A stretch of DNA of 64,000 bases from Candidatus Nomurabacteria bacterium (lineage in GTDB: Bacteria > Patescibacteriota > Patescibacteriia > HK-STAS-PATE-3). Made by a program: the position numbers and the translations under genes. Location of the stretch: positions 448,001 through 512,000 of the forward strand of contig CP060223.1 in the NCBI GenBank assembly GCA_023898465.1. The letters run 5' to 3'. Under the pieces are notes generated by a model. It had not been told where the DNA came from, ran no database searches, and saw only the letters and a program-made list of their open reading frames with translations. Numbering within the stretch: the stretch's first letter is position 1; each line of letters begins with the position of its first letter. Below are positions 1-64,000 of this stretch, piece by piece.

Positions 1-866
1 GCATCAGTCACTACAACTGGTTTGGCAAACTCCATAACCTCATTTACAACCAAGCCCCAGGGCTCAGCAATTGGTTGTGCTGTTGAAGCAAGAATAAAAA
101 TATCACAATTTGCATACGCTTGCACTTTTGCGCTGACATCCCCATCATCGCGAATAAAATGAACTCGACTGGCAATGTCTAATGCGTAACAAAGCTGCTC
201 CAGCTTCTGTCGATATCCAGGCGCCTGACTATCATCTGCACCAAATAGAATCAACTCAGCTGGCACGTGCATACTAGCAAAGGATTTACAGAGAACATCT
301 AGGCCCTTACGTGGCAAAAATCTTGCTACGCTGAGTATTTGAGGTAAGGTACTTTCCTTAAAGCTTGCCTCTCGTACCTCTACTCGGCTGGCATTTGGCG
401 CCCAAAAAATCTTTTTTGCCCGTACACCCATTTGTAAAAAGTGCTGCTCACTCCTGACCCCAGGCACAATGACTGCCGAAGCATTTTGAACTAAGGTCGA
501 AATAATTGGCTGCACAAGTTTGCGACGCCATGTCATTGGCCAGGCCCACTCTTCTGACCACACCAGGTAAGGGACGTTTTGTTTGCGGCAATACTTAGCC
601 ACACTATAAAATCCCCATAACTGCTGAGGTGTGTCCCAATTTCCGGTAACCACAGCTGCATACTTCTTTTCTTTAAGCTGTTGTAAAGCACCTTTTCTCC
701 CCTGCCCCGACAAAGGAGAAATCTGTACTCCTGGGACGCCTTTTAGACTCTCTGAGGCCGTCTCGCTGATGTAGAGGTCTATTTGAAACCAGGAACCAAG
801 TAATGCAAAAAGCTCACGTCGATAACTTGGCAAGGTATTATGAATAATGAGGATAGATTGGGGCAT
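1..866 (-). CDS. Glycosyltransferase family 4 (GT-B fold), partial; C-terminus runs off the window start
   Basis: Reverse-strand translation from ATG (rc of cat at 864-866) reads MPQSILIIHNTLPSYRRELFALLG...ILSVARFLPRKGLDVL...EPWGLVVNEVMEFAKPVVVTD, a typical GT4 donor-binding C-terminal half. It is absent from the ORF track only because no stop codon lies inside the window. Confidence 0.65.
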   Translation of the reverse strand, partial: MPQSILIIHNTLPSYRRELFALLGSWFQIDLYISETASESLKGVPGVQISPLSGQGRKGALQQLKEKKYAAVVTGNWDTPQQLWGFYSVAKYCRKQNVPYLVWSEEWAWPMTWRRKLVQPIISTLVQNASAVIVPGVRSEQHFLQMGVRAKKIFWAPNASRVEVREASFKESTLPQILSVARFLPRKGLDVLCKSFASMHVPAELILFGADDSQAPGYRQKLEQLCYALDIASRVHFIRDDGDVSAKVQAYANCDIFILASTAQPIAEPWGLVVNEVMEFAKPVVVTD

Positions 867-868
867 TA

Positions 869-2458
869 TTGTCTGAGGCAAATTCTCGTGCTAGCCTACA
901 GCTTAGCATGAACAGCCCACTTCAGCACGAATCTTTATTGGAAAAAGTTGGCCTTATCGCCTTAGCGCTCTTTTTTAGCGCATGCACACTGCTTATCGTA
1001 CTCAGGGCTCCGTACCAGGCAGGTGGCGATCTTTTTTTTCATACTTGGTTTACGCAACAGATAATTGACTCAGGTCAGATTCCTCAAAGCGCGCCAACCT
1101 ACGCAGCGGCAACGCACTATAGCTTAGCACCACTTTTCCACTTTATTATCGCGAGTATTCAAAGTGTTGTTCATATTCCTCTCACGACACTTCTTCCACT
1201 CCTTAACATAGGGGCGGCGGCACTCTGGATAAGCTTACTTTTTCTCGTTATTAAGCAAAGCACTAGGAGAGTGGACGCAGCACTCTTTGGCGCGCTACTA
1301 AGCATCTTCTTCACCGAGGATAGCAGTTTTTTCTATCTACTCCCGCGCACGGTAAGTATGTGTGTAGTCCTTGCAGCAATGTATGTACTCAACAGCACGC
1401 TAACTCGATTCCCTCGCCTCATCATGCTTAGTTTATTTAGTTTAAGCATACTCCTCCTGCACCTCCCCTCAGCTCCTTTTTGGTTAAGTATTCTTGCAAC
1501 GTTATCTATAGTACGGGCTTGGCGTGATTACAGAAAAATCCTTCATGATATTTTTGCGTTCGGACTTGGCGCAGCGCTCTTCATCATTTTATTACTCCCT
1601 GAAATTTTGAAAAATGGGATACCAATAAATCCAAGTGACTCTAGCTTCCAGTCACAGAGCGACGCCCCCTTAGCCATTGCCCAATTGCTTCATGTAGTAC
1701 AAAATCCATTTGTTGCTATTTCGATCATACTAGGACTCGCCGGACTTCTCACTTACACGTATCGATCAAAAAATAAAACGTCACTTTGGATGTTATGGGC
1801 TTTTCTGATTGCGAGCACACTGGTTGCAATGCAAGAATTTGGTCAATATGCTTTCCTGCCCGAGAGAGCAATTAGTTATCTCTTCATACCTTTTTCACTA
1901 CTAGCGGGATATGCCTACTTGGCAATCAATAGCATAATCCCAAACTCCTATCGCGTCATTATTTTTACTCTATTGCTGCTAACCATCATTCCACTAGGCG
2001 CGTTACAATTACTTAATAGCAATGAAGCACCGCTCAAAGACGCAGTCAGCCATGATGAGTTACAAGGTCTCAATGATCTACGTGAAGCTCTGCCTGAAGG
2101 TGCTTTTGCTAGCGACCCACTAACCATGGTAAAAATTGCCAGTATTACAAATCTTCAACCGGCCATTTCATTTGAGGCAACTAATTTACGTGCCGCGAGC
2201 GTGAGAAATTGGCCTATTGTTATTGGACTATTTGGCCCAGAAGAAAACCTTATTCCCTACCTTACTCAAAATAACATCAAATATATTATTCTTTCCACTG
2301 ATACCTATCAAAGATTCCTTCATTTAGATGAGCGCTTTGCAAGTCAAGCAGTTTTTGAAAATATTTTTACCTCAAAACAAACAATAACTCTTGAGGGATT
2401 TAGCGATCCAATTCCCTATTACGCCGTGTATCGCTACCTAGGAGCCAACGAAGAATAA
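869..2458 (+). CDS. Polytopic integral membrane protein with C-terminal soluble domain (possible GT-C-type glycosyltransferase or polymerase/ligase-like)
   Basis: 529-aa ORF with more than 10 hydrophobic segments in the first ~340 residues, then a ~180-aa hydrophilic tail. It sits adjacent to GT4 genes. TTG start at 869; first ATG at 908. Confidence 0.5.
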   Translation: MSEANSRASLQLSMNSPLQHESLLEKVGLIALALFFSACTLLIVLRAPYQAGGDLFFHTWFTQQIIDSGQIPQSAPTYAAATHYSLAPLFHFIIASIQSVVHIPLTTLLPLLNIGAAALWISLLFLVIKQSTRRVDAALFGALLSIFFTEDSSFFYLLPRTVSMCVVLAAMYVLNSTLTRFPRLIMLSLFSLSILLLHLPSAPFWLSILATLSIVRAWRDYRKILHDIFAFGLGAALFIILLLPEILKNGIPINPSDSSFQSQSDAPLAIAQLLHVVQNPFVAISIILGLAGLLTYTYRSKNKTSLWMLWAFLIASTLVAMQEFGQYAFLPERAISYLFIPFSLLAGYAYLAINSIIPNSYRVIIFTLLLLTIIPLGALQLLNSNEAPLKDAVSHDELQGLNDLREALPEGAFASDPLTMVKIASITNLQPAISFEATNLRAASVRNWPIVIGLFGPEENLIPYLTQNNIKYIILSTDTYQRFLHLDERFASQAVFENIFTSKQTITLEGFSDPIPYYAVYRYLGANEE

Positions 2459-2594
2459 ACAGTAAGGCCACCGAAGTAATAATAATTCCAACGCTTAATC
2501 CTAATAAAGGCGCTTGGTTTTCGATACTGGCTGGCAAAAGCAAGCGAAATAGCCAAGTAAAAAAATGTGCTGGAGCATATACTATGTCACTCAT
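2400..2594 (-). CDS. Small hypothetical transmembrane protein (64 aa)
   Basis: Its start overlaps the stop of the upstream GT4 in an ATGA-type overlap at 2591-2594, suggesting translational coupling, and it has one or two hydrophobic helices. It overlaps the 3' end of the convergent gene by 59 nt, so it may be spurious. Confidence 0.25.
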   Translation of the reverse strand: MSDIVYAPAHFFTWLFRLLLPASIENQAPLLGLSVGIIITSVALLFILRWLLGSDTRRNRELDR

Positions 2595-3667
2595 ACACCA
2601 AGAGTAAAGTGGTAAATTTTTCTTCGTAGGTCTGCCCAGCTCGGCATAGTTTGCGCGTACTTACGAGCTGCATCACTCATACCCGAAACAACCTCGTCAT
2701 GGCGAAGCATTTGATACATTGCTTGCTCAAGCGCCTGTGCATCATTTGTTGGAATAAGTACGCCTCGCTCATTGTCTCCAATTAATTTCGGCACACTTCC
2801 CACCCGAGTGGCAATTACGGGCGTTCCCAGGGAAAACGCTTCAATAATAACACGTGGGACCGCTTCACTTAATGAGGGTAAAATAAGCGCCTGACTTCGT
2901 GCCATTTCACGCAGGACTTCATCATGAGACAGCTCTCCCAATATCTTAATGTGAGAAGCAAGCCATAAGTCTGTGCGAATCTCTTTTTGCAACCATTTGA
3001 GATCTTTTCCTGTTCCGATAATTTTTAGTTGGCAGGCTGTGTTTGTCTTACCAATTGCCCGCATAGCCTCAATTAATACATCTAAACCTTTTGCTTTTTT
3101 AAGTAAGCTGCCCACAAAGATAAATTGATTTGACTCTCGTCTTGGAAGATCCTTTGGTAAGGTGCTAGGAACGAGAGAAGAAATTTCTAAAATGCGTGCT
3201 TCGGCAATTCCCATATCACGGATTCTCTGCGTTACCGCCTCACCAACGGTCAGGTATTTTGGCTTACGTCCGAAACGCAGCAGCCAGAGTGGCGCTTGCA
3301 TATCTTGCACGTCGTAAACTATTGGTATTCCTAATGTTATACTCGCAAAAACTACCCCTAAGGTTATTGCCGTACTAGAATGCACTTGCACGACGTCAAT
3401 CTTTTTTCTAAGGCGAAAAAAAAGTATCCAAAAAAAAGTCCACAGTGGTAAAAGGAGTATGCGGATGAGAAAAAAAGAGCGCACCACACTCGGCAGAGCA
3501 GGGTGAAAATGTATGGATGATCCTGTGATTTCCTTTCCAGTCCAGGTAGTCAATAGATGCACCTCAAGATGCTCGGGGACTTCTGCCACGAGTTCTGCAT
3601 AATATTGGGCTGCCCCGCTTCCTTCGGGTGGAAAGGAAGGTGTGACAATAAGGAGTCGCTTACTCAT
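2591..3667 (-). CDS. Glycosyltransferase family 4
   Basis: Starts MSKRLLIVTPSFPPEGSGAAQYYAELV. C-terminal half reads FIFVGSLLKKAKGLDVLIEAM...LPSLSEAVPRVIIEAFSLGTPVIATRVGSVPKLI, the GT4 EX7E-type region. The likely start is at 3667 (internal Met of the 375-aa track ORF), 4 nt from the upstream stop. Confidence 0.8.
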   Translation of the reverse strand: MSKRLLIVTPSFPPEGSGAAQYYAELVAEVPEHLEVHLLTTWTGKEITGSSIHFHPALPSVVRSFFLIRILLLPLWTFFWILFFRLRKKIDVVQVHSSTAITLGVVFASITLGIPIVYDVQDMQAPLWLLRFGRKPKYLTVGEAVTQRIRDMGIAEARILEISSLVPSTLPKDLPRRESNQFIFVGSLLKKAKGLDVLIEAMRAIGKTNTACQLKIIGTGKDLKWLQKEIRTDLWLASHIKILGELSHDEVLREMARSQALILPSLSEAVPRVIIEAFSLGTPVIATRVGSVPKLIGDNERGVLIPTNDAQALEQAMYQMLRHDEVVSGMSDAARKYAQTMPSWADLRRKIYHFTLGV

Positions 3668-4688
3668 GTCGCTCTTCCTTGAGCCAACGTACGATCGCGT
3701 CAGCCATAGCATCAACATCCCCTGGAGGCACTAATTTTCCTTTACCACGAAAAACCTCTGCATGCGGTCCCACACTAAAAGCAATAACAGGCTTAGCAAA
3801 CTCTTGCGCCTCGGCAAAAGGCAGGTTAAAGCCCTCCCATTGTGTCGCAGTGACATAGAGATCGCAGGCTGCGTAAAACTTTGGCAAATCTTCGTCTGAC
3901 ACAAAACCGATAAAATGCGTATGTGGTCCAGCTGCCCGTTTCAGTTGCGCAAGATATTTCTCAAAAGTTGCTTTTCCTACAATTAACAAATGCGCATCCG
4001 GAATTTGCTCACGCACTTTACTAAATGCACTTAAGAGCATGTGAAAACCTTTATGCGGAGATAAGCGCCCAACAGTAAGTAGGACTGGCGCATCACCCAG
4101 CTCCAGATGCGCGCGAATTTCGTCACCCGAAACCGCTTCACGAAATCGCTCCTTATCAACCGTGTCATGTACGACACGCGAGACGCGACCTGTTTCTTCT
4201 TTACATACTTCTGCTAAAAAGCGACTAATAGAAATAATCTCATCCGGATCTCGTAAGGAGCGATTCGTTAGCCAGCGAAAAATCGTGATGTATATTTTTT
4301 CAGTCCAAGTAGAAAAAGTATTAGCTGGTGGAATGCCGTGATTGTAGTAGACATAGCGAGTTCCCCACTCTCGCTGCATTTCATGTGCTAAAGCGTTGAG
4401 AGGATACTGATGACTATACACCGTATCCTGCTTTCCTAAGCTTTTCATAGCTGAACGAATTTTTGCTCGATCTAGAGCAAAAAACCCTAAGCGATACACT
4501 CGCTGCCAAAAAAGCGACTTCGGCATACCCAACACAAATACCTTGTAATGCTCACTCTTCATGTCACCCTCTAGACACACGACCGTCACTGTATGACCCT
4601 CCGCACTGAGCGACTCAGCTTGTTGTGCCACAACTCGATCAATTCCAGAAAAGCGAGAAAATGTACCGGTAAGTAAGGCTATATTCAT
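3660..4688 (-). CDS. Glycosyltransferase family 4
   Basis: MNIALLTGTFSRFSGIDRVV...LLTVGRLSPHKGFHMLLSAF...TATQWEGFNLPFAEAQEFAKPVIAFSVGPHAEV, typical GT4 motifs. Overlaps both neighbouring genes by 4 nt. Confidence 0.8.
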   Translation of the reverse strand: MNIALLTGTFSRFSGIDRVVAQQAESLSAEGHTVTVVCLEGDMKSEHYKVFVLGMPKSLFWQRVYRLGFFALDRAKIRSAMKSLGKQDTVYSHQYPLNALAHEMQREWGTRYVYYNHGIPPANTFSTWTEKIYITIFRWLTNRSLRDPDEIISISRFLAEVCKEETGRVSRVVHDTVDKERFREAVSGDEIRAHLELGDAPVLLTVGRLSPHKGFHMLLSAFSKVREQIPDAHLLIVGKATFEKYLAQLKRAAGPHTHFIGFVSDEDLPKFYAACDLYVTATQWEGFNLPFAEAQEFAKPVIAFSVGPHAEVFRGKGKLVPPGDVDAMADAIVRWLKEERHE

Positions 4689-5819
4689 CCTAGTTGCGAA
4701 TAAACGCTACGAAGCTTCTGTCCGATTTCCTGCCAGTCATAGCGTTGACGGGCTAAGTTCTGACCAGCTTCACCTAGCTGACGCGCGTAATCATCATTGC
4801 TCAATATCGCTCGTATTGCGTCCTCAAGCGCGTGCGTATTTCCTGGAGGATATAAAATGCCACCTACCCCATTTTCAGTAACTTCGAGGGTGGGTGGCAA
4901 CTCGCTACTTACATAAGGCGTGCCAAGGGCCATTGCTTCAGCCAAGACAATCCCAAAGCCCTCAACTGAGGAAGGGAGACAGAGAATATGACTCTTTGCC
5001 ATTGTTTCTAAGACATCGACATGTTTTTCCACGAAGCCGGAAAAATGCACTCGATCCGAAACACCCAGCTGCTCAGTTAGGGCTTCTAACTTGGCTTGCT
5101 GTGGACCGCTACCGATAATTTTCACCTGCAGATTTGGCATATCATTCCGCAGCTCAGCTACTACTTCCAATAAATCAGGTATACGTTTGTAATTCACTAG
5201 GCGGCCAACAAAACAAATAGTTGGGTCATCATAGCGTTCAAGGTTTTTAGGCAGACGAGTGAAGTCAACTCCGTTTGGTATTACGGCAATACGCTTTGGA
5301 TCCATACCATGCCGCAATAGCTTCGCACGAGTAGCGGTACTCACTGCGATAACTTTATCCCAAAGGAATTTTAAAAAGCGGCGTTCTACAAATTCACCGA
5401 AGAGACTAGAAGAAAACCAAGGTTAGCCCGCCACTCACCTATCCACACATCATGATAGGTTGCTACCGCGCGAATTTTCTTTTTCTTGGCAATAGTGATA
5501 GCTGCTTGATAAAGCAGGAAATTTGTCCCCTCAACTACGTCAATATCTTTTTTAAGCGCAGTTGCAATCACATTACGCATAAATATGTAGCGCTTCAGTA
5601 AACCGCCTGATTGAGTGAAAGAACGCGAGGACCGCAACGAATAACCTCAATACCAGGTAGTGGTTCCTGAGTCAGGTGTCCTTCTTGTGCGGCAATGACA
5701 GTTACTTTATGCTCTTTTGCTAACTCTAGTGCCGAGTAATATGTGCGTGCTTCTACACCGCCCCGAAAATCAAGATCTGCTGTGTATGGGAAAAATTCTG
5801 CAAGAATGAGGATCTTCAT
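4685..5819 (-). pseudogene. Glycosyltransferase family 4, disrupted by at least two frameshifts
   Basis: Three consecutive minus-strand ORF fragments tile one GT4: 5595-5819 (MKILILAEFFPYTADLDFRGGVE, N-term), 5386-5637 (middle, ...ATYHDVWIGEW) and 4685-5344 (C-term, ...VIPNGVDF...CLPSSVEGFGIVLAEAMALGTPYV). Frame changes lie near 5600-5640 and 5345-5390. Confidence 0.6.
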
Positions 5820-5820
5820 A

Positions 5821-6155
5821 TTATTCTTTTTTATCCGTTTCTTTACGTAGTGCTAACTCGCGGACAATCGTGGTTATCTCCTGTTCCAAATGTTCAATCT
5901 TCATCATCACTCGGAACAGCGCATACACTAAACCAATGACCGAGATGTAGAGAATAGCATCGACGCCTCGTCCAACGCCGAGGAATTTAGCAAGATACTC
6001 AGTTAATCGAGGTAAAAGGACTATAACACTGATGCCCAGCCAAATAAGAAGCCAAAAAAGAATTCTTTGGCAGTAATATCCTTTTTGCGTAACGATATGC
6101 AGTCCGTACAACCACGAAGAAGGCAAACACAATAACGAGAATCTGTATCAGCATA
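5821..6155 (-). pseudogene. DUF2304-like small membrane protein (GtrB/DPM-synthase partner), frameshifted
   Basis: The N-terminus MLIQILVIVFAFFVVVRTAYRYAKRILLPK reads from ATG (rc of 6153-6155), 3 nt after the GT2 stop. The remainder (FWLLIWLGISVIVLLPRL...KIEHLEQEITTIVREL) is in another frame. The switch falls at an A6/T6 homopolymer near 6054-6059. Confidence 0.45.
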
Positions 6156-6158
6156 GTC

Positions 6159-6838
6159 TTATTTCAATAATCGAAGTAATAACAATCGAAAAAAAGTTCT
6201 TACACCCTCTCCAAAACTCTGTCCTTTTGACATTGAGTATTCAGTATAGATTGCAGCAATTGGCACTTCGCTTAGACGGAAAGCGTGCCGCTTCACCTCA
6301 TACATTATTTCCGTAGACACCTCCATGCGATTTGACTGCAGATGCAGGGTGCGAGCAGCCTGTCGAGTAAACTCCCGGAGGCCTGACTGACTATCACTCG
6401 TCTGTAATCCAAACATGAATAAGGTGATCCGATTTCCTATCGCGTTATACAGCCGACGACGCAAAGGCATCCTAGGCTGCGTCTTATCGCGGACAAGCAT
6501 ACGTGAGCCTACAACAACATCAGCTACACCTTTTTCAAGCGGCTCAATAATGCGTAGTATATCTTTTGCTTCATGCTGACCGTCAGCATCAAAGGTAACA
6601 ATGTATTCTGCGCCAGCTCGGATGGCAGCCTGAATGCCGGTAGCAAGCGCTCCACCAAGACCTCGATTAATGAGGTGGCGATACACCCGTGCACCTGCTG
6701 CTTGAGCTATCTGACCACTACCGTCACTAGAACCATCGTCAATAACAAAACATCCGGCGTGACTGCACGGACTGCGCGCACCACATCAGATATAGTCTTT
6801 GCTTCGTTAAATGCAGGAATAACAATTGCCACCTTCAT
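6159..6838 (-). pseudogene. GT2 polyprenyl-phosphate glycosyltransferase (DPM synthase/GtrB-like), frameshifted
   Basis: The N-terminus MKVAIVIPAFNEAKTISDVVRAVRAVTPDV from ATG (rc of 6836-6838) runs into a stop. The continuation VIDDGSSDGSGQIAQAAGARVYRHLINRG...FDADGQH...SRM is in the frame of track ORF 6159-6686. A single-base deficit sits in a T4 run near 6748-6756. Confidence 0.55.
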
Positions 6839-6987
6839 GGCACAAATTACTCTACTAAAAAGCGGTCAAAAATGCAAGGGGTCACGCTATAAAAAATCCA
6901 AACTTAGCGTGCTGATTAATAAAAACAACGTGCCTTTGTGATCACGCCTATTGTGACTTGTCACTTTAGCCACTATGATGATACCGA

Positions 6988-8267
6988 ATGCCACTCCCAA
7001 ATCCGCAACTCCAAAACTTATATACTGACGCAAAAAAGGATTTTACCTTAGCCTTTCGCACTGGGATGCTGCACCTATTAAGCAGTTCCGGTATTGTCCA
7101 AATCTCTGGCTTTGTGGTTACACTTGTGCTTGTCCGCGTGCTCAGCACGGAATCGGTCGGGCATATTCGCCTCATTCATTCCGTACTGGACTTTCTCATC
7201 CTCTTAGGTGATTTTGGCTTAGCCATGGCGATGTTGAAATATATTGCCGAGCCAAATGACGAGGAGGAGAAAAAATCACTGCTTAGTCATGCCAGTTACG
7301 GAATTCTTTTCACTTCTTTGCTCACAGCCCTTCTGGCTTTTGGACTAAGCTTTATACCAAACTTAATTGGCGATGCGACAGCGCAAGCAGCGTTACGTTG
7401 GATGGTTTGGCTGATCCCCTTGCGACGCTTTTGGCATAGTTGTGCACTGGGAACATGGCCGAAAAAGAATCAAGCAAAAAGCATGGTATGAATTAGCCCA
7501 GCGGCTTGTACTTGTTGTCCTTACCTTAGGTGGACTTCTTTACGCTGGATATTCAGGATACCTCTACGGATTCGCTATTGGTATGGCACTTGTGACGCTT
7601 ATTTTACTGAGCCGACTACCCCAAGGCTGGTGGAGCCATCGTATGTAAAAGAAAAAATGCGCAAGCTTTTTGCTTTTGGCTGGTACGCCATGCTGGCCAA
7701 TCAATTCCAAGTTGTTGTAGTAACTGCTGATGTCGTCATGATTAGTTTACTCACTCGCGATGCGGTTGATGTGGGAATCTACAGTGTGATGGCGCTTTCA
7801 TCCGAGGACTTTGGATACTTCCAAATGCCATCATGCAAACTGCGCTTCCATATCTCTCGGAACAATCTGCTGATACGAATCAATTACAACAGAGCATCAA
7901 ACGGATCAGCACAAAATGGCCATGCTGATGCTGCCACTCTGCGCCTTACTTTTCTCCTGGCTCCCACGCTTATCCCTTACTCTTTGGAAGAGACTACGAG
8001 AGTGGAATAAAGGTCTTTCAGGTTCTGATCCTCTCACTCTTTTTCAGCTCATTGGCCATGGTCAACTATACCGCGCTTTTAAGTTTAGGTAAGGTAAAAT
8101 TTAACTTTTATACAGTACTTATTGAAGCCCTAGTCAACATTGTCTTGAATTACTGGCTGATTTCGCAACTTGGGATGATCGGTGCTGCCTGGGCAACAGT
8201 GGTCACCTTTGCACTACGGTATGGGATAAACTCATTTTTCCTCCGACGACAGCTTAAAACTGCTTGA
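6988..8267 (+). pseudogene. Wzx-type polysaccharide flippase (MOP superfamily), multiple frameshifts
   Basis: Track ORFs 6988-7491, 7442-7648, 7630-8010 and 8052-8267, plus an unlisted frame reading LPNAIMQTALPYLSEQSAD, each carry consecutive Wzx-like segments (VRVLSTESVGHIRLIHSVLDF...; ...DAVDVGIYSVMALS...; ...GMIGAAWATVVTFALRYGINSF). That implies at least 4-5 frame changes over 1.3 kb. Confidence 0.6.
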
Positions 8268-8368
8268 CAAAATAGAGGGATTTGCTAATTTCTGCGTGAC
8301 GGTGGCGACCTGACAAAGGGGCCGCTGTATTCATGTTGAGTAAAGTACTCACATGAGGCACGCACGTT

Positions 8369-8398
8369 GACAATCTAAACTAACGAAGCGTAAGTTGC
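8369..8398 (+). promoter_or_regulatory. Sigma70-like promoter candidate for the GC-rich cassette
   Basis: Perfect TTGACA at 8369-8374, a 17-18-nt spacer, and a weak -10 (TAAGTT) at 8393-8398. A GGAGG Shine-Dalgarno at 8406-8410 lies 5 nt before ATG 8415. Confidence 0.3.
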
Positions 8399-8414
8399 GC
8401 GTTTGGGAGGATGC

Positions 8415-8960
8415 ATGAAAACGCTCAGTTTTTTGCTGATGTTGCTTAGCTTTGGCTTGGCAACACCGAGCTTGGCACAGCTCACGCTGCGCCATGGGAC
8501 ACTCATGCCAGGTAATGGTATGAGTGAATCAGCGCAATACCGTCTGGTGAGCGTCATCGGATGGGCTGACCTTAGCCAACATGCCGATACTACTTGGGTA
8601 CTGATCGAAGGGCCGTGGATTCCTCGGAACCATGACACCTCGGCAGTGGGAGGACCTGAAACTCAGGCACACCGCCTAAGCCTCTCGAACATTCAACCCA
8701 ATCCGATTGGTCAATCCGGTCTGATTCACTTCAATGTCCCTGGGATCAATGGAGAGAAATCGCCCCTTACCATGGCAATCTATGACGTCACCGGGCGTCG
8801 AGTACGCACACTGGTCTCAGGCGAGATGCAATCCGGTCCACAGGTTGCTATCTGGGATGGACGAGACGACAGTGGAAAGGCGCTGGCGAATGGCATCTAT
8901 TGGTGCCAAATTCAGTGCAAAAACAACAGGGCAACCAAAAAGCTGGCGGTTATCCGCTAA
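8415..8960 (+). CDS. Small secreted protein with T9SS/Por-type C-terminal sorting domain (TIGR04183-like CTD)
   Basis: Signal peptide MKTLSFLLMLLSFGLATPSLAQ. The C-terminal ~75 aa (LSNIQPNPIGQSGLIHFNVPG...MAIYDVTGRRVRTLVSGEMQSGPQVAIWDGRDDSGKALANGIYWCQIQCKNNRATKKLAVIR) fit the type-A CTD pattern. The ATG is preceded by a GGAGG SD. Confidence 0.6.
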   Translation: MKTLSFLLMLLSFGLATPSLAQLTLRHGTLMPGNGMSESAQYRLVSVIGWADLSQHADTTWVLIEGPWIPRNHDTSAVGGPETQAHRLSLSNIQPNPIGQSGLIHFNVPGINGEKSPLTMAIYDVTGRRVRTLVSGEMQSGPQVAIWDGRDDSGKALANGIYWCQIQCKNNRATKKLAVIR

Positions 8961-8978
8961 GTAGAAGGAGATGAGATC

Positions 8979-10502
8979 ATGTTGAAGTTCCAGAGTCTCT
9001 GTATTTTGGTGGCGCTTTGTTGTGCCACGCTCGTCTTTGCTTCTGTGCCAAACCTGCTCACCTACCAGGGCTACTTGGAAGATGGTGGACAGGCAGCCAA
9101 CGGCAGCTACAACGTCACCTTCCTGCTCTACGATCAGGCAAGTGGCGGTACCAGCCTCTGGGAAGAAGTACAAACCGGTCTCGCGGTCCAGGACGGACTC
9201 ATGCAGTCATACCTCGGCCGGATCACGCCGCTTCCCAGCAACCTCGATGAGATCGAAACCCTCTATCTCAGCGTCGTTGTGCAGGGTGACACTCTGCAAT
9301 CACGCACCGAGCTCGCTTCTGTCCCCTACGCCTTCCGCGCCAAGCTATCTGAACACGCAGTCTATGCTGATTCGGCCGGAAATGGCGGAGATAGTGGTAG
9401 TGGATTCTGGGCAGCGAACGGCAACGATATCCATAACACCAATTCTGGGTTTGTGGGGATCGGGACGGAGAATCCAAACGAGCCCCTACATGTTGAAGGA
9501 CAAGGCATAGATTGGGCTGCCAGATTCACAAACAGTGATGGAAGCAGCAGCTCAGACGTGCGCTTGGCCTACAGAACTGGCGCTGGCATCTACATGAACA
9601 CCACTGGAACTACTAGTGGGTACTTCATGAACTTGAAGCATGAAGATCTCACAAAGGTCTATCTCACGAAGTCAGGCTACCTTGGGCTTGGTACGGATGG
9701 TCCAATTTCACAGCTCCACGTGGTGAACCCGGTCAACGCGGGGGCTGGAAACATCTTCAACATCGACCGAACGAACGACGTCACAAAGCAAACCTACATG
9801 GGCTTCCGTACGCACACGCTGCAGGACGCCTTCATAGGTGTGCCGGCAAACACGACCAACACGCTCACCTTTGGGTATGCCGGAAGCGCCGAGCTTATGC
9901 GTTACAACGCAAACGGGCTCGGTATTCGCACCACCAATCCGCAATTCACACTCGATGTGAACGGGAATACCAATTCAAGTCAGTACTACCTGGCCGGGCA
10001 CCAGATCGCCTACACTACTGGCGGCGGATCTCTCTTTCGTCTCAAGGACCCAAGCGGTGCAGACCGTGTTGAGTTCCAGGGGAACGGAGGCGATCTGCTC
10101 TTGGTGGGACCTGTCCGTATCAACGGCGACCTCTGCGTCACTGGTCAGAAAAACCGTATTGTGGAAACACCTTACGGCACTCTGGCTTTGAATGCTGAGG
10201 AATCGGCCGAAGCTTGGTTCTCTGCCAGCGGCGAAAGTCAGCTGGAAAACGGCCGAGCCCAAGTCGAGCTGTCTGAACGCTTCCTCGCGACCGTGGTCGT
10301 TTCTGATGAGCATCCTATGCAAGTCAACGCGACCTTCTATGGAGCGCACGGCGGCGGATGGTACGTGGAGCGTGGGCTGAACAGCTTCACTCTCGTCGAC
10401 CCCAGCGGGAGTAATGCACCGTTCACTTGGACGGTCAAAGCTCGCCAAAAAGGTTACGAAGACGTGAATCTCCGCGTTGTCGCGCCAACAGATGGGAGGT
10501 GA
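8979..10502 (+). CDS. Secreted tail-fiber-domain-like repeat protein
   Basis: Signal peptide, then the hallmark N-terminal motif LTYQGYLEDGGQAANGSYNVTFLLYDQASGGTSLWEE, then repeated VGIGTENPNEPLHVEG, LGLGTDGPISQLHVVN and LGIRTTNPQFTLDVNG units as in phage tail-fibre/collar-domain proteins. AGGAG SD sits 8 nt upstream of the ATG. Confidence 0.6.
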   Translation: MLKFQSLCILVALCCATLVFASVPNLLTYQGYLEDGGQAANGSYNVTFLLYDQASGGTSLWEEVQTGLAVQDGLMQSYLGRITPLPSNLDEIETLYLSVVVQGDTLQSRTELASVPYAFRAKLSEHAVYADSAGNGGDSGSGFWAANGNDIHNTNSGFVGIGTENPNEPLHVEGQGIDWAARFTNSDGSSSSDVRLAYRTGAGIYMNTTGTTSGYFMNLKHEDLTKVYLTKSGYLGLGTDGPISQLHVVNPVNAGAGNIFNIDRTNDVTKQTYMGFRTHTLQDAFIGVPANTTNTLTFGYAGSAELMRYNANGLGIRTTNPQFTLDVNGNTNSSQYYLAGHQIAYTTGGGSLFRLKDPSGADRVEFQGNGGDLLLVGPVRINGDLCVTGQKNRIVETPYGTLALNAEESAEAWFSASGESQLENGRAQVELSERFLATVVVSDEHPMQVNATFYGAHGGGWYVERGLNSFTLVDPSGSNAPFTWTVKARQKGYEDVNLRVVAPTDGR

Positions 10503-10505
10503 GGG

Positions 10506-12284
10506 ATGAGATGGATTCTCTCGGTCCTACTCCTGGCTCTTGCGAGTAGTGCCTTTGCCGTACAACCAAATCTTCAGCTTCCCTTTGCTGAAGGGACCGT
10601 TCACAAATGTACGCAAGGTGCCAATGGCGAGTACTCACATCAGTACACTTCAACACGTTACGACATCGATCTAGACACGATCAACAATGGCGATGAAACG
10701 TTGTACGCCCCAGTATCCGGAACCGTCTATCTGCATGATGAAGGTGAATCCGGATTCGGAAAACACGTAAACATCGACGTTGGAGACAACACTTTTGTTC
10801 TCCTTGGGCATTGCAAGAGCTTTCTTGTTTCTGATGGACAGCAGATAACAACAGGGATGCCTGTTGCGCTTGAAGGCTGTACAGGAAATTGTTACGGTGA
10901 TCATGTACACTTTGGTCTGCACACTGGAAACCCTCAGATAGGCGCTTCAAGTAGCACATCAATTGTTGCCGAACACATCTGGGCTAGGGATGTGACCGCG
11001 GGTGGAGAATTTCGATTCTTCCGAAGCGATGAATTCATAGGCGATTTGACTAGTGGCCACAACTACGAGACTGGCTATTTAGGCACACCCTACCTCTGTT
11101 CTCCTGCTGGTCAAGATCCACCCGCTGCCCCGCCATTCTGGACCAAGCCTGGCGACATCAAATCATACTTGGCGAGATTCAGAAATACGGGAACGGCAAC
11201 GTGGATTGATAGCGGAGGCGTTGGTACGAATAACTACGTTGAACTACGATCGGTGTTTCAGAACGGCACACCCAAAAACTGTTGGCTTGAGCCAGTAGAT
11301 TGGATTGGGTGCCCTGCATCCTGCAACACTCAACGAGTAACCTCGTTTGACGAAGGGACAGTCGCTCCTGGTCAAACTGCAACATTCACCTTCCAGGCAC
11401 GAACACCAAATGTTCCAACTGACCTTGACGGTGAAGTAGTGTACTTCCGCCCCTTCCACGGAGCAGACATCGGAATCGACGGATGGGGGGAGATGAACTT
11501 CCTTATCTATGTCGACGCCGACGCGCCGCAGGTCCCGCCGAACTTGAGCGTGAACCCGTCAGACTGCACGAGCACCAACTCGTTCTTCTTTGACTGGGAT
11601 GCTTCGAGCGACGTGGGTAGTGGACTGGATCTCTACGAGTGGCAAATCAACGGATCTACACCGAACTCCACGACTAGTACTTCGGTACAAGTGAATGGGA
11701 GTCAAAGCGTTCACCCGGGCACCAACGTCTTCTACGTCAGAGCCTTGGATAAGGTCGGAAACGTGAGTGGAATGGCCACGGTGGAATTCTGCTTCGAAAC
11801 CGACTGCAACCTCAGCTTCAACCGAGACGACGACGGCAATAGTGTGCCTGACGGATGGACGGCTGACCCTCATGGAGGTTCAAGCTATAGCTGGCCGCCT
11901 GGAGGCATTGGAAGCAACTCACACTACGTACGTATTGTGAACGCTGATGGAGATGATTGGATGATCTATACTCGCACCAACTGCGATCAGATCACGCCAG
12001 GACAACTCTACCGAATCGGCTTCTGGTACAACACCACCTCCACGGCTCCGTTCGAGTGGGCACTGTTCAAGAGTAGTGTTTCAACTGGTCAACGAAGTCT
12101 GAACGCCCTCGTGAGCAACCCAACCGCAGACGGGCAGTGGCATCAATTCCAAAGTGAACCCTTCACAATCAACTCCGGCGACCTCAGCACCTACCCGAAA
12201 TTCGGGGTAAAGGTACCGCCGGGATCTGTCGGAACCTTCAACTTCGACGAGGTCTTCTTCGTTGAAACTGAGCTGTGTCAATAG
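10506..12284 (+). CDS. Secreted M23 family metallopeptidase with C-terminal Fn3-like and carbohydrate-binding-like domains
   Basis: Signal peptide MRWILSVLLLALASSAFA. The M23 motifs are HVNIDVGD (HxxxD) and GDHVHFGLH (HxH). The downstream SDVGSGLDLYEWQING segment is Fn3/PKD-like, and a ~190-aa beta-rich C-terminal domain follows. Confidence 0.65.
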   Translation: MRWILSVLLLALASSAFAVQPNLQLPFAEGTVHKCTQGANGEYSHQYTSTRYDIDLDTINNGDETLYAPVSGTVYLHDEGESGFGKHVNIDVGDNTFVLLGHCKSFLVSDGQQITTGMPVALEGCTGNCYGDHVHFGLHTGNPQIGASSSTSIVAEHIWARDVTAGGEFRFFRSDEFIGDLTSGHNYETGYLGTPYLCSPAGQDPPAAPPFWTKPGDIKSYLARFRNTGTATWIDSGGVGTNNYVELRSVFQNGTPKNCWLEPVDWIGCPASCNTQRVTSFDEGTVAPGQTATFTFQARTPNVPTDLDGEVVYFRPFHGADIGIDGWGEMNFLIYVDADAPQVPPNLSVNPSDCTSTNSFFFDWDASSDVGSGLDLYEWQINGSTPNSTTSTSVQVNGSQSVHPGTNVFYVRALDKVGNVSGMATVEFCFETDCNLSFNRDDDGNSVPDGWTADPHGGSSYSWPPGGIGSNSHYVRIVNADGDDWMIYTRTNCDQITPGQLYRIGFWYNTTSTAPFEWALFKSSVSTGQRSLNALVSNPTADGQWHQFQSEPFTINSGDLSTYPKFGVKVPPGSVGTFNFDEVFFVETELCQ

Positions 12285-12320
12285 CTTGGAGGGGCTATTC
12301 CAGCATACATCGCACTTTCA

Positions 12321-12358
12321 CGCGCCTTCAGGCCAGCAACTTGGAGGCGCGTTTTTCT
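12321..12358 (+). terminator. Rho-independent terminator closing the GC-rich cassette
   Basis: Stem cgcgcct (12321-12327) pairs with aggcgcg (12345-12351) around a 17-nt loop, followed by TTTTT (12352-12356). Confidence 0.45.
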
Positions 12359-12361
12359 TAC

Positions 12362-12390
12362 TTTTCAAAATGACCAATTTTTAGTATACT
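12362..12390 (+). promoter_or_regulatory. Weak sigma70-like promoter candidate upstream of 12425 gene
   Basis: TTTTCA (12362-12367), a 17-nt spacer, then TATACT (12385-12390). An AT-rich leader follows with no clear SD. Confidence 0.25.
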
Positions 12391-12424
12391 CTAGCCTGAA
12401 CTTTTATCCTTTTTTTGCCAAAAA

Positions 12425-13936
12425 ATGTCAGAAAAACAAGAGAAGGCCAGTCGCTACCTCATTTCTATAGTAATTGGCTTTTTTATTGTATTTGGATTGG
12501 GTTTGCTAAACAAAAACCTTGCGTTTTTTGGTCAAAATCTTAGTTTTTCCCTTGATTTTCCTGCAAATGATAAGGTGCTCAGAGCTCTTCCAGCCATCAA
12601 TGAAACTACAGAAATTGGCGAGAACCCTGCAAACGGGAAGCAGTACGCGATTCAACGTCATACCATAACGACGCCCGAGACCAATATTTGGCTAAAAATA
12701 CCAGAAACACTGCAGTTAAGCGAAAAAAATCATCTCAGCGTTTCAACTGAATTTGATCCCAAACACCTCGATAGTTTAGAGCTTTCACTCGTCCACCCCA
12801 GTGGAATTAGCTATGACCTAGGGCCAATATACTCCGCCCAGCTCGAAGCTCTAGAGTGGAGCTCAATCACCCAGGACGGCGTTACTCTGTGGCAACGAAA
12901 CCCAAGCTACGCATCCATACAGGATTTCTACAAAAACCCACCGAAATCTGATGCAGAAACGCCTGTAATTGCCACTTTTCATGCCGCTCTCAATCCAGTG
13001 CTCCAGAGCGAATTTCTCGCTAATCTTCCTGAAAAAAAGCAATTAGAAAGTTCCCTACCCTATCTCGAGGGACCTTATACAACCTATACCCTGCTATTGG
13101 AAAGCGGCTCTCTTCATATTCACCTAGATGTACAGGAGCTTAATTTTTACGAAGGACCAGATCCGACCGAAATAAACGTTTTTGATCAATCTGGTGAGCT
13201 AATATATGTCACCACGCTTCCAGATGATGGCGTAGTAAGCGCCTCTAAAGTTCGAACCCCACTTCGTGCTATAGATTTTACCCTCGAGGGGCTTAATCCT
13301 GGAATGTATCGAGTTGAGGTTGATAATCCAGATATTCAGTCAAAACTAAGCACAAATCAACAATATGTTGTTTTAGCAAGCTCCCCGTTGCTTGTTGATA
13401 ACGTGTATAACAGCAGCGCAAATCCTCTAACTCTATACACAAATTCTCAAAATATTGATTTTCCTGCCTGGCATATTGACGCCAGCGCACAAAATATCAG
13501 TTTAGATGGTCACCAGATAACACTCGCTTCTGACCGACAAGTTGGCAGCTCAGTGCACTACAGCTTCCCTAACCTCGCTACAGCAAAAAATCCACACAGT
13601 ATTCAATTAGGTACCAATCATGCACTTATTGAAATAGATAAAAGCGCTGTTATTGCTTTTGATGCATTTGCTTATTTTAACCCTTTTACTATCCCAACTC
13701 GTCGTCTCACTGCCGATACTACCAAAGATACTTCAATAGAATACGTCTTAGCACGTTACGAAAAACAAAATCCGGTGAATGGAAGATACTTGCTGAATCG
13801 CGATTTCTACTTTGATAAAAGCTTCCTCAACGAAGACAATGGCCTGCAAATACGCTATAGCGCTGATACTCGCCTGGGATCCCCTCAATATCGCCTGCAA
13901 AAAGTTGACGTCTCAATCACTCGCTCTACTGAATAA
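12425..13936 (+). CDS. Hypothetical membrane-anchored extracytoplasmic protein
   Basis: 503-aa ORF with an N-terminal TM helix (YLISIVIGFFIVFGLGLL) and no recognisable catalytic motif. Low-GC host-type composition. Confidence 0.5.
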   Translation: MSEKQEKASRYLISIVIGFFIVFGLGLLNKNLAFFGQNLSFSLDFPANDKVLRALPAINETTEIGENPANGKQYAIQRHTITTPETNIWLKIPETLQLSEKNHLSVSTEFDPKHLDSLELSLVHPSGISYDLGPIYSAQLEALEWSSITQDGVTLWQRNPSYASIQDFYKNPPKSDAETPVIATFHAALNPVLQSEFLANLPEKKQLESSLPYLEGPYTTYTLLLESGSLHIHLDVQELNFYEGPDPTEINVFDQSGELIYVTTLPDDGVVSASKVRTPLRAIDFTLEGLNPGMYRVEVDNPDIQSKLSTNQQYVVLASSPLLVDNVYNSSANPLTLYTNSQNIDFPAWHIDASAQNISLDGHQITLASDRQVGSSVHYSFPNLATAKNPHSIQLGTNHALIEIDKSAVIAFDAFAYFNPFTIPTRRLTADTTKDTSIEYVLARYEKQNPVNGRYLLNRDFYFDKSFLNEDNGLQIRYSADTRLGSPQYRLQKVDVSITRSTE

Positions 13937-14168
13937 GCATAAGTCCTAGTGTCGCCAAAATAAAAGGCATAAGCAACCAAATAAGCGGTATTGTATAAAT
14001 GATGAATCCAGGCAGGACAAGTTCTAGTAAAAAACCTAACGCTGATACCACCGCGCTAATGATAAAAAAGCGTTGTATAAAAAATATCCAGGATGTTTTC
14101 GCTGATTGAAAAGGATGAAATTGCATAACGTTAGTATAAATCTCCCTTGCAGTATACCCCTTTCTCAT
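13926..14168 (-). CDS. Small hypothetical two-TM membrane protein
   Basis: 80-aa ORF with two hydrophobic helices, divergent from the glycan locus. May start at an internal Met (MQFHPF). Confidence 0.3.
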   Translation of the reverse strand: MRKGYTAREIYTNVMQFHPFQSAKTSWIFFIQRFFIISAVVSALGFLLELVLPGFIIYTIPLIWLLMPFILATLGLMLIQ

Positions 14169-14230
14169 TATTTACGTAAATTTTCAGGACGCCTGCTTCT
14201 GCTCAGCACTGCGATTCCTCAGCCCCTTCC

Positions 14231-15187
14231 ATGAACTACCTTATTACCGGTTCCGCAGGATTTATTGGATCACACCTCTCCACCACCCTCTTAGCACAAG
14301 GACATCGCGTCATTGGGATTGATGATCTGAATGATTACTATTCTGTTACCCAAAAGCAAGAAAATATAACGCAGCTCAAAGAATTTTCTGAATACTCCTT
14401 TCTTCAATGCGACATTCGTAAACCAGAAGAAATAAAAACATTTCTGCAAAAATATTCACAACCAATTGACGCCATTATTCACCTTGCCGCTCGGGCGGGA
14501 GTGCGGCCTTCAATTGCGAAACCAACCCTTTATACTGATGTAAATGTAAATGGCACTGTGCAAATGCTTGAGCTTGCTCGGGTTTTTCAAATCCCTAAAT
14601 TTATTTTTGCCTCCTCCTCTTCGGTCTACGGTAATCAAGAAAAAACCCCTTTTAGTGAAACAGATGCTGTTGATACACCGATATCACCTTATGCGGCAAC
14701 AAAGCGAGCTGGTGAATTACTTAGCTACACTTATCATGCATTGCACGGCATGAGTGTGGCCTGTCTACGCTTTTTTACCGTATATGGACCAAAAGGACGG
14801 CCGGATATGGCGCCCTACCTCTTCGTTGATAAAGTGCATCGTGGCGAAGCTATTACAAAATTTGGCAACGGAGAAACGCGCCGAGATTACACCTATATTG
14901 AGGATATTATCTCTGGAATTCTCGCAAGTCTACAAGCTGATATTGGTTACGAAATTATTAATCTAGGTAACTCTCATACGATCTCATTAAATGAATTTAT
15001 CGCAACAGTAGAACGAGTAACTGGAAAAACGGCTATTGTTGACCAACAGGGTCCCCAGCCGGGTGATGTGCAACAAACTTTTGCGGATATTACGAAAGCA
15101 AAAAAACTGCTTGGTTACGATCCAAGCACCGCAATCGAAAGCGGTCTCCAACATTTTTATGAATGGTATAAACGTTATCGCGTATGA
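14231..15187 (+). CDS. NAD-dependent nucleotide-sugar epimerase/dehydratase (extended SDR)
   Basis: [10 protein letters not shown] Rossmann motif near the N-terminus, YAATK catalytic YxxxK, and FIFASSSSVYG. Confidence 0.8.
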   Translation: MNYLITGSAGFIGSHLSTTLLAQGHRVIGIDDLNDYYSVTQKQENITQLKEFSEYSFLQCDIRKPEEIKTFLQKYSQPIDAIIHLAARAGVRPSIAKPTLYTDVNVNGTVQMLELARVFQIPKFIFASSSSVYGNQEKTPFSETDAVDTPISPYAATKRAGELLSYTYHALHGMSVACLRFFTVYGPKGRPDMAPYLFVDKVHRGEAITKFGNGETRRDYTYIEDIISGILASLQADIGYEIINLGNSHTISLNEFIATVERVTGKTAIVDQQGPQPGDVQQTFADITKAKKLLGYDPSTAIESGLQHFYEWYKRYRV

Positions 15188-16146
15188 ATGAAATAACAAC
15201 CACTAAAGCATTTTTTTCAGTCGTCGTACCGGTCTATAACGAAGTCGAGGCTGTGGCTAGTCTTCATGCTGAGATTCTTCAGATCATGCAGACGATGCAA
15301 AAACCTTTTGAGATTATCTTTGTAGACGACGGAAGCAGAGACGGCACATTTGAAAAATTACAATCTCTACATCCGATTACGATTATCCGTTTGCGAAAAA
15401 ACTTTGGACAGACCGCTGCACTGGACGCTGGTTTTAAACATGCTCAAGGGGAAATTATTTTTACCCTGGACGGTGATGGACAAAATGATCCAGCAGACAT
15501 ACCTGGACTTTATGCGAAGATTGAAGAGGGGTATGATGTGGTTTCTGGGTGGAGAAAAAACCGAAAAGACACTTTTTCGAAGCGCTTTTTGTCTCGTGGA
15601 GCAAACTTCCTTCGCGGATTTCTAGTAGCAGATAAAATTAAAGACTCTGGCTGCACGCTCAAAGCATATCGAAGAGAATGCTTCGAGGACTTGGACCTCT
15701 TCGGTGAAATTCATCGTTTCATACCGGCAATTCTAGCGTGGAAAGGTTTCCGCATCGGCGAAATAGTCGTTAATCATCGCGCTCGAACCACTGGCCGAAC
15801 AAAATACAACTGGCGCCGCGTGATAAAAGGTTTTGTCGATATGGTAAGCGTCTGGTTTTGGCGAAAATACTCTAGCCGTCCTCTCCATCTTTTTGGCGGT
15901 CTTGGCATATTGGCTGGAGCCGCTGGTCTCGTCTTAGGACTTTACCTTGCCATTGCTCGACTAATGGGAATTATCTCACTCCAAAACAGCATCTGGCCAT
16001 TGATTTCTGTTTTTCTGATCCTAGCTGGCATCCAATTATTTATTTCTGGACTCCTGGGTGATATTGCTATCAAGACTTACTACAACGGCAAACGGCAAAT
16101 CTACACCATACGTTCAATTACCACATCGCGTAGAGAAAATTCATGA
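15184..16146 (+). CDS. GT2 polyprenyl-phosphate glycosyltransferase (GtrB/CsbB/DPM-synthase-like) with C-terminal TM helices
   Basis: FSVVVPVYNE...IIFVDDGSRDGT...DGDGQND GT-A motifs, then two C-terminal hydrophobic helices (LHLFGGLGILAGAAGLVLGLYL; PLISVFLILAGIQLFISGLLG). ATGA overlap with the upstream gene. Confidence 0.8.
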   Translation: MNEITTTKAFFSVVVPVYNEVEAVASLHAEILQIMQTMQKPFEIIFVDDGSRDGTFEKLQSLHPITIIRLRKNFGQTAALDAGFKHAQGEIIFTLDGDGQNDPADIPGLYAKIEEGYDVVSGWRKNRKDTFSKRFLSRGANFLRGFLVADKIKDSGCTLKAYRRECFEDLDLFGEIHRFIPAILAWKGFRIGEIVVNHRARTTGRTKYNWRRVIKGFVDMVSVWFWRKYSSRPLHLFGGLGILAGAAGLVLGLYLAIARLMGIISLQNSIWPLISVFLILAGIQLFISGLLGDIAIKTYYNGKRQIYTIRSITTSRRENS

Positions 16147-17273
16147 GTCGAATACTGTTACTTAATTACGAGTTTCCACCTCTTGGTGGTGGCGCTAGTC
16201 CACTTAGCTACGAGCTAGCTCGAGGATTTGTGCAAAATGGCCATTCAGTCACTGTTGTCACAATGGGCTATAAAACCCTCCCTCGATATGAAGAAAAAGA
16301 CGGTATGCGGATCTTTCGACTCCGTTCAGTTCGAGCAAAAAAAGAGATATGTACGCCATGGGAACAATTCACATTCATCATCTCCGCTTTTTTCTTTTTC
16401 ACAAACCATTTAAAAAAAGAAAAATATGACGTTAATCATACGCATTTTTTAATACCTAGTGGAATTATTTCATGGTGGCTCAAAAAAAAATATCAATTGC
16501 CTTATGTCGTTACCAGTCACGGTAGTGATGTTCCTGGCTTCAACGATGATAGATTTAAGCTTCTTCACAAATTTACCGGCCCAATACTCCGCTTGGTAAG
16601 CAATAATAGTGATAAAATTATTGTTCCCTCAAAATATCTAGGAACCCTCATTGAAAAGAATATTAATTCTGCATTACATAGTAAAATTTATTACATTCCT
16701 AACGGCATAGATGAAAAGAAGTTTGTGCCACAAGAAAAGAAAAAAATCATTCTTTCCACTGGACGATTATTACCAAGAAAAGGTTTTCAGTATTTGATAA
16801 ATGCAATGGCAAAAGAAAACTTGGGATATGAATTACACATTGCTGGTGATGGTCCTATGATGACAGAACTTCAAAAGCTAGCAAGTAACGCAAAAAGTAA
16901 AATAGTTTTTCATGGTTGGCTTGATAATCTTAGCCACGAATACAAAGAACTTCTTGAATCCGCTGCCATTTATAGTTTGGTTTCACCTAAGGAAAACGCA
17001 AGTGTCGCCTTACTTGAGGCGATGAGCGCGGGCTGCGCTATAATCACCAGCAGTTCGGGTGGAGCAGCAGAAACAATGGGTGAGGCCGGTATTACCATAG
17101 AAGCAAAAAACCAAACAAGTATCAATGAAGCGCTGCGTCATCTCACCACCTCCAGTGAAGAGATTCAACGCTTAGGTCAACTTGCCCGCAAACGCGTGCT
17201 TGAAAAATTTAGCTGGACAACTGTATTTCATCAATATAATCAACTATTCACACCTTACGGAGTTAAACTATGA
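16143..17273 (+). CDS. Glycosyltransferase family 4
   Basis: ILLLNYEFPPLGGGASPLSYELARGF N-terminus and LSTGRLLPRKGFQYLINAM...SPKENASVALLEAMSAGCAIITS C-terminal GT4 region. Confidence 0.8.
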   Translation: MSRILLLNYEFPPLGGGASPLSYELARGFVQNGHSVTVVTMGYKTLPRYEEKDGMRIFRLRSVRAKKEICTPWEQFTFIISAFFFFTNHLKKEKYDVNHTHFLIPSGIISWWLKKKYQLPYVVTSHGSDVPGFNDDRFKLLHKFTGPILRLVSNNSDKIIVPSKYLGTLIEKNINSALHSKIYYIPNGIDEKKFVPQEKKKIILSTGRLLPRKGFQYLINAMAKENLGYELHIAGDGPMMTELQKLASNAKSKIVFHGWLDNLSHEYKELLESAAIYSLVSPKENASVALLEAMSAGCAIITSSSGGAAETMGEAGITIEAKNQTSINEALRHLTTSSEEIQRLGQLARKRVLEKFSWTTVFHQYNQLFTPYGVKL

Positions 17274-18151
17274 AAAAGATAAAACTGCTATTCATCCTTG
17301 CCTGGCGAAATCTGCGTTGGACTTTTATTAAAGCAATTCACCTAAATGGCCAAATATCCGTACAAGTGTATGGAAAGAAAATTGTTCTCTATCTTAATCG
17401 TGTTGGATTAGACATCAAGGAGAATAATATTTTTAAACAGCTCGCTTTAGATCATAATCGCGAAGCTGAGGCCTCTAAGGTAATGCTAGACTTTATCGAG
17501 CCTGGAGACGAAATTTTTGAAGCCGGCGCAAATATTGGCTACTACGTTTTACTTGAAGCGAGTCGACTACAAGGCCAAGGTAAAATTTACGCAATTGAGC
17601 CAGATCCTAGTAACTACGAGCTACTTAAAAAAAATGTGGAGTTAAATGAACTGCAAAATTATGTTGATGTCCGTAAACTATCGGTCAGCGATAAAGTCGG
17701 TCACTCAGAATTTTTCCTAAGTAAGGATTCTAACCTGCACAGCTTCCTTCCGAGCGAAAATGATGAAGAGAGAACCTCAATTATGGTAGAGACAACTACC
17801 ATTGATGCCTTCTTAGCAGATAAACCAAAGGTTAACTTTATCCGAATGGACATAGAAGGCTATGAATGTCGAGTTATTTATGGGATGAAACAATTCCTTG
17901 CTAAGCCTGGCCCTTTAAAACTTTTTATTGAGCTGCATCCAAAGCTGGTTTCAAGGGAAGAAATGTTGAATTTGCTTACCATTTTGGAAGAAAGCGGTTT
18001 CACTATACATAAAGCAATCTCGCGAGATAACTATCTTCGGAAGCAGCTAGGACAAACCACTGTTGAGGAAATGACTATGGCTGAATTAAAGAGCGATCCG
18101 CGCTTGCTGGAAGAAAAACGCTCATTTGAAATGTTTTTCATAAAAAAATAA
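17270..18151 (+). CDS. FkbM-family SAM-dependent methyltransferase
   Basis: EAGANIGYYVL...IYAIEPDPSNYELLKKNVELNEL...SVSDKVGHSEF...FIRMDIEGYE, the FkbM-domain signature. Confidence 0.75.
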   Translation: MKKIKLLFILAWRNLRWTFIKAIHLNGQISVQVYGKKIVLYLNRVGLDIKENNIFKQLALDHNREAEASKVMLDFIEPGDEIFEAGANIGYYVLLEASRLQGQGKIYAIEPDPSNYELLKKNVELNELQNYVDVRKLSVSDKVGHSEFFLSKDSNLHSFLPSENDEERTSIMVETTTIDAFLADKPKVNFIRMDIEGYECRVIYGMKQFLAKPGPLKLFIELHPKLVSREEMLNLLTILEESGFTIHKAISRDNYLRKQLGQTTVEEMTMAELKSDPRLLEEKRSFEMFFIKK

Positions 18152-18152
18152 C

Positions 18153-19031
18153 ATGACCCAGGATGCTCAAAAACATCCCCTACTCACTGTCTGTATAGTT
18201 CACTACAGAAGGCTTGAGCAGCTCCAAAAAACAATAGATGCTCTTTTTCAAAATACCCGTACTGCATTTCTTCTCCGTGTGTATAACAACGGATACGAGG
18301 ATGATGGAATCAGGGAGTATCTAGATGGTATTAATCAGCGTAGCGATACTACGGTTATCTTTGACACAAAAAATATCGGCTGCTCCCCTGCTCGACACGA
18401 AATTGTAAAAAATATTGAGACACCCTTCATCCTCATGCTTGATGATGACATGTATGTAAATAAAGATTGGGACGTCCCCGTATTTAAAAAATTTGCAGAA
18501 AATCCTACGATTGGCGCTATTGGATTTTCAATTTATAAAATTGATGGGAGCTTCTGGTGGACAGGTGGACGCAATATTATTCTATCAAAAAAAGAAATTA
18601 AAATAGAGCGACCTCATATCGATCCAGAAAAATCAGACCTTGATTTTATAGAGCTTGATGATGTTGCCGCGGGGGCAATGATTTATCGAAAAGAACTTGA
18701 GGATATTATCGTTTGGGACAAGAATTATTTTATCGGCTTTGAGGATCTGGAGAAAGGTCTACATTTAAAACAGAGCAAATATTCCTGTCTCGTCTCAATT
18801 CAAAGTAAATTTATCCACGACAAAATATCTGAGAAACAGGAATACGCTGCTTATAACAATGCACGACGAAATTACCACGCCTACCGGAGAAGTTATCTAC
18901 ATTTTCTAAAGGAAAATAGATATCGTCTTGATTTGAAGCGCCATCTTTTCTACAAATATGTTTGTCTTCTTCCGAATAACATTCTGCAGAAGTTGGTATA
19001 TACTTGGTTAAGCATAAAAAAGAAGGGTTAG
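18153..19031 (+). CDS. GT2-like glycosyltransferase
   Basis: LLTVCIVHYRRLEQL...LMLDDDMYV (DxD-type) then GFEDLE, a GT-A-like arrangement. Confidence 0.6.
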   Translation: MTQDAQKHPLLTVCIVHYRRLEQLQKTIDALFQNTRTAFLLRVYNNGYEDDGIREYLDGINQRSDTTVIFDTKNIGCSPARHEIVKNIETPFILMLDDDMYVNKDWDVPVFKKFAENPTIGAIGFSIYKIDGSFWWTGGRNIILSKKEIKIERPHIDPEKSDLDFIELDDVAAGAMIYRKELEDIIVWDKNYFIGFEDLEKGLHLKQSKYSCLVSIQSKFIHDKISEKQEYAAYNNARRNYHAYRRSYLHFLKENRYRLDLKRHLFYKYVCLLPNNILQKLVYTWLSIKKKG

Positions 19032-19032
19032 T

Positions 19033-20823
19033 ATGAAAGAAATTCTACAGAAGCTTCAGGTGATTTTGCCACCAGGTGATAAGAAAAAAATCTTTGGCAT
19101 TTTTGTTTTAATGCTCATTGCAGCGATTTTAGAAGTTATCGGGATTAGTCTAATTCTTGCATTCATTTCAACGGTTTCTAATCCTGATACTCTTTTTCAA
19201 ATCACCTGGCTTGCCCCAATACTACAACGTGCAAATATTACGGATGCAAAAGGCTTACTTACCTACGGGTCGATTCTTCTCATTGTGCTCTTTGTTTTAA
19301 AAAATGCCTATATTATTTCGTTTCAGTATATCCAATCGCATTTCGTTTATCGCAGATTCAGCGCAATATCATCTCGGCTCTTTAATTCATACATGCGGGC
19401 GCCTTATATTTATCACCTTAATAATAATTCAGCTCGCCTTGTGCGTAATGTAACTGGAGAAACCACCTTACTCGTACACTACATCATGCTCCCCTTGCTG
19501 GTGGTGGTCATGGAATCAATCATGATCATTAGTATTAGTATCTTTCTTTTTGCGGTTGAGCCACTCAATACACTCATAGTGCTTTTCTTTGTCGGATCAA
19601 GTGGTATTTTTTTCCTTCGCTTAGTCAAAAAAAAGATTCAACACTTCGGATCTGAATCTCTGATTGAACGAGAAACTATGATTCGTCGCGTGAATGAAGG
19701 TGTTGGTGGTATAAAGGAAATACTCGTAAAGAATCGACAATCTTGGTTTATTAATGCGTTTACTCAATCGATCCATACTTACGCTAAAGCTGAAACATAC
19801 AAAAACATTTTTAAGATGAGCGCCCGGCCCGTTATTGAAACCGTTGCGGTGGCAGGCATGCTTTTAGTCGCCTTAGTACTCGTGTGGCAAGGACGTGGTG
19901 TAGAGTCGATCTTACCAGTACTAAGTCTCTTCGGCGTTGCCACATTTAAACTTATGCCCTCTTTAGATAAGGTTGTGAGTAATAGTAATGTGATTCGTTA
20001 TTACACTTATACGCTAAACTCAATCCATGATGATATTGCTGAGTTGAGTAAAATTGAAACTCCAATACACACAAACTCTGACAATAAAAAGATTTCCATC
20101 TCATCGACCTTAAGTCTTCAAAAGGTATATTTTCGCTACCCAGGCAGTGAGAAACAAGTGCTGCAAGATGTTAGTCTCACTATTCCAAAAGGTGCGGCAA
20201 TCGGATTTGTTGGCCCTTCTGGAGCTGGAAAAAGCACCATAGTGGATATTATCCTCGGACTACTGTCAATTGATTCGGGGCAAATCCTCGTTGATGGAAA
20301 AGATATAAAAAATACTATGGCAGCCTGGCAAAAAAATATCGGCTATATCCCGCAAACTATTTTCCTGGCTGATAATACTATTCGTAATAATATCGCCTTC
20401 GGACTAAACGACAATGAAATTAATGATGCACAGGTTTCTCGTGCTATTAAAATGGCACAGCTAGAAGAGTTCATTGCCTCCCTACCGCAAGGAGTGAACA
20501 CAATGGTTGGTGAACGAGGTGTTCGCTTAAGCGGTGGACAGAGACAGCGCATCGGTATTGCCCGAGCGCTTTATCATGACCCAGAGGTCTTAGTAATGGA
20601 TGAGGCGACATCCTCGCTTGATAATCAAACTGAAAAATATATTATTGATGCAATTGAAAACCTCAAACGGGATAGAACCATTATCATCGTGGCGCATCGT
20701 CTCAGTACAGTAGAGAATTGTGATAACTTGTTTTTCATCGAAAAAGGACACATAAAAGATTCTGGGACTTACTCACATATCATTCAACAAAACAGCGAGT
20801 TACTCGTAAATGAAAAAAGGTAA
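19033..20823 (+). CDS. Fused ABC exporter (TMD+NBD, MsbA/PglK-like); candidate lipid-linked glycan or polysaccharide exporter
   Basis: Six-helix N-terminal domain; Walker A GPSGAGKST, ABC signature LSGGQRQR, Walker B VLVMDEATS, and an H-loop. Confidence 0.85.
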   Translation: MKEILQKLQVILPPGDKKKIFGIFVLMLIAAILEVIGISLILAFISTVSNPDTLFQITWLAPILQRANITDAKGLLTYGSILLIVLFVLKNAYIISFQYIQSHFVYRRFSAISSRLFNSYMRAPYIYHLNNNSARLVRNVTGETTLLVHYIMLPLLVVVMESIMIISISIFLFAVEPLNTLIVLFFVGSSGIFFLRLVKKKIQHFGSESLIERETMIRRVNEGVGGIKEILVKNRQSWFINAFTQSIHTYAKAETYKNIFKMSARPVIETVAVAGMLLVALVLVWQGRGVESILPVLSLFGVATFKLMPSLDKVVSNSNVIRYYTYTLNSIHDDIAELSKIETPIHTNSDNKKISISSTLSLQKVYFRYPGSEKQVLQDVSLTIPKGAAIGFVGPSGAGKSTIVDIILGLLSIDSGQILVDGKDIKNTMAAWQKNIGYIPQTIFLADNTIRNNIAFGLNDNEINDAQVSRAIKMAQLEEFIASLPQGVNTMVGERGVRLSGGQRQRIGIARALYHDPEVLVMDEATSSLDNQTEKYIIDAIENLKRDRTIIIVAHRLSTVENCDNLFFIEKGHIKDSGTYSHIIQQNSELLVNEKR

Positions 20824-21904
20824 GAATATGAACACATTTAATGAAGAGTTAAATATATCAATAAAAAAGAATTTTCCTAATAATTATCAAGATAATGTTC
20901 TTCAAATACGGTTTAAAAAAAAGAAATTCAAAGTCTGGTTATTAGAAATATTATCGGATTTCACATACAGAATTGGATTGTTCAATCTAATTCTCAAAAG
21001 AAAAAAAATACTAATCGACAGTTTTCATTATCTTTATGATCGACTTAGCGACGACTATTCTAGAGAACTGTTAATACAAGTACTCACGTTCAGATTGTTG
21101 GGAAGTCGTAAAGTAAAGCTCCCGCTAAATGACGGTAACTACTTTAAGAGGATTGAAGACATTGAAAAAAGCGTTGCTAATAAAGACGATTTTCTCTCAC
21201 CAAACTTTTTAGACTGGAAATTATTTTTGTTTGATCTTGAGCAATATGGATATAAGGGAAAAGCATACTCGATAAGCCCAAGCATTTTTAGTAGCTTTGT
21301 ACAGCCGCAATACCAATATAATGGCACACTTATTGCAGCTAAGCCAGGCGACGTTGTTATTGATGCTGGAGCGTGTTGGGGCGAAACGGCTATGTATTTC
21401 GCTGAAAGGGTTAAAGAAAATGGAAAAGTGTACAGTTTTGAATTCCTACCTGAAAACCTCGAGGTAATGAGAAAAAACCTTTCTCTAAACCCAGAATATG
21501 CAAAACAAATTACCATGGTGGAAAAACCCGTATGGTCGAAAAGCAACGAGCCTATAACCTGCAACAACCTTGGTCCAGGAAACAAAGTTATTACTGGTGT
21601 AGATGAAGCATCAACTACTTATCATACAATCTCAATTGATGATTTTGCTGAACAAAATACACTTGAAAACGTTAACTTTATTAAAATGGATATAGAGGGA
21701 TCAGAGCTCGAGGCATTAAAAGGTGCTGAAAATGTAATAAAAAAATTTCGGCCTGTGTTGTCTATTTGCGTCTACCATAAACCAAGTGATTGCAAGCACA
21801 TTCCTGCCTATATTGAAAGCTTAAACTTGGGCTATAAGTTTTATTTTGACCACTATTCAATCTACGGTGAAGAAAGTGTACTCTTTGCGAAAGTCGAAAA
21901 CTAA
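20810..21904 (+). CDS. FkbM-family methyltransferase with N-terminal extension
   Basis: DAGACWGETAMYFAE...VYSFEFLPENLEVMRKNLSLN...FIKMDIEGSELEAL. A diverged paralog of the 17270 gene. Confidence 0.7.
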   Translation: MKKGKNMNTFNEELNISIKKNFPNNYQDNVLQIRFKKKKFKVWLLEILSDFTYRIGLFNLILKRKKILIDSFHYLYDRLSDDYSRELLIQVLTFRLLGSRKVKLPLNDGNYFKRIEDIEKSVANKDDFLSPNFLDWKLFLFDLEQYGYKGKAYSISPSIFSSFVQPQYQYNGTLIAAKPGDVVIDAGACWGETAMYFAERVKENGKVYSFEFLPENLEVMRKNLSLNPEYAKQITMVEKPVWSKSNEPITCNNLGPGNKVITGVDEASTTYHTISIDDFAEQNTLENVNFIKMDIEGSELEALKGAENVIKKFRPVLSICVYHKPSDCKHIPAYIESLNLGYKFYFDHYSIYGEESVLFAKVEN

Positions 21905-21905
21905 T

Positions 21906-23033
21906 ATGCAGAGCTCAAACCAACAACCAATTTATGTAACTAAACCAGCACTCCCGCCACTTGAAGAATTTACTGCTGAGCTAAAAACGATATGGGAGAA
22001 TCGAGTGCTAACAAATAATGGACCATTCCATCAACAATTTGAACTAGCCCTCGCTAAACATCTGGATGTTCCATTTGTATCTGTATTTAGCAATGGAACA
22101 CTTGCTTTGATGACTGCACTGCAATCACTTGATATCCAAGGTGAAGTTATTACTACCCCATTTAGCTTTGTCGCAACAACGCATGCACTTTGGTGGAACA
22201 AAATAACTCCAATATTTGCTGATATTGAATCAACTCATTTTACACTTGATCCTAATAAAACTGAGGAACTTATTACACCTCAAACAAGCGCGATCATGCC
22301 TGTGCACATTTATGGTTACCCATGCAGGACAAAGGAAATCGACATGATAGCAAAAAAGCATAATCTCAAGGTCATTTACGACGCCGCCCACGCCTTTGAT
22401 GTGAAGCAAGATGGTATTTCTGTATTAAATGCTGGCGACCTTTCTGTCCTAAGCTTTCATGCGACGAAAGTTTTTAATACAATTGAGGGTGGTGCGATCA
22501 TTTCCCATAGTGAAGAAATGAAAAATAGGATTGATCACCTAAAAAACTTTGGCTTTGAAGATGAGACAATAATAATTGGTCCCGGCATTAATGCCAAAAT
22601 GAACGAAGTGCAAGCTGCATATGGACTACTTCAACTAAAATATGTTGCTAAATATATAGAAGCCAGAAAAAGAATTGTAGAAAAATATCGTCTAGCACTA
22701 TCTGATATACCTGGCTTGCATTTCTTAGAAGACCAGGAAGGCGTACAAAATAATTACGCCTACTTCCCGATTGTTATTGATACAGAACATTGTATTCATA
22801 CGCGAGATTATATTTATGAGGAATTAAAAAAAGACAATATTTTTTCTCGTAGATATTTTTATCCACTCATAAGTAAAATTCCACTCTACGAAAATCTGGC
22901 GACAACTAAAGCAGCGCAGCTTCCGGTTGCATCTAAAATTAGCGAACAGGTTCTTTGTCTACCCTTATACCATGATTTAAGTGATAGTGATTTTACACGC
23001 ATCATTAGCAGTCTTAAAAGAATGCTTACATAG
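21906..23033 (+). CDS. DegT/DnrJ/EryC1/StrS-family PLP-dependent sugar aminotransferase
   Basis: Conserved LSFHATKVF lysine region, ...NGTLALMTALQSL..., and C-terminal ...CLPLYHDLSDSDF. Start taken at ATG 21906, immediately after the upstream stop. Confidence 0.8.
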   Translation: MQSSNQQPIYVTKPALPPLEEFTAELKTIWENRVLTNNGPFHQQFELALAKHLDVPFVSVFSNGTLALMTALQSLDIQGEVITTPFSFVATTHALWWNKITPIFADIESTHFTLDPNKTEELITPQTSAIMPVHIYGYPCRTKEIDMIAKKHNLKVIYDAAHAFDVKQDGISVLNAGDLSVLSFHATKVFNTIEGGAIISHSEEMKNRIDHLKNFGFEDETIIIGPGINAKMNEVQAAYGLLQLKYVAKYIEARKRIVEKYRLALSDIPGLHFLEDQEGVQNNYAYFPIVIDTEHCIHTRDYIYEELKKDNIFSRRYFYPLISKIPLYENLATTKAAQLPVASKISEQVLCLPLYHDLSDSDFTRIISSLKRMLT

Positions 23034-23045
23034 GAATCCATTCAG

Positions 23046-23747
23046 ATGAAAATAGCAATCATGCAGCCCTATTTTTTCCCTTATATCGGATATTTTCAGC
23101 TGATGAATGCTGTAGATGAATTTGTGGTTTACGACAACATTCAATATACCAAGAAGGGGTGGATCAATCGTAACCGTATCCTCCTCAATGGAAAAATTGA
23201 AACTATTTCTCTAGCGATAAAGAAAGATTCTGATTATCTCGATATACGCGACCGTTGCTTAGCTGATAATTGGATAAAGGAACGAAGTAGTATATTAAAC
23301 AGACTCAAATCCTCTTATCAGAAAGCCCCTTACTTCATTCCTACATATACTCTGGTTGAAAAGATACTCAAACAAGATTCGGTCAATCTTTTTGAATTTC
23401 TTTTTAACAGCCTGCAACTCATCAAAGAATATCTCCACATCCCCACCCCTCTTATCATTTCCTCTCAGGTTCCAGTCGACCATACGCTAAAATCAAGCGA
23501 GCGCGTATTGGCTATTTGCAAAGCACTCCAAGCAAATCAATATATTAATCCAATTGGTGGAACAGAATTATATACAAAAGAGCATTTCCTTAAAAATGGC
23601 GTTGCGCTCCAATTTCTCCGAACTCAAGCACATCATTACCAACAGTTTAATAAAGAACATGTACCCTATCTCTCTATTATAGATGTTATGATGTTTAATA
23701 GTCAGGAAGCGCTAAAGGACTTACTCCAAGAATACATTCTCGAATAA
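23046..23747 (+). CDS. WbqC-like family protein (O-antigen cluster-associated)
   Basis: N-terminus MKIAIMQPYFFPYIGYFQLMNAVDEFVVYDNIQYTKKGWINRNRI matches the WbqC family signature. Confidence 0.6.
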   Translation: MKIAIMQPYFFPYIGYFQLMNAVDEFVVYDNIQYTKKGWINRNRILLNGKIETISLAIKKDSDYLDIRDRCLADNWIKERSSILNRLKSSYQKAPYFIPTYTLVEKILKQDSVNLFEFLFNSLQLIKEYLHIPTPLIISSQVPVDHTLKSSERVLAICKALQANQYINPIGGTELYTKEHFLKNGVALQFLRTQAHHYQQFNKEHVPYLSIIDVMMFNSQEALKDLLQEYILE

Positions 23748-23756
23748 TAATCCCAT

Positions 23757-25061
23757 ATGCCCGCTCAAATAGATAAAAAAATTCGCGTACTCCTCTTCCC
23801 GGCTGGCTCAGAAATTGCTTTTGAAATTTATCACTCGCTTCGTCATAACCTCCACGTAGAAATATTTGGAGCTTCGGGAAAGTCTGATCACGCGAGCTAC
23901 TTATATGATTCCGAGCATTACTTCGAGGGTCCATATCAAATCTCCGACGAAAAATTTAATGACCACTTCACCGAGTTATTAAAAGAGCAAAAAATCGATA
24001 TGGTCATGCCAACACATGACTCAGTAACTGAATTTTTGGCAAAACACCGGGATAAATATCCAGCAAAAATTTTGACTTCTCCATACGAAAGCACAAGGAT
24101 AGCTCGACAGAAGATCCTCACCTACGAGCTTTTTCAAGCTTATGATTTCCTGCCAAAGCAGTATTTACCGCCATATCAGAATCTTGAGTATCCTATTTTC
24201 CTCAAGCCAAATCAGGGACAAGGCGGGAAAGGCACTTGTTTAGTTCATACATATGAAGAGCTGCAGGAACAAACCAGTAAGCAACCTGACTTAGTTGCTT
24301 ACGAATATTTACCAGGCGAGGAGCTGAGTGTTGATTGTTTTACCGATCGACATGGCCAGTTGCGTTTTATTGGACCAAGGACTAGAGCAAGAATTGATTT
24401 TGGCATTTCCTTTAGGACAGAGTCTCGTCCGGTCACTCAGGATATTCAGACAATTGCCGAAACAATAAATACAAAGGTTGCTATTCGAGGCGCGTGGTTT
24501 TTTCAAGTAAAAAAAGATAGCACAGGTAAATATAAACTCATGGAATTTGCAGTTCGCCAGGCAAGTACTATGGGTCTTTATCGTCAAATTGGAGTTAATT
24601 TTGCCTTACTCACGATATTCGACGCGCTCGACATCGATGTAAAGATTCTAAAAAATGACTATCCTATCACGCTTGATCGCAGAATGCTAAACCGATATAA
24701 AGCTGATTTCACTTACACAAAAGTATACATTGATTTCGATGATACAATTATCATCAATGAAAAAATTAACATTATCGCACTGCAGTTTCTCTATCAATGT
24801 AAATATGCTCATAAGAAAATTTGTCTTCTCACAAAACATGAGTTCGATCTCGATGAGACATTACAGAAATACTGCCTTGCAAAAAATCTATTTGACGAGA
24901 TTGTGATTTTACATCCTGGAGAGGACAAGACTGATCACATCGTTGCCGACGATGCAATTTTTATTGATAACTACTTTTTTGATAGAGAAAAAGTAAAGCA
25001 GCGTCACAATATTCCTGTATTTGATGTAGACGCCATCGAGAGTTTATTACTTAATACATAA
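23757..25061 (+). CDS. ATP-grasp enzyme fused to C-terminal HAD-like domain
   Basis: ATP-grasp core (YPIFLKPNQGQGGKGTCLV...EYLPGEELSVDCF) through ~aa 300, then a ~130-aa domain opening with IDFDDTII (HAD motif I, DxDxT). Confidence 0.6.
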   Translation: MPAQIDKKIRVLLFPAGSEIAFEIYHSLRHNLHVEIFGASGKSDHASYLYDSEHYFEGPYQISDEKFNDHFTELLKEQKIDMVMPTHDSVTEFLAKHRDKYPAKILTSPYESTRIARQKILTYELFQAYDFLPKQYLPPYQNLEYPIFLKPNQGQGGKGTCLVHTYEELQEQTSKQPDLVAYEYLPGEELSVDCFTDRHGQLRFIGPRTRARIDFGISFRTESRPVTQDIQTIAETINTKVAIRGAWFFQVKKDSTGKYKLMEFAVRQASTMGLYRQIGVNFALLTIFDALDIDVKILKNDYPITLDRRMLNRYKADFTYTKVYIDFDDTIIINEKINIIALQFLYQCKYAHKKICLLTKHEFDLDETLQKYCLAKNLFDEIVILHPGEDKTDHIVADDAIFIDNYFFDREKVKQRHNIPVFDVDAIESLLLNT

Positions 25062-25064
25062 GGC

Positions 25065-26030
25065 ATGTTCCGCTGGAAGAAACTAGGAAAAGTATTTGAC
25101 CCAACACAAAACGGAAATGATGCGTGGATGCAGACTTTTGCTCAAGCTCCTGCCACTTTAGTTTTTGATTCTTTTGTTCGAGTATATTTTTCTTGTCGGC
25201 CACTTCCGGACAAAAATGGTCAAGCGACAAGCTATGCCGGCTTTGTTGATCTTGATCGAAAAAACCTTTTTAATATTCTTAGGATCTCAAAAAAACCCGT
25301 GCTTCCGCTTGGAGAAATTGGTAGTTTTGACGAGTTTGGTATTATGCCCATCTCAGTCATTCGAGATAAGCATCGATTACTCGCTTACTATGGCGGATGG
25401 ACTCGATGCGTTTCCGTTCCATTCAATATCGCTATTGGTCTGGCTGAAAGTAAGGACAATGGGGAAACTTTTGAAAAAATTGGCCCTGGACCCGTACTCT
25501 CGTATAGCCCTGATGAGCCGTTCTTAGTTGCGGTTCCTAAAATTAGGAAATTTCAAAATCGCTGGTTTCTCTGGTATACCGCCGGGACTCATTGGAGAAA
25601 AGTAAATGGAAAGACTGAGGCGGTTTATGGCATCCGGATGGCTACATCAACTGACGGCGTTACATGGAAAAAAGAGCATCGAAAAATTATTCCAAACGTT
25701 TTAGGTGAGAACGAGGCGCAAGCAAGCGCTGACGTTTATTTTGCTAACGACATCTATCACATGTTTTTTTGCTATCGGCATACTTCTGATTTTCGTACAA
25801 ATAAAGATCGGGCTTATCGGATTGGCTATGCTTACTCTCAGGATGGATTTCATTGGCAGCGTGACGATTCACGGGTAGGCATCGACATATCGACTGAAGG
25901 ATGGGATTCAGAAATGATCTCTTTTCCTCATATTTTTTCACTGGACGGAAAAACCTACATGCTCTACTTGGGAAATAACTTTGGTCGAGAAGGGTTTGGA
26001 ATTGCTGAACTTGAAGGGAGTTTACAATAA
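25065..26030 (+). CDS. Five-bladed beta-propeller glycosidase/phosphorylase-like protein (GH43/GH32/GH130-like fold), paralog 1
   Basis: Shares WKKLGKVFDP, FRTNKDRAYRIGYAYSQDGFHWQRDD, EGWDSEMISFPHIF and GFGIAELE blocks with the next gene. Family assignment rests on my recollection of these motifs. Confidence 0.45.
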   Translation: MFRWKKLGKVFDPTQNGNDAWMQTFAQAPATLVFDSFVRVYFSCRPLPDKNGQATSYAGFVDLDRKNLFNILRISKKPVLPLGEIGSFDEFGIMPISVIRDKHRLLAYYGGWTRCVSVPFNIAIGLAESKDNGETFEKIGPGPVLSYSPDEPFLVAVPKIRKFQNRWFLWYTAGTHWRKVNGKTEAVYGIRMATSTDGVTWKKEHRKIIPNVLGENEAQASADVYFANDIYHMFFCYRHTSDFRTNKDRAYRIGYAYSQDGFHWQRDDSRVGIDISTEGWDSEMISFPHIFSLDGKTYMLYLGNNFGREGFGIAELEGSLQ

Positions 26031-26031
26031 T

Positions 26032-26985
26032 ATGCACTGGGAAAAACTCGGAAAAATTTTTGATCCGTCCCAACACAATCTTCCAAACGATTGCAAGCTT
26101 TTCGCGCAATCGCCTCAGGTGTTACTTTTGGACGACCGAATACGGATATATTTTTCTACCCGACAAGCAGATACACCCACAACCTACCTCAGTCATATTG
26201 CTTATGTCGATTTTACAAATGACTTTTCTAAAGTACTTGAAGTCTCAAAAAAAACCGTACTTCCTTTAGGGAAACTTGGCACCTTTGATGAACACGGCAT
26301 CTTTCCAATGAATGTCTTAAGGTTTCAAGATCGAGTACTAGGGTTCACAAGCGGCATTTCTCGTAGATCTTCTGTATCAGTGGAAACATCTATTGGCCTG
26401 GTGGAAAGCTTTGATAACGGAGAAAGCTTTCAGCGAAATAGTGATGGCCCTATCCTTACCTCCTCTCTTCATGAGCCATTTATGGTAGGCGATCCTTTTG
26501 TCCAAGCATACGAAGGAAAACTTCATATGTGGTACATCAACGGAGTACGATGGAAACCAAAAACAGCCCAGGAACCTGCTGCACGAGTATACAAAATTGC
26601 TCATGCAACTTCCTTAGACGCCATACATTGGCAAAATGATAATCGTCAAATTATTAGTGACGTTCTCAATGCCGATGAGTGTCAGGCGCTTCCTACTGTA
26701 ATTAAAATTAAGCAAAGGTACTACATGTACTTTTGCTATCGCGAAGCCAGTGATTTTCGAACAAACAAAAATCGTGCGTATCGAATTGGATGCGCCTATT
26801 CGGATGACCTTACCCATTGGACTCGAGATGATGCCCAAGCTGGTATCACTGTTTCAGACCAGGGCTGGGATTCAGAAATGCAGTGCTACCCTCACGTCTT
26901 TCAAAAAGATGATGTAATATATTTACTTTATAATGGAAACGCCTTCGGCCGCGATGGTTTTGGCTTAGCTAAGCTTGTTGGATAA
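26032..26985 (+). CDS. Five-bladed beta-propeller glycosidase/phosphorylase-like protein, paralog 2
   Basis: WEKLGKIFDP, FRTNKNRAYRIGCAYSDDLTHWTRDD, QGWDSEMQCYPHVF and GFGLAKL. About 40-45% identical to paralog 1. Start at ATG 26032, 1 nt after the upstream stop. Confidence 0.45.
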   Translation: MHWEKLGKIFDPSQHNLPNDCKLFAQSPQVLLLDDRIRIYFSTRQADTPTTYLSHIAYVDFTNDFSKVLEVSKKTVLPLGKLGTFDEHGIFPMNVLRFQDRVLGFTSGISRRSSVSVETSIGLVESFDNGESFQRNSDGPILTSSLHEPFMVGDPFVQAYEGKLHMWYINGVRWKPKTAQEPAARVYKIAHATSLDAIHWQNDNRQIISDVLNADECQALPTVIKIKQRYYMYFCYREASDFRTNKNRAYRIGCAYSDDLTHWTRDDAQAGITVSDQGWDSEMQCYPHVFQKDDVIYLLYNGNAFGRDGFGLAKLVG

Positions 26986-26990
26986 TACCT

Positions 26991-27938
26991 ATGAATTCTG
27001 ATTCTCCTCTCGTCAGTGTAGTATGCGTCACATACAATCATGGTCCATATATTGCAGAAGCAATAGAAAGTTTTTTACAGCAAGAAACTGACTTCCCTTT
27101 TGAAATTATCATTGGAGAAGACTTCAGTACAGACGAAACCAGGGAAATTTGCTTGGAATATGCAAAAAAGTACCCTGATAAAATCCACCTAGCGATTTCT
27201 GATGGAAATGTCGGGGCACGTAATAATTATTTTCGCGCTTTGTCAGCCGCACGAGGAAAATATATTGCATTTTGTGAAGGAGATGATTACTGGTCGGATC
27301 CAAAAAAGTTGGCAATCCAAATTGGCTACATGGAAAAACATCCAGAGTGCAGTCTCACCTTCCACTCGGTTCGAATTATCAACGGAGATAAAGCAACCAA
27401 TAAGACGATTCGTCCCTTTAACAAAAAAACAATTATTCCAAAAAATACCTTTTTTGGCTACGGCACGATGGCACCATCCCCCACTCTTGTGTATCCCAGA
27501 AAATATATTATAGACCCACCTGATTGGCTTCGTCACTCGCCTGTTGGGGATATACCCTTGAAGCTCTATCTCTCTCAACTTGGTACAGTAGTATATCTGG
27601 ATAAAATCATGGCCATGCGAAGAATTGGCGTCGAGGGTTCGTGGAGTAAACGCATGCAAACTTTTTCATACCGACAAAAACTCTTTCCAGGTATGATTGT
27701 AATGCTTGAAGGTTTTAACGAATTTAGTAAATATATATATGCCTATCAAGTACTAAAAAAACAGCTAAGCTACGAAATTAAAAGTGTGAAAAATCCAATA
27801 ACAAAAGTAAGACAAATGCTAAAACTCATCCGAACAAAATATTCAAAATCGTACTCTTCTCTTTCGCTTACAAAAAAAATGTTTGCAATTGGTAATCTAT
27901 TTATCACAAGCATAGTTGAACAGGTAGCACGTCGTTAG
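26991..27938 (+). CDS. GT2 glycosyltransferase
   Basis: VSVVCVTYNHGPYIAEAIESFLQQ...EIIIGEDFSTDETREI...GDDYW, GT-A with a DxD-type motif. Confidence 0.75.
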   Translation: MNSDSPLVSVVCVTYNHGPYIAEAIESFLQQETDFPFEIIIGEDFSTDETREICLEYAKKYPDKIHLAISDGNVGARNNYFRALSAARGKYIAFCEGDDYWSDPKKLAIQIGYMEKHPECSLTFHSVRIINGDKATNKTIRPFNKKTIIPKNTFFGYGTMAPSPTLVYPRKYIIDPPDWLRHSPVGDIPLKLYLSQLGTVVYLDKIMAMRRIGVEGSWSKRMQTFSYRQKLFPGMIVMLEGFNEFSKYIYAYQVLKKQLSYEIKSVKNPITKVRQMLKLIRTKYSKSYSSLSLTKKMFAIGNLFITSIVEQVARR

Positions 27939-27940
27939 CC

Positions 27941-28831
27941 ATGGAACCCACTACATATCCAAACAGCCCGGTGTTCTTAATAGGCTCCCCGCGCAGTGGA
28001 AAAACAATACTGCACACCTTACTTGCGCAAGGTAATGACTTCGCCTGGTTTTCCCAATACTCAAGCAAATTTTATACTCATACTTGGCCGGCTTATTTAC
28101 CACGTATATATCAAATTCCATGGCTGGGAAGATATTTACAAAAACATGCTCGTTTACGCATACTCCCCCACCCTGAAGAAATTTCTCACAAGTTTATTCC
28201 AATAATGACTCAGTACGGTTCACTTGAGCAAACTCATGTGAATGAAGCAAATCAAAAAAAACTGCAGCACTGGGTGAGAAAACAAATGCAAGCGCAGAAA
28301 AAAAATCGTATGCTCATTGACTGCGGCCGACCTGCTCGCATATCTTTTTATCACAAAGTCTTTCCTGAGGCAAAATTTATTCACCTTATCAGAGATGGGC
28401 GCGCAGTAGCAGTTGAAATGCTCCGTAGTTACCCTTATATGTTTACTGAAAAAAGTAGTATTGATAGTTATTTTATCCAGACGCCCGAGGAATTTAAAAA
28501 CTACTTACCTAAAAAAAGCGATGATCCATCTCGACCTCTCATTTTAGCCGCCCTGTACTGGAAAATGTCTGTTCGTGAAATTGAGCGGCAAGCCAACCCA
28601 CTTGGAGAGGATGTTTTATCCATCCGATTTGAGGATATTCTCCAAAATCCTACTTCGGAGCTAGAAAAAATCTGTCGCTTTGTGGAATCGGCAAACTCTG
28701 CTAAAATCATCAAGTCTGCTAAGGTTCAGCGATTTCAGTATAAGGATGCCTCCCAGCTCATGGACAAGCAAGGCTACGAGAAATTGACCCATATACTGCA
28801 TGACGAGCTAAAAAACTATGGCTACATTTAA
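27941..28831 (+). CDS. Sulfotransferase family protein
   Basis: 5'-PSB motif FLIGSPRSGKTILH and 3'-PB-like IRDGRAVAVEM (RDGR), with a FIHLIRDGR context. Confidence 0.65.
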   Translation: MEPTTYPNSPVFLIGSPRSGKTILHTLLAQGNDFAWFSQYSSKFYTHTWPAYLPRIYQIPWLGRYLQKHARLRILPHPEEISHKFIPIMTQYGSLEQTHVNEANQKKLQHWVRKQMQAQKKNRMLIDCGRPARISFYHKVFPEAKFIHLIRDGRAVAVEMLRSYPYMFTEKSSIDSYFIQTPEEFKNYLPKKSDDPSRPLILAALYWKMSVREIERQANPLGEDVLSIRFEDILQNPTSELEKICRFVESANSAKIIKSAKVQRFQYKDASQLMDKQGYEKLTHILHDELKNYGYI

Positions 28832-28858
28832 CCATTTAGTATTCAGAAAAGTAAGCAT

Positions 28859-29575
28859 ATGATGGATCTCGATATACTTAAGAAACGTGCTGATGATCGC
28901 TGGTTTGTAGTGGATCGATCAAAAGGCAAAAGGGTCTTAGAAATCGGTTGCGTAAACCATACTATTGAAGGAATTGAGGAGCAGCGCAGGATTGGCACTT
29001 GGCTTTTTGATTATCTCCACGTGTATGGAACTCATGCTACTGGTATTGATATTGACCAACCAGCAATTGACCATTTAGCCAAACAGGGCTACGACATCCG
29101 GTATGGAGATGGGCAAGATTTTAATCTGAACGAAGAGTTTGAAGTTATTATTGCATCAAAAGTAATTGATCATCTTACCAATATTGATGGTTTCCTAAAA
29201 AGCTGTAAAAAGCATCTCTCTCCCGACGGTAAACTCATTATCACTGATGACAACATTCTCTGCGTTCCTCAGCTCCTGACATGGTATGCAAAGAAAAATG
29301 TTGGACATCCTGACGATGATATAACTGTAAAAATTATTCCGGAGTACTTCCGCCTCTTTGTGAGGCGCTATGGCTTTGAGGTCGAAGAAATACATTATGT
29401 AGTTGGCACAGGAAATTCTTTTCTCTTCAAGCTGTTCCGTTTCATAAAAAAAATAATGCCAAAGCGCCTAGTACATGAACCGCTTTTTTATCCAAACTAC
29501 ATCATTCAATTACGTCATCGTACGAATGAAGAGAGCGAGAAGGGTGCTACTGCACATCACTCGCATCAGCACTAG
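28859..29575 (+). CDS. Class I SAM-dependent methyltransferase
   Basis: VLEIGCVNH (motif I-like), ...IIASKVIDHL..., LSPDGKLIITD (motif III-like). Confidence 0.55.
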   Translation: MMDLDILKKRADDRWFVVDRSKGKRVLEIGCVNHTIEGIEEQRRIGTWLFDYLHVYGTHATGIDIDQPAIDHLAKQGYDIRYGDGQDFNLNEEFEVIIASKVIDHLTNIDGFLKSCKKHLSPDGKLIITDDNILCVPQLLTWYAKKNVGHPDDDITVKIIPEYFRLFVRRYGFEVEEIHYVVGTGNSFLFKLFRFIKKIMPKRLVHEPLFYPNYIIQLRHRTNEESEKGATAHHSHQH

Positions 29576-32057
29576 GCGGATCAATGATCTCGTAAACACT
29601 TACACCCTGTACCGATCCAATTGCTTGAAAGTATTTTGATGGATCAATTTTGGTGTTGAGATTCTCTTCATTTTCATCATAGTACTCCACATCTTCGTAA
29701 AGCTTAGAGAGGATCAAATCGGAACGATCTGTAGCTATTTTGTCGGTGGAATCAGTGAAGAGATAGAGTAAAGAGATAAAGTTATTTTGACCTTTGGTGT
29801 CTATAAAAGTACTTAGGTGGTATTTTTCCATTGCTCCAGGAAAACCTAAATCGCTAATATCCTTCCTGAGACTTTCCAATTCTGCTTGATTCGAAATCGC
29901 ACTTAGCTGCACAAATGGCTGGTGTGTATATAAATAAAGCACACGGTATTCTGAAGAATATGTCATGGCCTTACTGTTAGCGTCGCTATTCTTCAATATT
30001 ACGTCTCGTATGGCCTGCACTTCGAGTTGAGATAACTTACTTTGAAGAAAGTACTCTGGTGTAGGATTTAAAGTAAGCCCCATAGTTAATAATATGAGTG
30101 TAAATGTTGCTATAGTGCTCTTCTTTGATAAGACGAGGTTCTTCTCAATTTGATACAAAACACCGCCCACAAAAAGAACCATGGTCAAAACAAAAATATG
30201 ATTATAATACCATGCAAAGCGAATTGACTTTGAAGCCAGGATTAAAAAAATAAATGAAGTAAAGAAGAAAGTGAGGAGTATATAAAATTTCTTGCGGGGT
30301 AGAAACCAAAATGTACCTAAAGAGATAAAAAATACAAAGCTGATAAAGGGTGTACTCATATACCGAACTCTATCAAACAATTGTAGATAGAAATCCACGT
30401 TTAAGAGCAACGATGTATCTGTTAGGAATTCACCACCAAGAGCTTGTAGGGACTTTCGCAAAAAGAAAAGAGAGAGTAGTAGAAAAAATGCCCCAGTAGA
30501 AATAAGGCTTGTCCGCCAAACTTTTTTGTTTCTTTGCAGCAAACGAAGTGCCTTAGTAAATGGATATTTAAGAACCAGATAAATACCTAAAACTAGTAAT
30601 AGGAATACCACAAGCATAGTAATATTTCTCCCCCACTCATCAGCATGTGCCGGCAAGCTGCGGAGAAAAAGGGTAAAGAAAATATACGGAGAAAAGCTTG
30701 CTAATGCCAACTTAATTAAATGCAACATCTTTTCCTTTTCGAGGAAGAGTACGAGTAAAGCAAGAAGTGGACCGCCTATTACGACAAACGATAACTTACA
30801 TAAGAAGGCAAAACCAAGGATGATGAAAGAGGCGTCTCTTTTCCCGTAAAGGTATAAATTAACTGAGCAAAGCAAAAAACATAGTGCTGTTGCATCAAGT
30901 GTTGTGGTCCAAGTCAATAAATTAAAAACTGGAGTAAGTGAAAAAATGTACGTAAGTGCAATTGCTACAAGAGGTGAAAAAAGTCGTCTGGTTAATAAAA
31001 ATATGCTTCCTAAAATAAAGGAGCCAACAATAGTAAGATATATACGAACAATTGACTCATCGCTAAAATATGACCTCAAACTAAAGAATGGAGCAAGGGT
31101 CCACTCAAGTACCGGCATACGCCAAAATGTACCGTACTCCTGATCTTCAGCACTTCCAAAAATTCCTGCGTAAGCGGGGTTTCTGAATACAAATGGATTT
31201 TTTGCTTCATACATTTCTTGAGCAACTGGCACATAGCTCACATATTTTCCAGGGTGAAGTTTAATAAAAAACGAGTCATGGAAATATGGGACTCGAATTG
31301 CAAAATAATTCAACAGAATTAATGCCAACAAAAAAATGGATAAAACGTTCTTTTTACGAAAAAGTATGAACAATGTAGGAAGCAAAGGGATGCGACTAAA
31401 ACGGGAATGGCTAAAACGAATTTTTCTATACAGCTTTTCACTACTGTCTTCATCGTGGGCTGCCACATCTTCGATTTTGCGTTCACGATATATCACTTTA
31501 TTATTTAATATAAGCCAAATGAAGAATAATAGAGCCGTACTGTACAAGACTGCACTTACGGGCGTATTTAATATAGTCACAAAAATTCCACGCTGCTGTG
31601 TAAAGGTTGCCACAAGCGATATAATCAAAACAGCCAACAAAACAATCCCGTAATGAAGTGATGGGATTTGCATTTTTTCAAGACTTTTTTCTCTACGAAG
31701 TCTATTTGTGAAAGTAAAAAGCAAGGCGAGCGTCAACACAAGCACAAAGAAGCTTAAATAAGCGCTCACATCGGTACTTTGTATCAAGACCCTCTCTATG
31801 TGGACAGCGCTCCATACGTTTACCCAAATTGCGAGTGCTATTAACAAAGTAAATGATATCTTTCTTCTTAAAGTGTCCCGTATTCCTTGATAGGCAAAAA
31901 GAATCAAGATACTAAGGAAAATATTAATTTGTAAAAAACGCAAAGATAATTCGATCATCTCAATAGCCAGATCTCGATTCCAAAAGAAAACTAAACAAAT
32001 AGCGCCGAGAAAAATTGGTGGCAAGTATTTGAATGTCTTATGAAAAAAATGTGACAT
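29547..32057 (-). CDS. Large polytopic membrane protein, GT-C-like (ArnT/PMT/YfhO-type) glycosyltransferase candidate, paralog A (836 aa)
   Basis: More than 15 hydrophobic segments. The block NPFVFRNPAYAGIFGSAEDQEYGTFWRMPVLEWTLAPFFSL is shared with the next gene (NPFWHQRKY...FNDFSHIPVLEWSLAGTYTLLP). Has a C-terminal ~200-aa soluble domain. No WWDYG motif. Confidence 0.5.
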   Translation of the reverse strand: MSHFFHKTFKYLPPIFLGAICLVFFWNRDLAIEMIELSLRFLQINIFLSILILFAYQGIRDTLRRKISFTLLIALAIWVNVWSAVHIERVLIQSTDVSAYLSFFVLVLTLALLFTFTNRLRREKSLEKMQIPSLHYGIVLLAVLIISLVATFTQQRGIFVTILNTPVSAVLYSTALLFFIWLILNNKVIYRERKIEDVAAHDEDSSEKLYRKIRFSHSRFSRIPLLPTLFILFRKKNVLSIFLLALILLNYFAIRVPYFHDSFFIKLHPGKYVSYVPVAQEMYEAKNPFVFRNPAYAGIFGSAEDQEYGTFWRMPVLEWTLAPFFSLRSYFSDESIVRIYLTIVGSFILGSIFLLTRRLFSPLVAIALTYIFSLTPVFNLLTWTTTLDATALCFLLCSVNLYLYGKRDASFIILGFAFLCKLSFVVIGGPLLALLVLFLEKEKMLHLIKLALASFSPYIFFTLFLRSLPAHADEWGRNITMLVVFLLLVLGIYLVLKYPFTKALRLLQRNKKVWRTSLISTGAFFLLLSLFFLRKSLQALGGEFLTDTSLLLNVDFYLQLFDRVRYMSTPFISFVFFISLGTFWFLPRKKFYILLTFFFTSFIFLILASKSIRFAWYYNHIFVLTMVLFVGGVLYQIEKNLVLSKKSTIATFTLILLTMGLTLNPTPEYFLQSKLSQLEVQAIRDVILKNSDANSKAMTYSSEYRVLYLYTHQPFVQLSAISNQAELESLRKDISDLGFPGAMEKYHLSTFIDTKGQNNFISLLYLFTDSTDKIATDRSDLILSKLYEDVEYYDENEENLNTKIDPSKYFQAIGSVQGVSVYEIIDPPSADASDVQ

Positions 32058-32059
32058 TA

Positions 32060-34012
32060 CTACTCTACAAAAGTGAAAAAATTATAGTATCCCGTAGAAT
32101 ATTCTAATCGAAATTTATCTTTTAATCGAGACTCTTCGACAATCTTCATCCTCAAATCTTGATCTTGAAAAAAATGATAAGAAGGGTCAAGTTGAGATTT
32201 AATAATATCGGATCGACGATAATAGCTCGACTGCATATCCTCTTTTGTAAAAAGTGGGGCTAAACGCTGATAGTCAGGCTCTGCATTTGCGGTAATAAGA
32301 TAGCGGACATGATACGCTTGCATTGTTTTTGCTAAACCACGAATAGCTATCGAATCTTCAAGTTTAGTTTCATCTAGAATATCAACATTTGCAAAACTGG
32401 GACGCCCTGATCCTATCGTAAGTGTCATTACAAAACTCTCATCAATATATATATCATCTAAGTCCGTATGCTGACGTAAATATGTTAGTGCATCTAAGTA
32501 TTCGGGACGTTGTTTTTCTAAGCGAACTTGAATTGCGTGCAGGTTTACTGGAAAGAGCCAGATGAAAGCATTAGCCAGAAAAAGAAGCATAAAAATCCTT
32601 TTATTGAGAAGCTTGGCAATACCATACAAGGTCAAGGCTGCCGAAAAACACAAAAAAACTAGAATTATCAAGGTGTAATAATTATGAAAAAAGATTACCT
32701 TGGAAGCGAGAATGAGATAAAAAACTGACGAAAATCCCAAAGTAATACCCATGTGCAAAATTCGCTTATTTGATTCTGTTTTTTGAAAAAAAATCAGAGG
32801 ACTGCAAATTATCCCTGCTATTGCCAACCACGCTATTGGAGTTGTAACATACTCGCGCAATTGAGAAAGCAATTCTTTATACATCGGCCAATAGAGAATC
32901 AATTGCCCGTCGGTCAAAAATTCTTTTACTGTATTTGAGTCTTTATTTTCCAACCAATAAAGAGTTATTCCTATAAAAACTAATCCGATACAAGCATACT
33001 TCCAAATTTGAAATTTTTGCACAAAAGCAACTATAGTTGCTATATATCTGGAAAAACGATGTCGGTAATGGATAAGGAGAAGTAAGGCGAGTAGCCAAAA
33101 AACAATAATAAAAGCGTCGCGTATGGGATAGCGCGGGAGACTAGATACAGCAGTCACAAGCATCCCGTATGGAATTGCCGCGATGAAAAAAAATGTAAGG
33201 CTTTGCTGAATAAAAAAAGAGATATTTTTTCGTTGTAACCAAAGCAACAATAGTGCAGCGGGAAGAAGCCACACACCAATAGAATCTTTCATCGTCAAAC
33301 CTAAACCAAAGCAAAGGCCAGCGGACATGATATAGACAGGATCTTTGGTTTTGAGTGACTCCGACAAAAAGGCTAAGGTTAAAAATGTACAAAGCAGCAA
33401 CAAATTATCATATACGGTAACAAAACTCGCAAAGCTAAGAATGGGATTTAACGCGAGTAAGCTTATTACTATTAACGAAGGGAATTTACTTATCCAATAT
33501 CGCAAAAAAATATATCCAGCGATTAAGGTGAGCATTCCGATCAAGTGTGTAAGTAAACGAGTATTCCATTCAAGCGAATTCTGAGGCAGCAGAGTATAAG
33601 TACCTGCTAAAGACCATTCCAAAACTGGAATGTGTGAAAAATCATTAAAAATTCCTTGGGGATTGCTTACGGGATTTGCTAAATATTTCCTTTGATGCCA
33701 AAAGGGATTTTTCATTTCAATCATGTGGAGCGCCGGCTCTACATAGGTGTTGTACTTTAATTCATGTTCACCAGTAAAATTGTATGAAAAATATGGAAGC
33801 TTAATCAGGGTCCAAGCGAATAGGATCAAGAAGAGAAACGTAAGGGCAATCCAGTTTTCACGAACGATAAAACGAAAAAACGATCCGAGGATAGGCAACT
33901 CCGCGAAACGTGGGAAGCGCGTCCTAAAGACCTCTACCCTCTTCGCGTCGTTCTGAGCCTCATTTTCACTTTCTTGCCCGATTTGTTTACCGAGCCTAGT
34001 TAGTACATTCAC
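32060..34012 (-). CDS. Large polytopic membrane protein, GT-C-like glycosyltransferase candidate, paralog B (650 aa)
   Basis: About 13 hydrophobic segments, a domain paralogous to the 836-aa neighbour, and a C-terminal soluble domain. Confidence 0.5.
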   Translation of the reverse strand: MNVLTRLGKQIGQESENEAQNDAKRVEVFRTRFPRFAELPILGSFFRFIVRENWIALTFLFLILFAWTLIKLPYFSYNFTGEHELKYNTYVEPALHMIEMKNPFWHQRKYLANPVSNPQGIFNDFSHIPVLEWSLAGTYTLLPQNSLEWNTRLLTHLIGMLTLIAGYIFLRYWISKFPSLIVISLLALNPILSFASFVTVYDNLLLLCTFLTLAFLSESLKTKDPVYIMSAGLCFGLGLTMKDSIGVWLLPAALLLLWLQRKNISFFIQQSLTFFFIAAIPYGMLVTAVSSLPRYPIRDAFIIVFWLLALLLLIHYRHRFSRYIATIVAFVQKFQIWKYACIGLVFIGITLYWLENKDSNTVKEFLTDGQLILYWPMYKELLSQLREYVTTPIAWLAIAGIICSPLIFFQKTESNKRILHMGITLGFSSVFYLILASKVIFFHNYYTLIILVFLCFSAALTLYGIAKLLNKRIFMLLFLANAFIWLFPVNLHAIQVRLEKQRPEYLDALTYLRQHTDLDDIYIDESFVMTLTIGSGRPSFANVDILDETKLEDSIAIRGLAKTMQAYHVRYLITANAEPDYQRLAPLFTKEDMQSSYYRRSDIIKSQLDPSYHFFQDQDLRMKIVEESRLKDKFRLEYSTGYYNFFTFVE

Positions 34013-34020
34013 AAAAACTC

Positions 34021-35367
34021 CTATCGCCCAATTCCTCGATAGTGCACGCCGGCCTTTTGCAAAGCAGACTTATCAAGCGCATTTTTACCGTCGATGAGGA
34101 CTTTTACATGATATTTCTTCCAGAGCTTGTTTGGGATATCGAGAAATGCCTGATGGTTTGTCACCAGAATCACTGCGTCTACCTTTGATAATAGAGCCTC
34201 TAGGCTCTCCACTGTGGATTTTTGTGGTACATGAGGGTCATACACCTCTACTTGCGCGCCAAGCTCTCTAAGACGCTCCTGAATGCGAAATGAGGGACTC
34301 TCGCGCACATCATCGATGTTGGCCTTATACGCTACCCCTAATATGCCTACTTTCGTACCCTTCACAGGCAGAGCAACTTGATTTAGTGCCTCTATGAGCT
34401 GCTTTACGGTATACTCTGGCATTCCATTATTAATCTCCCTCGCTAGCTTAAGGAACTTATGATCAAAGCCAATCTGCCTTGCTCGCTCAATGAGATAATA
34501 TGGATCAACGGGTATACAATGACCTCCAACGCCGCATGAAGGATAATGCGCTAAAAAGGCAAAAGGCTTTGTCTGAGCACCTTCAATAACATCTAAAATA
34601 TCAATGCCCAATTTGCTAAATGATTGTGCCATCTCATTCACAAAGGCAATATTAATATCGCGAAAAGAATTTTCCATTATCTTTGTCGCTTCCGCGGCCT
34701 TGAGAGATTCCATTGGCCGGATTGGCGCATCAATAATACTCTCATACAGCCGGATTGCCTTTGCTCTACCTTTTTTGGTATACGCGCCAATTACCCTGGG
34801 AATCGTTCGCACATTCCATTTTGCATTACCCGGATCAATTCGTTCAGGGCAATGCGCTAAGGTAAAATCTTTACCAGCATGAAGCCCAGATGTTTCTAAC
34901 ACGGGAAGGAGAACTTCTTCGCAAGTTCCAGGATTAATGGTGGACTCAATAATAATCAATTGTCCTTTGTGAAGATGCTTCGCAATTTTTTTACATGCAT
35001 CGATTACTGGACCATAATCAGGATTGTATGCGTGGTCAACTGGTGTAGGTACGCAAACAATTATAGCTTTTGCCTTTTTCACTACACTAAAATCAGTTGT
35101 AGCTAAGAAAGGATTCTTTTTTAAATTTTTACGGACTCGCACATCATCAATCGGAGATACACCAGCGCTGATCATTTCTGCTTTTTTTTGACTTCGAACG
35201 ACTCCCAGGACCTTATATCCCTTTTCAACAGCTAAGCATGCAAGTGGAAGACCAACATAACCCAATCCAACAACGGCTAAAGCCCCTTTCCTAGTTTTTT
35301 GTGAACGAATAGCACGCTTTTTACTTCGCATACTTTTGCTGCTTGAAAAACCAAGAGACTGTTTCAT
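34021..35367 (-). CDS. UDP-sugar 6-dehydrogenase family (UDP-GlcNAc/UDP-ManNAc dehydrogenase-like, WbpA/WecC type)
   Basis: LAVVGLGYVGLPLA Rossmann motif and catalytic Cys context GGHCIPVDPYY. A basic N-terminal extension suggests the true start may be the internal Met at about 35331. Confidence 0.8.
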   Translation of the reverse strand: MKQSLGFSSSKSMRSKKRAIRSQKTRKGALAVVGLGYVGLPLACLAVEKGYKVLGVVRSQKKAEMISAGVSPIDDVRVRKNLKKNPFLATTDFSVVKKAKAIIVCVPTPVDHAYNPDYGPVIDACKKIAKHLHKGQLIIIESTINPGTCEEVLLPVLETSGLHAGKDFTLAHCPERIDPGNAKWNVRTIPRVIGAYTKKGRAKAIRLYESIIDAPIRPMESLKAAEATKIMENSFRDINIAFVNEMAQSFSKLGIDILDVIEGAQTKPFAFLAHYPSCGVGGHCIPVDPYYLIERARQIGFDHKFLKLAREINNGMPEYTVKQLIEALNQVALPVKGTKVGILGVAYKANIDDVRESPSFRIQERLRELGAQVEVYDPHVPQKSTVESLEALLSKVDAVILVTNHQAFLDIPNKLWKKYHVKVLIDGKNALDKSALQKAGVHYRGIGR

Positions 35368-36256
35368 TTATACCCATAGCAACATCAATGCTCGGCCCCC
35401 AATTCAACTCCTTGGCACTTTTTTGCACATCAAGACTACTCGCCATCAATTCACCGGGAATCTCCGGACCGTGCTTTGCTTCAAGATCGCTGTGCATGGA
35501 ATCTTTTATTAAGCTCCAAAGCTGGCTGATGCTGGTTTCTTGACTCGTACCAACGTTGAATATGCCGACACGATCCGAGTCAGCCGCCGCAATAAAAGCC
35601 CGCACAACGTCGGAAACGAATACGAAGTCTCGAGTTTGCGATCCGTCACCATTAATTTGCGGTGAACGATTGTGCAATACGTGATCAATAAATATTGCCA
35701 CTACACCCGCTTCACCCTTTGGATCTTGCCGAGGGCCGTATACATTTGCTAAGCGGAGTGCTGCGCTGGGCATCTTATACACTTTCGTATAAGCCGAAAG
35801 ATAATACTCAAAGGCCCGCTTCCCTATTCCGTACGGTGAAATAGGTGCAGCTAAACCAGTTTCTGGAGTTGGTCTTGCCTCATCTGCATCATAAATCGCC
35901 CCGCCGGTTGAGGCAAAGAGAAACTTCTCTACCTGTATTTCACGAGCCGCTTCAAGTAACTTAATACTACCAATAATATTAATATTGGCATCTTCGTCTG
36001 GATGTTCAAGTGAGTAGCGTAGATTTTTTTGCGCAGCTAAGTGAAATATCTGGTTCGGCTTAAACCTTTTAATTTCCTGAGCGGTCTTATCTTTACAGAT
36101 ATCAAGTTCTAAGAAATCAACCTCCGGATGCAAATACTCTTTATTGCCGGTGGACAAATCATCTATCACCAATACTCGATTACCCTGGGAGAGCAGCGCG
36201 TCAACCAAGTGAGAACCAATAAATCCAGCTCCCCCAGTTACGACGACTTTGCTCAT
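35321..36256 (-). CDS. NAD-dependent nucleotide-sugar epimerase (GalE/WbpP-like)
   Basis: [31 protein letters not shown] (YxxxK), [12 protein letters not shown]. Confidence 0.8.
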
Positions 36257-37428
36257 AGGTATTTTTTGGCCGCCGATCGGAATTTAGCAGCTAAGGAGAG
36301 TTGCTCCCAACTAAAGCTTGCTTCTTTACGACCGAAGTGTCCATACGCTGCGGTTGGTCGATAAATAGGCCTACGTAAATTAAGGTGTTGGATAATACCA
36401 CCAGGAGTCAAATCCGCCACCTGGCGAACGATCTTTTCTAATTTACCATCGCTAATGACACCTGTGCCTTTTGTGTCGATAAGCACGCTGATAGGTTCAG
36501 CAACGCCAATGACGTAGGCGAGCTGTATTTCGCACTTCTTGGCAAGCTTTGCGCCGACAATATTTTTGGCAACATGTCTAGCCATGTATGAAGCTGATCG
36601 GTCAACCTTGGAAGGATCTTTACCAGAGAATGCTCCACCACCATGGCTACCGTGTCCTCCATAGGTATCGACAATAATTTTTCGTCCGGTCAAGCCTGCA
36701 TCAGCTGGAGGTCCACCCTTCACAAACTTTCCTGTCGCATTAATGAAGTGACGTGTTTTATTATCCATCCAGCGTCCTGCTATTGGTCGGATGACGTGCT
36801 TCATGACATCGCGCTCGACTTTTTTCTCGCTTACTTTTTCATTATGCTGCGTAGCAATAACAACAGTGTTTAAACGCTTTGCTTTACCATTTTCGTATTC
36901 GATCGCTACCTCAGTTTTACCATCCGGCCCTAAATAAGGCATTATTCCTTTCTTTCGCACGTATGCTAAGCGACGAGAAAGTTTATGAGACAGAATAATC
37001 GGCAATGGCATTAACTCAGGTGTTTCATCAGTGGCATAACCAAACATGAGTCCCTGATCACCTGCTCCTTGCTTTTTATACTTACCCTTACCCTCATCTA
37101 CACCCTGCGCAATATCAGCGCTCTGCTCATCAATTGCGACGATCACGCCGCAGTCCTGCCAATGAAATCCCATATTTGGATCAGTGTAGCCAATATCCCG
37201 AATAGTCTCTCGAGCTATTTTTGCAATATCAACATATCCCTTTGTCCTTATCTCTCCTGCAACAACAATCAAGCCGGTAGTTGCCATGGTTTCGACACCT
37301 GCGCGACTATGGGGATCCTGTCGTAATAATTCGTCAAGTATTGCGTCTGATATTTGATCGCACACCTTATCAGGGTGGCCTTCGGTTACTGACTCTGAAG
37401 TAAAGACATGATGTCGATTCGTTGACAT
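36253..37428 (-). CDS. metK: S-adenosylmethionine synthetase
   Basis: [57 protein letters not shown] and IGVAEP, near-identical in pattern to E. coli MetK throughout. Confidence 0.95.
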
Positions 37429-37447
37429 GCTCCTAGTTCCTTAATTA

Positions 37448-38473
37448 TTACTGGTCTTTTGAAATACTAGCTGAAATATCAATATTTTTTGCGCCTTTAA
37501 AGTAATCAATGGTCCGGCGTAAGCCTTCTGATAAGGCCACTACTGGAAACCAGCCTAAGCGCTCTTTTGCCAAAGCTATATTAGGCACGCCCTGTATAAC
37601 TGTTGACTTAGTGTGTTCGGTAAAACGAGATCCTGATGTACTGCCCGTAAGTTCTTGAATGTACTTTACTACATCCTCTAGGCGATGTTGATCAGGACTA
37701 CCCAGATTAACTGGCCCTAACTCGCTTGATTTCATGAGTCGCAGTAAGCCCTCCACAATATCGCTGATGTAACAAAGAGTCGTGGTATCATCTGCTTTAC
37801 CGTATACCGTAATAGTTTCGTTACGCAACGCCGCATTAATCATTTCCGGCACCATTCTACCATCGTCTACGCGCAAGCGAGGACCATAGGTGTTAAAGAG
37901 TCGGGCGATTTTTGCCTTTAATGCGTATTTTTCTCGGTAGTGCACGGTTAAGCTTTCGGCAAAGCGCTTACCCTCACTAAAGGCCGATCGCGACCCAACC
38001 GGATTCACATAGCCCCAATATTCTTCTGGGTATGGAGTCCTTTCCATGGGTTCGCCATAAATGGCATCAGAAGAAGCCAAGAGAAAACTGGCTTGATATT
38101 TTTTCGCCATTTCAAGAGCATTCCGAGTTGCTTGAGCATTTGCTACCAGTGTTTCAACTGGCATCTGTAGATAATCCTTTGGTGAAGTCGGAGAGGCGAA
38201 ATGATAAATTTCCTGCACTCCTTGGAACTCCACTTGAAAAGGTTTAAGACCTGGCTCGTGATCAAGATCTATCGGATCAGACAAATCATGCTTCACAAAC
38301 TCAAAATTTGGATTTTGGAGAAGATGATTTATGTTTTCTTCTCGACCAGTTGAAAAATTGTCTAAACAAATAACCTTGTGTTGCTTCACCAGCTCATCAC
38401 AAAGATGAGATCCAATGAATCCTGCTCCACCTGTTACTAATATGTTTTTTCTTTCAAAAATGGGTCTGCTCAT
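37448..38473 (-). CDS. UDP-glucuronate decarboxylase (UDP-xylose synthase)-like SDR
   Basis: [53 protein letters not shown] closely parallels the UXS/ArnA-C N-terminus. YxxxK is present (YSEGKR). Confidence 0.7.
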   Translation of the reverse strand: MSRPIFERKNILVTGGAGFIGSHLCDELVKQHKVICLDNFSTGREENINHLLQNPNFEFVKHDLSDPIDLDHEPGLKPFQVEFQGVQEIYHFASPTSPKDYLQMPVETLVANAQATRNALEMAKKYQASFLLASSDAIYGEPMERTPYPEEYWGYVNPVGSRSAFSEGKRFAESLTVHYREKYALKAKIARLFNTYGPRLRVDDGRMVPEMINAALRNETITVYGKADDTTTLCYISDIVEGLLRLMKSSELGPVNLGSPDQHRLEDVVKYIQELTGSTSGSRFTEHTKSTVIQGVPNIALAKERLGWFPVVALSEGLRRTIDYFKGAKNIDISASISKDQ

Positions 38474-38482
38474 ACGCAGTAC

Positions 38483-39199
38483 TTAACGATAATGACCTAA
38501 AATGTCATGGTATCGAACACTAAGAAGCTCCCAAAAAGTTTTTATATAATCTGAGGGACGCACCTTACTAGCAAAATCATTCTTCCAAGTCACAGGAATT
38601 TCCTTCATCGTGAAGTGAAATTTTTTTGCCAGGAAAAGTATTTCAAAATCAAATCCCCACCCTCGTAGCTGCTGCTTTTGAAAAAGCATACGGCAGCGCT
38701 TACTATACAGTTTAAATCCGCATTGCGTATCTTCTATGCCGGACACTGCTAACCATTGAATCAACTTATTTCCAATTCGTCCCAGCGTTACCTTCACCGA
38801 AGATTGACGAACGGTAATATCAGCTTCGGGTAATGCTCGCGAGCCAATCAACACATCATACTGCTTACGCTCCGGCCAAAACTTAGCGAAATCTTGAATC
38901 GGAGTGGAGAGATCAGTATCGGTCAGCAACACCCAGACACCTCTTGCTTCTAGCATTCCAGCCTTAACGGCAGCACCTTTACCGCCATGTGGCACAGAAT
39001 GCACCCGGACCGGCTTCCCATAACCAGCTGCTAATCGAGCAGTACCATCCGTGCTACCATCATCCACCACCACTACCTCGTAGCTAAGATCGGGGTAGTG
39101 CTTGGGGAAATATTCAAGGATAGTTTCCAAGCTGGGAGGCAGGCGCTTCGCTTCATTATACGCCGGCAAAACAATGGAAAGCTCAACAGGATTTGACAT
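38483..39199 (-). CDS. GT2 polyprenyl-phosphate glycosyltransferase (DPM/DPG synthase-like, soluble)
   Basis: LSIVLPAYNEAKRLPPSLE...VVVVDDGSTDGT...LTDTDLS. No C-terminal TM helices. Confidence 0.75.
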   Translation of the reverse strand: MSNPVELSIVLPAYNEAKRLPPSLETILEYFPKHYPDLSYEVVVVDDGSTDGTARLAAGYGKPVRVHSVPHGGKGAAVKAGMLEARGVWVLLTDTDLSTPIQDFAKFWPERKQYDVLIGSRALPEADITVRQSSVKVTLGRIGNKLIQWLAVSGIEDTQCGFKLYSKRCRMLFQKQQLRGWGFDFEILFLAKKFHFTMKEIPVTWKNDFASKVRPSDYIKTFWELLSVRYHDILGHYR

Positions 39200-39299
39200 G
39201 ACTATTTCTTAATGTACGGCTCAATACTGAATAAAATGTGTACCGAGCTCGGCCGCTAGTATACCAATTTTTAAGCCTTTGGACAAGCAGGTCATATAC

Positions 39300-39731
39300 T
39301 TAATGCTGACGAAAGGTCCAAAATTTATTGGCAAAAAAATTCCAAAATAGCACAATGAGCACTGACACTATCTTTGCATAAATATCGTGCAATCCTACTA
39401 CGACAACAAAAAACCAAAGTCCTAATTCGGTTAGTACTGCGCCTACCGCACTCACAGCGACAAAGCGAGTGTATTGCCGACGAAAGGCTCTTTGACGATC
39501 ACGAAAAGTCCAGCGCTTATTTAAGGTAAAGCTTAAACTTACTGCGCTTAAAAATGCAACCGCGTTTGCTGCTAAAAAGGGAACGTGAAAAAAACGAGTG
39601 AGCGAAAAATAAATACTAAAGTCTAGGCAGGTATTCCCAAACCCAACAACACCAAACTTAATAAATTGCGCCAGGCCAGGCCGGCGCTCAATGAATGGGT
39701 GTTGGCGAATGTAGTTAACAAGCTGCTGCAT
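39300..39731 (-). CDS. GtrA-family membrane protein
   Basis: 143 aa with 4 TM helices and FIKFGVVGFGNTCLDFSIYF...RWTF, the GtrA signature. Confidence 0.7.
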   Translation of the reverse strand: MQQLVNYIRQHPFIERRPGLAQFIKFGVVGFGNTCLDFSIYFSLTRFFHVPFLAANAVAFLSAVSLSFTLNKRWTFRDRQRAFRRQYTRFVAVSAVGAVLTELGLWFFVVVVGLHDIYAKIVSVLIVLFWNFFANKFWTFRQH

Positions 39732-42526
39732 TATCTTGGCTCAAAGTTTGCTCCAACGCTGATGCCACCGCGGAAAGCTGGATCAAAAGTAAACATTTGT
39801 TCAATGACACTTCCGTTACCATCAAAAACTCTCAGGTGTGGCCCTCCGCCAATCCCTGCACCCACAATGATATCGTCAGCCCCATCAGCATTCACATCCG
39901 CGCTCGCAATGCGTACTCCTCCGCGAAAATTCTCGGCAAAAGCGAAAAATTGAGACTGCACTTCCCCACTCGCATTAAATACTCGAACATGCGGTCCACC
40001 ATTACTTAAAGGAGCAACGACTATTTCTGATACGCCATTACCATCCACATCACCAACTGCCAGGTCTAAACCGATTCTAAAGTAGCTTGGGTAAGCGAAA
40101 AATTGAGAGACCAGTCCTCCACTCCCATTAAAAACACGCACATGTGGCCCACCGTTACTAATTGGCGCTACAACAATTTCAGGAATAGCATCCCCAGTCA
40201 CATCACCACATGCAACAGAGAGACCTATGCGAAAATATGATGGGTAGGCATAAAATTGACCGTATAAGCCTCCGCCGCTAAAAATGCGCACTTGGGGCGC
40301 TTTTCCTGCACCAGTACCCACAATAATTTCATCACGTCCATCACCATCCAAGTCGCAGGTTGCAATGCTTACTCCACCTCGATAACTTGGCGCATAGGCC
40401 ATAAACTGGTATTCCAAAGCCCCACGCGAGGAAAAGACGCGAATGTGTGGACCACCACTTGAAGCTGGCGCGCTTACAAATTCCATTAATCCATCTCGAT
40501 CAATATCACCTGAAGTAATATTCACTCCTCCAGTAAAGTTTGGAGCATAGGCCATTGTCTCCCATAGGAGACTCCCATCCTGACGCAAGGTTCGCACGGT
40601 TGGACTATGGTTGCTTAAAGGCGCGCTGAGTAGATTAACCCAAACGTCGTAGTTCATCGTATCAGTCGCTGTGCTCACTAACCCTGCCTGATCAGTGGCC
40701 TTCACTGTCACGGTGTTCAATCCCGGCCCTAAAGTAAGCACGCCGGAGTAGGTATTGCCATCACGAAAAGCAAGACGCCCATTCACGGTCACTTCAGCAA
40801 TTCCTGAATCATCGTCACGTGATACGCCAACGATATAATGACGTCGATTCCCGGTTGAGCTACCTGCAAAAGGATACGTTATGGTAACCGTTGGAGCCAG
40901 GGTGTCGATTTTTACTTCAAAGCTATGGGCACTTTCAATGTTGTCAGCAAGATCTTCGGCATAATATTCCACAGTTATATTACCTTTAGGCAAAGTCACT
41001 GCACTGGAGTATGTCTGCCAACTACCGCTATTAATGCGATAAAAAATTGCACTCACCCCAGCGGCATCATCGCTAGCGGACAATGTCATCTGCGGGGCTG
41101 TGCTATAAAAACCATTTTGGCCGTTTGGACTACTGGGACTGAGACTAGCTGAGGATACTGGCGGCGTAACATCAGTAGTGATAACAGACAAGCCGGCATC
41201 AATATCTAAAAGCCCGTATCCATACTCGAGATCATAGCCACTACTACCGAGGTCCTTAGCTGTTTCAGTAAGCACGCCTTTAGCATCAGCAGGATCAGCG
41301 CCGGCTGCTAAAAAGAGTGCTAAGGCAGCACTCACATGTGGAGTGGCCATCGACGTGCCCTGATAGCCCACATAACCAAAAGTGGTAAAATCAGCTGGTA
41401 GGCTATCCCCATCGAGGTTTGTGAATCCTTGCTGGATAATTGATGAGGAGCCATCCCCGCCTGGTGCAACCAAGGCGATATTTTGTCCATAATTAGAGTA
41501 CGAGGCGCGAGTATTTTGTGTGGTATTTCCGGTAGCTCCCACGGCAATAACTCCTGAGGTGCGAGCTGGGTATAGCAAGGTTGAGCTATTTGCATTTCCG
41601 GTAGCAGCGACCACTAGAATTCCCTGAGCAATAGCATCATTTACTGCGTCAGTCAGAGCCTGACTGTAGCTACTTGTTCCCAAGCTCATGGATATAATAT
41701 CAGCGCCGTGTGTTCGCGCATAATCAATCCCCTGCGCAATATCAGCAGTAGTACCATATCCATCTCTGGCTAAAACTTTAACCGGCATGATTGTGCTGTG
41801 ATATGCCAAACCCGCAGCGCCGAGGCTGTTATGTGTTGTCTCTGCTATGGTGCTACTTACATGTGTACCATGTCCATTATCATCATTCGGATGAGTATCT
41901 TCGTTTACAAAGTCATATCCAGTTGTGAAATTTGTGGCACTAAAATCTGGCGCTTTTGCATACTCTGCACCAGCTGATAAGCAATTACCCGGATTTTCTA
42001 CTAAACACTTCGCTGGGTTAGGGTCTGTATATGCTTGATAGGCAACGCCAGTATCTAAGACTGCGACGATAACACTCGGATCACCACCATGGGTTGGACT
42101 GCTCGTGTCATAATCCCAGGCCTGAGACGCTTTTACCTTTGTAAAATTCCATTGCTGGTTATACAAAGGATCATTAGGAGTGAAGGTTGCTCCTACTAAA
42201 TAATTTGGCTCTATATACCGAGTCTCAGGCAATGAGGCAAGTCTATCCTGCAAATCATTTGCCTCAGTTTCATTTGGTAATGAAAAAAGAAAACTCTGCG
42301 CACTTAATTGCTGCACAGTTAAGGAGGGAAAGGTCGAAAGTATAGTGGCGAGATGATCATTATCGGTAATAATGTCACCTTCCTCATTTGCACTTATACC
42401 AGTTGTGGTAAATCCCACAACCCGCTGACCAGGATATACAAACTGACTTTGCGCTTCTACTTGCGGACTAAAAAAACTGAAAATCCAAACTAGAACTATT
42501 CCGCCTATGAAGCGCCCCCATCTCAT
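39731..42526 (-). CDS. Secreted subtilisin-like serine protease (S8) with Ig-like domains and C-terminal FG-GAP beta-propeller
   Basis: Signal peptide MRWGRFIGGIVLVWIFSFFSPQVEA. Catalytic triad motifs AVLDTGVAY (Asp), HGTHVSST (His), GTSMATPHVSAA (Ser). About 7 C-terminal repeats of the form FRGGVSIATCDLDGDGRDEIIVGTG...PQVRIF, an FG-GAP/integrin-alpha-like propeller. Confidence 0.85.
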   Translation of the reverse strand: MRWGRFIGGIVLVWIFSFFSPQVEAQSQFVYPGQRVVGFTTTGISANEEGDIITDNDHLATILSTFPSLTVQQLSAQSFLFSLPNETEANDLQDRLASLPETRYIEPNYLVGATFTPNDPLYNQQWNFTKVKASQAWDYDTSSPTHGGDPSVIVAVLDTGVAYQAYTDPNPAKCLVENPGNCLSAGAEYAKAPDFSATNFTTGYDFVNEDTHPNDDNGHGTHVSSTIAETTHNSLGAAGLAYHSTIMPVKVLARDGYGTTADIAQGIDYARTHGADIISMSLGTSSYSQALTDAVNDAIAQGILVVAATGNANSSTLLYPARTSGVIAVGATGNTTQNTRASYSNYGQNIALVAPGGDGSSSIIQQGFTNLDGDSLPADFTTFGYVGYQGTSMATPHVSAALALFLAAGADPADAKGVLTETAKDLGSSGYDLEYGYGLLDIDAGLSVITTDVTPPVSSASLSPSSPNGQNGFYSTAPQMTLSASDDAAGVSAIFYRINSGSWQTYSSAVTLPKGNITVEYYAEDLADNIESAHSFEVKIDTLAPTVTITYPFAGSSTGNRRHYIVGVSRDDDSGIAEVTVNGRLAFRDGNTYSGVLTLGPGLNTVTVKATDQAGLVSTATDTMNYDVWVNLLSAPLSNHSPTVRTLRQDGSLLWETMAYAPNFTGGVNITSGDIDRDGLMEFVSAPASSGGPHIRVFSSRGALEYQFMAYAPSYRGGVSIATCDLDGDGRDEIIVGTGAGKAPQVRIFSGGGLYGQFYAYPSYFRIGLSVACGDVTGDAIPEIVVAPISNGGPHVRVFNGSGGLVSQFFAYPSYFRIGLDLAVGDVDGNGVSEIVVAPLSNGGPHVRVFNASGEVQSQFFAFAENFRGGVRIASADVNADGADDIIVGAGIGGGPHLRVFDGNGSVIEQMFTFDPAFRGGISVGANFEPR

Positions 42527-43743
42527 GTCGACAGTGAACTTAAGATAACTTTACTGTTTTGCGTTACACCGTCCCGTAAGTAATTTATATCCACTTCAGC
42601 GCCTATAGTCACGGACTGGAGTAATTGCTGCAAGCTGTGGGACTGGTCAATATTTTGACCATTCACGGAGATAATGATGTCGCCGTCTTGTAGACCCGCC
42701 TCGCTGGCCGGCCCACCCTCAACAACTGCTGGGTCAGCCGCGGTCCCTGCCAACAAAAACCCATCATTTCGCTGATTCGTTTGGCTCTCACTTAATCCTA
42801 CTGAGTTATGCAAATCATAACCATGCACACCTAATCGAGTCCGTGTGATAAGTCCTGAACTGGTATAGGCCTGAAGAGCTGTTCGTATATATACAACAGG
42901 GAAAATACGATTTGGATTTTCTTGTTGCAAATATATACCTTGCAGAGAACCGTTTTGATCAACCACAATTGACCCCGGGCTCACCGCCGCTTCTCCACTC
43001 AGCAAAATATCGTGGGATAAGACCTCGCTTGATTCAAGCGAAAGCGGATCACTGTTTATTGATGCATTTGCGCTGACTAACTGCGTACTACGAATTTGCG
43101 GCACTCCAAGTGATCGATTCGCACTTAAAATATATAGCCCTTGCCCGGCGTGCAAATCCGCAGCTACACCAAAGCTCAATACTTGGTATTGCTCTCCGCT
43201 CACTTGACCAAGGCTTAGATCGCTAATTGGATCATAGGCAAGAATACTTACGTCCAACTTTTTTCCTGCATTAGTATATGCGACAACCTGACCACTAATG
43301 GTACTTGCATTAACTTTTCCATCAAAAACAAAGATACCATCAGTGGTAACAAAAGCTCCTGTACCAAGGTACGTGTACTGAGTATCCTCAACTTGATATA
43401 CACTAAGGAGTGATTGAGTCACTCGGTCATAAAGCGCCTGCCTGTCTTGGTCAATCCGATCGGTGCTCCCTGTCTCCCGAATAATAACCTCTCGAGCCTC
43501 ATTTGAGGTTTCTGCGAGACGAATATCTCGCCAAAAAGGCCATTGAGGGTTCTGTTGATATAGACTATTGAGAAGTACCATCCCTACTGCCCCAGATAAC
43601 AAACCAAATAGAACCGTGAAAAGAAGAATAGAAATCCAAGAAACTCGTTTACTTGGTTGCTCAATTGTACTTTGGTTATAAAGCTTCTCAACTGAGGCTT
43701 CTTGGGAATATTTTGGGGATGTGGGAGCGATCTTTGGTTTCAT
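42523..43743 (-). CDS. Membrane-anchored trypsin-fold (HtrA/DegP-like) protein with C-terminal PDZ domain; catalytic triad uncertain
   Basis: N-terminal TM helix (ILLFTVLFGLLSGAVGMVLL). The PDZ-like GLQDGDIIISVNGQNI segment is near the C-terminus. The expected GNSGG Ser motif is replaced by AAVSPGSIVVD. ATGA overlap with the S8 gene. Confidence 0.5.
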   Translation of the reverse strand: MKPKIAPTSPKYSQEASVEKLYNQSTIEQPSKRVSWISILLFTVLFGLLSGAVGMVLLNSLYQQNPQWPFWRDIRLAETSNEAREVIIRETGSTDRIDQDRQALYDRVTQSLLSVYQVEDTQYTYLGTGAFVTTDGIFVFDGKVNASTISGQVVAYTNAGKKLDVSILAYDPISDLSLGQVSGEQYQVLSFGVAADLHAGQGLYILSANRSLGVPQIRSTQLVSANASINSDPLSLESSEVLSHDILLSGEAAVSPGSIVVDQNGSLQGIYLQQENPNRIFPVVYIRTALQAYTSSGLITRTRLGVHGYDLHNSVGLSESQTNQRNDGFLLAGTAADPAVVEGGPASEAGLQDGDIIISVNGQNIDQSHSLQQLLQSVTIGAEVDINYLRDGVTQNSKVILSSLST

Positions 43744-43753
43744 ACTTGTACAA

Positions 43754-44518
43754 CTAAACCCAGGAGGCGGTTCCTAATATAATCACGAGTAAGATAAATG
43801 ATAACACAAGAGGACGCAGTATCATGTTGCGTTCAATTTTCTCCTTTAATGCAGCCCGATGCATGGCCACCAAGGTGTAGTAAATGATTGTAATAACAGC
43901 TCCATTTACAATGAAATTTGTTGGAAAAAAGCTCATCACGATAAAGACCTCACTGAGCATGATGGAAAAAACAGCAAACCAGCGCCAACCCCGCACATCC
44001 AGGGTCTTTTTTACCCATAACATTTCATAAGAAACGCTCACGACTACTAAAACCCAAAAAGGCAAGAGCATGAACCAGTTAAATCCCAAAAAAACTATCA
44101 TTCCGTAAAGAGAGGCGCTGGCAAAGAACATAACCACTAACGCAAATCCATTTGAAAGGTTTTCTAAAGCAAAGGGTTGATATCTACCCGGCGAGTAGTG
44201 GTAATGAAAGATTTGTCGATAATAAAAACCAAGAGCAAACGGGATGATAATAGTGATGCCCCATCGAATAAATGACGAGGTGATAAACAAGACAATACTT
44301 TGACTACTGAGATATAACCAAAATGGCAGGATAAGAAGTGACCAAAAAGTTAGCGACCTCCACTGCCGTCCAGCTAGCAAATACACACTAAGGATATTCC
44401 ACACCGTGAGAATGGCGCCGATTATCCAAACTAAGCCAGGACGGAGAGTGAGGACAAACATCCCGCTAAGGAAGACTATTGTTGAAAAGGCTGGTAAAAA
44501 TCTAATAAACGCAAGCAT
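43754..44518 (-). CDS. Hypothetical polytopic membrane protein
   Basis: 254 aa with about 7 hydrophobic helices, in the same minus-strand operon. Confidence 0.4.
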   Translation of the reverse strand: MLAFIRFLPAFSTIVFLSGMFVLTLRPGLVWIIGAILTVWNILSVYLLAGRQWRSLTFWSLLILPFWLYLSSQSIVLFITSSFIRWGITIIIPFALGFYYRQIFHYHYSPGRYQPFALENLSNGFALVVMFFASASLYGMIVFLGFNWFMLLPFWVLVVVSVSYEMLWVKKTLDVRGWRWFAVFSIMLSEVFIVMSFFPTNFIVNGAVITIIYYTLVAMHRAALKEKIERNMILRPLVLSFILLVIILGTASWV

Positions 44519-44519
44519 G

Positions 44520-45137
44520 CTATATTCTTCCTAAACCATTTGGGTTATAACCGTTTTTTACCTCTTCGCCATCACTAAAACCGTCACCATCGCTATCTTC
44601 TTCAGTCGGATCAGTTTGATATACATACACCTCTAGAAGGTCGTTTAAGCCATCACCATCGGTGTCGCTTTTCTCTGGGTCAGAGCCATATTGCGCCTCT
44701 AGACGATCGAGTAGTCCATCATTATCTGTATCGGTTCGATATGACACCGAGCTATTTACATTACTCGTATTCGTATTTTGATTTACTGCCCTACTGCTTG
44801 ATGTAGCACTCGTCTGAGTTTGCTGGACTTCACTTGCATTTGTTCCTGGTTGACGTTCAGGTAAAATTCGACGGATCGAATCTTGTAATGCATTCGTGGT
44901 GGAATTTGTTGTTGCTTCAGAGTCATCTTTTTTTGGCACGAGTAAAAGAATTCCACCCCCAACTATTACAATCCCGCTGAGAGAAAGGAGTAGCATGGTA
45001 AATACCCGAGGACTCTTGGGCGATATAACTTTCTTAACATCTGGCTCACTAAATGCGACTGGTTCATCAGGCAAACCAGGACTGTTCAGGGTCCCGCGAG
45101 AGTCGTCGTGCTCAAATTCTGAGTTGGTCTCGGGCAT
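44520..45137 (-). CDS. Membrane-anchored protein with S/T/N-rich linker and C-terminal thrombospondin-type-3-like Ca-binding repeats, paralog 1
   Basis: TM helix VFTMLLLSLSGIVIVGGGILLLV, a low-complexity TTNSTTN...SATSSS stretch, then DTDNDGLLD, DTDGDGLNDLLE and DSDGDGFSDGEEVKNGYNP. Confidence 0.55.
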   Translation of the reverse strand: MPETNSEFEHDDSRGTLNSPGLPDEPVAFSEPDVKKVISPKSPRVFTMLLLSLSGIVIVGGGILLLVPKKDDSEATTNSTTNALQDSIRRILPERQPGTNASEVQQTQTSATSSSRAVNQNTNTSNVNSSVSYRTDTDNDGLLDRLEAQYGSDPEKSDTDGDGLNDLLEVYVYQTDPTEEDSDGDGFSDGEEVKNGYNPNGLGRI

Positions 45138-45143
45138 AGCTCA

Positions 45144-45863
45144 TTAACTCTCGAGTCGACCGGATCCCAGAGGGCTATATCCGTTATTTACCTCTTCACC
45201 ATCCAAATAGCCGTCGCCATCGGAATCAGGGTTCAATGGATCGGTGTTATATATGTACACTTCTTTAAAATCGCCAAGATCGTCTCCATCGCTATCACTT
45301 AGGGTTGGATCAGTACCAAGAGCAGCCTCTTGCGTATCAGTTATGCCATCTCTGTCAGTATCAACGTTGGAATTTGTGTTTTGCGCACTGCTGTTTTGAT
45401 TCGACTGATTTGTACTTGTGTTCGTGTTTGACGTATTTGTAGCCTGATTAGCATTTGAGGTGTTTGTATTTGTGGTAAATTCGGTACCAGTATTCAAATT
45501 ACTCGTATTAGTATTGCTTGTGCGATTTACCACAGTGTTACTTGCCTGATTGCTTACCGTATTGGTCGTTTCTGTATTTACATTAGTATTGGTGTCGCTG
45601 GGTAAAAAGAAGAAGTAATATGCAGCCGCTCCACCCGCTACCACCACCAGGATAACGAGGAGTACCCAAAGCCAAGCCTTAGATCCTTTTTTAGGTGGAG
45701 GCGTTTGTGCCTGCCACTGAGGCTGAGGCGGAGTATTTTGATTTTGTTGCGGAATAAAGGGATTTTGAGGTGCTGGCGGAGGTGTAGCTTGTGGAAAACT
45801 TGGAGCTGCACGCATGCCTTGATCTGGCTGCGCTGTTGGTGTTGACTCTTGGTTCTCAAACAT
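45144..45863 (-). CDS. Membrane-anchored P/Q-rich and T/N-rich protein with C-terminal TSP3-like repeats, paralog 2
   Basis: Start at ATG (rc of 45861-45863). PQ-rich N-terminus, TM helix AWLWVLLVILVVVAGGAAAYYFFFL, (NTNTSN)n region, then DTDRDGITD, DSDGDDLGDFKE and DSDGDGYLDGEEVNNGYSP. C-terminus homologous to paralog 1. Confidence 0.55.
   Translation of the reverse strand: MFENQESTPTAQPDQGMRAAPSFPQATPPPAPQNPFIPQQNQNTPPQPQWQAQTPPPKKGSKAWLWVLLVILVVVAGGAAAYYFFFLPSDTNTNVNTETTNTVSNQASNTVVNRTSNTNTSNLNTGTEFTTNTNTSNANQATNTSNTNTSTNQSNQNSSAQNTNSNVDTDRDGITDTQEAALGTDPTLSDSDGDDLGDFKEVYIYNTDPLNPDSDGDGYLDGEEVNNGYSPLGSGRLES
45390..45600. repeat. Imperfect tri/hexanucleotide low-complexity tract (gtattt/tgtgtt-like) encoding the T/N/S-rich linker
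   Basis: Visible runs such as ttgtgttcgtgtttgacgtatttgtagcctgattagcatttgaggtgtttgtatttgtgg within the coding region of paralog 2. Confidence 0.5.
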
Positions 45864-46032
45864 ACAAATCCCCTTTACATTAATTACAACGCCTTGAGTG
45901 TACCTGATTTTATAAAAAAAGACTAGAGAATAATATCGAGAGATTGTCAACTCTCTACCAAAAAGCCCCAGTTGGTACTGGAGCATGATTGGTATCGCCG
46001 GCTTACTAAGGAATTCGGCGAGAAGTTCTCAA

Positions 46033-46569
46033 CTAATGAAGATTGGTTTGCAACTGAGCCTTTTGTAGGAGCTTCATTGCCTCGCTAGTAATTACCTGCA
46101 CCTTTTCCTCCCCTTTATCAACTATTTTTTGTAGCACTTCAAAGGGGTGTAGCTTGGTAAAGTTTCCTTGCACCACTTTCTTTGTTTGCTTCTGAATTGC
46201 TCGCGGCATAACTTTTACGACATCATTCATCATATGCTGAGGGGAAAAGATATATGCTGCAGTAACCTTACCACTGTGCATAATCGTCTGCAGACTGCTC
46301 TCTAACTGACGGAGAAACTTCACTCGCAAGGAAGCCTCCACATCTTCTCGCACCGCGCCAGAAGCAAGAGTTTTTCCACCTCGGCGTTTGGCAAAATGGC
46401 CCTCCTTATCTGAGTATTCCGGCGCCTCGATTCTATATGAGAGCACGTTTTCTATTGTGCCATTCATTGCCTCATAGAGCTCGAGGGATTTTGTCCCAGT
46501 CACAATAAACAAGGCGCGCTCATTAGTAAACTGAGGCAGTGTTTGCGTAATATGTAATCTTCGTCGCAT
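46033..46569 (-). CDS. Hypothetical protein, possibly eRF1-like/host-attachment-protein-like fold
   Basis: Start chosen at MRRRLHITQ (rc of cat 46567-46569) because a perfect AGGAGG SD lies 5 nt upstream; the track ORF begins at an upstream GTG. The pattern ...EGHFAKRRGGKTLASGAVREDVEASLRVKFLRQL...AAYIFSPQHMMNDV loosely recalls the Host_attach family. Confidence 0.4.
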   Translation of the reverse strand: MRRRLHITQTLPQFTNERALFIVTGTKSLELYEAMNGTIENVLSYRIEAPEYSDKEGHFAKRRGGKTLASGAVREDVEASLRVKFLRQLESSLQTIMHSGKVTAAYIFSPQHMMNDVVKVMPRAIQKQTKKVVQGNFTKLHPFEVLQKIVDKGEEKVQVITSEAMKLLQKAQLQTNLH

Positions 46570-46913
46570 AGATCCTCCTACATAAGTTAATAGTTTGAAG
46601 CTATCTCTATATGTATTACCTGAGGGCGAAGAGCATTCTTTCACTTCCACAATGGGGATGAAAAAACCGAGGAGGCAGTTGGCGTTCACTCGGATTCCCC
46701 TGGCGCAGCTGGTGCTGTAGTTGCAGTCCTTTGCTGAATAGATTGTATGTTTAGGTTACTCGCCACAAAAGCACATGTCAATATTGACGCTAGGTAAAAA
46801 CTCTTGTGCAATAATATTTTTTAGTTCGGGGAATCGAAAATCGCCTGCGAATGTTACAGCAGCTTCTTTGCTCTATGCAATTTACCCGTCTCAAGAAATA
46901 ATCTTCGCTGCGA

Positions 46914-46987
46914 TGGCTCGGGAGCAGGGACTCGAACCCCGGTTACTAGGGCCAGAACCTAGCGTCCTACCACTAGACGACTCCCGA
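46914..46987 (-). tRNA. tRNA-Gln (anticodon CUG), CCA encoded
   Basis: The rc reads UCGGGAG-UC-GUC-UAGUGGUAG-GAC-G-CUAGG-UUCUGGC-CCUAG-UAAC-CGGGG-UUCGAGU-CCCUG-CUCCCGA-G-CCA. It has a 7-bp acceptor with U1:A72 and G73 (Gln identity elements), anticodon loop UUCUGGC, and T-loop TTCGAGT. Confidence 0.85.
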
Positions 46988-47047
46988 ATCAACGCAGCGC
47001 GATAATGTACAGATTTCCCCTTATATCGTACAGAATACTACCCTACC

Positions 47048-48673
47048 TTATGCGCTAAAAGCCTGCAAGACCTTGTCCCAAGTGCTATCACCAGTCGAAA
47101 CCTCTGAGCGACTAGGGGCCGCTTTTGCAGGGGCCACGCGATCACTCGTATCAAGACTCACATCATCCAAGCGTTGAGGAATATCATCAGCCCGCGTGTA
47201 CTCTACTCGCTCAACCACCCCTTCAATTTTTAAGTCCTCGCCAGTCAATTCACGAAGTGCTTCAAGAAGCACTGCCCTATTTTTATGCTCAAGCAGCTGG
47301 TCACGATGAAATGGATAAGCTGCTGAAATAGTAAAAACCCCCTCCTCTTTGGCTTTTGGACGACACACTTTTAATACCACGGCCAAGCTATGTGAACTTT
47401 CGCTCACCTTTAACACTAATGACTCCCAGAGCTTTTGTACCCCCACGTCAGCAGGTAAAGAGGCTTTTACGGGTTTTTCTTTTTTTGCCTTAGGAGCTGG
47501 CGCTTCGGTTTTTTCCTCTACTTGAGGGATTTCCTCGGTGGGAGCACTAGGGGTTGAAGGAGGCTCAGGTGGGCTTGGCGGATCTTCAGGTGGACGACTT
47601 ATTGTCTCCCCTCCCTGGGATTGTTCAAGTATAAAAAGCTCTATTGGAAGCTCTGGCACTTGTACATCACGAAGCATGCCTTCCAGCTCCAATAATCCAC
47701 GCAACCAACTAGACAACATGCCTGGTCGTAATTTGGTTGAGAGTTCGGCTATATCACCTTTCTTTGCCTGTTTTTCCGCTGCTGTTTGGATTAAATCTTG
47801 CACCACGCCCAACATATCGAGATAGAACTGCTCAACGCGACTACCCGCCGCTAAGGCCTCACGCAATTCATTCCGTGCTTGCAGTGGATCCGCTTCAGTG
47901 ATTGCGGTAAAAACCTTAATAGCCCGCTCGCGGTCACGTCGAGGCAAAACCATTGCCGCAACCTCTTCAGTTATTTCCTTTTCTTCGAGGGAGAGAAGCT
48001 GACTTAAAAGACTCTCTGCATCGCGAATTGAACCGTCTGCTAAGTGAGCTACCTGCTCTAAGACTGAATCAACAACTTTTACCTTTTCCTTCTTACATAA
48101 ATCCTGCAGTCGATCGAGTAAATCTTCTGCCTCTAGACGGCGAAAATCAAAACGCTGACAACGTGAAATAATAGTTTCCGGAACCCGTTCAATGTCAGTT
48201 GTTGCAAAAATAAATACCACAAACTCAGGTGGCTCTTCAATTATCTTAAGTAGTGCGTTAAATGCTGAGGTCGACAGCATATGCACCTCATCGATAATAA
48301 ACACTTTATACGGAAAAACACTCGGACGAGTGCGTGCGTTTGGAATGATGTTCTCGCGCACATTATCTACCTGGGTATGAGAGGCCGCGTCCATTTCAAT
48401 GACATCCATTGCGCGATTCTCACGAAAGGCCTGACAATTTGCACACTTGGTACACGGCTCAGCTCCTTGGCGCTGTGCACAATTGATCGCCTTTGCAAAA
48501 ATGCGAGCAGTGGTTGTTTTACCAACCCCTCTCGGACCAGTGAACATATAGGCATGGCCAATACGGTCGCTGATGATCTCCCGCTCCAAAGGCAAACGAA
48601 TATGCTTTTGGTTCACTAAATCAGCAAAAGTCTGCGGTCGGTAGGTACGTGATAATGAGGTAGTTCCAGCCAT
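47048..48673 (-). CDS. dnaX: DNA polymerase III subunit gamma/tau
   Basis: YRPQTFADLVNQKHI...HAYMFTGPRGVGKTTTARIFAKAINC...CTKCANCQ (zinc module), FIIDEVHMLS, SRCQRFDF and a proline-rich linker. Confidence 0.9.
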   Translation of the reverse strand: MAGTTSLSRTYRPQTFADLVNQKHIRLPLEREIISDRIGHAYMFTGPRGVGKTTTARIFAKAINCAQRQGAEPCTKCANCQAFRENRAMDVIEMDAASHTQVDNVRENIIPNARTRPSVFPYKVFIIDEVHMLSTSAFNALLKIIEEPPEFVVFIFATTDIERVPETIISRCQRFDFRRLEAEDLLDRLQDLCKKEKVKVVDSVLEQVAHLADGSIRDAESLLSQLLSLEEKEITEEVAAMVLPRRDRERAIKVFTAITEADPLQARNELREALAAGSRVEQFYLDMLGVVQDLIQTAAEKQAKKGDIAELSTKLRPGMLSSWLRGLLELEGMLRDVQVPELPIELFILEQSQGGETISRPPEDPPSPPEPPSTPSAPTEEIPQVEEKTEAPAPKAKKEKPVKASLPADVGVQKLWESLVLKVSESSHSLAVVLKVCRPKAKEEGVFTISAAYPFHRDQLLEHKNRAVLLEALRELTGEDLKIEGVVERVEYTRADDIPQRLDDVSLDTSDRVAPAKAAPSRSEVSTGDSTWDKVLQAFSA

Positions 48674-48742
48674 ACGATATGCAAAAGCTCACCCATTTTA
48701 GCGAAGGTGAAGTGTTTTGACAACGGAGCAGTGCTTTTGGCT

Positions 48743-49363
48743 CTAGACTGGGGAGTCTAGATCGTCTTCTGCCACTTCAGTCGGAAATTCTTCGAGTGGT
48801 GCTACTGGAGTACCGTCGGACTTTTTGATGATATTTTCCACAGCTGCCCACTGGCTATCCTTTTCTTTTGGCACCAAAATAACGATCTCATCGCCTACCT
48901 CGCCTTTAAAATACGTCACACTGGCCAAAAGCACTTTATATGCTCGATTGGCAGCCGCAACCTCGAATTCGCCACTGGTTTCATCGCGCAATAATTGACC
49001 AATGAGTCGTTGTCGCTCAGTTGGGCCAATCTGCTTATACACAAACGAACCATCGGTCATAATAGTGAGTTTAAGGCGATCGCCTTCAACTAGCTTGGAT
49101 TTTGAGGCATAGTTTGCCGGCACCGAGTACTGCTTGCCATCAGGTCCCAGCATATTTTGACCGTCAAAGAGGCCTTCAACTACTTTGGCGCCGTTTTCAA
49201 CAGTCATTTTACCGTTTTGACGAGCCTGAGCTAAGAGGTCGGTATTTGCGCCAACTGCCTCTGTGCCATCATCCTCAAGCATGGCCTTGGCTCTCGCTAG
49301 GCTCTGCTCGGCACTTTCAATCAATTGACGTATGATTTTTGCGTTATTTCCGTTACTCATTTT
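48743..49363 (-). CDS. Hypothetical protein
   Basis: 206-aa ORF from the internal ATG (MSNGNNAKIIRQ); the track ORF starts at TTG 49411. No recognisable motifs. Confidence 0.4.
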   Translation of the reverse strand, partial: KMSNGNNAKIIRQLIESAEQSLARAKAMLEDDGTEAVGANTDLLAQARQNGKMTVENGAKVVEGLFDGQNMLGPDGKQYSVPANYASKSKLVEGDRLKLTIMTDGSFVYKQIGPTERQRLIGQLLRDETSGEFEVAAANRAYKVLLASVTYFKGEVGDEIVILVPKEKDSQWAAVENIIKKSDGTPVAPLEEFPTEVAEDDLDSPV

Positions 49364-49407
49364 GGCTTTCTTTGTGGAAACAGCATAGCAGCCTTTCCCC
49401 CCTGTCG

Positions 49408-49944
49408 TCAACGTATATAGAGGTAGACTGTCCCGCTCTTTGGATCAGGTTTATCAGCCTTTTTTGGAGAAATATTGGGGAAAGGAAAAGCATAGCTTAC
49501 TAAGCGACTTCCCGGTTTTGCCTCGGCTAACCACTTCTTTTCAAGCTTAGCCATGGCTTTTGGAGTAAGAAAACAGGCAATTAGATCGGCTTGATCAAGC
49601 TTCTGATGAAAAAAATCTCGGAAATGCATTTTTGCCTGTGATCGAGCTAAACCGCGCAAACGCCATAACGAGGCAAGGTAAGGAAGAAGCGAAATCTCAA
49701 AACCCTCCGCCCGAGCCTGATATTGCTTTACCGCATGAAGCAAAAAGCGGCCGTCACCGGCTCCCAGGTCCATGACAAGCTCGCCTGGCTGGACATTGCT
49801 TAACTGAAACATCCGCTCAACATCACGTTGACGAGTAGGAAGCCAAGGCGCTGCCCGCAAGCCAGCGAAAGCAGCGCTACCAAGAAATAAAATAAGAAAG
49901 ACAAAGAAGATGAAAATTGGCGATGTGGAAGCGAGGCTTACCAT
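49408..49944 (-). CDS. Class I SAM-dependent methyltransferase with N-terminal TM helix
   Basis: PIFIFFVFLILFLGSAAFA helix, then VMDLGAGDGRFLL (motif I). Confidence 0.55.
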   Translation of the reverse strand: MVSLASTSPIFIFFVFLILFLGSAAFAGLRAAPWLPTRQRDVERMFQLSNVQPGELVMDLGAGDGRFLLHAVKQYQARAEGFEISLLPYLASLWRLRGLARSQAKMHFRDFFHQKLDQADLIACFLTPKAMAKLEKKWLAEAKPGSRLVSYAFPFPNISPKKADKPDPKSGTVYLYIR

Positions 49945-49955
49945 ATTAAGGCGAC

Positions 49956-52581
49956 CTATGCTTTACCATTAGCGAACCTTGGCCAAGGCCAAAGAGCACT
50001 ATGATACAAGTAATAAATCCCGTTGCGATAAGCGCAAAACCCACAGTAGACCCGCTCAAAATAAATACTCCATACCAAAGTGGGCTGACGAGACAATTCA
50101 CGGACCTGCTGTGCTGCTAATTCGGGGTTTGATGCGGTCGGCGGCAATGACTGCATATTAAAAGCACGAGCCGCAGTATTCTGTATCAAAAGCTTCACAT
50201 ACGCATTATAGCGCTCAATGTTAATCACATCATACTCATTAAAGACCGGTGAAAACTGTCGAGCAAAAACTTCTGCATCTTCCGCCCACCCGGAAAGCCA
50301 ACAAAGTCCCAACTGTACCCAAGACCGCGTCTCGCATGGTCGACTTACCGTCTTCAATAAGCTGACCTAGATATTGATGCGCAAGTGTTAAGCAGAGTCG
50401 ATACTTACGCGCTTCGGAAAGAATAGTTGCAATTGATGGCGTAATAAAATTTTGAAATTCATCAATGTACAGGTAAAAATCTTTGCGCTCTGTTTCAGGC
50501 AAAGCCGCCCGTGACATTGCGGCCATTTGAAGCTTGGTTACCAGGATAAGCCCAAGCAGATTAGAGTTCACTTCACCGGTCCGTCCCTTGGAGAGGTTCA
50601 CCAAGAGTATTTTTTGTTCATCCATTATTTTCCTAAAGTCAAACCCGGAGTGCGGTTGACCAATGATGTTGCGCATCATGCGGTTTTCTACAAAGCGACC
50701 GACTTTAGAAATAAGATAGCCAAGCATTTCGGACTTGTGGAAGTCTGAAGTCTGTGCCATTTCCTTTTCCCAAAAAGCCCGAACAACCGGATCTTGCACC
50801 TTACTCAACTTATATCGCTGGAAAGTCTTGTCAGTAAACATGCGTGGAATATCAACAATCGTTCCTGGTGCCTCGCGATCAGCCGCTAAAGTAAGCATAA
50901 CGTTACGCATATTATGCTCAAACATCGGGCCAATCATTTCTGGCGGGAAAAGCTTGTAGAAAATGGCAATCATTTCTTGTATAGCAAAGTCGATTTGCTC
51001 TTCTCCCTCAGCATCAAGCATATTCAAGCCAATGGGACGCTCAGTATCAGCCGGCTCAAACAATACCACATCCTTCATGCGTTCTTCTGGTATCGAGCCC
51101 AGTAAATGCTCAACTAAATCACCATGCGGATCAATCACGCAGACACCTTCACCGTTGCGAATATCCTGCTTGGCCATTTCCTGCATTTCAACCGATTTAC
51201 CTGTGCCGGTAATACCAATGATATAGGCATGACGGCGACGATCTTCTCGCGAAATACGTATGGGCGTGCGAGCGCCCCGATAGATATTTGTACCAAGTAA
51301 GAGACCTTCCTGTGGCACATTGACCGGTGGTGGCGCCTTACGAGCACCCAACCAAAGAATATTTGGAGTCTCAATCGTGGCTGAGGGCAGGTGATAAAGA
51401 CTGGCCAATTCCTCAGTATTTAACACATAGCGACGGCCCTCATTAAAACTACGATAAACAAAGTCCCGCACAAAACGAGTTTTAGAAAGGAGGGAGCGTT
51501 GTCGAAATCCATTACCTGATTCTGGTGAGGTGTATTGGGAAAAGGCATTCACCACGGCCTGATGAATCATGCGTGCTCGCGCTAGGGTTTGGGAGGCGGC
51601 AATGACACGTATATTCACATGAAAACCTGATTTAGAAGACTTTACCCCAATAGCCTCCACCTTACTCTGCTCAGCCGGCGTCATTTGATATGGAGTCATT
51701 TCCCGTTCCATCCGCTGCCGTCGATCAGCTTCACTTGTACCAGAGACGCTTGATTGCAAAGTACGGAAAGTGGCGCCCAGCACTGACATAGCACCTGAAT
51801 TACCTTGCCCAACCGGCTTACCATCCTGAATACGTCTGGCAATAGCATGTCCGCTCTTTTGCCAGCTCGTACCTGCCGGACGCAAGACCATTTGAATTGC
51901 CGCGCCTTCATTAGGGTCCAGCTTTGACATCACATTAGTTAATGCGTTCAGTGGATCAGACTCAAGTGTACGGTAGCTGCGTATTGGATAGGCGGAAGCT
52001 TTTGCGAGCGTCAAATAACTTCCCGCCACATAACCCTGCGGAGGGAAAATATTATAGTCAGGCACTTCCTCAATATGCGCCATGGGATATTGCGCTTGTA
52101 CTTGTGATTCGAGGAGCTGCTGCAAGTGTCTCGGTACGGCCATGTAAAACTTTATCAATCCCTTTTGCGCAACAATTTCAAACGCGAGATGATCGGTTCG
52201 GCCATAGAGAAAATTATACCAAGCGTTCGTAAGAATATTTGCGTGCTGTTCAGCCTTGATGCCAGCTAGGTTGGCATAGAGCGTTTCTGCCACGGAGAGG
52301 AGTTCGCGCGGATCACTTGGTTGATGTTCATCTTGCGCCGCCTCTTTAGGCACTGTTACGAGCAGTACTACATGCTCCAAAGCAACTGGCACACGATGCT
52401 TTGCTCGCACATACCAGCGAATTAACCAGAGGGCTAATACAACAACCAGCCCAAAAAGCACTATTGGCCATACTACTTGCACTATAGGTTGCTCAAAAAA
52501 ACTCTGGCTAATATCTTCAACCGAGGGGGTGGCTAAACTTCCACCTGGCCCGCCTATTTGTAATAATGCACCAAAAATCAT
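49956..52581 (-). pseudogene. FtsK/HerA-superfamily type IV secretion ATPase (VirB4/TraC- or VirD4/TraD-like) with N-terminal TM helix; C-terminal frameshift
   Basis: The 780-aa frame carries Walker A IIGITGTGKSVEM at ~aa 445, Walker B LYIDEFQNF, and ARKYRLCLTLAHQYLGQL. That frame ends in junk (RVGGRCRSFCSTVFTGL). The conserved continuation AEDAEVFARQFSPVFNEYDVINIERYNAYVKLL is in the overlapping 49956-50357 frame, with the switch at a gggtgggcgg run near 50310. Confidence 0.6.
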
Positions 52582-53099
52582 AAATCCTTTTCTGGATGAC
52601 GTAAGCGCAAAATCTTATCTGTCTTAATTTTTGCTTCTTGCTCGAGATAATATTGACTCACGCCCGGGATAAATCGTAGCCAACGTAAAATAACCTTCGT
52701 TATGGCCTGTACCTTTACTTTTACCGCACTCAGCAATTCGGTAACCTTTTGAGCGGTTTTTTCTCCTTCTTGTTTGAAGCGCTGCTGCTGCTCAGGACTC
52801 ATCCCGCGAAAAACCTCTTGCAGATTTTCCTCCAAAATAGCCTCTACCTGCTGCGCTGGCGTACCATAAGGGAGGGCCGGCTCTATTTGACTGGTCTTAG
52901 TCTGCGGTTGAGCAATTCGTCGTCGAGATTCCGTATCAGAATGTATTTTTTCCTGCTCGTGTTGCGACTCACTTTCAAGAACCCTTTCAGGCTGCGGAGC
53001 CTGTTCAATCCCAAATTCAGGAGCTATCGCCTCGGGCTTTGCACGCTCTGGCGAAAAAGCCGGTGGTGCTTCTTGATGTTCCTTTGTTTGATCAGCCAC
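52578..53099 (-). CDS. Hypothetical acidic/Gln-rich protein coupled to the T4SS-type ATPase
   Basis: 173 aa with 4-nt overlap to the downstream ATPase. No TM helix and no known motif. Confidence 0.4.
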   Translation of the reverse strand: MADQTKEHQEAPPAFSPERAKPEAIAPEFGIEQAPQPERVLESESQHEQEKIHSDTESRRRIAQPQTKTSQIEPALPYGTPAQQVEAILEENLQEVFRGMSPEQQQRFKQEGEKTAQKVTELLSAVKVKVQAITKVILRWLRFIPGVSQYYLEQEAKIKTDKILRLRHPEKDL

Positions 53100-53272
53100 G
53101 TGTGTTCCCCTATACCCCTTAAAACAAATGAAAGTATAACATTTTCATCTTGCTTTCTCAACTTGAAGAAAAAAGAAAAGCCCCGCTCCAATTTGTTCGG
53201 AAGACTCCTCGGGATGAGAAGTGCTCGGAACAAACCAGAGCGGAGCAGATAAGGCCTTACCCAATCAACGGC

Positions 53273-53458
53273 TTAGTATGCACCCATGTACACACTTGCA
53301 CCGACAGCCCATAAAAAGCTGAAAAGAATGAGTAGGGCAGAAAGTGTGACACCTTCCATAACTTCAACCAGGACATGTGGCTGTGCTTTAGCTTGGGCAG
53401 CAGCTGGCTGGTCAGTAGTTGAAGCTACCGGTGTGGTATTCATTTGTGATGGTTCCAT
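53273..53458 (-). CDS. Small hydrophobic protein (pilin/VirB2-sized)
   Basis: 61 aa with a single C-terminal TM helix (VTLSALLILFSFLWAVGASVYMGAY). Placement upstream of the T4SS-type ATPase is suggestive only. Confidence 0.3.
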   Translation of the reverse strand: MEPSQMNTTPVASTTDQPAAAQAKAQPHVLVEVMEGVTLSALLILFSFLWAVGASVYMGAY

Positions 53459-53528
53459 TTTTCTTTTTCCTTTTTGCTCCGTTGTACTGAACGGAGATAA
53501 TTTTTTTTAAACCGACTCCCTTCGACCT

Positions 53529-54530
53529 TTATACGGGAACTTGGTTTCGAGATGATGAGGTGGGAAGTGTTGGCGCAATCTTAGGAGCATGCGCTTGCAG
53601 CTCTTCTTCCAGTCGGTTGTCCTTTTCCCACTCTTGGACAACGGTCAGAATATCAGATTCGATAACTGTTGGTACTTTGCCGTCTTGATTGTTCAGTGAC
53701 TCGAGTTTTACTTTGGCAGCCGCTTCATCAATCACATCAATTGCTTTATCCGGGAAATGACGGTTGCTTAATTTTTGATTAGAAAGTTGCACCGCATAAT
53801 TTAATGCCTCGTCGGTAATACGTACACCATGGTGCTTTTCATATCGCGAACGTAATCCATACAAAATTTTTAAAGTCATGTCGGCACTTGGCTCTTCAAT
53901 GGCAACCGGCTGGAAGCGTCGCTCTAGAGTACTGTCACGTGAAATATAATTTGTATACTCTTCAGGGGTAGAAGCGCCAATGACTTGTAACTCACCGCGT
54001 GCTAGAGCCGGCTTCAGAATATCGGCTGCATCAATTGCACCAGATGCCTCACCTGCCTCGGCTAAGGTATGAATCTCGTCGATGAACAAAATGATTGTTC
54101 GGTTCGCATGAATGATTTCATCGCGTAAAGTTTTTAAGCGCTTCTCAAATTCACCGCGATATTTTGTGCCAGCAACCAAGCCAGCTAAGTCGAGAGCTAG
54201 CACGCGTTTCCCTTTCAAAGTTTCGGGAACTTTTCCGTTGGCAATTTCGCTGGCTAACTCCTCAACTATAGCCGTCTTACCAACTCCTGAGTAACCGATC
54301 AACACGGGATTATTTTTTGTACGGCGTGAGAGAATTTGAATAAGTCGATGAATCTCATGACTGCGACCAATCACTGGATCTAATTTCCCTTGGCGTGCAA
54401 GGTGGGTTAAATCATTTGCGTATAAACCTAAAGTCGAGACATGATGGCCGCCATCCCTCTGTCCCTTAACGTAATAAAAAATTACCAGCAGTCCAATCAA
54501 CCCAATTCCGAGTGGTACAAATATTTCCAT
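53529..54530 (-). CDS. Membrane-anchored AAA+ ATPase consisting only of a Clp/Hsp100 D1 module
   Basis: N-terminal TM ([21 protein letters not shown]), then [66 protein letters not shown] and [18 protein letters not shown], collinear with ClpB/ClpA D1. No N-domain, M-domain or D2. Confidence 0.7.
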
Positions 54531-54578
54531 AACCTTTTTTGTTTTTCTTTTGCTTACAGCGCTTAACGCTGTACGTTT

Positions 54579-54842
54579 TTATTCTTCTGAGGTAACAAAG
54601 ACTTGATCTACGCCGAGCACTTCGCCATTGCGATATGTTTTTGTCGCGCTAGCGGTCGGGATAGTGTCTTGCTTCCCGCCTGTCCAAGTGTAGATGGCGG
54701 AAAAAAGAACTGAGCCAAGTACGATAACACCCACTGACACAACATAGAGCAGGGCTATTTTTTGACTTGTGCTTACTTGTGTAGTGGTTTGTACTGGGAT
54801 TGTTTTTTTATTTGGCATAAGGCCTCCTGGTTTGAAAAACAA
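54579..54842 (-). CDS. Small hypothetical membrane-anchored protein
   Basis: 87 aa (or 79 aa from MPNKK) with one TM helix (IALLYVVSVGVIVLGSVLFSAIY). Confidence 0.3.
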   Translation of the reverse strand: MFFKPGGLMPNKKTIPVQTTTQVSTSQKIALLYVVSVGVIVLGSVLFSAIYTWTGGKQDTIPTASATKTYRNGEVLGVDQVFVTSEE

Positions 54843-55183
54843 AGACCATATTCAGTCTTTGTGTTTCTTTTACATTTACTATTCTAGCACACTTTTTTAC
54901 TTTTTGCAAGCATAAAATAACGCGTCAATTGTTTCGGCAATGTTCAATTTAATATATTACCAAACTCCCTGGACTACCACGTTCAGGGAGAGCGCTTCTT
55001 CCGCGAAGGTGGTACTTCGCGGAATTGTAAAGGTGACTTTATTGCCCCCCCTCCCTTCCCTATTCCATGCACCGTCCAAGATAAATTCTTGGACTACGCG
55101 GTTATTATTTTCTCCTGCGTAGCGCAGGCGAAGAATTCATCTTCGCCATTCAGCATCGCTGGAGTTTATACAAAAACTTCAGG

Positions 55184-55224
55184 CAAAAGAAAGACGCCTG
55201 CACTCAAATGAGTAACAGGCGTCA
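55184..55224 (-). terminator. Rho-independent terminator downstream of lipoprotein gene
   Basis: On the minus strand, gacgcctg (55217-55224 rc) pairs with caggcgtc around a 15-nt loop, followed by UUUCUUUUG (rc of aaaagaaag at 55186-55193). Confidence 0.5.
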
Positions 55225-55263
55225 TGGTGGTGAGTGAGTCGGGAAGATCATACTTCCTCCTCA

Positions 55264-55713
55264 CTACTGTCCGCGAACCGTGAAGTCCGGTCCGCCGTTG
55301 TTGTTGGTGCACACCGCGACGACCCAAGCGTACTTGCCCGTGAAACCGCGGACGGTTTCAACTTCGTAGATGCGCTCAGCCGTGATCGCCGGCACGTTGA
55401 TGGTGAAAGTACGAAACACACGATCACTGATCTGTGACTGATACACTTTGATAGTGTATCGCCCCTCGTTCAGGGTCATAGTCCCGTACTCATTGGGATG
55501 CACGGTCAGTCTTCGCGGCGGAGTACCGTCTTGCTCGTCCGCCGCTGCATGCCGAGTGATCTCGTACGACAAGGTGTAGTTCCAGTCGTTCGAGAAGATG
55601 CCTTCCGAACCTGCGAAATCCGGTCCCGTGAGCGTGAATGCACACCCAGAGAGGAGCGACGCTACGATGCCCAGAAGAGCAACGATAGCGAAGAAACGGT
55701 TGAACACCTGCAT
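55264..55713 (-). CDS. Lipoprotein (GC-rich islet)
   Basis: Signal peptide with lipobox LLSGC (MQVFNRFFAIVALLGIVASLLSGCAF). Local GC is clearly above the flanks. Confidence 0.55.
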   Translation of the reverse strand: MQVFNRFFAIVALLGIVASLLSGCAFTLTGPDFAGSEGIFSNDWNYTLSYEITRHAAADEQDGTPPRRLTVHPNEYGTMTLNEGRYTIKVYQSQISDRVFRTFTINVPAITAERIYEVETVRGFTGKYAWVVAVCTNNNGGPDFTVRGQ

Positions 55714-55719
55714 TGTTCA

Positions 55720-56142
55720 TTACCTCCCAATCACCACGCCAGCAGCGTAGCGATGGTTGTAGTAGCGGAAGCTCCGTCCTTGATATGGGACGAAGAACTT
55801 TCCGTCACGTGTCTTCTTCCCATCGACGTTGAAGGATGTCCAGAGATACTTGCCCTCCGGATACCACTTCACGAAAGTCGGACATGTTCCGTCCAACGTG
55901 AATTGGTCCAGAGGATTCCTGTCAGAATCGTAGACGATCACTCGTTGCGTGAAATCCCGAAGTGGACCAGTGTTGGCGAAGATGACTTCCCCGCCTCCAG
56001 TCGACTCCACCACCTCGTGTCCATGCGCGACAGGGTTGTCGCACACGAAAACTTCGTGACAGAAGCGAGCTGTCGGTCCGCAACCCGTGAGGAGGGTCAC
56101 GCCAGCAGTCAACAACATGATGACAAAGAGCGAGCGGTTCAT
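55720..56142 (-). CDS. Lipoprotein (GC-rich islet)
   Basis: Signal peptide with lipobox LLTGC (MNRSLFVIMLLTAGVTLLTGCG). GC-rich, 6 nt from the previous gene. Confidence 0.55.
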   Translation of the reverse strand: MNRSLFVIMLLTAGVTLLTGCGPTARFCHEVFVCDNPVAHGHEVVESTGGGEVIFANTGPLRDFTQRVIVYDSDRNPLDQFTLDGTCPTFVKWYPEGKYLWTSFNVDGKKTRDGKFFVPYQGRSFRYYNHRYAAGVVIGR

Positions 56143-56243
56143 TTTCCTTTCCTCCGTAGCTAGAGTGCTTCCAATTGTGAACAGAGCATGATAGCATATT
56201 TTCTCTATTTTGTCAAGAGGAGTAATAAATAACCTCCAACCGA

Positions 56244-56267
56244 AAGCTGAAGATGGCCATCTTCAGC
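56244..56267. promoter_or_regulatory. Perfect 24-bp palindrome in the divergent lipoprotein/cysS intergenic region
   Basis: agctgaagatgg (56244-56255) is immediately followed by its exact reverse complement ccatcttcagct (56256-56267), about 50 nt upstream of the cysS ATG. Confidence 0.4.
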
Positions 56268-56316
56268 TGCGAATACTATTGCCCATGCACTCCTCTACTT
56301 GCTACACTTCCCCTAC

Positions 56317-57693
56317 ATGGAACTCCAGCTATTCAACACACTGACACGACAGAAAGAAATATTTACTCAACCAGACCAGAGTCCGGTAAAAATGTATTCA
56401 TGCGGACCAACGGTGTATGGCTTCGCGCACATTGGTAATCTCCGCACCTATGTGTTTAGCGACCTCCTCCGCCGAACTCTTGAGTACAATGGTTTCAAAG
56501 TTGCCCAAGTCATGAACAGCACCGACGTTGGACATCTCACCGACGATGCTGATCAGGGAGAAGATAAAGTCGAGCAACAAGCCAAACGTGAAGCAAAAAG
56601 TGCGCTCGAGCTCACTCGTTCCTATGAGGAAGCCTTTCTTCATGATTTAGATGCCCTGCATATCGAACGCCCTACCCAATGGCTACGTGCGAGCGAACAC
56701 ATCCAAGAACAAATTGCCTTGATTCAACAACTTGAGGCAAAAGGGGTTACCTATCAGACTAGCGATGGAATTTATTATGACACCAGCACCTTCCCCCGCT
56801 ACGGCGAATTCGCCCGACTACATACGGCCGGACAACAGGAAGGCGCCCGCGTGCAAGTGAATACTGAGAAGCGTCATCCGACTGACTTTGCTCTGTGGAA
56901 GTTCAGTCCAGCTAACCAACAGCGCCAAATGGAATGGGGTTCTCCTTGGGGAGTTGGCTTCCCGGGCTGGCATCTAGAGTGTTCAGCTATGGTGATGAAA
57001 GCCTTTGGACCGACTGCTGATATTCACACCGGCGGTATTGATCATATTCCTGTCCACCATACGAATGAAATTGCCCAGAGCGAAGCAGTGACCGGCCAAG
57101 CGCTGGCCCGTTTCTGGCTGCATGGCGAATTCCTTATAATAGACGAGGGTCGTATGGGTAAATCTGAAGGAAATGCGCTTACCTTAAAAACACTGCAGGC
57201 AAAGGCCTTTGATCCTATCGCCTACCGCTTCTGGCTATTGCAAACTCATTATCGCACCAAGTTAAACTTTACCTGGGAAGCTCTCGAGGCAGCCCAGCGA
57301 GGTTGGCAAAACATGACTGCCGAAATAGAGCGTTGGGGCGCTATAGAGCCGGGACAAAGGAATGAAGATTTTGAGCAGCGCTTCCACGAAGCCATCAACA
57401 ATGATTTAGATCTGCCAAAATCTATGGCTATAACTTGGGAGTTGTTGCGCTCGGAAATACCTACCAATGATAAACTGGCCACCCTCTTAGGTTTTGATCG
57501 AGTTCTTGGACTAGGTATTGAAAGCATCCGCCCAATTACGCTGCCTGAGGAATTAAACACCTTATTACAAGAGCGCGAAACAGCCAGACAGGCAAAGGAC
57601 TGGGAAAAGGCGGATACGCTTCGTCAGCAACTTCTCGATGCTGGGTATGTAGTTGAGGATCGACCAAGCGGCGCTTTTGTCCGCCGAGCCTAA
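56317..57693 (+). CDS. cysS: Cysteine--tRNA ligase
   Basis: MELQLFNTLTRQKEIF start, HIGH motif CGPTVYGFAHIGNLRTY, zinc-site context, and KMSKS-type RMGKSEGN. Start at ATG 56317 (internal Met of the track ORF). Confidence 0.9.
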   Translation: MELQLFNTLTRQKEIFTQPDQSPVKMYSCGPTVYGFAHIGNLRTYVFSDLLRRTLEYNGFKVAQVMNSTDVGHLTDDADQGEDKVEQQAKREAKSALELTRSYEEAFLHDLDALHIERPTQWLRASEHIQEQIALIQQLEAKGVTYQTSDGIYYDTSTFPRYGEFARLHTAGQQEGARVQVNTEKRHPTDFALWKFSPANQQRQMEWGSPWGVGFPGWHLECSAMVMKAFGPTADIHTGGIDHIPVHHTNEIAQSEAVTGQALARFWLHGEFLIIDEGRMGKSEGNALTLKTLQAKAFDPIAYRFWLLQTHYRTKLNFTWEALEAAQRGWQNMTAEIERWGAIEPGQRNEDFEQRFHEAINNDLDLPKSMAITWELLRSEIPTNDKLATLLGFDRVLGLGIESIRPITLPEELNTLLQERETARQAKDWEKADTLRQQLLDAGYVVEDRPSGAFVRRA

Positions 57694-58068
57694 TTACACT
57701 GAGACAAAGCTTTTTGCATAGGTGATGGCTTCATCCATGCCGCCTTCGTATTTCACCACGTACTGATCAGCCACTTCCCTACCTGCTTGCATATCCACGC
57801 GTGAACATAGGGAGCTAAGGAGTATTAAGGGGATGTGCTTTGTACGCTGGTCAGCTTTAATGCAACGAGCAGAGGCAATTCCATTCATCACTGGCATAAC
57901 AATATCTGAAATTATCAGGTCCGGCTTTTCATTCATAACTATAGATACCGGATCAGCACTTGGGTTAGTAAAGTGTCGCACCTCAAAGCCAGCTTGGCGC
58001 AGACGCTGGCCAAACTTTTCTGCAAAAGCTGGGTCATCTTCAAAATGAAGTACTCGAGGTTTAGACAC
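57694..58068 (-). CDS. Stand-alone response-regulator receiver (CheY-like)
   Basis: VLHFEDDPAFAE, phospho-acceptor context LIISDIVMP, and a conserved K region. No output domain. Confidence 0.75.
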   Translation of the reverse strand: MSKPRVLHFEDDPAFAEKFGQRLRQAGFEVRHFTNPSADPVSIVMNEKPDLIISDIVMPVMNGIASARCIKADQRTKHIPLILLSSLCSRVDMQAGREVADQYVVKYEGGMDEAITYAKSFVSV

Positions 58069-58147
58069 AGAAGGAGTATAGCAAACTTTCTATATACTTA
58101 TGCTATAGTAAGACTGCTTAAATAATTGGATCATTTACGAGGGGAAA

Positions 58148-58834
58148 ATGAAAATACTACTCATCGAAGACAACCCAGAAATCCGTGAGTTTCTCAAGCC
58201 GGCTTTAGAAGCGGAGGCTTTTTCAGTTGATATTGCTGAGAATGGTAACATTGGTGCAAAAATGTCATGGGATCACACCTATGACTTGATTATTTTGGAC
58301 TACATGCTGCCGGATAAAAATGGCTGGGAAGTATGCCAAGAAATAAGAAATCGTGGAAATAAGGTACCTATTCTCGCACTTTCGGTGGTAAATGATACCG
58401 AAAAGAAAGTAGAATTTCTCAACTCAGGCGCTGATGACTATCTCACGAAACCTTTTTCCTTTAATGAATTATTAGCCAGAATTAGGGCACTTTTGCGTCG
58501 ACCCGATACTTTTGTGCACAATACACTGGCCGTTGGTGACCTTGAAATGGATCTCATTCAGCAAACAGTACGATGTGGGGGCCAAGAAGTATATCTAACT
58601 CGCAAAGAGTTTGAATTATTGGAGTATTTAATGCGAAACCCAGATCGTCCTTTATCCCGAGGAATGATTATTGAGCATGTCTGGGATATGGCAATTAATA
58701 CTTTTTCAAACACAATAGAAACGCATATTTTCAATTTGCGTCGGAAGCTCAATGAAAAAGCTTCGCGACAAATAATCGAAACACTCCCGGGTCGAGGTTA
58801 TAAAATAAGTTCAGTTTCCAAAATCACTTCTTAA
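58148..58834 (+). CDS. OmpR/PhoB-family response regulator
   Basis: Receiver domain (KILLIEDNPEI...LIILDYMLPDKNG...ADDYLTKPF), then a winged-helix domain (LTRKEFELLEYLMRNPDRPLSRGMI...LPGRGYKI). Confidence 0.85.
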   Translation: MKILLIEDNPEIREFLKPALEAEAFSVDIAENGNIGAKMSWDHTYDLIILDYMLPDKNGWEVCQEIRNRGNKVPILALSVVNDTEKKVEFLNSGADDYLTKPFSFNELLARIRALLRRPDTFVHNTLAVGDLEMDLIQQTVRCGGQEVYLTRKEFELLEYLMRNPDRPLSRGMIIEHVWDMAINTFSNTIETHIFNLRRKLNEKASRQIIETLPGRGYKISSVSKITS

Positions 58835-59051
58835 GATAAAGTTAAGCAATTCTTTATCTCACCTGCTCTATAGTACATGTGCGCCTTGCTGGTCGACATT
58901 GCGCAGTAGTACAAATTTAATAGGAATAAGCCACATGAGCACCTTACTGGAGCAAATGCTCAACCAAGTTGAGACGCGGGGGGAATTGCAGAGCACCGAA
59001 ATTGCTCTGCAGCAAAGTGAGTTCCAGCCCTGGTCTCCCTGATAGCGCAAA

Positions 59052-60506
59052 ATGAACGCTCCGACGCCTCAGTTTGGAAACGGCTTTTTTTCAAAACCGA
59101 ACTACCCGCGTAAGGGCGTTCATTTTTTTCGTCTGCTTTTTGCACTTAAATCCATTGATGAGGATAAGCGTCGTAAGGAATTTATTCTCCTTATTATTCT
59201 GACGACCTCCATACTTATTGTCCTAGCGCTGAATCTCAGCGTACTTATTCGATTACTGCAAAGCCCTGACTTCACCGATCTGCGAGTTGCCGTCCCTTTC
59301 ATCATACTTCTCGCCTTTGTTTTTCTCTTCTGGTTAATGAAAAAACAACACATTACGATTACATCGTACATTGTCGTTGGAGTATATTTCTTCAGTATAA
59401 GCTTTGCTGCTTATACTTGGGGTATTGATTTGCCGGCCGCACTACTGAGTTTTGGTGTCCTCCTTTTTATTTCCGGAATGCTTATTTCAGCTCGCTTTGG
59501 TATTGGCTTGGCTATTGCCACTGCGGCTATCTTGATTTATTTTGCGTATCTGGAAGAGCACGGTATACACACACCGGACCGAGCCTGGATACAACAAGGG
59601 ATACGAGTAAGCGATGCCATAAATTTTTCTATCATACTGCTCTTTTTAACTGTGATCTCATGGCTGGCTAACTCCCAAATCAATAAATCTTTGCAACGCG
59701 CTCGATATTCTGAGGAAGCCCTGAAACAAGAGAAAGACCTACTAGAAATTACGGTACAAAATCGCACAAAGGCTTTGCGAAAAATTGAGCTACAAAAAAT
59801 ATCCGAGCTGTCTCAATTTGCTGAATTTGGCCGACTAGCAGCAGGACTGTTTCATGATCTCATTAATCCACTTAATGGCCTGCTCTTAAATATCCATCGC
59901 CTCTAACAAAGTGATGAAGCAAAGCAAGGAGACACACAAGAACGTATACAGCAAGCCGTAAAAGTAGGAGCTAAATTACAAGAATTTATTCAAAGGATTA
60001 AAAAGCAAATTAGTCGGGAACAAAGCCATGAAATATTTTTCCCAGCAAATGAGATTAGCGATGTTATCGAGCTACTGCGATACCAAAGCACTGAAGCAAA
60101 GGTGCATATCGCCTGCGTGACCACTAGAGAAATTTCCATTTATGGCTCCCCTCTCCTGTTTAGACAGCTCATACTCAATCTCCTAACCAACGCGATTGAG
60201 GCGTATCAAGGAACTGAGCAAAAAGATAAAACTGTACTCATCACACTTCATGCAGATAATGCAAATAATGAACTGAGCGTCCGAGATCATGGAGTTGGTA
60301 TCCCGAAAGATAAGCTCTATAAAATATTTGAGCCATTTTATACGACCAAGCCTAGTGATACTGGGATAGGCATTGGACTATCCACCGTTAAAAGTATTGT
60401 TGAGCAAGAATTGGGAGGAAGTATTAAGGTGCAAAGCGGCGAATATACAACCTTTACCATTCGTTGGCCTCAAAACTCTTCACCGACGCGACATGGAGAA
60501 CACTAA
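59052..60506 (+). pseudogene. Sensor histidine kinase interrupted by a single in-frame TAA
   Basis: TM sensor region and H-box ...AAGLFHDLINPLNGLLLNIHRL, then TAA at 59904-59906. The same frame continues QSDEAKQGDTQERIQQAVKVGAKLQEF...VHIACV into the HATPase_c domain (N-box NLLTNAIEA, DHGVGIP, G-boxes GIGIGLS) of track ORF 60102-60506. Confidence 0.6.
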
Positions 60507-62439
60507 TGCGCAGATCATCAAACAAGGACTACGTTACCTACAAAACATACAAACAAAAGAAGGGGGCTTCCTCAGTCAATCAAGCCCACTAAGCGAAAAA
60601 AATCCCAGGGGAATTCCGCGCCTCACGAGTTTTTTTACTTCACATGTACTTTTTTGCCTTGCTCAACTTCGCGAGTACACTGAAACAGAACTCATCATTA
60701 AGAAAGCCGAGCATTTTTTACGTTCACAAATTAACGCGCAGGGTTCATTTAATTACTGGAATAGAACAAGTACAGAGGCTACACAAATCCCCTATCCGGA
60801 TGACCTCGATGATACGATATGTGGATGGAATGCGCTCCATCTACTTCACACCGACGGTCTAAGCGGCGCTGAGTTGGCCAAGCTCACTCAACTCCTTATT
60901 CATCAGGAAGAGCAACCCGGCGGACCCTACCGCACCTGGCTACTGAATTCTCACTCCCCTGATGGTGAATGGTCAGATACTGATTTGGCAGTCAATGCAC
61001 ATATCGCCCGCCTTTTACGTTACCTCGGAGTAAAAACACCGCGCCTAGATGCTTTTTTAGAAAATGCATTGCGACAGGAAGTTCTCCTCTCGCGATATTA
61101 TCCTAGCTCCTTCCCAATCCTCTATGCGCTCTCCTATCGTAGCCCTCAAAAACATTCAAGCTTTATTCTACGTCATATCAAGAAGCTCCAACTCCCTGAC
61201 GGCACCTGGGGTAATCCATTACATAACGCTTTAGCTATTGAAACGCTGAGGGAGCTTGGCATTCGAGAAAATGAATTCGATAGCACTCGTGCGCAACAGT
61301 CCTTACGGGAAGCTCAAGAAAAAGGAGCTTGGCCAGCCATTGCTTATTGTATTGATCCCTGCTTCGAGGGCGAACAAATGATTGCTCGATCGAGCGCCCT
61401 TACAACCGCATACTGCCTACTTGCACTACATCAAAAAGAGAAAAAATCTCCTGTAACTATCGCAAAGGCAAATGAAAGCGAGGCGCGCTTTCTGCATGAC
61501 GTCCATCAAATTCTTTCTTATAAAATTACTAGTCTTGCGCCAGAGTTACAAGATCAGGGTAAGCAAACAATACTGCACTTTATTGAAAAAAAAGAAAACG
61601 CACATATCGCACTCCTCTCTTTACTAAGTTACCGAGCACTTTCCTCAAATATACTTAGATCCGACTATGAGTATCTGCTACGTCTCGCAATAAATAATAT
61701 CTATGGATGGATTGCCTATGGCATTTACGATCACATTCTCGATGAAAAAGATCTCATTGAGAAGCTACCTCTCGCCAATGTTTTACTCCGCACTCTTCAA
61801 TCAGAATACACTAAGCTTTTGCAATATATCCCGGGAGGTATTACTTATCTCGAAAACACTCTTAATGCCATAGACGCGGCTAATGCATGGGAAATTGACC
61901 ATTGCCGACTACACGTTAATGAAAAAAAACTTAAGCTACCCCAACACTTGCCTGCATTTAAGGATCTTTCGCAGCTAGCACAAAAAAGCTTTGGACATGC
62001 ACTACCAGCAATAACGGTATTTGCGCTCCACGGCTATAGCTTAGAAGAAGCTCCCCTTCAACATTTGCAAAACTTTTTTAAACACTTCCTCATAGCACGT
62101 CAGTTAAACGATGATGCACATGACTGGCTTACTGACTTAACAAAAGGAAGAATCACGCCAGCCAACCTGCGGGTGATTAAAAAAATATCAACTAAAGAAA
62201 TTAACTTTCAAGAGGATCTTACAAAACTAAAAAAAATGTATTGGGAAGAATGTATCAATGATATTAGTCAAGAAATTCTTCAGCATATTGCTGAAGCAAA
62301 AAATGAGCTTGGACAAATTAATATAGCAAATCCTGAGTACCTCAGCTCACTTCTTCACTCCTCGGAAACTGCAGCTAAAGAGGCAAAAAAACAAAGTAAG
62401 CAAATACTAGGCTTTCTAAAAAACTTTCATCCAGCCTAG
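60493..62439 (+). CDS. Squalene-cyclase/prenyltransferase-repeat-like alpha/alpha-toroid protein with DxDDT motif and C-terminal domain of unknown function
   Basis: Start at ATG 60493 (MENTNAQIIKQGLRYLQNIQTKEGGF). QxxxG(F/W)-type repeats (QNIQTKEGGF, QINAQGSFNYW, QLPDGTWG) and PDDLDDTICGWNAL (DxDDT, 60799-60816). Confidence 0.5.
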   Translation: MENTNAQIIKQGLRYLQNIQTKEGGFLSQSSPLSEKNPRGIPRLTSFFTSHVLFCLAQLREYTETELIIKKAEHFLRSQINAQGSFNYWNRTSTEATQIPYPDDLDDTICGWNALHLLHTDGLSGAELAKLTQLLIHQEEQPGGPYRTWLLNSHSPDGEWSDTDLAVNAHIARLLRYLGVKTPRLDAFLENALRQEVLLSRYYPSSFPILYALSYRSPQKHSSFILRHIKKLQLPDGTWGNPLHNALAIETLRELGIRENEFDSTRAQQSLREAQEKGAWPAIAYCIDPCFEGEQMIARSSALTTAYCLLALHQKEKKSPVTIAKANESEARFLHDVHQILSYKITSLAPELQDQGKQTILHFIEKKENAHIALLSLLSYRALSSNILRSDYEYLLRLAINNIYGWIAYGIYDHILDEKDLIEKLPLANVLLRTLQSEYTKLLQYIPGGITYLENTLNAIDAANAWEIDHCRLHVNEKKLKLPQHLPAFKDLSQLAQKSFGHALPAITVFALHGYSLEEAPLQHLQNFFKHFLIARQLNDDAHDWLTDLTKGRITPANLRVIKKISTKEINFQEDLTKLKKMYWEECINDISQEILQHIAEAKNELGQINIANPEYLSSLLHSSETAAKEAKKQSKQILGFLKNFHPA

Positions 62440-62463
62440 AACTGTGAAAACTTCCTGGCGCTC

Positions 62464-63108
62464 TTAATTTTTCACGCTAATCCCGCCAAACATAGCCGTA
62501 CCCTGAATTGTCAGAGTCTTGCTCGCATTTGGATCGGGTTGTGATTTATCCTCTGAGCCACCTAAGATCGGTGTTACATTCATCACCACCCGCACATTTT
62601 TTGGCACAATAATATCAATACCAGCAAAACTGGCTGATGCGTTCAGGACTGATTGCTCAGCCAAATCTGCTTCGCGAAAATCTAACTTAATGCCACCGAA
62701 CCAGGCTGAGCTTTGTCCTTCCTTAAAATGACCAGTCACTTTGCGTTCTATACCGCTAAATACCACGCTTGCATCAGCTGACCCTTGATCCTCCTTCATC
62801 CTTCCATCCCATTGCTTTCCCATGACGATCCGGGCACCAAAGACAATGATAATGATTGGCCAGAATAAGGTCCAGGCAGATTTCGCAAAGAGATCGAGTT
62901 GATCAATAAACAATAATAAGCCAACTAAAATAATGAGGGCCGGACCAAACCACATGCGACGATTATTATTCAATGCGTAAAAACCTACTGCGATTATTGC
63001 CAAGGACCACCAAAAATTTGGTAGATTGTCTGCCCAAGCAAGATCAAGCTGCTGCAGGAGAAAACCCAAGCCTAATAAAATCAAGAAAAAACCTATAAGT
63101 TTGCGCAT
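62464..63108 (-). CDS. LiaF-like/DUF2154-type stress-response membrane protein (tentative)
   Basis: Four N-terminal TM helices, then a beta-rich C-terminal domain (VVFSGIERKV...GGIKLDF...FAGIDIIVPKNVRV...MFGGISVKN). Confidence 0.4.
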   Translation of the reverse strand: MRKLIGFFLILLGLGFLLQQLDLAWADNLPNFWWSLAIIAVGFYALNNNRRMWFGPALIILVGLLLFIDQLDLFAKSAWTLFWPIIIIVFGARIVMGKQWDGRMKEDQGSADASVVFSGIERKVTGHFKEGQSSAWFGGIKLDFREADLAEQSVLNASASFAGIDIIVPKNVRVVMNVTPILGGSEDKSQPDPNASKTLTIQGTAMFGGISVKN

Positions 63109-63162
63109 ACTACATCCATTAAGATTCTGATACTATAAGCATACACCTCTCAGTACAGCTGT

Positions 63163-63825
63163 CTATAGGGTATCAAGATGCCGGTTCTGTCGAAACCATT
63201 GCTTCTGTAGCTGGTAATTCGGCAAAATACTGGCGACCCGCTGCCAAAATTTCTTGCTGTGATTATGCTCAAGTAGATGGGCTAACTCATGTACGAGCAC
63301 ATAATCAATTGCTTCGGAGGGTAATAAGATAAGACGCCAGCTCAAAGCGATATTTCCACCCAGACTGCAGGAACCCCAGCGTGTTTTAGCGCTGCTCAAA
63401 CGAAGTTTTTTATACTTTAAGCCGGTCCGCTCGCTCCATTCCTGAATTCGTGAAAAAAGATATTCTCGCGCCTCTCTCTTGTACCATTCGTGCACTAGTT
63501 TTTTTGCCTGAAGTCTTTTTTGTGTTGGTAGAAGCAAAACATCATCTCGGAGAGTTGCTTTTTTTATTGAGGAAAAATGTAGGGTAAATATTTTACCTTT
63601 ATAGTTAAAACGCTCCCCTTCTTGATATTGTTTTACTTTTCTCGGTCCACCGTTCTTTCTTATCCGTTGGAGATGCTGCTCAATCCAGGTCGACTTCTGT
63701 CGTAGGAGTTCTTCGATTTTTTCTACCGGGAATTGAAGAGGAGCTCGGATCAGCAATTGCGCTTCGGGCGTAATCAATACTGCCACACTTCTTCGGCGTG
63801 ACCGAATAAGGCGATACGTATGCAT
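63163..63825 (-). CDS. YgjP/DUF45-family (M48-like) metal-dependent hydrolase
   Basis: C-terminal HExxH motif in YVLVHELAHLLEHNHSKKFW and the typical ~220-aa length. Confidence 0.7.
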   Translation of the reverse strand: MHTYRLIRSRRRSVAVLITPEAQLLIRAPLQFPVEKIEELLRQKSTWIEQHLQRIRKNGGPRKVKQYQEGERFNYKGKIFTLHFSSIKKATLRDDVLLLPTQKRLQAKKLVHEWYKREAREYLFSRIQEWSERTGLKYKKLRLSSAKTRWGSCSLGGNIALSWRLILLPSEAIDYVLVHELAHLLEHNHSKKFWQRVASILPNYQLQKQWFRQNRHLDTL

Positions 63826-64000
63826 TTATTTCCCGGACTTTACTTTTAACTCACGCAAACGATGAGTAAGTAGCTGACGGAGTAGACTAAGAGGAATCTT
63901 GGAATCGAAAGGAAACTGTAGTGTGGCTTTACCTGTTTGATACGGTGCGAGTTTCTTTGCCCATTTTGAATCAGAACGCATGCTCGACATAACAAAGAAG
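63826..64000 (-). CDS. Partial CDS (C-terminal fragment), DUF1801/YdhG-like tentative; N-terminus beyond window end
   Basis: rc translation ...MSSMRSDSKWAKKLAPYQTGKATLQFPFDSKIPLSLLRQLLTHRLRELKVKSGK ends at TAA (rc of 63826-63828). It is absent from the ORF track because it is open at the window edge. Confidence 0.3.
   Translation of the reverse strand, partial: FFVMSSMRSDSKWAKKLAPYQTGKATLQFPFDSKIPLSLLRQLLTHRLRELKVKSGK

What the first reader, a model, noticed from the sequence alone, without database searches (positions are those of the whole stretch)
39731..45863. Surface protease/adhesin-like module co-transcribed with the glycan genes: S8 subtilase with FG-GAP propeller, HtrA-like PDZ protein with atypical active site, tandem TSP3-repeat proteins
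A 931-aa secreted S8 protease (intact D/H/S motifs) ends in about 7 FG-GAP repeats forming an integrin-alpha-like propeller. It is translationally coupled (ATGA) to a membrane-anchored trypsin-fold/PDZ protein. The expected GNSGG serine motif of that protein appears replaced (AAVSPGS), so it is possibly a pseudoprotease or scaffold. Upstream lie a 7-TM protein and two paralogous membrane-anchored proteins with S/T/N-rich (likely glycosylated) linkers and DxDxDG calcium-binding TSP3-like repeats. The whole set sits in one minus-strand operon continuous with GtrA and the sugar-nucleotide genes, suggesting the glycan locus may decorate these surface proteins.
Basis: partly seen in the sequence, partly recalled or inferred. 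Interest (0 to 1): 0.55.

Follow-up and report, generated by a model that had tools for sequence, protein, structure and literature searches.

The report
Dead HtrA, subtilase, glycan gene cassette

Summary
The window comes from a Candidatus Nomurabacteria genome.

- **Subtilase:** the 931-aa S8 protein has an intact D158/H219/S392 triad plus N311.
- **Coupling:** its start overlaps the stop of the upstream gene (ATGA). That gene encodes a single-pass membrane protein with an HtrA fold and one PDZ domain.
- **HtrA-like protein:** it is a pseudoprotease. His is replaced by Lys and the GNSGG loop is gone. In 145 family representatives none of the three triad columns is conserved, while the PDZ loop residues are.
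- **"7-TM" protein:** it is a 9-helix distant relative of DUF5656.
- **TSP3 proteins:** the two proteins are paralogues.

New here:

- In 19 distinct loci the DUF5656 protein always sits directly upstream of the pseudo-HtrA.
- An S8/FG-GAP protein follows in 14 of 18 readable cases.
- GtrA, a polyprenyl-phosphate-type GT2 and UDP-xylose synthase come next.
- The TSP3 genes are lineage-specific.
- Two unexplained motifs stand out: the cytoplasmic N-terminus M-K-x-K-x-x-P-T-S-P-K of the pseudo-HtrA, and the external tail T-A-x-W-x-COOH of the DUF5656 protein. The tail resembles known HtrA PDZ ligands.

The function is inferred, not shown. Whether the glycan decorates these proteins is untested.

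The parts
45144..45863 (-). TSP3-A: type-II membrane protein of 239 aa from the ATG at 45863. It has a Pro/Gln-rich cytoplasmic N-terminus, one TM, an 86-aa linker (67% S/T/N) and three DxDxDG TSP3 repeats. It is a lineage-specific accessory gene.
   Evidence: TSP3_bac 42.8 bits. TM, linker and motifs. Shine-Dalgarno-like AAAGGGGA lies before the ATG at 45863. Paralogue of TSP3-B, E 4e-33.
44520..45137 (-). TSP3-B: 205-aa paralogue with one TM, an S/T/N-rich linker and three TSP3 repeats.
   Evidence: TSP3_bac 68.4 bits. Details.
43754..44518 (-). Nine-helix membrane protein (254 aa), a distant DUF5656 relative and the invariant upstream partner of the pseudo-HtrA. Conserved features: YQPxALEN (113-120), K171, E190, P199-T200, and the C-terminal tail T250-A-S-W253-V.
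   Evidence: AF2 pLDDT 85.4, nine helices. Conservation. DUF5656 scores 9.9 bits here, below the 23.3 cut-off, and 18.9-20.5 bits in two orthologues. PF18900 is precomputed for it and its homologues. No fold match in the PDB. N-in/C-out topology from K+R counts.
43757..43771 (-). C-terminal tail TASWV of the DUF5656 protein, predicted to lie outside the membrane. It is a candidate PDZ ligand.
   Evidence: Every tail read ends [TS]-x-x-W-x(1-2)-COOH. Human HtrA3 PDZ ligands FGRWV and RSWWV are cited in PMC9361347.
42523..43743 (-). Pseudo-HtrA (406 aa): cytoplasmic N-terminus, TM at 39-57, inactive chymotrypsin-fold domain at about 110-295, and a PDZ domain at about 301-400.
43711..43743 (-). 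N-terminal motif MKPKIAPTSPK, conserved at the protein level.
   Evidence: T8, S9 and P10 are invariant in 56 sequences. The motif is present in 78 of 145 representatives. Synonymous sites vary among loci.
39731..42526 (-). Pre-pro S8 subtilase (931 aa): signal peptide, propeptide-like region ending in IEPNY, catalytic domain 151-438, S/T/P linker, two beta-sandwich domains, and six FG-GAP units at 641-931. No membrane anchor.
   Evidence: ATGA overlap with the upstream gene.
39734..40606 (-). FG-GAP propeller region with six ~51-aa units. The N-terminal strand WVNLLSAP probably completes the last blade.
   Evidence: Motif positions. FG-GAP and FG-GAP_3. FG-GAP is present in all five other S8 orthologues tested, including the short ones of 618-712 aa.
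39300..39731 (-). GtrA-family four-helix membrane protein. Its start overlaps the S8 stop (TAATG).
   Evidence: GtrA_DPMS_TM 103.6 bits. Overlap read. GtrA follows the S8 gene in 9 of 9 loci with enough sequence.
38483..39199 (-). GT2 catalytic domain of the polyprenyl-phosphate glycosyltransferase type (GtrB/DPMS/ArnC-like), without a TM segment.
   Evidence: Glycos_transf_2 80.8 bits. Best solved relatives are GtrB sll0501 at 4.8e-9, DPMS at 5.3e-8 and ArnC at 1.1e-7. No TM.
37448..38473 (-). UDP-glucuronate decarboxylase (UDP-xylose synthase), the most conserved gene of the cassette.
   Evidence: 8.2e-83 and 281.7 bits to human UXS1. E 1e-119 to 1e-162 across loci.
36253..37428 (-). S-adenosylmethionine synthetase (MetK), embedded in the run and conserved there in many loci.
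35321..36256 (-). GalE-like nucleotide-sugar 4-epimerase.
   Evidence: 5.2e-77 to a UDP-glucose 4-epimerase, PDB 4zrm.
34021..35367 (-). UDP-glucose 6-dehydrogenase.
   Evidence: Three UDPG_MGDP_dh domains.
29547..34012 (-). Two PMT_2 (ArnT/PMT-like GT-C) membrane glycosyltransferases: 32060-34012 and 29547-32057. They lie next to the cassette only in this window.
   Evidence: PMT_2 45.1 and 29.1 bits. Not seen in the flanks of the other loci.
45864..46032 (-). Intergenic region upstream of TSP3-A, with a terminator-like hairpin (45984-45965) after the preceding gene. It is the probable start of the transcription unit.
   Evidence: These are pattern matches only.

Best explanation
This is a cell-envelope biogenesis cassette conserved in Parcubacteria-group (Patescibacteria) bacteria.

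Shown:
1. A nine-helix DUF5656-type membrane protein and a membrane-anchored, catalytically dead HtrA homologue with an intact PDZ domain form an invariant gene pair.
2. In most lineages the pair is followed by an active, anchorless, secreted S8 subtilase carrying an FG-GAP propeller. Its gene overlaps both the pseudo-HtrA gene and a GtrA gene.
3. Next come a GtrB/DPMS/ArnC-type GT2 catalytic domain and a UDP-xylose synthase. In this window a 4-epimerase, UDP-glucose dehydrogenase and two ArnT/PMT-like GT-C transferases follow.

Inferred:
1. UGDH and UXS (with or without the epimerase) make a UDP-pentose.
2. GT2 together with GtrA acts as a split DPMS-like enzyme. It loads the pentose onto polyprenyl phosphate and helps bring it to the outer face.
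3. GT-C enzymes transfer it to an envelope acceptor, either a wall polymer or S/T-rich proteins.
4. The pseudo-HtrA does not cut. It works as a transmembrane scaffold or holdase.
5. Its external PDZ domain holds the conserved ...T-A-x-W-x-COOH tail of the DUF5656 partner.
6. Its conserved cytoplasmic PTSPK N-terminus contacts a cytoplasmic partner.
7. The S8 protease is the only catalytic protease of the set. It is kept at the surface either by this scaffold or by its propeller binding the glycan.
8. The two TSP3 proteins are lineage-specific calcium-binding surface proteins and possible clients.
For: - Domain calls.
- Active S8 triad invariant in orthologues.
- Loss of all three catalytic positions across the family: the His column is S/D/K/A/E with H in 5 of 145, the Asp column is G43/D40, the Ser column is S54/A47/G23, and canonical G[NDS]SG[GS] occurs in 6 of 145. 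Structural residues and the PDZ loop residues R301, G305, G328 and D355 remain conserved.
- HtrA fold.
- Family size: 1,417 50%-identity clusters at E<=1e-30.
- Synteny over 19 distinct loci: DUF5656 upstream in 19 of 19; S8/FG-GAP downstream in 14 of 18; GT2 directly downstream in 2; GtrA after S8 in 9 of 9; GT2-UXS after GtrA in 8 of 9.
- Start/stop overlaps.
- UXS identity. GT2 nearest to GtrB/DPMS/ArnC and lacking a TM. The Pfam family of GtrA is named GtrA/DPMS transmembrane domain.
- DUF5656 topology N-in/C-out, and a universal C-terminal Trp tail that resembles the measured HtrA3 PDZ ligands FGRWV and RSWWV (PMC9361347).
Against: - There are no expression, protein or glycan data.
- Co-transcription rests on spacing and synteny only. 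There is a 100-nt gap with a promoter-like site before the GT2 gene.
- All loci are from one superphylum, so part of the synteny could be inherited order.
- GT-C transferases are adjacent only in this window.
- The last residue of the DUF5656 tail is variable (V, I, T, Y, F, R, H, A), which is unusual for classical PDZ ligands.
- The sugar carried by GT2 is guessed from its neighbour UXS.
- In two loci (L016, L021) the pair sits beside Wzz/Wzy/GT4 genes instead.
- The pseudo-HtrA model is only moderately confident (pLDDT 69).
Confidence: 0.5

Rival explanations
1. The S8/FG-GAP protein is simply a secreted nutritional or host-attacking exoprotease. The HtrA-like protein is a general envelope quality-control factor. 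The neighbouring glycan genes are unrelated housekeeping genes that stay adjacent through inherited gene order in small, syntenic genomes.
For: The nearest solved relatives of the S8 domain are degradative subtilisins such as Savinase, thermitase and AprV2. MetK, a housekeeping gene, sits inside the same conserved run. In other lineages LepA and MurJ lie just upstream. All loci are from the Parcubacteria group.
Against: The order persists at 23-29% identity of the HtrA-like protein, with overlapping stop/start codons at S8/GtrA in most loci. S8 and GtrA are present or absent together while the flanks stay in place. A quality-control protease would be expected to keep its triad.
Confidence: 0.2
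2. One reading: the glycan pathway O-glycosylates the proteins of the module itself: the S/T/N-rich linkers of the TSP3 proteins and the S/T/P linker of the S8 protein. This would use the two PMT_2 GT-C enzymes. The pseudo-HtrA would present unfolded clients for glycosylation.
For: The linkers are 46-67% S/T/N. An S/T/P stretch follows the S8 domain. Two PMT_2 enzymes lie in the same run. GtrA plus a polyprenyl-phosphate-type GT2 are present.
Against: TSP3 genes are absent from most loci that keep the cassette. PMT_2 genes are not adjacent elsewhere. No glycosylation evidence exists.
Confidence: 0.2
3. The HtrA-like protein is still a protease that uses an unconventional mechanism, for example a Ser258/Lys143 dyad in this organism.
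For: In the window protein a Lys sits at the His position, and a Ser remains next to the conserved Gly257.
Against: Neither residue is conserved in the family. K occurs in 15 of 145 at the His column, and S in 54 of 145 at the Ser column with A in 47 and G in 23. The oxyanion-hole loop GNSGG is shortened or absent.
Confidence: 0.05

Closest known systems
HtrA/DegP/DegS family (MEROPS S1C) membrane-anchored PDZ proteases
   Same: Chymotrypsin-fold domain followed by a PDZ domain. An N-terminal membrane anchor as in DegS. Sequence and fold homology. The PDZ loop residues are conserved.
   Different: The catalytic His, Asp and Ser are not conserved in the family, and the GNSGG loop is missing. 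It scores 68 bits against the 416-bit cut-off of TIGR02037. It has a conserved cytoplasmic PTSPK N-terminus and an obligate DUF5656 neighbour. Public records nevertheless call it 'serine protease'.
Three-component lipid-linked glycosylation systems (GtrA/GtrB/GtrC; ArnC/ArnE-F/ArnT; Ppm1/PMT) and Pyrococcus DPMS, a GT2 fused to a GtrA-like membrane domain
   Same: A GtrA-family protein, a GtrB/DPMS/ArnC-like GT2 and, in this window, ArnT/PMT-like GT-C enzymes. UGDH plus a UDP-glucuronate decarboxylase recalls the first steps of the Arn pathway.
   Different: The GT2 has no membrane segment, so the arrangement looks like a split DPMS. There is no aminotransferase or formyltransferase in the run, so a neutral pentose is expected. 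The module is wedged against a protease/pseudoprotease set. The acceptor is unknown.
Subtilases with accessory domains (subtilisins, mycosins, dentilisin PrtP)
   Same: An S8 catalytic domain with a full triad, and a pre-pro organisation.
   Different: It falls below the equivalog cut-offs for mycosin (136 vs 279 bits) and PrtP (105 vs 300 bits). It carries a C-terminal six-unit FG-GAP propeller, and its gene overlaps a GtrA gene.
Clostridial Csp germination proteases, in which the active S8 CspB works with the pseudoproteases CspA/CspC
   Same: The concept of an active protease encoded next to a catalytically dead protease homologue that acts as a regulator or scaffold (from general knowledge; only a weak CspBA hit).
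   Different: Here the dead partner has a different fold (S1C, not S8). The context is the envelope and glycan synthesis, not spores.
Integrin-alpha-type FG-GAP propellers, including the fungal lectin PVL
   Same: FG-GAP repeats with DxDxDG-like calcium loops.
   Different: Six units rather than seven. The propeller is fused to a protease. Sugar binding is only an analogy recalled from memory.

Membership tests
HtrA/DegP (S1C) serine proteases | Chymotrypsin-fold protease domain homologous to DegP | tested here: met
   phmmer 3.4e-11 to DegP-like chains. Foldseek E 6.7e-20, probability 1.0, to MucD/DegP/DegS. Trypsin_2 scores 27.5 bits, just under the 27.6 cut-off.
HtrA/DegP (S1C) serine proteases | Catalytic triad His-Asp-Ser with a GNSGG-type loop | tested here: not met
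   His is replaced by Lys143 and the loop reads SPGSIVV. Across 145 family members no triad column is conserved.
HtrA/DegP (S1C) serine proteases | At least one C-terminal PDZ domain | tested here: met
   PDZ_2 48.5 bits and PDZ_6 47.6 bits.
HtrA/DegP (S1C) serine proteases | Curated family score (TIGR02037 degP_htrA_DO, 416.2 bits) | tested here: not met
   68.1 bits.
Subtilase S8 | Peptidase_S8 domain with Asp/His/Ser and an oxyanion Asn | tested here: met
   181.3 bits. D158, H219, S392 and N311 are invariant in orthologues.
Type VII secretion mycosin | Equivalog score of 278.75 bits | tested here: not met
   136.2 bits. No ESX genes were seen nearby.
FG-GAP / integrin-alpha propeller | FG-GAP repeats above the Pfam threshold | tested here: met
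   FG-GAP 47.6 bits (cut-off 22.1) and FG-GAP_3 68.4 bits (cut-off 26.9).
FG-GAP / integrin-alpha propeller | Seven blades | tested here: not met
   Six repeat units at a ~51-aa period. No structure model was made for this protein.
Bacterial TSP3 repeat proteins | TSP3_bac repeats with DxDxDG calcium motifs | tested here: met
   68.4 and 42.8 bits against a cut-off of 25. Three motifs in each protein.
DUF5656 (PF18900) | Pfam gathering score of 23.3 bits | tested here: inconclusive
   The window protein scores 9.9 bits and two orthologues score 18.9-20.5 bits over nearly the full profile. PF18900 is listed in precomputed annotation for it and all homologues.
Gtr-type three-component glycosylation system | GtrA-family membrane protein | tested here: met
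   GtrA_DPMS_TM 103.6 bits.
Gtr-type three-component glycosylation system | GtrB-like polyprenyl-phosphate GT2 | tested here: inconclusive
   The best solved relatives are GtrB sll0501, DPMS and ArnC, but only at E 5e-9 to 1e-7. The usual C-terminal TM helices are absent. The substrate was not tested.
Gtr-type three-component glycosylation system | GT-C transferase that uses the lipid-linked sugar | tested here: inconclusive
   Two PMT_2 proteins lie in the same run in this window. They are not adjacent in the other loci.
UDP-xylose synthase (UDP-glucuronate decarboxylase) | Close full-length homology to characterised UXS enzymes | tested here: met
   8.2e-83 and 281.7 bits to human UXS1 over residues 7-327. 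Activity was not tested.

The most novel reading that the evidence does not exclude
The DUF5656 protein and the dead HtrA homologue form a transmembrane adaptor specific to Patescibacteria. The PDZ domain would clamp the external Trp tail, and the PTSPK N-terminus would dock on the cytoplasmic side. The adaptor would physically couple cytoplasmic synthesis of a polyprenyl-phosphate pentose to extracytoplasmic glycosylation and S8-dependent maturation of the cell surface. That would be a new kind of envelope-assembly machine in bacteria whose surfaces are thought to mediate their symbiotic lifestyle.
Probability: 0.2. Interest if true: 0.7.

Novelty: new variant of a known kind. Interest (0 to 1): 0.5.

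Why it matters
Patescibacteria (CPR) make up a large share of bacterial diversity. They are thought to live attached to hosts, and their envelope biology is almost unknown.

- **A testable module:** a cassette conserved over deep divergence gives concrete hypotheses about how these cells build or decorate their surface. It combines a pseudoenzyme scaffold, an unknown membrane fold, one active protease and a lipid-linked pentose pathway.
- **Annotation:** a family of more than a thousand sequence clusters is labelled 'serine protease' or 'serine protease Do' in public records, although it lacks the catalytic residues.
- **Two handles for experiments:** the short invariant motifs (N-terminal PTSPK and C-terminal TARW-x) are easy to use in binding studies.

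Tried and rejected
- **S8 C-terminus as the PDZ ligand:** rejected. The S8 C-termini are not conserved; they end in R, K, P, K, I, L, Y or E.
- **N-terminal motif as an RNA or DNA element:** rejected. Synonymous positions vary freely among 12 loci.
- **Membrane protein as an exosortase-like enzyme:** rejected. It has no cysteine (sequence).
- **Promoter/terminator scan:** uninformative. It found 35 promoter-like sites against 37.8 expected, and 16 terminator-like sites against 16.9 expected.
- **The search for related loci with the 56-sequence alignment:** failed because no stretch was conserved enough. A 12-sequence alignment worked but used one narrow pattern and returned only 9 loci.
- **afdb50 fold library:** not available.
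- **Literature searches:** DUF5656, Patescibacteria with subtilisin/GtrA, CPR S-layer glycosylation with subtilase, pseudoprotease with HtrA and PDZ, and Patescibacteria with UDP-xylose found nothing relevant.
- **Cluster look-up for taxonomy:** it gave names for only two of ten clusters.

Full report
**Source and layout**

The HtrA-like protein is 100% identical to a record named 'MAG: serine protease [Candidatus Nomurabacteria bacterium]' on a 1,082,586-bp contig. The window is therefore from a Parcubacteria-group (Patescibacteria/CPR) genome.

On the minus strand, downstream of tRNA-Gln (46914-46987) and a small Host_attach/baeRF-like gene (46033-46689), lies a tight gene run:

| Gene | Coordinates |
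|---|---|
| TSP3-A | 45144-45863 |
| TSP3-B | 44520-45137 |
| Polytopic membrane protein | 43754-44518 |
| HtrA-like protein | 42523-43743 |
| S8 protein | 39731-42526 |
| GtrA | 39300-39731 |
| GT2 | 38483-39199 |
| SDR (UXS) | 37448-38473 |
| MetK | 36253-37428 |
| Second SDR (epimerase) | 35321-36256 |
| UDP-glucose dehydrogenase | 34021-35367 |
| Two PMT_2 GT-C proteins | 32060-34012, 29547-32057 |

From TSP3-A to GtrA the gaps are 6, 1 and 10 nt, followed by two overlaps. A 100-nt gap then precedes the GT2 gene.

- The ATGA overlap between the HtrA-like stop and the S8 start was read directly. So was the TAATG overlap between S8 and GtrA.
A terminator-like hairpin from the previous gene lies upstream.
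- The consensus promoter/terminator scan did not exceed shuffled controls. Co-transcription is therefore an inference from spacing and synteny.

**Checking the domain claims**

*S8 protein*
- It scores 181 bits on Peptidase_S8 and has FG-GAP and FG-GAP_3 hits above threshold.
- D158, H219, S392 and N311 are invariant in orthologues sharing as little as 36% identity.
- Its nearest solved relatives are ordinary subtilisins. It fails the mycosin and PrtP equivalog cut-offs.
- Between protease and propeller lie an OmpL47-type barrel (66 bits against a 40-bit cut-off) and a Glucodextran_B-like sandwich (38.9 bits).
- The propeller region has six units of about 51 aa, not seven. The stretch WVNLLSAP before the first unit looks like the strand that closes the last blade. 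This is my reading of the sequence.
- Apart from the signal peptide there is no hydrophobic anchor.

*TSP3 proteins*
- They are paralogues (38% identity, E 4e-33).
- Each has one TM, a linker rich in S/T/N, and three DxDxDG motifs.

**The HtrA-like protein is a pseudoprotease, and so is its family**

- It aligns with DegP-like chains over residues 124-404 (E 3.4e-11).
- Its AlphaFold model (pLDDT 69) matches MucD, DegP, DegS and mycobacterial HtrA at Foldseek E about 1e-19.
- In the DegP alignment the catalytic His falls on Lys143 (FVFDGKV against ILTNNHV). The Asp is kept (ISDLSL). The GNSGG loop is replaced by a shorter SPGSIVV.
- A profile search of 1.84 billion cluster representatives found 1,417 proteins at E<=1e-30.

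The top 145 single-domain members of similar length gave these counts:

| Position | Residues found in 145 sequences |
|---|---|
| His column | S31, D25, K15, A13, E13, ... H5 |
| Asp column | G43, D40, P16, N12, ... |
| Ser column | S54, A47, G23, T7, ... |
| Canonical G[NDS]SG[GS] | 6 sequences |

By contrast, structural residues stay invariant or nearly so: G127, D135-G136 and D171. So do the PDZ residues R301, G305, G328, A346 and D355.

A Ser/Lys dyad peculiar to this organism cannot be excluded by sequence alone, but it is not a family property. Public records call these proteins 'serine protease' or 'serine protease Do', which overstates what the sequences support.

**Two unexpected motifs**

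*The N-terminal motif of the pseudo-HtrA*
- The family's cytoplasmic N-terminus reads M-K-x-K-x-x-P-T-S-P-K.
- T8, S9 and P10 are invariant in a 56-sequence alignment whose members share 22-55% identity with the window protein.
- The motif is present in 78 of 145 representatives.
- Codons differ freely at synonymous sites, so the selection acts on the peptide.

*The membrane protein and its C-terminal tail*
- The upstream membrane protein folds confidently (pLDDT 85.4, pTM 0.83) into nine helices, not seven.
- It has no meaningful match among solved structures.
- It is a distant DUF5656 relative.
- Conserved features are YQPxALEN at the start of helix 5, K171, E190, P199-T200 and a C-terminal tail.
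- Counts of Lys and Arg per loop across ten orthologues give an N-in/C-out topology. The tail is therefore outside, on the same side as the PDZ domain.
- In every orthologue read, the protein ends [TS]-[TAS]-x-W followed by one or two residues. Examples are TASWV, TARWI, TARWT, TAQWY, TTRWF and TAAWR.
- Measured ligands of the human HtrA3 PDZ domain are FGRWV and RSWWV, with tolerance at the last position (table quoted in PMC9361347).
- This resemblance is a lead, not a test. It does make the tail a natural candidate ligand for the neighbouring PDZ domain.

**Conservation of the neighbourhood**

I read 19 distinct loci, counting this window.

| Feature | Count |
|---|---|
| DUF5656 gene directly upstream of the pseudo-HtrA gene (gaps of 3-26 nt) | 19 of 19 |
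| S8/FG-GAP gene directly downstream | 14 of 18 readable |
| GT2-UXS-MetK directly downstream, without S8 or GtrA (L015, L018) | 2 |
| Wzz, Wzy_C or GT4 genes downstream instead (L016, L021) | 2 |
| GtrA after S8, where enough sequence is available | 9 of 9 |
| GT2-UXS after GtrA | 8 of 9 |

- The pseudo-HtrA proteins in these loci share only 23-29% identity with the window protein. They come from at least two candidate phyla of the Parcubacteria group.
- All five other S8 orthologues tested keep FG-GAP repeats, while the Ig-like middle part varies between 618 and 961 aa.
- S8 and GtrA appear or disappear together.
- TSP3 genes are present only in the window, L001, L003/L004, L005 and L011. 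Elsewhere other small genes, a bPH_2 protein, LepA and MurJ lie upstream.
The constant element is the DUF5656 protein plus the pseudo-HtrA, attached to a glycan module. S8 plus GtrA is a frequent insert, and the TSP3 genes are a local addition.

**The glycan genes**

- The first SDR is a UDP-glucuronate decarboxylase (8.2e-83 to human UXS1). It is the most conserved gene of the cassette.
- The second SDR is GalE-like.
- The GT2 is nearest to GtrB, archaeal DPMS and ArnC, all of which load a sugar onto a polyprenyl phosphate. It lacks their membrane helices.
- The adjacent GtrA belongs to the Pfam family now named GtrA/DPMS transmembrane domain. The pair therefore looks like a split DPMS-type enzyme.
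- With UGDH this suggests the route UDP-glucose to UDP-glucuronate to UDP-xylose (possibly UDP-arabinose), and then to a polyprenyl-phosphate pentose. This recalls the Arn pathway without the amination steps.
- The two PMT_2 (ArnT/PMT-like) enzymes in this window could use such a donor, but they are not adjacent in the other loci.
- All of this is inference from homology.

**Most likely mechanism**

I favour a surface-assembly module, with confidence about 0.5 for the overall picture and lower for each detail.

- The dead HtrA homologue acts as a scaffold or holdase, tied to the DUF5656 protein through PDZ-tail and cytoplasmic contacts.
- The S8 enzyme is the only protease. It is held at the surface by the scaffold or by its propeller binding the glycan.
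- The GtrA/GT2/UXS genes supply a lipid-linked pentose for modifying a wall polymer or S/T-rich proteins.

Rivals:
- Unrelated neighbours kept together by inherited gene order.
- An unconventional active site in the HtrA-like protein.

**Novelty**

Every part belongs to a known superfamily. I found nothing in the searchable literature on four things:
- the family-wide inactivation of the HtrA-like protein;
- its obligate DUF5656 partner;
- the two motifs;
- the cassette as a whole.

I rate it a new variant of a known kind, of moderate interest. It is well defined and testable, but its function is still inferred.

Noticed in passing
window 46033-46689 (-): A small protein matches Host_attach (28.8 bits, cut-off 26.7) and bacterial eRF1-like (baeRF) families. 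It lies just upstream of the TSP3 genes. An orthologue sits at the same place in L001 (E 3e-32) but not in more distant loci.
   Followed up: partly
window 14231-29575 (+): A low-GC (37-40%) polysaccharide gene cluster converges on the minus-strand run. Among the 12 ORFs scanned it holds an SDR dehydratase/epimerase, three GT2, a GT4, two FkbM methyltransferases, an ABC exporter, a DegT aminotransferase, WbqC, an ATP-grasp protein and a weak GH130-like hit. With the cassette it forms a glycan-related region of about 30 kb.
   Followed up: partly
window 36253-37428 (-); also L001, L003, L005, L011, L013, L015: The SAM synthetase gene metK is embedded between the UDP-xylose synthase and the epimerase. 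It keeps that position after UXS in many distant loci. This is odd for a housekeeping gene, unless methylation of the glycan is involved.
   Followed up: no
L007, L008, L009, L010, L014, L017, L020 (upstream of the DUF5656 gene): In other lineages the pair is preceded by MurJ (lipid II flippase family), LepA and a bPH_2 membrane protein. This places the cassette in a cell-envelope neighbourhood.
   Followed up: partly
window 8000-12300 (+): A GC-rich stretch (52-53% against about 44% around it) holds two long ORFs. One (8979-10502) has no Pfam match. The other (10506-12284) has a Peptidase_M23 domain.
   Followed up: no
window 50239-52581 (-): A 780-aa protein has a TrwB/type IV coupling protein-like ATPase domain and a HerA-type DUF87 domain.
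   Followed up: no
L003/L005/L007/L008 downstream parts: A second GT2 paired with a ~110-aa membrane protein recurs a few genes after the cassette. Pfam calls that protein DUF2304 in L003-L005; in L007 and L008 the assignment is by position only. This suggests a second lipid-linked sugar step.
   Followed up: no
P0001, P0003, P0018, P0042 (public names): Members of the catalytically dead family are annotated 'serine protease', 'S1C family serine protease' or 'serine protease Do' in public records.
   Followed up: yes

What the first reader, a model, noticed from the sequence alone, without database searches (positions are those of the whole stretch)
49956..54530. T4SS-type ATPase module: VirB3-VirB4-like or VirD4-like ATPase (frameshifted) + acidic partner + pilin-sized ORF + membrane-anchored Clp-D1-only AAA+ ATPase
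The ~875-aa reconstructed protein has an N-terminal TM segment, a ~400-aa N-domain, Walker A GITGTGKS, Walker B DEFQNF and RKY...LAHQ motifs. These are typical of the FtsK/HerA-related conjugation/T4SS ATPases. Its conserved C-terminus (AEDAEVFARQFSPVF...) sits in a different frame at a G-rich run near 50310. It is translationally coupled to an unusual acidic 173-aa protein and preceded by a 61-aa single-TM pilin-sized ORF. Next to these is a membrane-anchored ATPase consisting solely of a ClpB-like D1 module. Together this could be a remnant or minimal type IV secretion, DNA-uptake or cell-cell transfer apparatus of the kind small-genome episymbiotic bacteria are reported to depend on. No relaxase, VirB6 or VirB11 is present in the window.
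Basis: partly seen in the sequence, partly recalled or inferred. Interest (0 to 1): 0.55.

Follow-up and report, generated by a model that had tools for sequence, protein, structure and literature searches.

The report
Broken orphan conjugation-type coupling ATPase gene
This is a damaged copy of a membrane-anchored VirD4-type "coupling" ATPase gene and its small partner gene, a pair that related ultra-small (Patescibacteria) bacteria carry intact among housekeeping genes; the small ORF and Clp-like ATPase next to it are unrelated neighbours, so no secretion apparatus is encoded here.

Summary
The large ORF (50239-52581, minus strand) is a VirD4/TrwB-type type IV coupling protein (T4CP), not a VirB4. 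Its layout is one TM helix, a roughly 370-aa N-domain (Pfam DUF8128), then a HerA/FtsK-class ATPase with an all-alpha insertion. More than 2,000 Patescibacteria homologues of 840-890 aa exist. In 80 species the gene sits in a conserved housekeeping context: small partner gene, T4CP, an OB-fold protein, then dnaX. No VirB4 or relaxase lies within 10 kb. The 173-aa partner is a genuine companion: it is directly upstream in 66 of 77 loci and naturally fused to the T4CP in three proteins.

The 61-aa ORF and the Clp-D1-only AAA+ belong to a separate gene block. That block was inverted in this lineage, which is what creates the apparent module.

A short-read contig from a sibling strain carries the intact gene. 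Against it, the window has a 2-nt deletion in a conserved Val codon and a 687-nt deletion. The larger deletion removes the T4CP tail and most of a downstream membrane-protein gene.

The locus is therefore a disrupted member of a known, functionally uncharacterised orphan-T4CP family. Interest is modest.

The parts
52578..53099 (-). 173-aa partner protein of the T4CP. It has a variable, acidic, Pro-rich N-terminal half and a highly conserved helical C-terminal ~90 aa (FK.EGEKTA ... WL..IPGV..F.EQEAKIKTDKILRL).
   Evidence: Its stop overlaps the ATPase start as ATGA. It is directly upstream on the same strand in 66 of 77 eligible species loci. It is fused N-terminally to the ATPase in P0008, and in P0010 and P0012 by length. 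There are 25 homologues, all 'hypothetical', with no Pfam or NCBIfam hit. AF2 models it as three helices preceding the TM helix.
50284..52581 (-). Authentic residues 1-766 of the T4CP-like ATPase (annotated in NCBI as the 780-aa USN54004.1). Layout: TM helix (about residues 33-55), DUF8128 N-domain (about 60-430), then P-loop ATPase with Walker A at 456 and Walker B at 705.
50283..50290 (-). Frameshift site. Here a 2-nt deletion plus one substitution lie inside the conserved Val codon of the RVG-V-EDAE motif. After it, the original frame reads 14 junk codons and stops at 50239.
   Evidence: tblastn of six homologue C-termini switches frame exactly here, with one residue missing. Sibling-strain contig L087 reads GGGTGGGAGTGGAAG where the window reads GGGTGG--GCGGAAG.
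50085..50282 (-). A +1-frame continuation encoding 66 authentic ATPase residues (EDAEVFARQF ... RELSRQ).
   Evidence: The L087 translation is identical apart from one extra Ala in the window.
50084..50085 (-). Junction of a 687-nt deletion relative to the sibling strain. The deletion removes the last ~33 codons of the ATPase (HFGQSREEVEKDIVERSRLG...GERLV*), the intergenic spacer and about 187 codons of a 232-aa multi-TM protein gene. It lies next to 9-nt direct repeats (CACTTTGGT) that are 689 nt apart in L087.
   Evidence: blastn of L087 against the window, L087 translations, and repeat positions and deletion size.
49946..50084 (-). Remnant 3' end (45 codons plus stop) of the deleted 232-aa membrane-protein gene. 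It is the source of the 51-aa 'TM ORF' at 49946-50101.
   Evidence: The L087 232-aa protein ends ...IPLWYGVFILSGSTVGFALIATGFITCIIVLFGLGQGSLMVKHRSP*, identical to the window frame. This gene has no homologue in the 80 related loci.
53273..53458 (-). 61-aa protein with a single C-terminal TM segment. It is a companion of the AAA+ gene, not of the T4CP, and is not pilin-like.
   Evidence: No Pfam or NCBIfam hit. TM-like windows span residues 28-61. Its homologue in L004 lies directly downstream of the AAA+ gene on the strand opposite to the T4CP. Small TM ORFs flank the AAA+ gene in several relatives. It is present in sibling-strain contigs L084 and L085.
53529..54530 (-). 333-aa membrane-anchored AAA+ protein made of an N-terminal TM helix plus a ClpB/ClpC D1 module only (large and lid subdomains). 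It has no N-domain, M-domain or D2.
   Evidence: Pfam gives AAA and AAA_lid_9. NCBIfam matches ClpB residues 153-400 at 4e-115. PDB matches ClpC residues 159-410 at 2e-93. The TM segment is at residues 1-23. The closest relative also has a 333-aa protein. It lies upstream and divergent in 20 of 59 loci and is co-oriented in 0 of 59.
54579..54842 (-). Small single-TM protein upstream of the AAA+ gene. It is 87 aa from TTG, or 79 aa from the ATG called in the sibling strain.
   Evidence: Its homologue in L004 is adjacent to the AAA+ gene.
49408..49944 (-). 178-aa TM-anchored class I SAM methyltransferase. It is a frequent but not constant neighbour.
   Evidence: NCBIfam matches the archaeal-type protein-lysine N-methyltransferase at 1e-14, below its cutoff. 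Pfam hits are weak. It lies downstream of the T4CP in 28 of 68 loci.
48743..49360 (-). 205-aa conserved Patescibacteria protein made of a helical hairpin plus two OB/S1-like beta-barrels. It lies between the T4CP and dnaX in most relatives.
47048..48673 (-). dnaX (DNA polymerase III tau/gamma), the downstream end of the conserved gene string.
   Evidence: The ORF is. Pfam DNA_pol3_delta2 and DNAX_ATPase_lid are recorded on the syntenic genes. It lies downstream on the same strand in 38 of 44 loci.

Best explanation
**What it is.** The locus encodes the Patescibacteria version of a type IV coupling protein (T4CP, VirD4/TrwB class) together with a dedicated small partner protein. Both lie in a vertically inherited housekeeping neighbourhood, far from any T4SS channel genes.

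**What is shown.**
- The protein has one N-terminal TM helix, a ~370-aa cytoplasmic N-domain (DUF8128), and a HerA/FtsK-superfamily P-loop domain carrying the all-alpha insertion typical of T4CPs.
- Both the N-domain and the ATPase are homologous to a plasmid protein from Gram-positive bacteria that sits next to a relaxase and a separate VirB4-type ATPase.

**What is inferred.**
- Like other T4CPs, it should assemble as a membrane-anchored hexameric ring. That ring would use ATP to recognise a polymer substrate (DNA or unfolded protein) and feed it to a membrane conduit.
- The most likely conduit is the chromosomal Patescibacteria T4SS encoded elsewhere in the genome.
- The partner, whose conserved helical C-terminal half is sometimes fused directly in front of the TM helix, would act as a membrane-proximal adaptor or regulatory subunit.

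**State in this genome.** The gene is inactivated. A 2-nt deletion truncates it after residue 766 of about 866. A separate 687-nt deletion removed its 3' end together with most of the next gene. A sibling strain 95-99.5% identical over this region retains the intact gene.

**The neighbours.** The 61-aa ORF, the 87-aa ORF and the membrane-anchored Clp-D1-only AAA+ form an independent gene block. It lies beside the T4CP operon only because of a lineage-specific inversion.
For: **Family assignment**
- Pfam TrwB_AAD_bind, T4SS-DNA_transf, TraG-D_C and DUF87 are all above their gathering scores.
- The only PDB sequence relative is TrwB.
- The AF2 model has pLDDT 85 and an all-alpha insertion.
- The DUF8128 profile against the pBM69 833-aa protein gives hhalign probability 99.5% and E=1e-22 over 327 columns.
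- That pBM69 protein aligns over residues 43-749 with all 80 relatives and the window, best E about 1e-45 to 1e-51.
- In pBM69 it is followed by a Replic_Relax relaxase and accompanied by an AAA_10 VirB4-type ATPase and 'conjugal transfer' genes.

**Orphan status and conservation**
- There are at least 2170 homologues of 840-890 aa and 2305 cluster representatives of the N-domain.
- The gene reads in a single frame in 78 of 80 species.
- Conserved order: partner in 66 of 77 loci, OB-fold protein in 45 of 53, dnaX in 38 of 44.
- No VirB4 or relaxase lies within 10 kb in any locus or in the window.
- The literature reports 5,713 VirD4-like T4CP homologues in 2,918 Patescibacteria genomes, only 148 of them near virB4. 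The Southlakia copy is non-essential (PMC12102498).

**Partner**
- ATGA overlap, natural fusions and invariant C-terminal motifs.

**Lesions**
- Frame switch. Intact allele in contig L087, and the 687-nt deletion.

**Separate AAA+ block**
-. The same arrangement in sibling-strain contig L084 shows the inversion is not a misassembly.
Against: - No biochemical or genetic data exist for this family. The substrate, the conduit and the oligomeric state are inferred from homology only.
- Canonical T4CPs have two TM helices and no DUF8128 domain.
- The very high conservation (50-69% identity across classes, long invariant stretches in the all-alpha region) and the housekeeping context are unlike plasmid T4CPs. 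They would also fit an exapted, T4SS-independent role.
- The topology of the fused form is puzzling. The partner has no TM-like segment yet precedes a TM helix predicted to be N-out.
- Whether the two lesions are real mutations or errors of the source assembly cannot be decided without its reads. The intact allele comes from a different strain (98.3-99.5% identity), not from the same genome.
- Only a 64-kb window was examined, so I cannot say whether this genome has a T4SS or a second T4CP copy.
Confidence: 0.7

Rival explanations
1. It is a VirB4-type (or VirB3-VirB4 fusion) T4SS assembly ATPase.
Against: TM-scores to TrwK are only 0.23-0.33 with rmsd about 15 Å. There is no Pfam CagE_TrbE_VirB or AAA_10 hit, whereas the T4CP families pass their thresholds. 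The pBM69 homologue that shares the N-domain coexists with a separate AAA_10 VirB4-type ATPase, and that VirB4-type protein finds nothing in the window or in 80 loci. A published HMM survey classifies the Patescibacteria VirD4-like homologues, to which this family probably belongs, as T4CPs distinct from the Patescibacteria VirB4 clade. The DUF8128 profile finds no PDB sequence at all, VirB4 included.
Confidence: 0.07
2. It is an exapted housekeeping DNA (or RNA) translocase that works independently of any T4SS. For example, it could act in chromosome segregation, DNA repair or uptake, together with the OB-fold protein and the replisome gene dnaX. It would be T4CP-like only by descent.
Against: Conserved gene order in these small genomes need not imply function. 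There is no NurA-like nuclease or FtsK gamma-type domain. The membrane anchor and the T4CP-type all-alpha domain are retained. t4cp genes are often encoded far from virB4 in bona fide systems. The gene is apparently lost in this strain and non-essential in Southlakia, which argues against a core replication or segregation role.
Confidence: 0.2
3. The gene is intact in the organism, and both lesions are artefacts of the metagenome assembly or of strain-mixture consensus. The module is then a normal, functional copy.
For: The frameshift lies in a G-rich stretch (GGGTGGGCGG), and the source is a single 1.08-Mb MAG contig. The rest of the ORF keeps every family-invariant residue. Differences from the sibling strain in this region are mostly synonymous. 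NCBI annotated the gene as an ordinary CDS.
Against: There are two independent lesions in one gene, and one of them is a 687-nt deletion, which is not a typical consensus error. Other genes in the window are interrupted by substitutions rather than indels: an in-frame TAA in a histidine kinase, and a flippase split within one frame. This points to real gene decay. The neighbouring genes compared with the sibling strain show no frame-breaking differences.
Confidence: 0.25
4. The frame change is a programmed +1 ribosomal frameshift that still yields a full-length protein.
For: The two frames overlap, and the downstream frame encodes 66 authentic residues.
Against: The sibling strain and 78 of 80 species encode the region in one frame. 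A conserved Val residue would be skipped. No slippery or stimulatory element was sought. Even with frameshifting, the 687-nt deletion leaves the product without its conserved C-terminal tail.
Confidence: 0.02

Closest known systems
Orphan VirD4-like T4CP homologues of Patescibacteria (Quinonero-Coronel et al. 2025, Microb Genom, PMC12102498); Pfam architecture DUF8128 (PF26449) + TrwB_AAD_bind + T4SS-DNA_transf + TraG-D_C
   Same: The window ORF itself carries PF26449+PF10412+PF01935. It is 50-69% identical to hundreds of Patescibacteria proteins named 'type IV secretion system DNA-binding domain-containing protein'. It is chromosomal and not next to virB4 or a relaxase, as the paper reports for most copies.
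   Different: This copy is disrupted by a 2-nt and a 687-nt deletion. I did not find the conserved partner gene, its natural fusions, or the partner-T4CP-OB-fold-dnaX order in the passages of that paper I read. No paper in the library mentions DUF8128.
Conjugative coupling proteins TrwB (R388), VirD4, TraD, Cagbeta and DotL
   Different: It has one TM helix rather than two, and an extra ~370-aa N-domain between the TM helix and the ATPase. It has no relaxase or T4SS genes nearby and lies in a housekeeping context. It is far more conserved than plasmid T4CPs. All NCBIfam TraD/VirD4 equivalog scores are far below their cutoffs.
833-aa 'DUF87 domain-containing protein' of Bacillus methanolicus plasmid pBM69 (WP_003349917.1) and related Firmicutes and haloarchaeal plasmid proteins
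   Same: They share both the DUF8128-type N-domain (hhalign 99.5%) and the ATPase (tblastn over residues 43-749). This gives the same two-domain layout.
   Different: The plasmid protein is only about 25% identical. It is encoded beside a Replic_Relax relaxase, a VirB4-type AAA_10 ATPase and conjugal transfer genes. No partner-like ORF was detected there. In Halomontanus the N-domain match falls on a separate upstream ORF.
VirB4/TrwK T4SS ATPase
   Different: There are no VirB4-specific sequence family hits, global TM-scores are low, and it is distinct from the AAA_10 VirB4 of the related plasmid system.
ClpB/ClpC class I AAA+ unfoldases (for the 333-aa neighbour)
   Same: The D1 nucleotide-binding module and its lid are highly similar (4e-115 to ClpB; 2e-93 to ClpC). 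By eye in the translation, Walker A (GVGKT), Walker B (IDEIH) and a KYRGEFE pore-loop motif are present.
   Different: It lacks the N-domain, the M-domain/coiled coil and the whole D2 ring, and has an N-terminal TM anchor instead. It is a conserved 333-aa form in relatives, not a truncation.

Membership tests
Type IV coupling protein (VirD4/TrwB/TraD/TraG) | HerA/FtsK-superfamily P-loop NBD with Walker A and B | tested here: met
Type IV coupling protein (VirD4/TrwB/TraD/TraG) | All-alpha domain inserted in the NBD (TrwB_AAD_bind) | tested here: met
   PF10412 scores 43.9 bits against a cutoff of 20.5, covering profile positions 8-310 of 387. AF2 shows a helical block at 685-851 inside the ATPase of homologue P0008. 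Foldseek gives TMt 0.64 to TrwB.
Type IV coupling protein (VirD4/TrwB/TraD/TraG) | N-terminal membrane anchor | tested here: met
   There is one strongly hydrophobic segment at residues 28-60, followed by RWYVRAKHR. The AF2 model has a TM helix. Canonical T4CPs usually have two TM helices (own knowledge).
Type IV coupling protein (VirD4/TrwB/TraD/TraG) | Genetic linkage to a relaxase and/or T4SS channel genes | tested here: not met
   No VirB4 (AAA_10) or Replic_Relax hit was found in the 64-kb window or within 10 kb in 80 related loci. No T4SS family was found by Pfam among the 48 window ORFs scanned. The rest of the genome was not available.
Type IV coupling protein (VirD4/TrwB/TraD/TraG) | Hexameric ATPase that couples substrate to a T4SS | not testable with these tools
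   This needs biochemistry, structures or genetics.
DUF8128-bearing T4CP subfamily (Pfam PF26449) | DUF8128 domain directly after the TM helix and before the ATPase | tested here: met
   PF26449 is precomputed for the window ORF P0001 and for all homologues listed. A search with the N-domain alone finds 2305 representatives, matched near the N-terminus in the rows shown. TrwB- or DUF87-type ATPase domains follow it in 5 of 7 long or distant members scanned. hhalign to the pBM69 T4CP N-domain gives 99.5%.
DUF8128-bearing T4CP subfamily (Pfam PF26449) | Intact ORF of about 840-890 aa | tested here: not met
   The window ORF stops at 780 aa after a 2-nt deletion, and the 3' end is removed by a 687-nt deletion.
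VirB4/CagE/TrbE | VirB4-specific sequence families (PF03135 CagE_TrbE_VirB; AAA_10; TraC/TrbE equivalogs) | tested here: not met
   There is no PF03135 or PF12846 hit. TrbE, TraC and VirB4_plasma give only P-loop-level hits of about 15 bits against cutoffs above 560. The pBM69 VirB4-type protein has no tblastn hit in the window.
VirB4/CagE/TrbE | VirB4-type N-terminal domain fold | tested here: inconclusive
VirB2/TrbC pilin or type IV pilin (for the 61-aa ORF) | Pilin family signature: signal or prepilin leader plus the characteristic hydrophobic helices | tested here: not met
   There is no Pfam or NCBIfam hit. It has a polar N-terminal half and a single C-terminal hydrophobic segment at 28-61. 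It travels with the AAA+ gene in the relative L004.
ClpB/ClpC/ClpA class I (two-ring) AAA+ | D1 module | tested here: met
   It matches ClpB residues 153-400 at E=4e-115, has AAA and AAA_lid_9, and matches ClpC residues 159-410.
ClpB/ClpC/ClpA class I (two-ring) AAA+ | N-domain, middle domain and D2 ring | tested here: not met
   The protein is 333 aa, and matches cover only D1. Residues 1-23 form a TM segment.
HerA-NurA DNA end-resection/translocase | Adjacent NurA nuclease; soluble HerA with a HAS barrel | tested here: not met
   The neighbours are the partner, a methyltransferase, an OB-fold protein and dnaX. NF040819 HerA scores 15.7 bits against a cutoff of 970. The protein is membrane-anchored.

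The most novel reading that the evidence does not exclude
The partner-T4CP pair is not a coupling protein for secretion. Instead it is a Patescibacteria-wide, vertically inherited nucleic-acid translocase that was exapted from a monoderm conjugation system. It would act with the OB-fold protein next to dnaX, for example in handling incoming or replicating DNA at the membrane. Its recent loss in one strain, while a sibling strain keeps it, would show that it is conditionally dispensable.
Probability: 0.15. Interest if true: 0.6.

Novelty: new member of a known kind. Interest (0 to 1): 0.3.

Why it matters
Patescibacteria depend on host cells, and their T4SS is essential in the one genetically tractable species. 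The thousands of T4CP homologues encoded away from that T4SS have no assigned role.

This locus adds several concrete handles:
- The family always carries a DUF8128 N-domain, which it shares with relaxase-linked T4CP-like proteins on Gram-positive (pBM69) and, by tblastn, haloarchaeal plasmids. This supports descent from monoderm conjugation systems.
- It has a dedicated small partner, sometimes fused to it. That partner is an obvious target for interaction and structure studies.
- It keeps a fixed place beside an OB-fold protein and dnaX.
- If the lesions are real, one natural strain has lost it while a sibling strain keeps it. This agrees with its non-essentiality in Southlakia.

For genome scanning, the case is also a caution. 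The apparent 'T4SS module' is a chance juxtaposition created by an inversion.

Tried and rejected
- **Second frameshift in the tail.** I suspected one because frame 2 reads HFGME, resembling the family's KYGR. I rejected this once contig L087 showed that the tail is simply deleted.
- **Same-genome check of the lesions.** No contig with the same sequence was available. The cluster look-up of the 780-aa ORF has a single member. The only overlapping contigs come from a strain 95-99.5% identical.
- **R388 record for a direct VirB4 profile comparison.** It was not in the plasmid collection.
- **The 232-aa membrane protein lost in the deletion.** It has no homologue in 80 loci, so it is not part of the conserved unit.
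- **Partner-like ORF next to the plasmid T4CPs.** None was found.
- **Overlapping ORF pairs elsewhere in the window, as a proxy for indel errors.** Four of the five pairs are separate complete genes. The fifth pair includes the HATPase_c-only fragment that turned out to be the 3' half of the interrupted histidine kinase.
- **TipAS hit of the partner.** At E=0.005 and below its cutoff, I dismissed it as noise.
- **Literature search for DUF8128.** It returned no papers.

Full report
**1. Observation**

On the minus strand the window carries five co-directional ORFs:
- 87 aa at 54579-54842
- 333 aa at 53529-54530
- 61 aa at 53273-53458
- 173 aa at 52578-53099
- 780 aa at 50239-52581

The 173-aa stop overlaps the 780-aa start as ATGA. 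The 780-aa ORF has one strongly hydrophobic segment at residues 28-60, Walker A GITGTGKS at 456, Walker B YIDEFQNF at 705, and EARKYRL...LAHQY at 723-737.

The conserved continuation AEDAEVFARQFSPVF... lies in the +1 frame.

**2. What the large protein is**

*Sequence families and solved structures.* Pfam places it in the coupling-protein families:

| Pfam family | Bits | Gathering score |
|---|---|---|
| TrwB_AAD_bind | 43.9 | 20.5 |
| T4SS-DNA_transf | 23.2 | 20.1 |
| TraG-D_C | 22.8 | 22 |
| DUF87 | 30.8 | 23.2 |

There is no VirB4/CagE or AAA_10 hit. NCBIfam gives only sub-threshold TraD, VirD4-like and CedD hits. The only solved structure detectable by sequence is TrwB.

*Homologues.* A homologue search returned at least 2170 proteins. 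The 120 best are almost all 840-890 aa (a few are shorter or are ~1,030-aa fusions), and every one that carries a source name is from Patescibacteria. All have the precomputed architecture DUF8128 (PF26449) + TrwB_AAD_bind, most with T4SS-DNA_transf/TraG-D_C as well. The exact window ORF is NCBI USN54004.1 from a 1.08-Mb 'Candidatus Nomurabacteria' MAG contig. Alignment A1 shows 51-66% identity and very long invariant stretches.

*Structure model.* An AlphaFold model of a homologue (mean pLDDT 85) has a TM helix, an alpha/beta N-domain, and a P-loop domain with a large helical insertion.
- Foldseek gives TMt 0.64 to TrwB. Its best E-values are to full-length TrwK/VirB4, but with TM-scores of only 0.23-0.33.

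*The N-domain.* The N-domain alone retrieves 2305 cluster representatives. In the 150 rows shown the match sits near the N-terminus. A TrwB- or DUF87-type ATPase domain follows it in 5 of 7 long or distant members scanned. It has no PDB sequence relative.

*The decisive link to conjugation.* tblastn against plasmids found proteins covering both the N-domain and the ATPase in Firmicutes and haloarchaeal plasmids.
- In Bacillus methanolicus pBM69 the 833-aa homologue is immediately followed by a Replic_Relax relaxase. It sits with 'conjugal transfer' genes and a separate AAA_10 (VirB4-type) ATPase.
- The DUF8128 profile matches its N-domain with hhalign probability 99.5% and E=1e-22.
- Its full length aligns with all 80 related loci and the window.
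- The pBM69 VirB4-type protein and relaxase find nothing in any of them.

I therefore assign the protein to the T4CP (VirD4) class, in a DUF8128-bearing subfamily, and not to VirB4.

**3. Context in relatives**

Eighty species-level loci were fetched and scanned with the window's proteins.

| Neighbour | Position relative to the T4CP | Loci with it / eligible loci |
|---|---|---|
| 173-aa partner | directly upstream, same strand | 66 / 77 |
| 205-aa protein | downstream, same strand | 45 / 53 |
| dnaX | downstream, same strand | 38 / 44 |
| 178-aa methyltransferase | between T4CP and the 205-aa protein | 28 / 68 |
| cysS | upstream | 35 / 56 |
| Clp-D1 AAA+ | 1.5-3 kb upstream, opposite strand | 20 / 59 |
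| Clp-D1 AAA+ | co-oriented | 0 / 59 |

This is a conserved housekeeping neighbourhood, not a mobile element or secretion island. It agrees with the published survey. That survey counted 5,713 VirD4-like T4CP homologues in 2,918 Patescibacteria genomes, only 148 of them near virB4. It reported the copy in Southlakia epibionticum as non-essential, and it left exaptation open (PMC12102498). The Southlakia T4SS cluster itself lacks a recognisable coupling protein (PMC10633639).

**4. The partner**

It has a variable, acidic, Pro-rich N-terminal half and an invariant-rich helical C-terminal ~90 residues. It has no Pfam or NCBIfam family, no TM-like segment, and pI 5.9.

In P0008 it is fused in front of the T4CP's TM helix. 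P0010 and P0012 look the same by length. This is a Rosetta-stone argument for physical association. AF2 models it as three helices upstream of the TM helix. How a segment without a TM helix can precede an N-out TM helix in the fusion is unexplained.

**5. The other neighbours**

*The 333-aa protein.* It is a TM helix plus a ClpB/ClpC D1 module only. It has the same length in the closest relative and in the sibling strain.

*The 61-aa and 87-aa ORFs.* They are single-TM proteins that flank this AAA+ gene.
- In the closest species (L004) the order is p140-p149-CorA-p87-AAA+-p61, transcribed away from the T4CP operon.
- In the window the same block, without CorA, is inverted and so reads towards the partner gene.
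- Sibling-strain contig L084 has the window's arrangement, so the inversion is real.
- The 61-aa ORF has no pilin features.

The 'module' is therefore a lineage-specific juxtaposition.

*The 205-aa downstream protein.* It belongs to a very large unnamed Patescibacteria family. It is modelled as a helical hairpin plus two OB/S1-like barrels.

*The rest of the window.* No T4SS, pilus or relaxase family was found among the 48 window ORFs scanned. The rest is mostly glycan and envelope genes. There is no T4CP paralogue in the window.

**6. The damage**

*Frameshift.* tblastn of homologue C-termini switches frame between AFRVG and EDAEVF, with the conserved Val missing.

*Intact sibling allele.* A Logan short-read contig from run SRR12358675 (L087, 2294 nt) carries an identical methyltransferase gene. 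It is 99.5% identical downstream and 95% identical over the T4CP 3' region.
- It reads GGGTGGGAGTGGAAG (RVGVED) where the window reads GGGTGG--GCGGAAG.
- It continues to a family-typical tail, ...RELSRQHFGQSREEVEKDIVERSRLG...GERLV*.
- A 232-aa multi-TM protein gene follows.

*Large deletion.* The window lacks 687 nt here, next to 9-nt direct repeats. The deletion removes the T4CP tail, the spacer and about 187 codons of the 232-aa gene. The 51-aa 'TM ORF' at 49946-50101 is that gene's remnant.

*Consequence.* The intact protein would be about 866 aa. The product here lacks roughly the last 100 residues of the ATPase domain.

*Recent, or artefact?*
- The remaining ORF keeps all family invariants.
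- By my reading of the alignment, the substitutions against the sibling strain are mostly synonymous.
- So the damage is either very recent or an artefact.
- Other interrupted genes in the window favour real decay. One is a histidine kinase with an in-frame TAA at 59904-59906. Another is a flippase gene split within one frame, and there are truncated glycosyltransferases.
- Only the source reads can settle it.

**7. Mechanism**

*Shown:* membership of the T4CP class by sequence and fold; the membrane anchor; the dedicated partner; the orphan housekeeping context; and the disruption.

*Inferred from T4CP biology (own knowledge):* a membrane-anchored hexamer that uses ATP to recruit a DNA or protein substrate and feed it into a membrane channel. 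The channel is probably the Patescibacteria T4SS encoded elsewhere, with the partner as a membrane-proximal adaptor.

*Main rival:* an exapted, T4SS-independent nucleic-acid translocase linked to the OB-fold protein and dnaX.

**8. Verdict**

The locus is a disrupted member of a known but functionally uncharacterised family.

The by-products are useful but incremental:
- the partner and its fusions;
- the DUF8128 link to relaxase-adjacent plasmid T4CPs;
- the fixed synteny with dnaX;
- a possible natural knockout.

Noticed in passing
window 59052-60506 (+): A histidine kinase gene is interrupted by an in-frame TAA at 59904-59906. The H-box (FHDLINPL) and TM segments lie upstream, and the HATPase_c domain continues in the same frame downstream. 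It sits next to two response-regulator genes (57694-58068 and 58148-58834).
   Followed up: partly
window 4685-8010: A cluster of gene fragments. It holds a GT4 glycosyltransferase lacking most of its N-domain (4685-5344), a GT2 lacking its first ~58 profile positions (6159-6686), and a Polysacc_synt (flippase) gene split into two same-frame pieces (6988-7491 and 7630-8010) with the middle missing. Together with the T4CP and the kinase, this suggests ongoing gene decay or local assembly problems.
   Followed up: partly
window 53529-54530 (-), with 54579-54842 and 53273-53458: A membrane-anchored ClpB/ClpC D1-only AAA+ of a conserved 333-aa length, flanked by small single-TM proteins. It recurs in 22 of 80 related loci. 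This conserved Patescibacteria unit has an unknown role and may deserve its own study, for example as a membrane-protein extractor.
   Followed up: partly
window 48743-49360 (-): A 205-aa protein with at least 8000 unnamed Patescibacteria homologues and no Pfam family. It is modelled with high confidence as a helical hairpin plus two OB/S1-like barrels, and sits almost always between the T4CP and dnaX.
   Followed up: partly
window 8403-12284 (+), GC 52-53% against about 44% in the flanks: A higher-GC segment encoding a FlgD_ig/Por_Secre_tail-like 185-aa protein, a 507-aa protein with no family, and a 592-aa M23 peptidase-domain protein. It may have been acquired horizontally.
   Followed up: no
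window 14000-34000: A low-GC (36-40%) island of glycan-biosynthesis genes. It includes glycosyltransferases, FkbM methyltransferase, DegT aminotransferase, an ATP-grasp protein, an ABC exporter, GH130-like proteins and two large PMT_2 proteins.
   Followed up: no
window 46033-46689 (-): A 218-aa protein with weak Host_attach and baeRF_family12 (release-factor-like) hits, next to tRNA-Gln (46914-46987).
   Followed up: no
L001 1-611: The closest relative carries a second TrwB_AAD_bind protein of 618 aa, with no DUF8128 listed, about 10 kb from the DUF8128 T4CP. Patescibacteria genomes can therefore hold more than one T4CP-like gene.
   Followed up: no
L089 8788-13000 (Halomontanus rarus plasmid): The match to the T4CP falls in two pieces that span a separate 378-aa ORF and the 1027-aa T4CP directly downstream, so the DUF8128-type N-domain appears to be encoded separately there. 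A second TraG-D_C protein of 1108 aa lies just upstream. This is a split version of the architecture.
   Followed up: partly
L039 and L074: In these two of the 80 species loci, the T4CP matches fall in more than one reading frame. They may be further frameshifted copies or second copies.
   Followed up: no
window 55264-56142 (-): Two small proteins (149 and 140 aa) have lipoprotein-type signal sequences (LLSGC and LLTGC). They are conserved with the closest relative and belong to the inverted block.
   Followed up: no

Follow-up and report, generated by a model that had tools for sequence, protein, structure and literature searches.

We propose that a 648-amino-acid 'hypothetical protein' of Candidatus Nomurabacteria is probably a bifunctional peptide maturase, one that would prenylate the Trp of a small ribosomal peptide and cyclise the prenyl chain to give a pheromone-like product. 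Its gene is the last of a four-gene signalling cassette, ordered regulator, precursor peptide, kinase, enzyme, within the 64-kb stretch of DNA that we analysed (the window). Most likely, the cassette produces a peptide signal carrying a lipid decoration and also senses it. Its genes, and the codon at which the modification is proposed, are as follows.

58148..58834, + strand: OmpR-type response regulator, 228 aa, the first gene of the cassette (Pfam Response_reg E 1e-27, Trans_reg_C E 2e-25)
58935..59042, + strand: precursor peptide gene, 35 aa, MSTLLEQMLNQVETRGELQSTEIALQQSEFQPWSP (AGGA 9 nt before the ATG; peptide-family HMM match)
59031..59033, + strand: codon of Trp33, the peptide's single Trp and proposed prenylation site (family conservation)
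59052..60506, + strand: histidine kinase, 484 codons, about 6 TM helices, cytoplasmic H-box and HATPase_c (translation, orthologue alignment, Pfam, hydropathy)
60493..62439, + strand: enzyme ORF, ATG at 60493, stop at 62437-62439, 648 aa

The enzyme ORF and its PDDLDDTICGW sequence (aa 102-112) lie where a preliminary description of this DNA had placed them; the frame is open already from a TTG at 60373. The protein matches NCBI USN54016.1 ('hypothetical protein H6760_02495, Candidatus Nomurabacteria bacterium') exactly, and its family, which occurs in 305 GTDB species representatives, counts no fewer than 1,229 clusters at 50% identity. We found that the enzyme consists of two domains, a terpene cyclase fused to a prenyltransferase-like domain through a short linker. 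The structure model has a pLDDT of 90 and a pTM of 0.85 outside its low-confidence segments, and aa 141-160 are the sole long segment with a pLDDT below 50.

60493..61440, + strand: N-terminal domain, aa 1-316, single-domain (beta) class II terpene cyclase
60802..60813, + strand: DxDD general-acid motif, D104-L-D106-D107 (aligned to SHC D374-V-D376-D377 and AsDMS D331-L-D333-T)
60919..60939, + strand: GGPYRTW loop, aa 143-149, candidate active-site lid (conservation, AsDMS alignment, model)
61441..61464, + strand: interdomain linker, aa 317-324 (pLDDT below 50 in the model)
61465..62439, + strand: C-terminal domain, aa 325-648 plus stop codon, all-alpha trans-IPPS-fold prenyltransferase-like
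61729..61743, + strand: first Asp-rich motif, D413-H-I-L-D417 (family consensus DDFLD; D413 and D417 invariant)
62101..62136, + strand: second Asp-rich motif with its preceding Gln, Q537-L-N-D540-D-A-H-D544-W-L-T-D548 (invariance, hhalign)

The N-terminal half of the enzyme is an alpha/alpha toroid of the class II terpene-cyclase type with DxDD at the catalytic position. In a family profile alignment, the enzyme's YPDDLDDT falls on YP-DVDDTA of SHC (D374/D376/D377) and on FPDDLDTT of AsDMS, and T108 falls on SHC T378; the likeness to class II cyclases proposed in the preliminary description holds at the level of aligned catalytic residues. D106 is the counterpart of AsDMS D333, whose D333N substitution gave the inactive mutant that was crystallised, while D104 aligns to D331 and Y203 to the acid-activating Y427 (PMC12365925). 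Across 51 family sequences at about 30% identity, D104, D106 and Y203 are each invariant (51/51), and D107 (49/51) and T108 (50/51) nearly so. The QxxxG(F/W) repeats reported previously were also recovered: four Q-x(2-4)-G-x(0-1)-[FW] motifs begin at aa 20, 79, 233 and 275 of the N-terminal 320 aa, against 0.31 expected, a count reached by 0.05% of composition-preserving shuffles. Protonation-initiated cyclisation is the predicted activity of this domain.

Database searches with the single protein were less informative. Scans against Pfam, NCBIfam and PDB gave sub-threshold toroid matches and chance matches only; the Pfam scan that the preliminary description had suggested did return toroid families, TED_complement (E 1.5e-4) and SQHop_cyclase_C (E 1.4e-3), but both fell below threshold. 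Measured against the curated cut-offs, the enzyme scored 18.2 bits where Pfam SQHop_cyclase demands 26.1, and 16.4 where TIGR01787 demands 322.7. SQHop_cyclase_C matched 20 of the 51 homologues at E <= 0.1, the best at 1.3e-7. The domain has the alpha/alpha-toroid (beta-domain) fold of class II cyclases, and class II cyclases scored above glycoside-hydrolase and other toroids. A LanC-like reading was rejected, as no LanC match appeared and class II cyclases clearly outranked the other toroids; a TED/A2M reading was likewise set aside, since the TED match is weak and complement C4A reached just E 0.48 with the family profile.

The family also carries the GGPYRTW loop, a 6-residue insertion relative to AsDMS that sits in the low-confidence segment aa 141-160. 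Its G, G, P, Y, T and W are invariant in all 51 family sequences, and the loop may act as an active-site lid.

The C-terminal domain is prenyltransferase-like, with an all-alpha trans-IPPS fold. It had been described as a half of about 270 aa with no recognisable motif; instead, it spans about 325 aa and contains two invariant Asp-rich motifs. The first stands in the context Y-D413-x-x-x-D417 (family consensus YDDFLD) and lines up, by hhalign, with FARM in the canonical IDS enzymes encoded nearby. The second reads in full Q537-L-N-D540-D-A-H-D544-W-x-x-D548-x-x-x-G552, of which Q537, D540, D544, W545, D548 and G552 are invariant across the family and D540/D541/D544 conserved. Its IDS counterpart in hhalign (local mode, low mact) is the segment AFQxxDD...DIxEGK, whose GK loop the enzyme family lacks; the colinearity of the two motifs with FARM and SARM has an E of 9e-4 and a probability of only 23%. 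The Gln immediately before SARM is described as the determinant of Trp recognition in ComQ, PalQ, ChrPC and Ord1 (PMC13290415), but because ordinary IDS enzymes have it too, it does not discriminate. The colinear profile alignment with IDS further showed that GKxxR, RRG (after FARM), KT and the GK loop (after SARM) are absent or deleted, and none of the 51 family members matched PF00348. With these basic IPP/diphosphate-binding motifs and the PF00348 match missing, we do not class the domain as a chain-elongating synthase. The domain profile gave no significant match to ComQ-type or any other prenyltransferase sequence in PDB, its top matches (p14/SF3b14a and Mdm2) being chance, so a comparison of folds was needed. 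The domain is tied to ComQ-type prenyltransferases through fold and motifs only.

We surveyed the cassette in 85 related loci, whose identity is about 30-38%. Nothing recurs across them except four genes: the OmpR-type regulator, the peptide, the histidine kinase of about 6 TM helices, and the enzyme. The enzyme was found in 84 loci, the kinase in 84, directly upstream of the enzyme, and an orthologous regulator in 72, on the enzyme's strand and with its start about 2.3 kb upstream; the other flanks are unrelated. Hundreds of ultra-small Patescibacteria have this conserved cassette. The two-component system, noted earlier as a neighbour, is indeed adjacent, and the 14-nt overlap of the kinase 3' end with the enzyme 5' end (60493-60506) is correct; yet the system is more than a neighbour, being a conserved partner together with a small peptide gene that had been missed. 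No exporter or leader protease is conserved near the enzyme in the 85 loci, and a promoter and terminator scan of the operon gave nothing above shuffled expectation. A point against the maturase reading is that an enzyme serving simply as a regulated output could also show conserved co-transcription with a two-component system.

The kinase matches HATPase_c (E 1e-24), the sole Pfam domain detected, with no HisKA_3 match, and aligns with five orthologues at 30-38% identity. Its ORF is broken by one in-frame TAA at 59904-59906. A canonical polyprenyl synthase (IDS; PF00348 E 1e-58) adjoins the cassette in 17 of the 85 loci, and tblastn with three of these neighbouring IDS sequences found none in the 64-kb window. 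Given the in-frame stop in the kinase, an atypical peptide leader (LNQVETR where the family has LTDKxAR) and the lack of an IDS in the window, the Nomurabacteria copy may be decaying or may rely on genes elsewhere.

The precursor gene is one that gene callers often miss, and they missed it in the Candidatus Nomurabacteria genome too: it is uncalled in public data, and the exact window peptide was not found in a collection of 15 billion proteins. We built a peptide HMM on 6 seeds and ran it over every six-frame ORF in the 85 loci. Among its top 77 matches, 76 lay at one and the same place, on the enzyme's strand and 1.3-1.7 kb upstream of its gene, and the peptide was present in every locus with DNA upstream of the kinase (78/78). 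The window peptide itself matched at E 7e-16 with the seed HMM and 3.9e-7 with a refined HMM. Family peptides are 34-40 aa long, with a conserved leader and a hypervariable middle. Exactly one Trp occurs in 75 of 77 distinct peptides, always 1-6 residues from the C-terminus and in 56 of the 77 preceded by Pro, whereas the background of this Trp pattern among small ORFs of the same loci is 4.5%.

The two folds and their motifs, the alignment at the catalytic position, the conservation of the cassette and the invariance of the Trp are results of the analysis; we infer the substrate, its chain length, which reaction comes first, the export and the pheromone role as follows. With its Asp-rich motifs and Mg2+, the C-terminal trans-IPPS-like domain would bind FPP or GGPP as the prenyl diphosphate and move the prenyl group onto the indole of the conserved Trp, as ComQ, PalQ and StheQ do. 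D106 of the N-terminal domain would then protonate the terminal double bond of the attached chain, and the domain would fold the chain into a bi- or polycyclic terpenoid in the manner of the C domains of NctPC and ChrPC. On the order of the reactions, AsDMS R378, a critical diphosphate-binding Arg, is replaced in the family by invariant W160, and the R380 position by D162 (50/51); these replacements favour a cyclase substrate without a diphosphate, namely a prenylated peptide. The modified peptide would be exported, probably after removal of its leader, and sensed by the polytopic histidine kinase, which would signal through the OmpR-type regulator.

The alternative that survives best, although we consider it unlikely, is a small-molecule terpenoid synthase modelled on the bifunctional class II/class I diterpene synthases: the class II domain would cyclise FPP or GGPP and the alpha domain would ionise or otherwise process the product into a cyclic terpenoid such as a membrane lipid. 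The two-component system would then merely regulate expression, and the peptide would be an unmodified signal or an unrelated micro-protein. Consistent with this idea, both domains come from terpenoid enzyme superfamilies, a kinase of polytopic, intramembrane type could sense membrane state, the IDS beside 17 loci fits any terpenoid pathway, and the closest sequence match of the N-terminal domain is AsDMS, a cyclase of free FPP.

Next in order, and also doubtful, is a Trp-terpenylated peptide that serves as an antimicrobial or host-directed lipopeptide and not as a pheromone, with the two-component system acting in induction or immunity. Hubrich et al., in 2024, reportedly described the product of a fused prenyltransferase-cyclase maturase as an antibiotic-type RiPP, which is to our knowledge the only product known for such a fusion and a point in this alternative's favour. 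Patescibacteria are mostly episymbionts, making a membrane-active peptide aimed at a host plausible, and the hypervariable middle of the peptide would suit such a role. Against it, neither immunity nor transporter genes recur in the neighbourhood of the enzyme in the 85 loci, and the strict four-gene layout, with a polytopic kinase right after the peptide gene, parallels ComQXPA and PalPXQ (PMC4008528, PMC10853753).

It is very improbable that the enzyme is PvCPS-like, with an alpha domain that elongates chains to GGPP and a fused cyclase that releases a cyclic prenyl diphosphate: all four basic IDS motifs are missing from the C-terminal domain, no PF00348 match was obtained, 17 loci encode a canonical IDS separately beside the cassette, and the cyclase lacks the diphosphate-binding arginines of AsDMS. 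Least credible of all is a non-catalytic toroid that binds polyprenyl or glycan ligands for the window's glycosylation locus, a link raised in the preliminary description; the weak TED/A2M matches and a large glycan locus with GT-C/PMT_2 enzymes in the same window speak for it, but the catalytic DxDD and its partner Tyr stay invariant among 51 sequences of about 30% identity, other toroids score below class II cyclases, and the locus (about 14-36 kb) lies more than 24 kb away, with no glycosylation gene recurring beside the enzyme in 85 loci.

A bolder reading, held more tentatively and with slightly less than even confidence, is that Patescibacteria (the candidate phyla radiation) carry a dedicated, widespread system of cell-cell signalling in which a fusion of cyclase and prenyltransferase produces a ribosomal peptide with a cyclised terpenoid on Trp, and a cognate two-component system detects it. 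The system is unannotated and widespread in this group; in the literature we found no report of ComQXPA together with Patescibacteria, and no relevant report joining a terpene cyclase with the candidate phyla radiation. If the proposal is right, it would give that radiation its first described peptide-pheromone (quorum-sensing-type) circuit, along with a new family of terpenoid-RiPP signals. It would extend to a new radiation both the prenyltransferase-cyclase maturases, a recent discovery, and Trp-isoprenylated pheromones, which have so far been reported from Firmicutes and for one homologue in Chloroflexi. Patescibacteria have genomes of about 1 Mb, and ultra-small, largely uncultivated episymbionts would be spending four to five genes on a lipidated peptide signal, which would bear on how they coordinate among themselves or with their hosts. 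Hundreds of natural enzyme/peptide pairs would become available for peptide-lipidation biocatalysis, and a 'hypothetical protein' family becomes a concrete, directly testable hypothesis.

Several known systems are close to the enzyme. PvCPS, a bifunctional copalyl diphosphate synthase from fungi, joins a beta-gamma didomain cyclase to a true GGPP-synthase alpha domain, and no peptide takes part. AsDMS and AstC are HAD-TC-beta drimenol/drimenyl synthases; AsDMS carries a HAD phosphatase as its partner domain, whereas that of the enzyme is IPPS-like; the exchange of R378/R380 for W160/D162 and the inserted, invariant GGPYRTW loop are further differences from AsDMS. MstE (merosterolic acid synthase), the prenylcyclase 6ij1 and the myxobacterial single-domain cyclases 8pak/8paj are unfused to a prenyltransferase and act on small-molecule substrates. 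PalP-PalX-PalQ of Paenibacillus alvei (PMC10853753) and StheQ/StheX of Sphaerobacter thermophilus (bioRxiv 10.64898/2026.08.29.745113) similarly pair an isoprenoid-synthase-fold Trp prenyltransferase with a C-terminal-Trp precursor, and the Pal locus also has a histidine kinase. Unlike the enzyme, PalQ and StheQ have no cyclase domain, and their precursors are longer (PalX has an NHLP-type leader; StheX is 69 aa); StheQ has the pseudo-SARM NDxxD, whereas the enzyme family keeps DDxxD and a further invariant Asp.

The architecture of the enzyme matches that of ChrPC and NctPC (Hubrich et al. 2024, Chem 10:3224, as reviewed in PMC13290415), which combine a prenyltransferase and an MstE-like single-domain class II cyclase in one polypeptide; there, the trans-IDS-like P domain of ChrPC is described as attaching a C10-C20 prenyl group to an internal Trp of a ribosomal peptide, which the C domain then cyclises (PMC13290415). 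Like them, the cassette has both domains fused and a Trp-containing ribosomal precursor in the same cluster. The cyclase is N-terminal in our enzyme, whereas the name 'PC' suggests the opposite order in ChrPC. The substrates of ChrPC and NctPC are reportedly large RiPP precursor classes (again Hubrich et al., in Chem in 2024), in contrast to the short dedicated precursor within a two-component cassette that we propose here.

As a circuit, the cassette most resembles ComQXPA of Bacillus subtilis, in which the isoprenyl transferase ComQ, the pre-peptide ComX, the kinase ComP and the regulator ComA are encoded by genes whose ends typically overlap, and whose peptide is highly variable save for its Trp (PMC4008528). 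Both systems have a trans-IPPS-fold enzyme, a small precursor whose Trp stands a few residues before the C-terminus, a polytopic kinase and a response regulator on the same strand (PMC4008528, PMC5331326), and two defining traits of ComQXPA, a small precursor beside the enzyme with Trp among its last 5-10 residues and a polytopic kinase with its regulator in a same-strand cluster, are present in the cassette. The parts themselves differ. The enzyme, at 648 aa, has an extra N-terminal class II cyclase domain and no PF00348 match as expected of ComQ; the precursor is 34-40 aa and not 52-73 as in ComX, and has no ComX PF05952 match; the kinase, unlike ComP, has no match to HisKA_3 (PF07730); and the regulator is of OmpR type (Trans_reg_C) and not of the NarL/LuxR type of ComA. 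The gene order is A-X-P-Q instead of Q-X-P-A, and a 2014 census placed no ComQXPA-type locus outside Firmicutes, whereas the cassette belongs to Patescibacteria. Lacking homology to the com parts, the cassette is an analogue of ComQXPA and not a member of the com family, and by analogy with ComQXPA its peptide is predicted to be isoprenylated at Trp and sensed by its kinase.

We found that the open reading frame flagged in the preliminary description is real: it runs from an ATG at 60493 to a stop at 62437-62439, encodes 648 amino acids and shares its first 14 nt with the 3' end of the upstream kinase ORF. Its product (hereafter the enzyme) matches NCBI USN54016.1 residue for residue; that entry, from a Candidatus Nomurabacteria MAG whose contig measures 1.08 Mb, carries no annotation beyond "hypothetical protein". 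The finding, however, is larger than the gene. The enzyme belongs to a conserved cassette of regulator, tryptophan-containing peptide, kinase and cyclase-prenyltransferase, which is widespread and unannotated in the Patescibacteria. In the window the cassette comprises:

58148..58834, plus strand, OmpR-type response regulator
58935..59042, plus strand, short peptide, no prior gene call
59052..60506, plus strand, histidine kinase
60493..62439, plus strand, the enzyme

Scans of the single enzyme sequence gave only sub-threshold matches to alpha/alpha-toroid families, and the assignment therefore could not be decided from this protein alone. A word-indexed search recovered 126 full-length relatives (~640-660 aa, 28-38% identity), all of them unnamed and derived from Patescibacteria MAGs or metagenomes. 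When a profile of the C-terminal domain was run against 1.84 billion representatives of 50%-identity clusters, it matched 1,800 clusters at E <= 1e-3, 1,506 at E <= 1e-10 and 1,229 at E <= 1e-30. Similarly, scanning GTDB with each species represented by a single genome identified 305 encoded relatives, under record titles that included Saccharibacteria, Doudna-, Levyi-, Davies-, Shapiro-, Morani-, Colwell- and Paceibacterota. Complete genomes, CP025011.1 among them, also have the cassette. The record titles of several cassette-bearing MAGs read Gammaproteobacteria, Vitreimonas, Methylomirabilota or Bacillota (loci L015, L020, L024, L025, L026, L028, L034, L035, L040, L044, L045, L061, L074, L077, L079 and L081); their contig sizes and the distribution of the enzyme family make mislabelling probable. 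Some homologues (P0009, P0103 and P0114) come with the precomputed Pfam accession PF28380.1, perhaps a newly curated family that spans part of the protein.

Seven homologues on long contigs (30-35% identity) were inspected for gene neighbours. In all seven, an OmpR-type regulator and a ~450-aa histidine kinase are encoded ahead of the enzyme gene in the same orientation; the enzyme start usually overlaps the kinase stop, and the remaining neighbours all differ. Clustering of all neighbouring ORFs from 85 loci carrying relatives placed the enzyme and the histidine kinase each in 84 of the 85 and the response regulator in 72. No conserved exporter or leader protease was found near the cassette in these 85 loci. 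At one locus, L017, a SAM-dependent methyltransferase (1635..2351, plus strand) is inserted between the kinase and enzyme genes, and may provide an extra tailoring step. Two genes flanking the window's cassette are not conserved in related loci: a stand-alone receiver-domain protein (57694..58068, minus strand), divergent from the regulator, and a LiaF-like membrane protein (62464..63108, minus strand), convergent and 24 nt past the enzyme stop.

In four of the seven long-contig loci, a gene of 36-39 aa had already been called between regulator and kinase, and translation of the same spacer in other loci, the window included, yielded related peptides. We built an HMM from six of these peptides and ran it against all six-frame ORFs of at least 20 aa in the 85 loci. 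All but one of the 77 best matches fell at a single place on the plus strand, with their ends 1.3-1.7 kb ahead of the enzyme gene. After one iteration the peptide was present in 78 loci; in the remaining seven, the contig stops short of the region 5' of the kinase. The 77 distinct peptides (34-40 aa) share an N-terminal leader, M-x-x-L-[IL]-x-K-[IV]-L-T-D-K-x-A-R, followed by a hypervariable middle. In 75 of the 77 there is a single tryptophan, whose distance from the C-terminus is always 1-6 residues and which mostly follows proline; only 4.5% of other small ORFs from the same DNA have such a tryptophan. The peptides matched no Pfam family, ComX included. The window peptide, MSTLLEQMLNQVETRGELQSTEIALQQSEFQPWSP, is preceded by AGGA 9 nt before its start. 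The spacer that separates the regulator stop from the peptide start contains two copies, 36 nt apart, of the direct repeat TGC(T/G)C(T/A)(A/G)TAGTACA (58864-58877 and 58900-58913), a possible regulator-binding site or promoter element; short repeats in two copies often arise by chance.

The N-terminal domain of the enzyme is a single-domain class II terpene cyclase. Four QxxxG(x)[F/W] repeats occur in this half of the protein, against 0.31 expected by chance, and the PDDLDDTICGW motif lies at aa 102-112. The profile of a 51-member family alignment matched the TC-beta domain of the bacterial drimenol synthase AsDMS (E 9e-18), and matched AstC, squalene-hopene cyclase (SHC) and a single-domain myxobacterial cyclase at ~1e-4 each. 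In these alignments YPDDLDDT of the enzyme pairs with FPDDLDTT of AsDMS and with YP-DVDDTA of SHC. The published catalytic residues of AsDMS, D331, D333 and Y427 (PMC12365925), align with D104, D106 and Y203 of the enzyme, each invariant in 51 of 51 sequences, and D333N, the mutation in the crystallised AsDMS, affects exactly the residue aligned to D106. Invariant in this half as a whole are N87, P102, D104, D106, G143-G-P-Y-x-T-W149, W160, D164, N168, S200, Y202 and Y203. In a confident AlphaFold model of the enzyme (pLDDT 90.1, pTM 0.85), the domain is closest in structure to prenylcyclase 6ij1 (26.1), 8paj (25.9), MstE (25.6) and AsDMS (25.3), with glycoside-hydrolase toroids at or below 19.5, and Foldseek agreed. 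Thus, the cyclase assignment made from the DNA alone holds both at the catalytic position and in fold.

The family departs from AsDMS in two respects. First, the arginines with which AsDMS grips the FPP diphosphate are not conserved: the critical R378 corresponds to the invariant W160, and R380 to D162. Second, the invariant GGPYRTW is an insertion relative to AsDMS. It sits within aa 141-160, the sole long loop that the model predicts with low confidence, and for that reason we regard it as a candidate lid.

The C-terminal half, described initially as lacking any recognisable motif, in fact contains two invariant Asp-rich motifs and has structural matches in the IPPS superfamily. The first motif has the consensus YDDFLD (YDHILD in the window enzyme) and the second is ARQLNDDAHDWxxDLxxG; the invariant residues of this half are G405, W406, Y409, D413, D417, N464, E467, Q537, D540, D544, W545, D548 and G552. 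By structure, the domain scored 20-23.7 against trans-isoprenyl diphosphate synthases (solanesyl-, heptaprenyl-, octaprenyl- and GGPP synthases), 20.3 against the indole prenyltransferase Ord1 (18% identity, the highest among the listed matches), 19.9 against the prenyltransferase domain of PvCPS, 18 against MoeN5 and at most 15.7 against class I terpene cyclases. Its profile was colinear with that of 17 canonical synthases adjoining related loci, first motif pairing with first and second with second (E 9e-4 at 23% probability), which is supportive, not decisive. In that alignment the basic IPP/diphosphate-binding motifs of chain-elongating synthases (GKxxR, RRG after the first motif, KT, and the GK loop after the second) are absent or deleted, and none of the 51 family members matched Pfam polyprenyl_synt. 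Because the Asp motifs are kept, the basic motifs are gone and polyprenyl_synt is not matched, the domain appears to possess the prenyl-diphosphate-ionising apparatus of the superfamily without an IPP site. ComQ-type tryptophan prenyltransferases have been described likewise (bioRxiv 10.64898/2026.08.29.745113; PMC13290415). Sequence comparison with the ComQ-type enzymes revealed no significant similarity; the link is one of fold, motifs and context.

A canonical PF00348 polyprenyl synthase (E 1e-58) accompanies the cassette in 17 of the 85 loci (L011, L018, L019, L022-L024, L026, L031, L038, L039, L045, L050, L056, L058, L072, L075 and L079), in most of them directly downstream of the enzyme gene. 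Residues -5/-4 before the first Asp-rich motif bear on product length under established chain-length rules. In these synthases they are mostly small, with W or F in a few, which hints weakly at donors of C20 or longer. No isoprenyl diphosphate synthase (IDS) gene lies within the 64-kb window, which nevertheless encodes polyprenyl-phosphate-dependent GT-C enzymes, implying an isoprenoid diphosphate pool in the organism. The suggested connection between the enzyme and a glycosylation locus did not hold up, as related genomes have no such linkage. The window's glycan-biosynthesis island (~14231-36256; GC 0.36-0.40 over most of it) encodes sugar epimerases/dehydratases, three GT2 and one GT4, two FkbM methyltransferases, an ABC exporter, a DegT aminotransferase, WbqC, an ATP-grasp protein, a sulfotransferase, two large PMT_2/GT-C proteins and UDP-glucose dehydrogenase.

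The cassette kinases are orthologous, with about six transmembrane helices and a conserved membrane motif. In the window, an in-frame TAA at 59904-59906, where five orthologues have sense codons, divides the kinase into ORFs of 284 and 134 aa. An independent assembly of SRR12358675, from Logan, shows the kinase split in the same way; a pseudogene, a polymorphism of the strain or an error in the reads could account for this. The window peptide also has an atypical leader, and this copy of the cassette may be impaired.

We propose that the enzyme prenylates Trp33 of the co-encoded peptide, that the DxDD acid of the N-terminal domain would then cyclise the prenyl group, and that the modified peptide would serve as ligand of the adjacent kinase. 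The proposal for Trp33 follows from the presence in the enzyme of both domain types of known fused maturases. The opposite order, in which GGPP is cyclised to a copalyl-type diphosphate and then transferred, is possible; the loss of the AsDMS diphosphate-binding arginines from the cyclase domain leads us to favour prenylation first. In the literature searched, where Hubrich et al. (2024) was covered through the review PMC13290415, no paper tied ComQXPA or terpene cyclases to the Patescibacteria radiation.

The layout of the cassette is that of ComQXPA quorum sensing, which is defined by an enzyme of IPPS fold, a short precursor whose tryptophan lies near the C-terminus, and a polytopic kinase with its regulator (PMC4008528, PMC5331326). 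The PalP-PalX-PalQ cluster has a layout in common with it (PMC10853753), and StheQ and StheX form another enzyme-peptide pair. Tryptophan is the residue modified by every trans-IDS-like peptide prenyltransferase that has been characterised (PMC13290415). According to the account in that review, Hubrich et al. (2024) described RiPP maturases in which a prenyltransferase, of ABBA fold in NctPC and trans-IDS-like in ChrPC, is fused to an MstE-like cyclase; tryptophan is prenylated with C10-C20 donors and the prenyl chain is then cyclised. By the review's description, the Patescibacteria enzyme has the same two domain types as NctPC and ChrPC. The cassette would be best classed with ComQXPA-like signalling combined with RiPP maturation by a fused prenyltransferase-cyclase.
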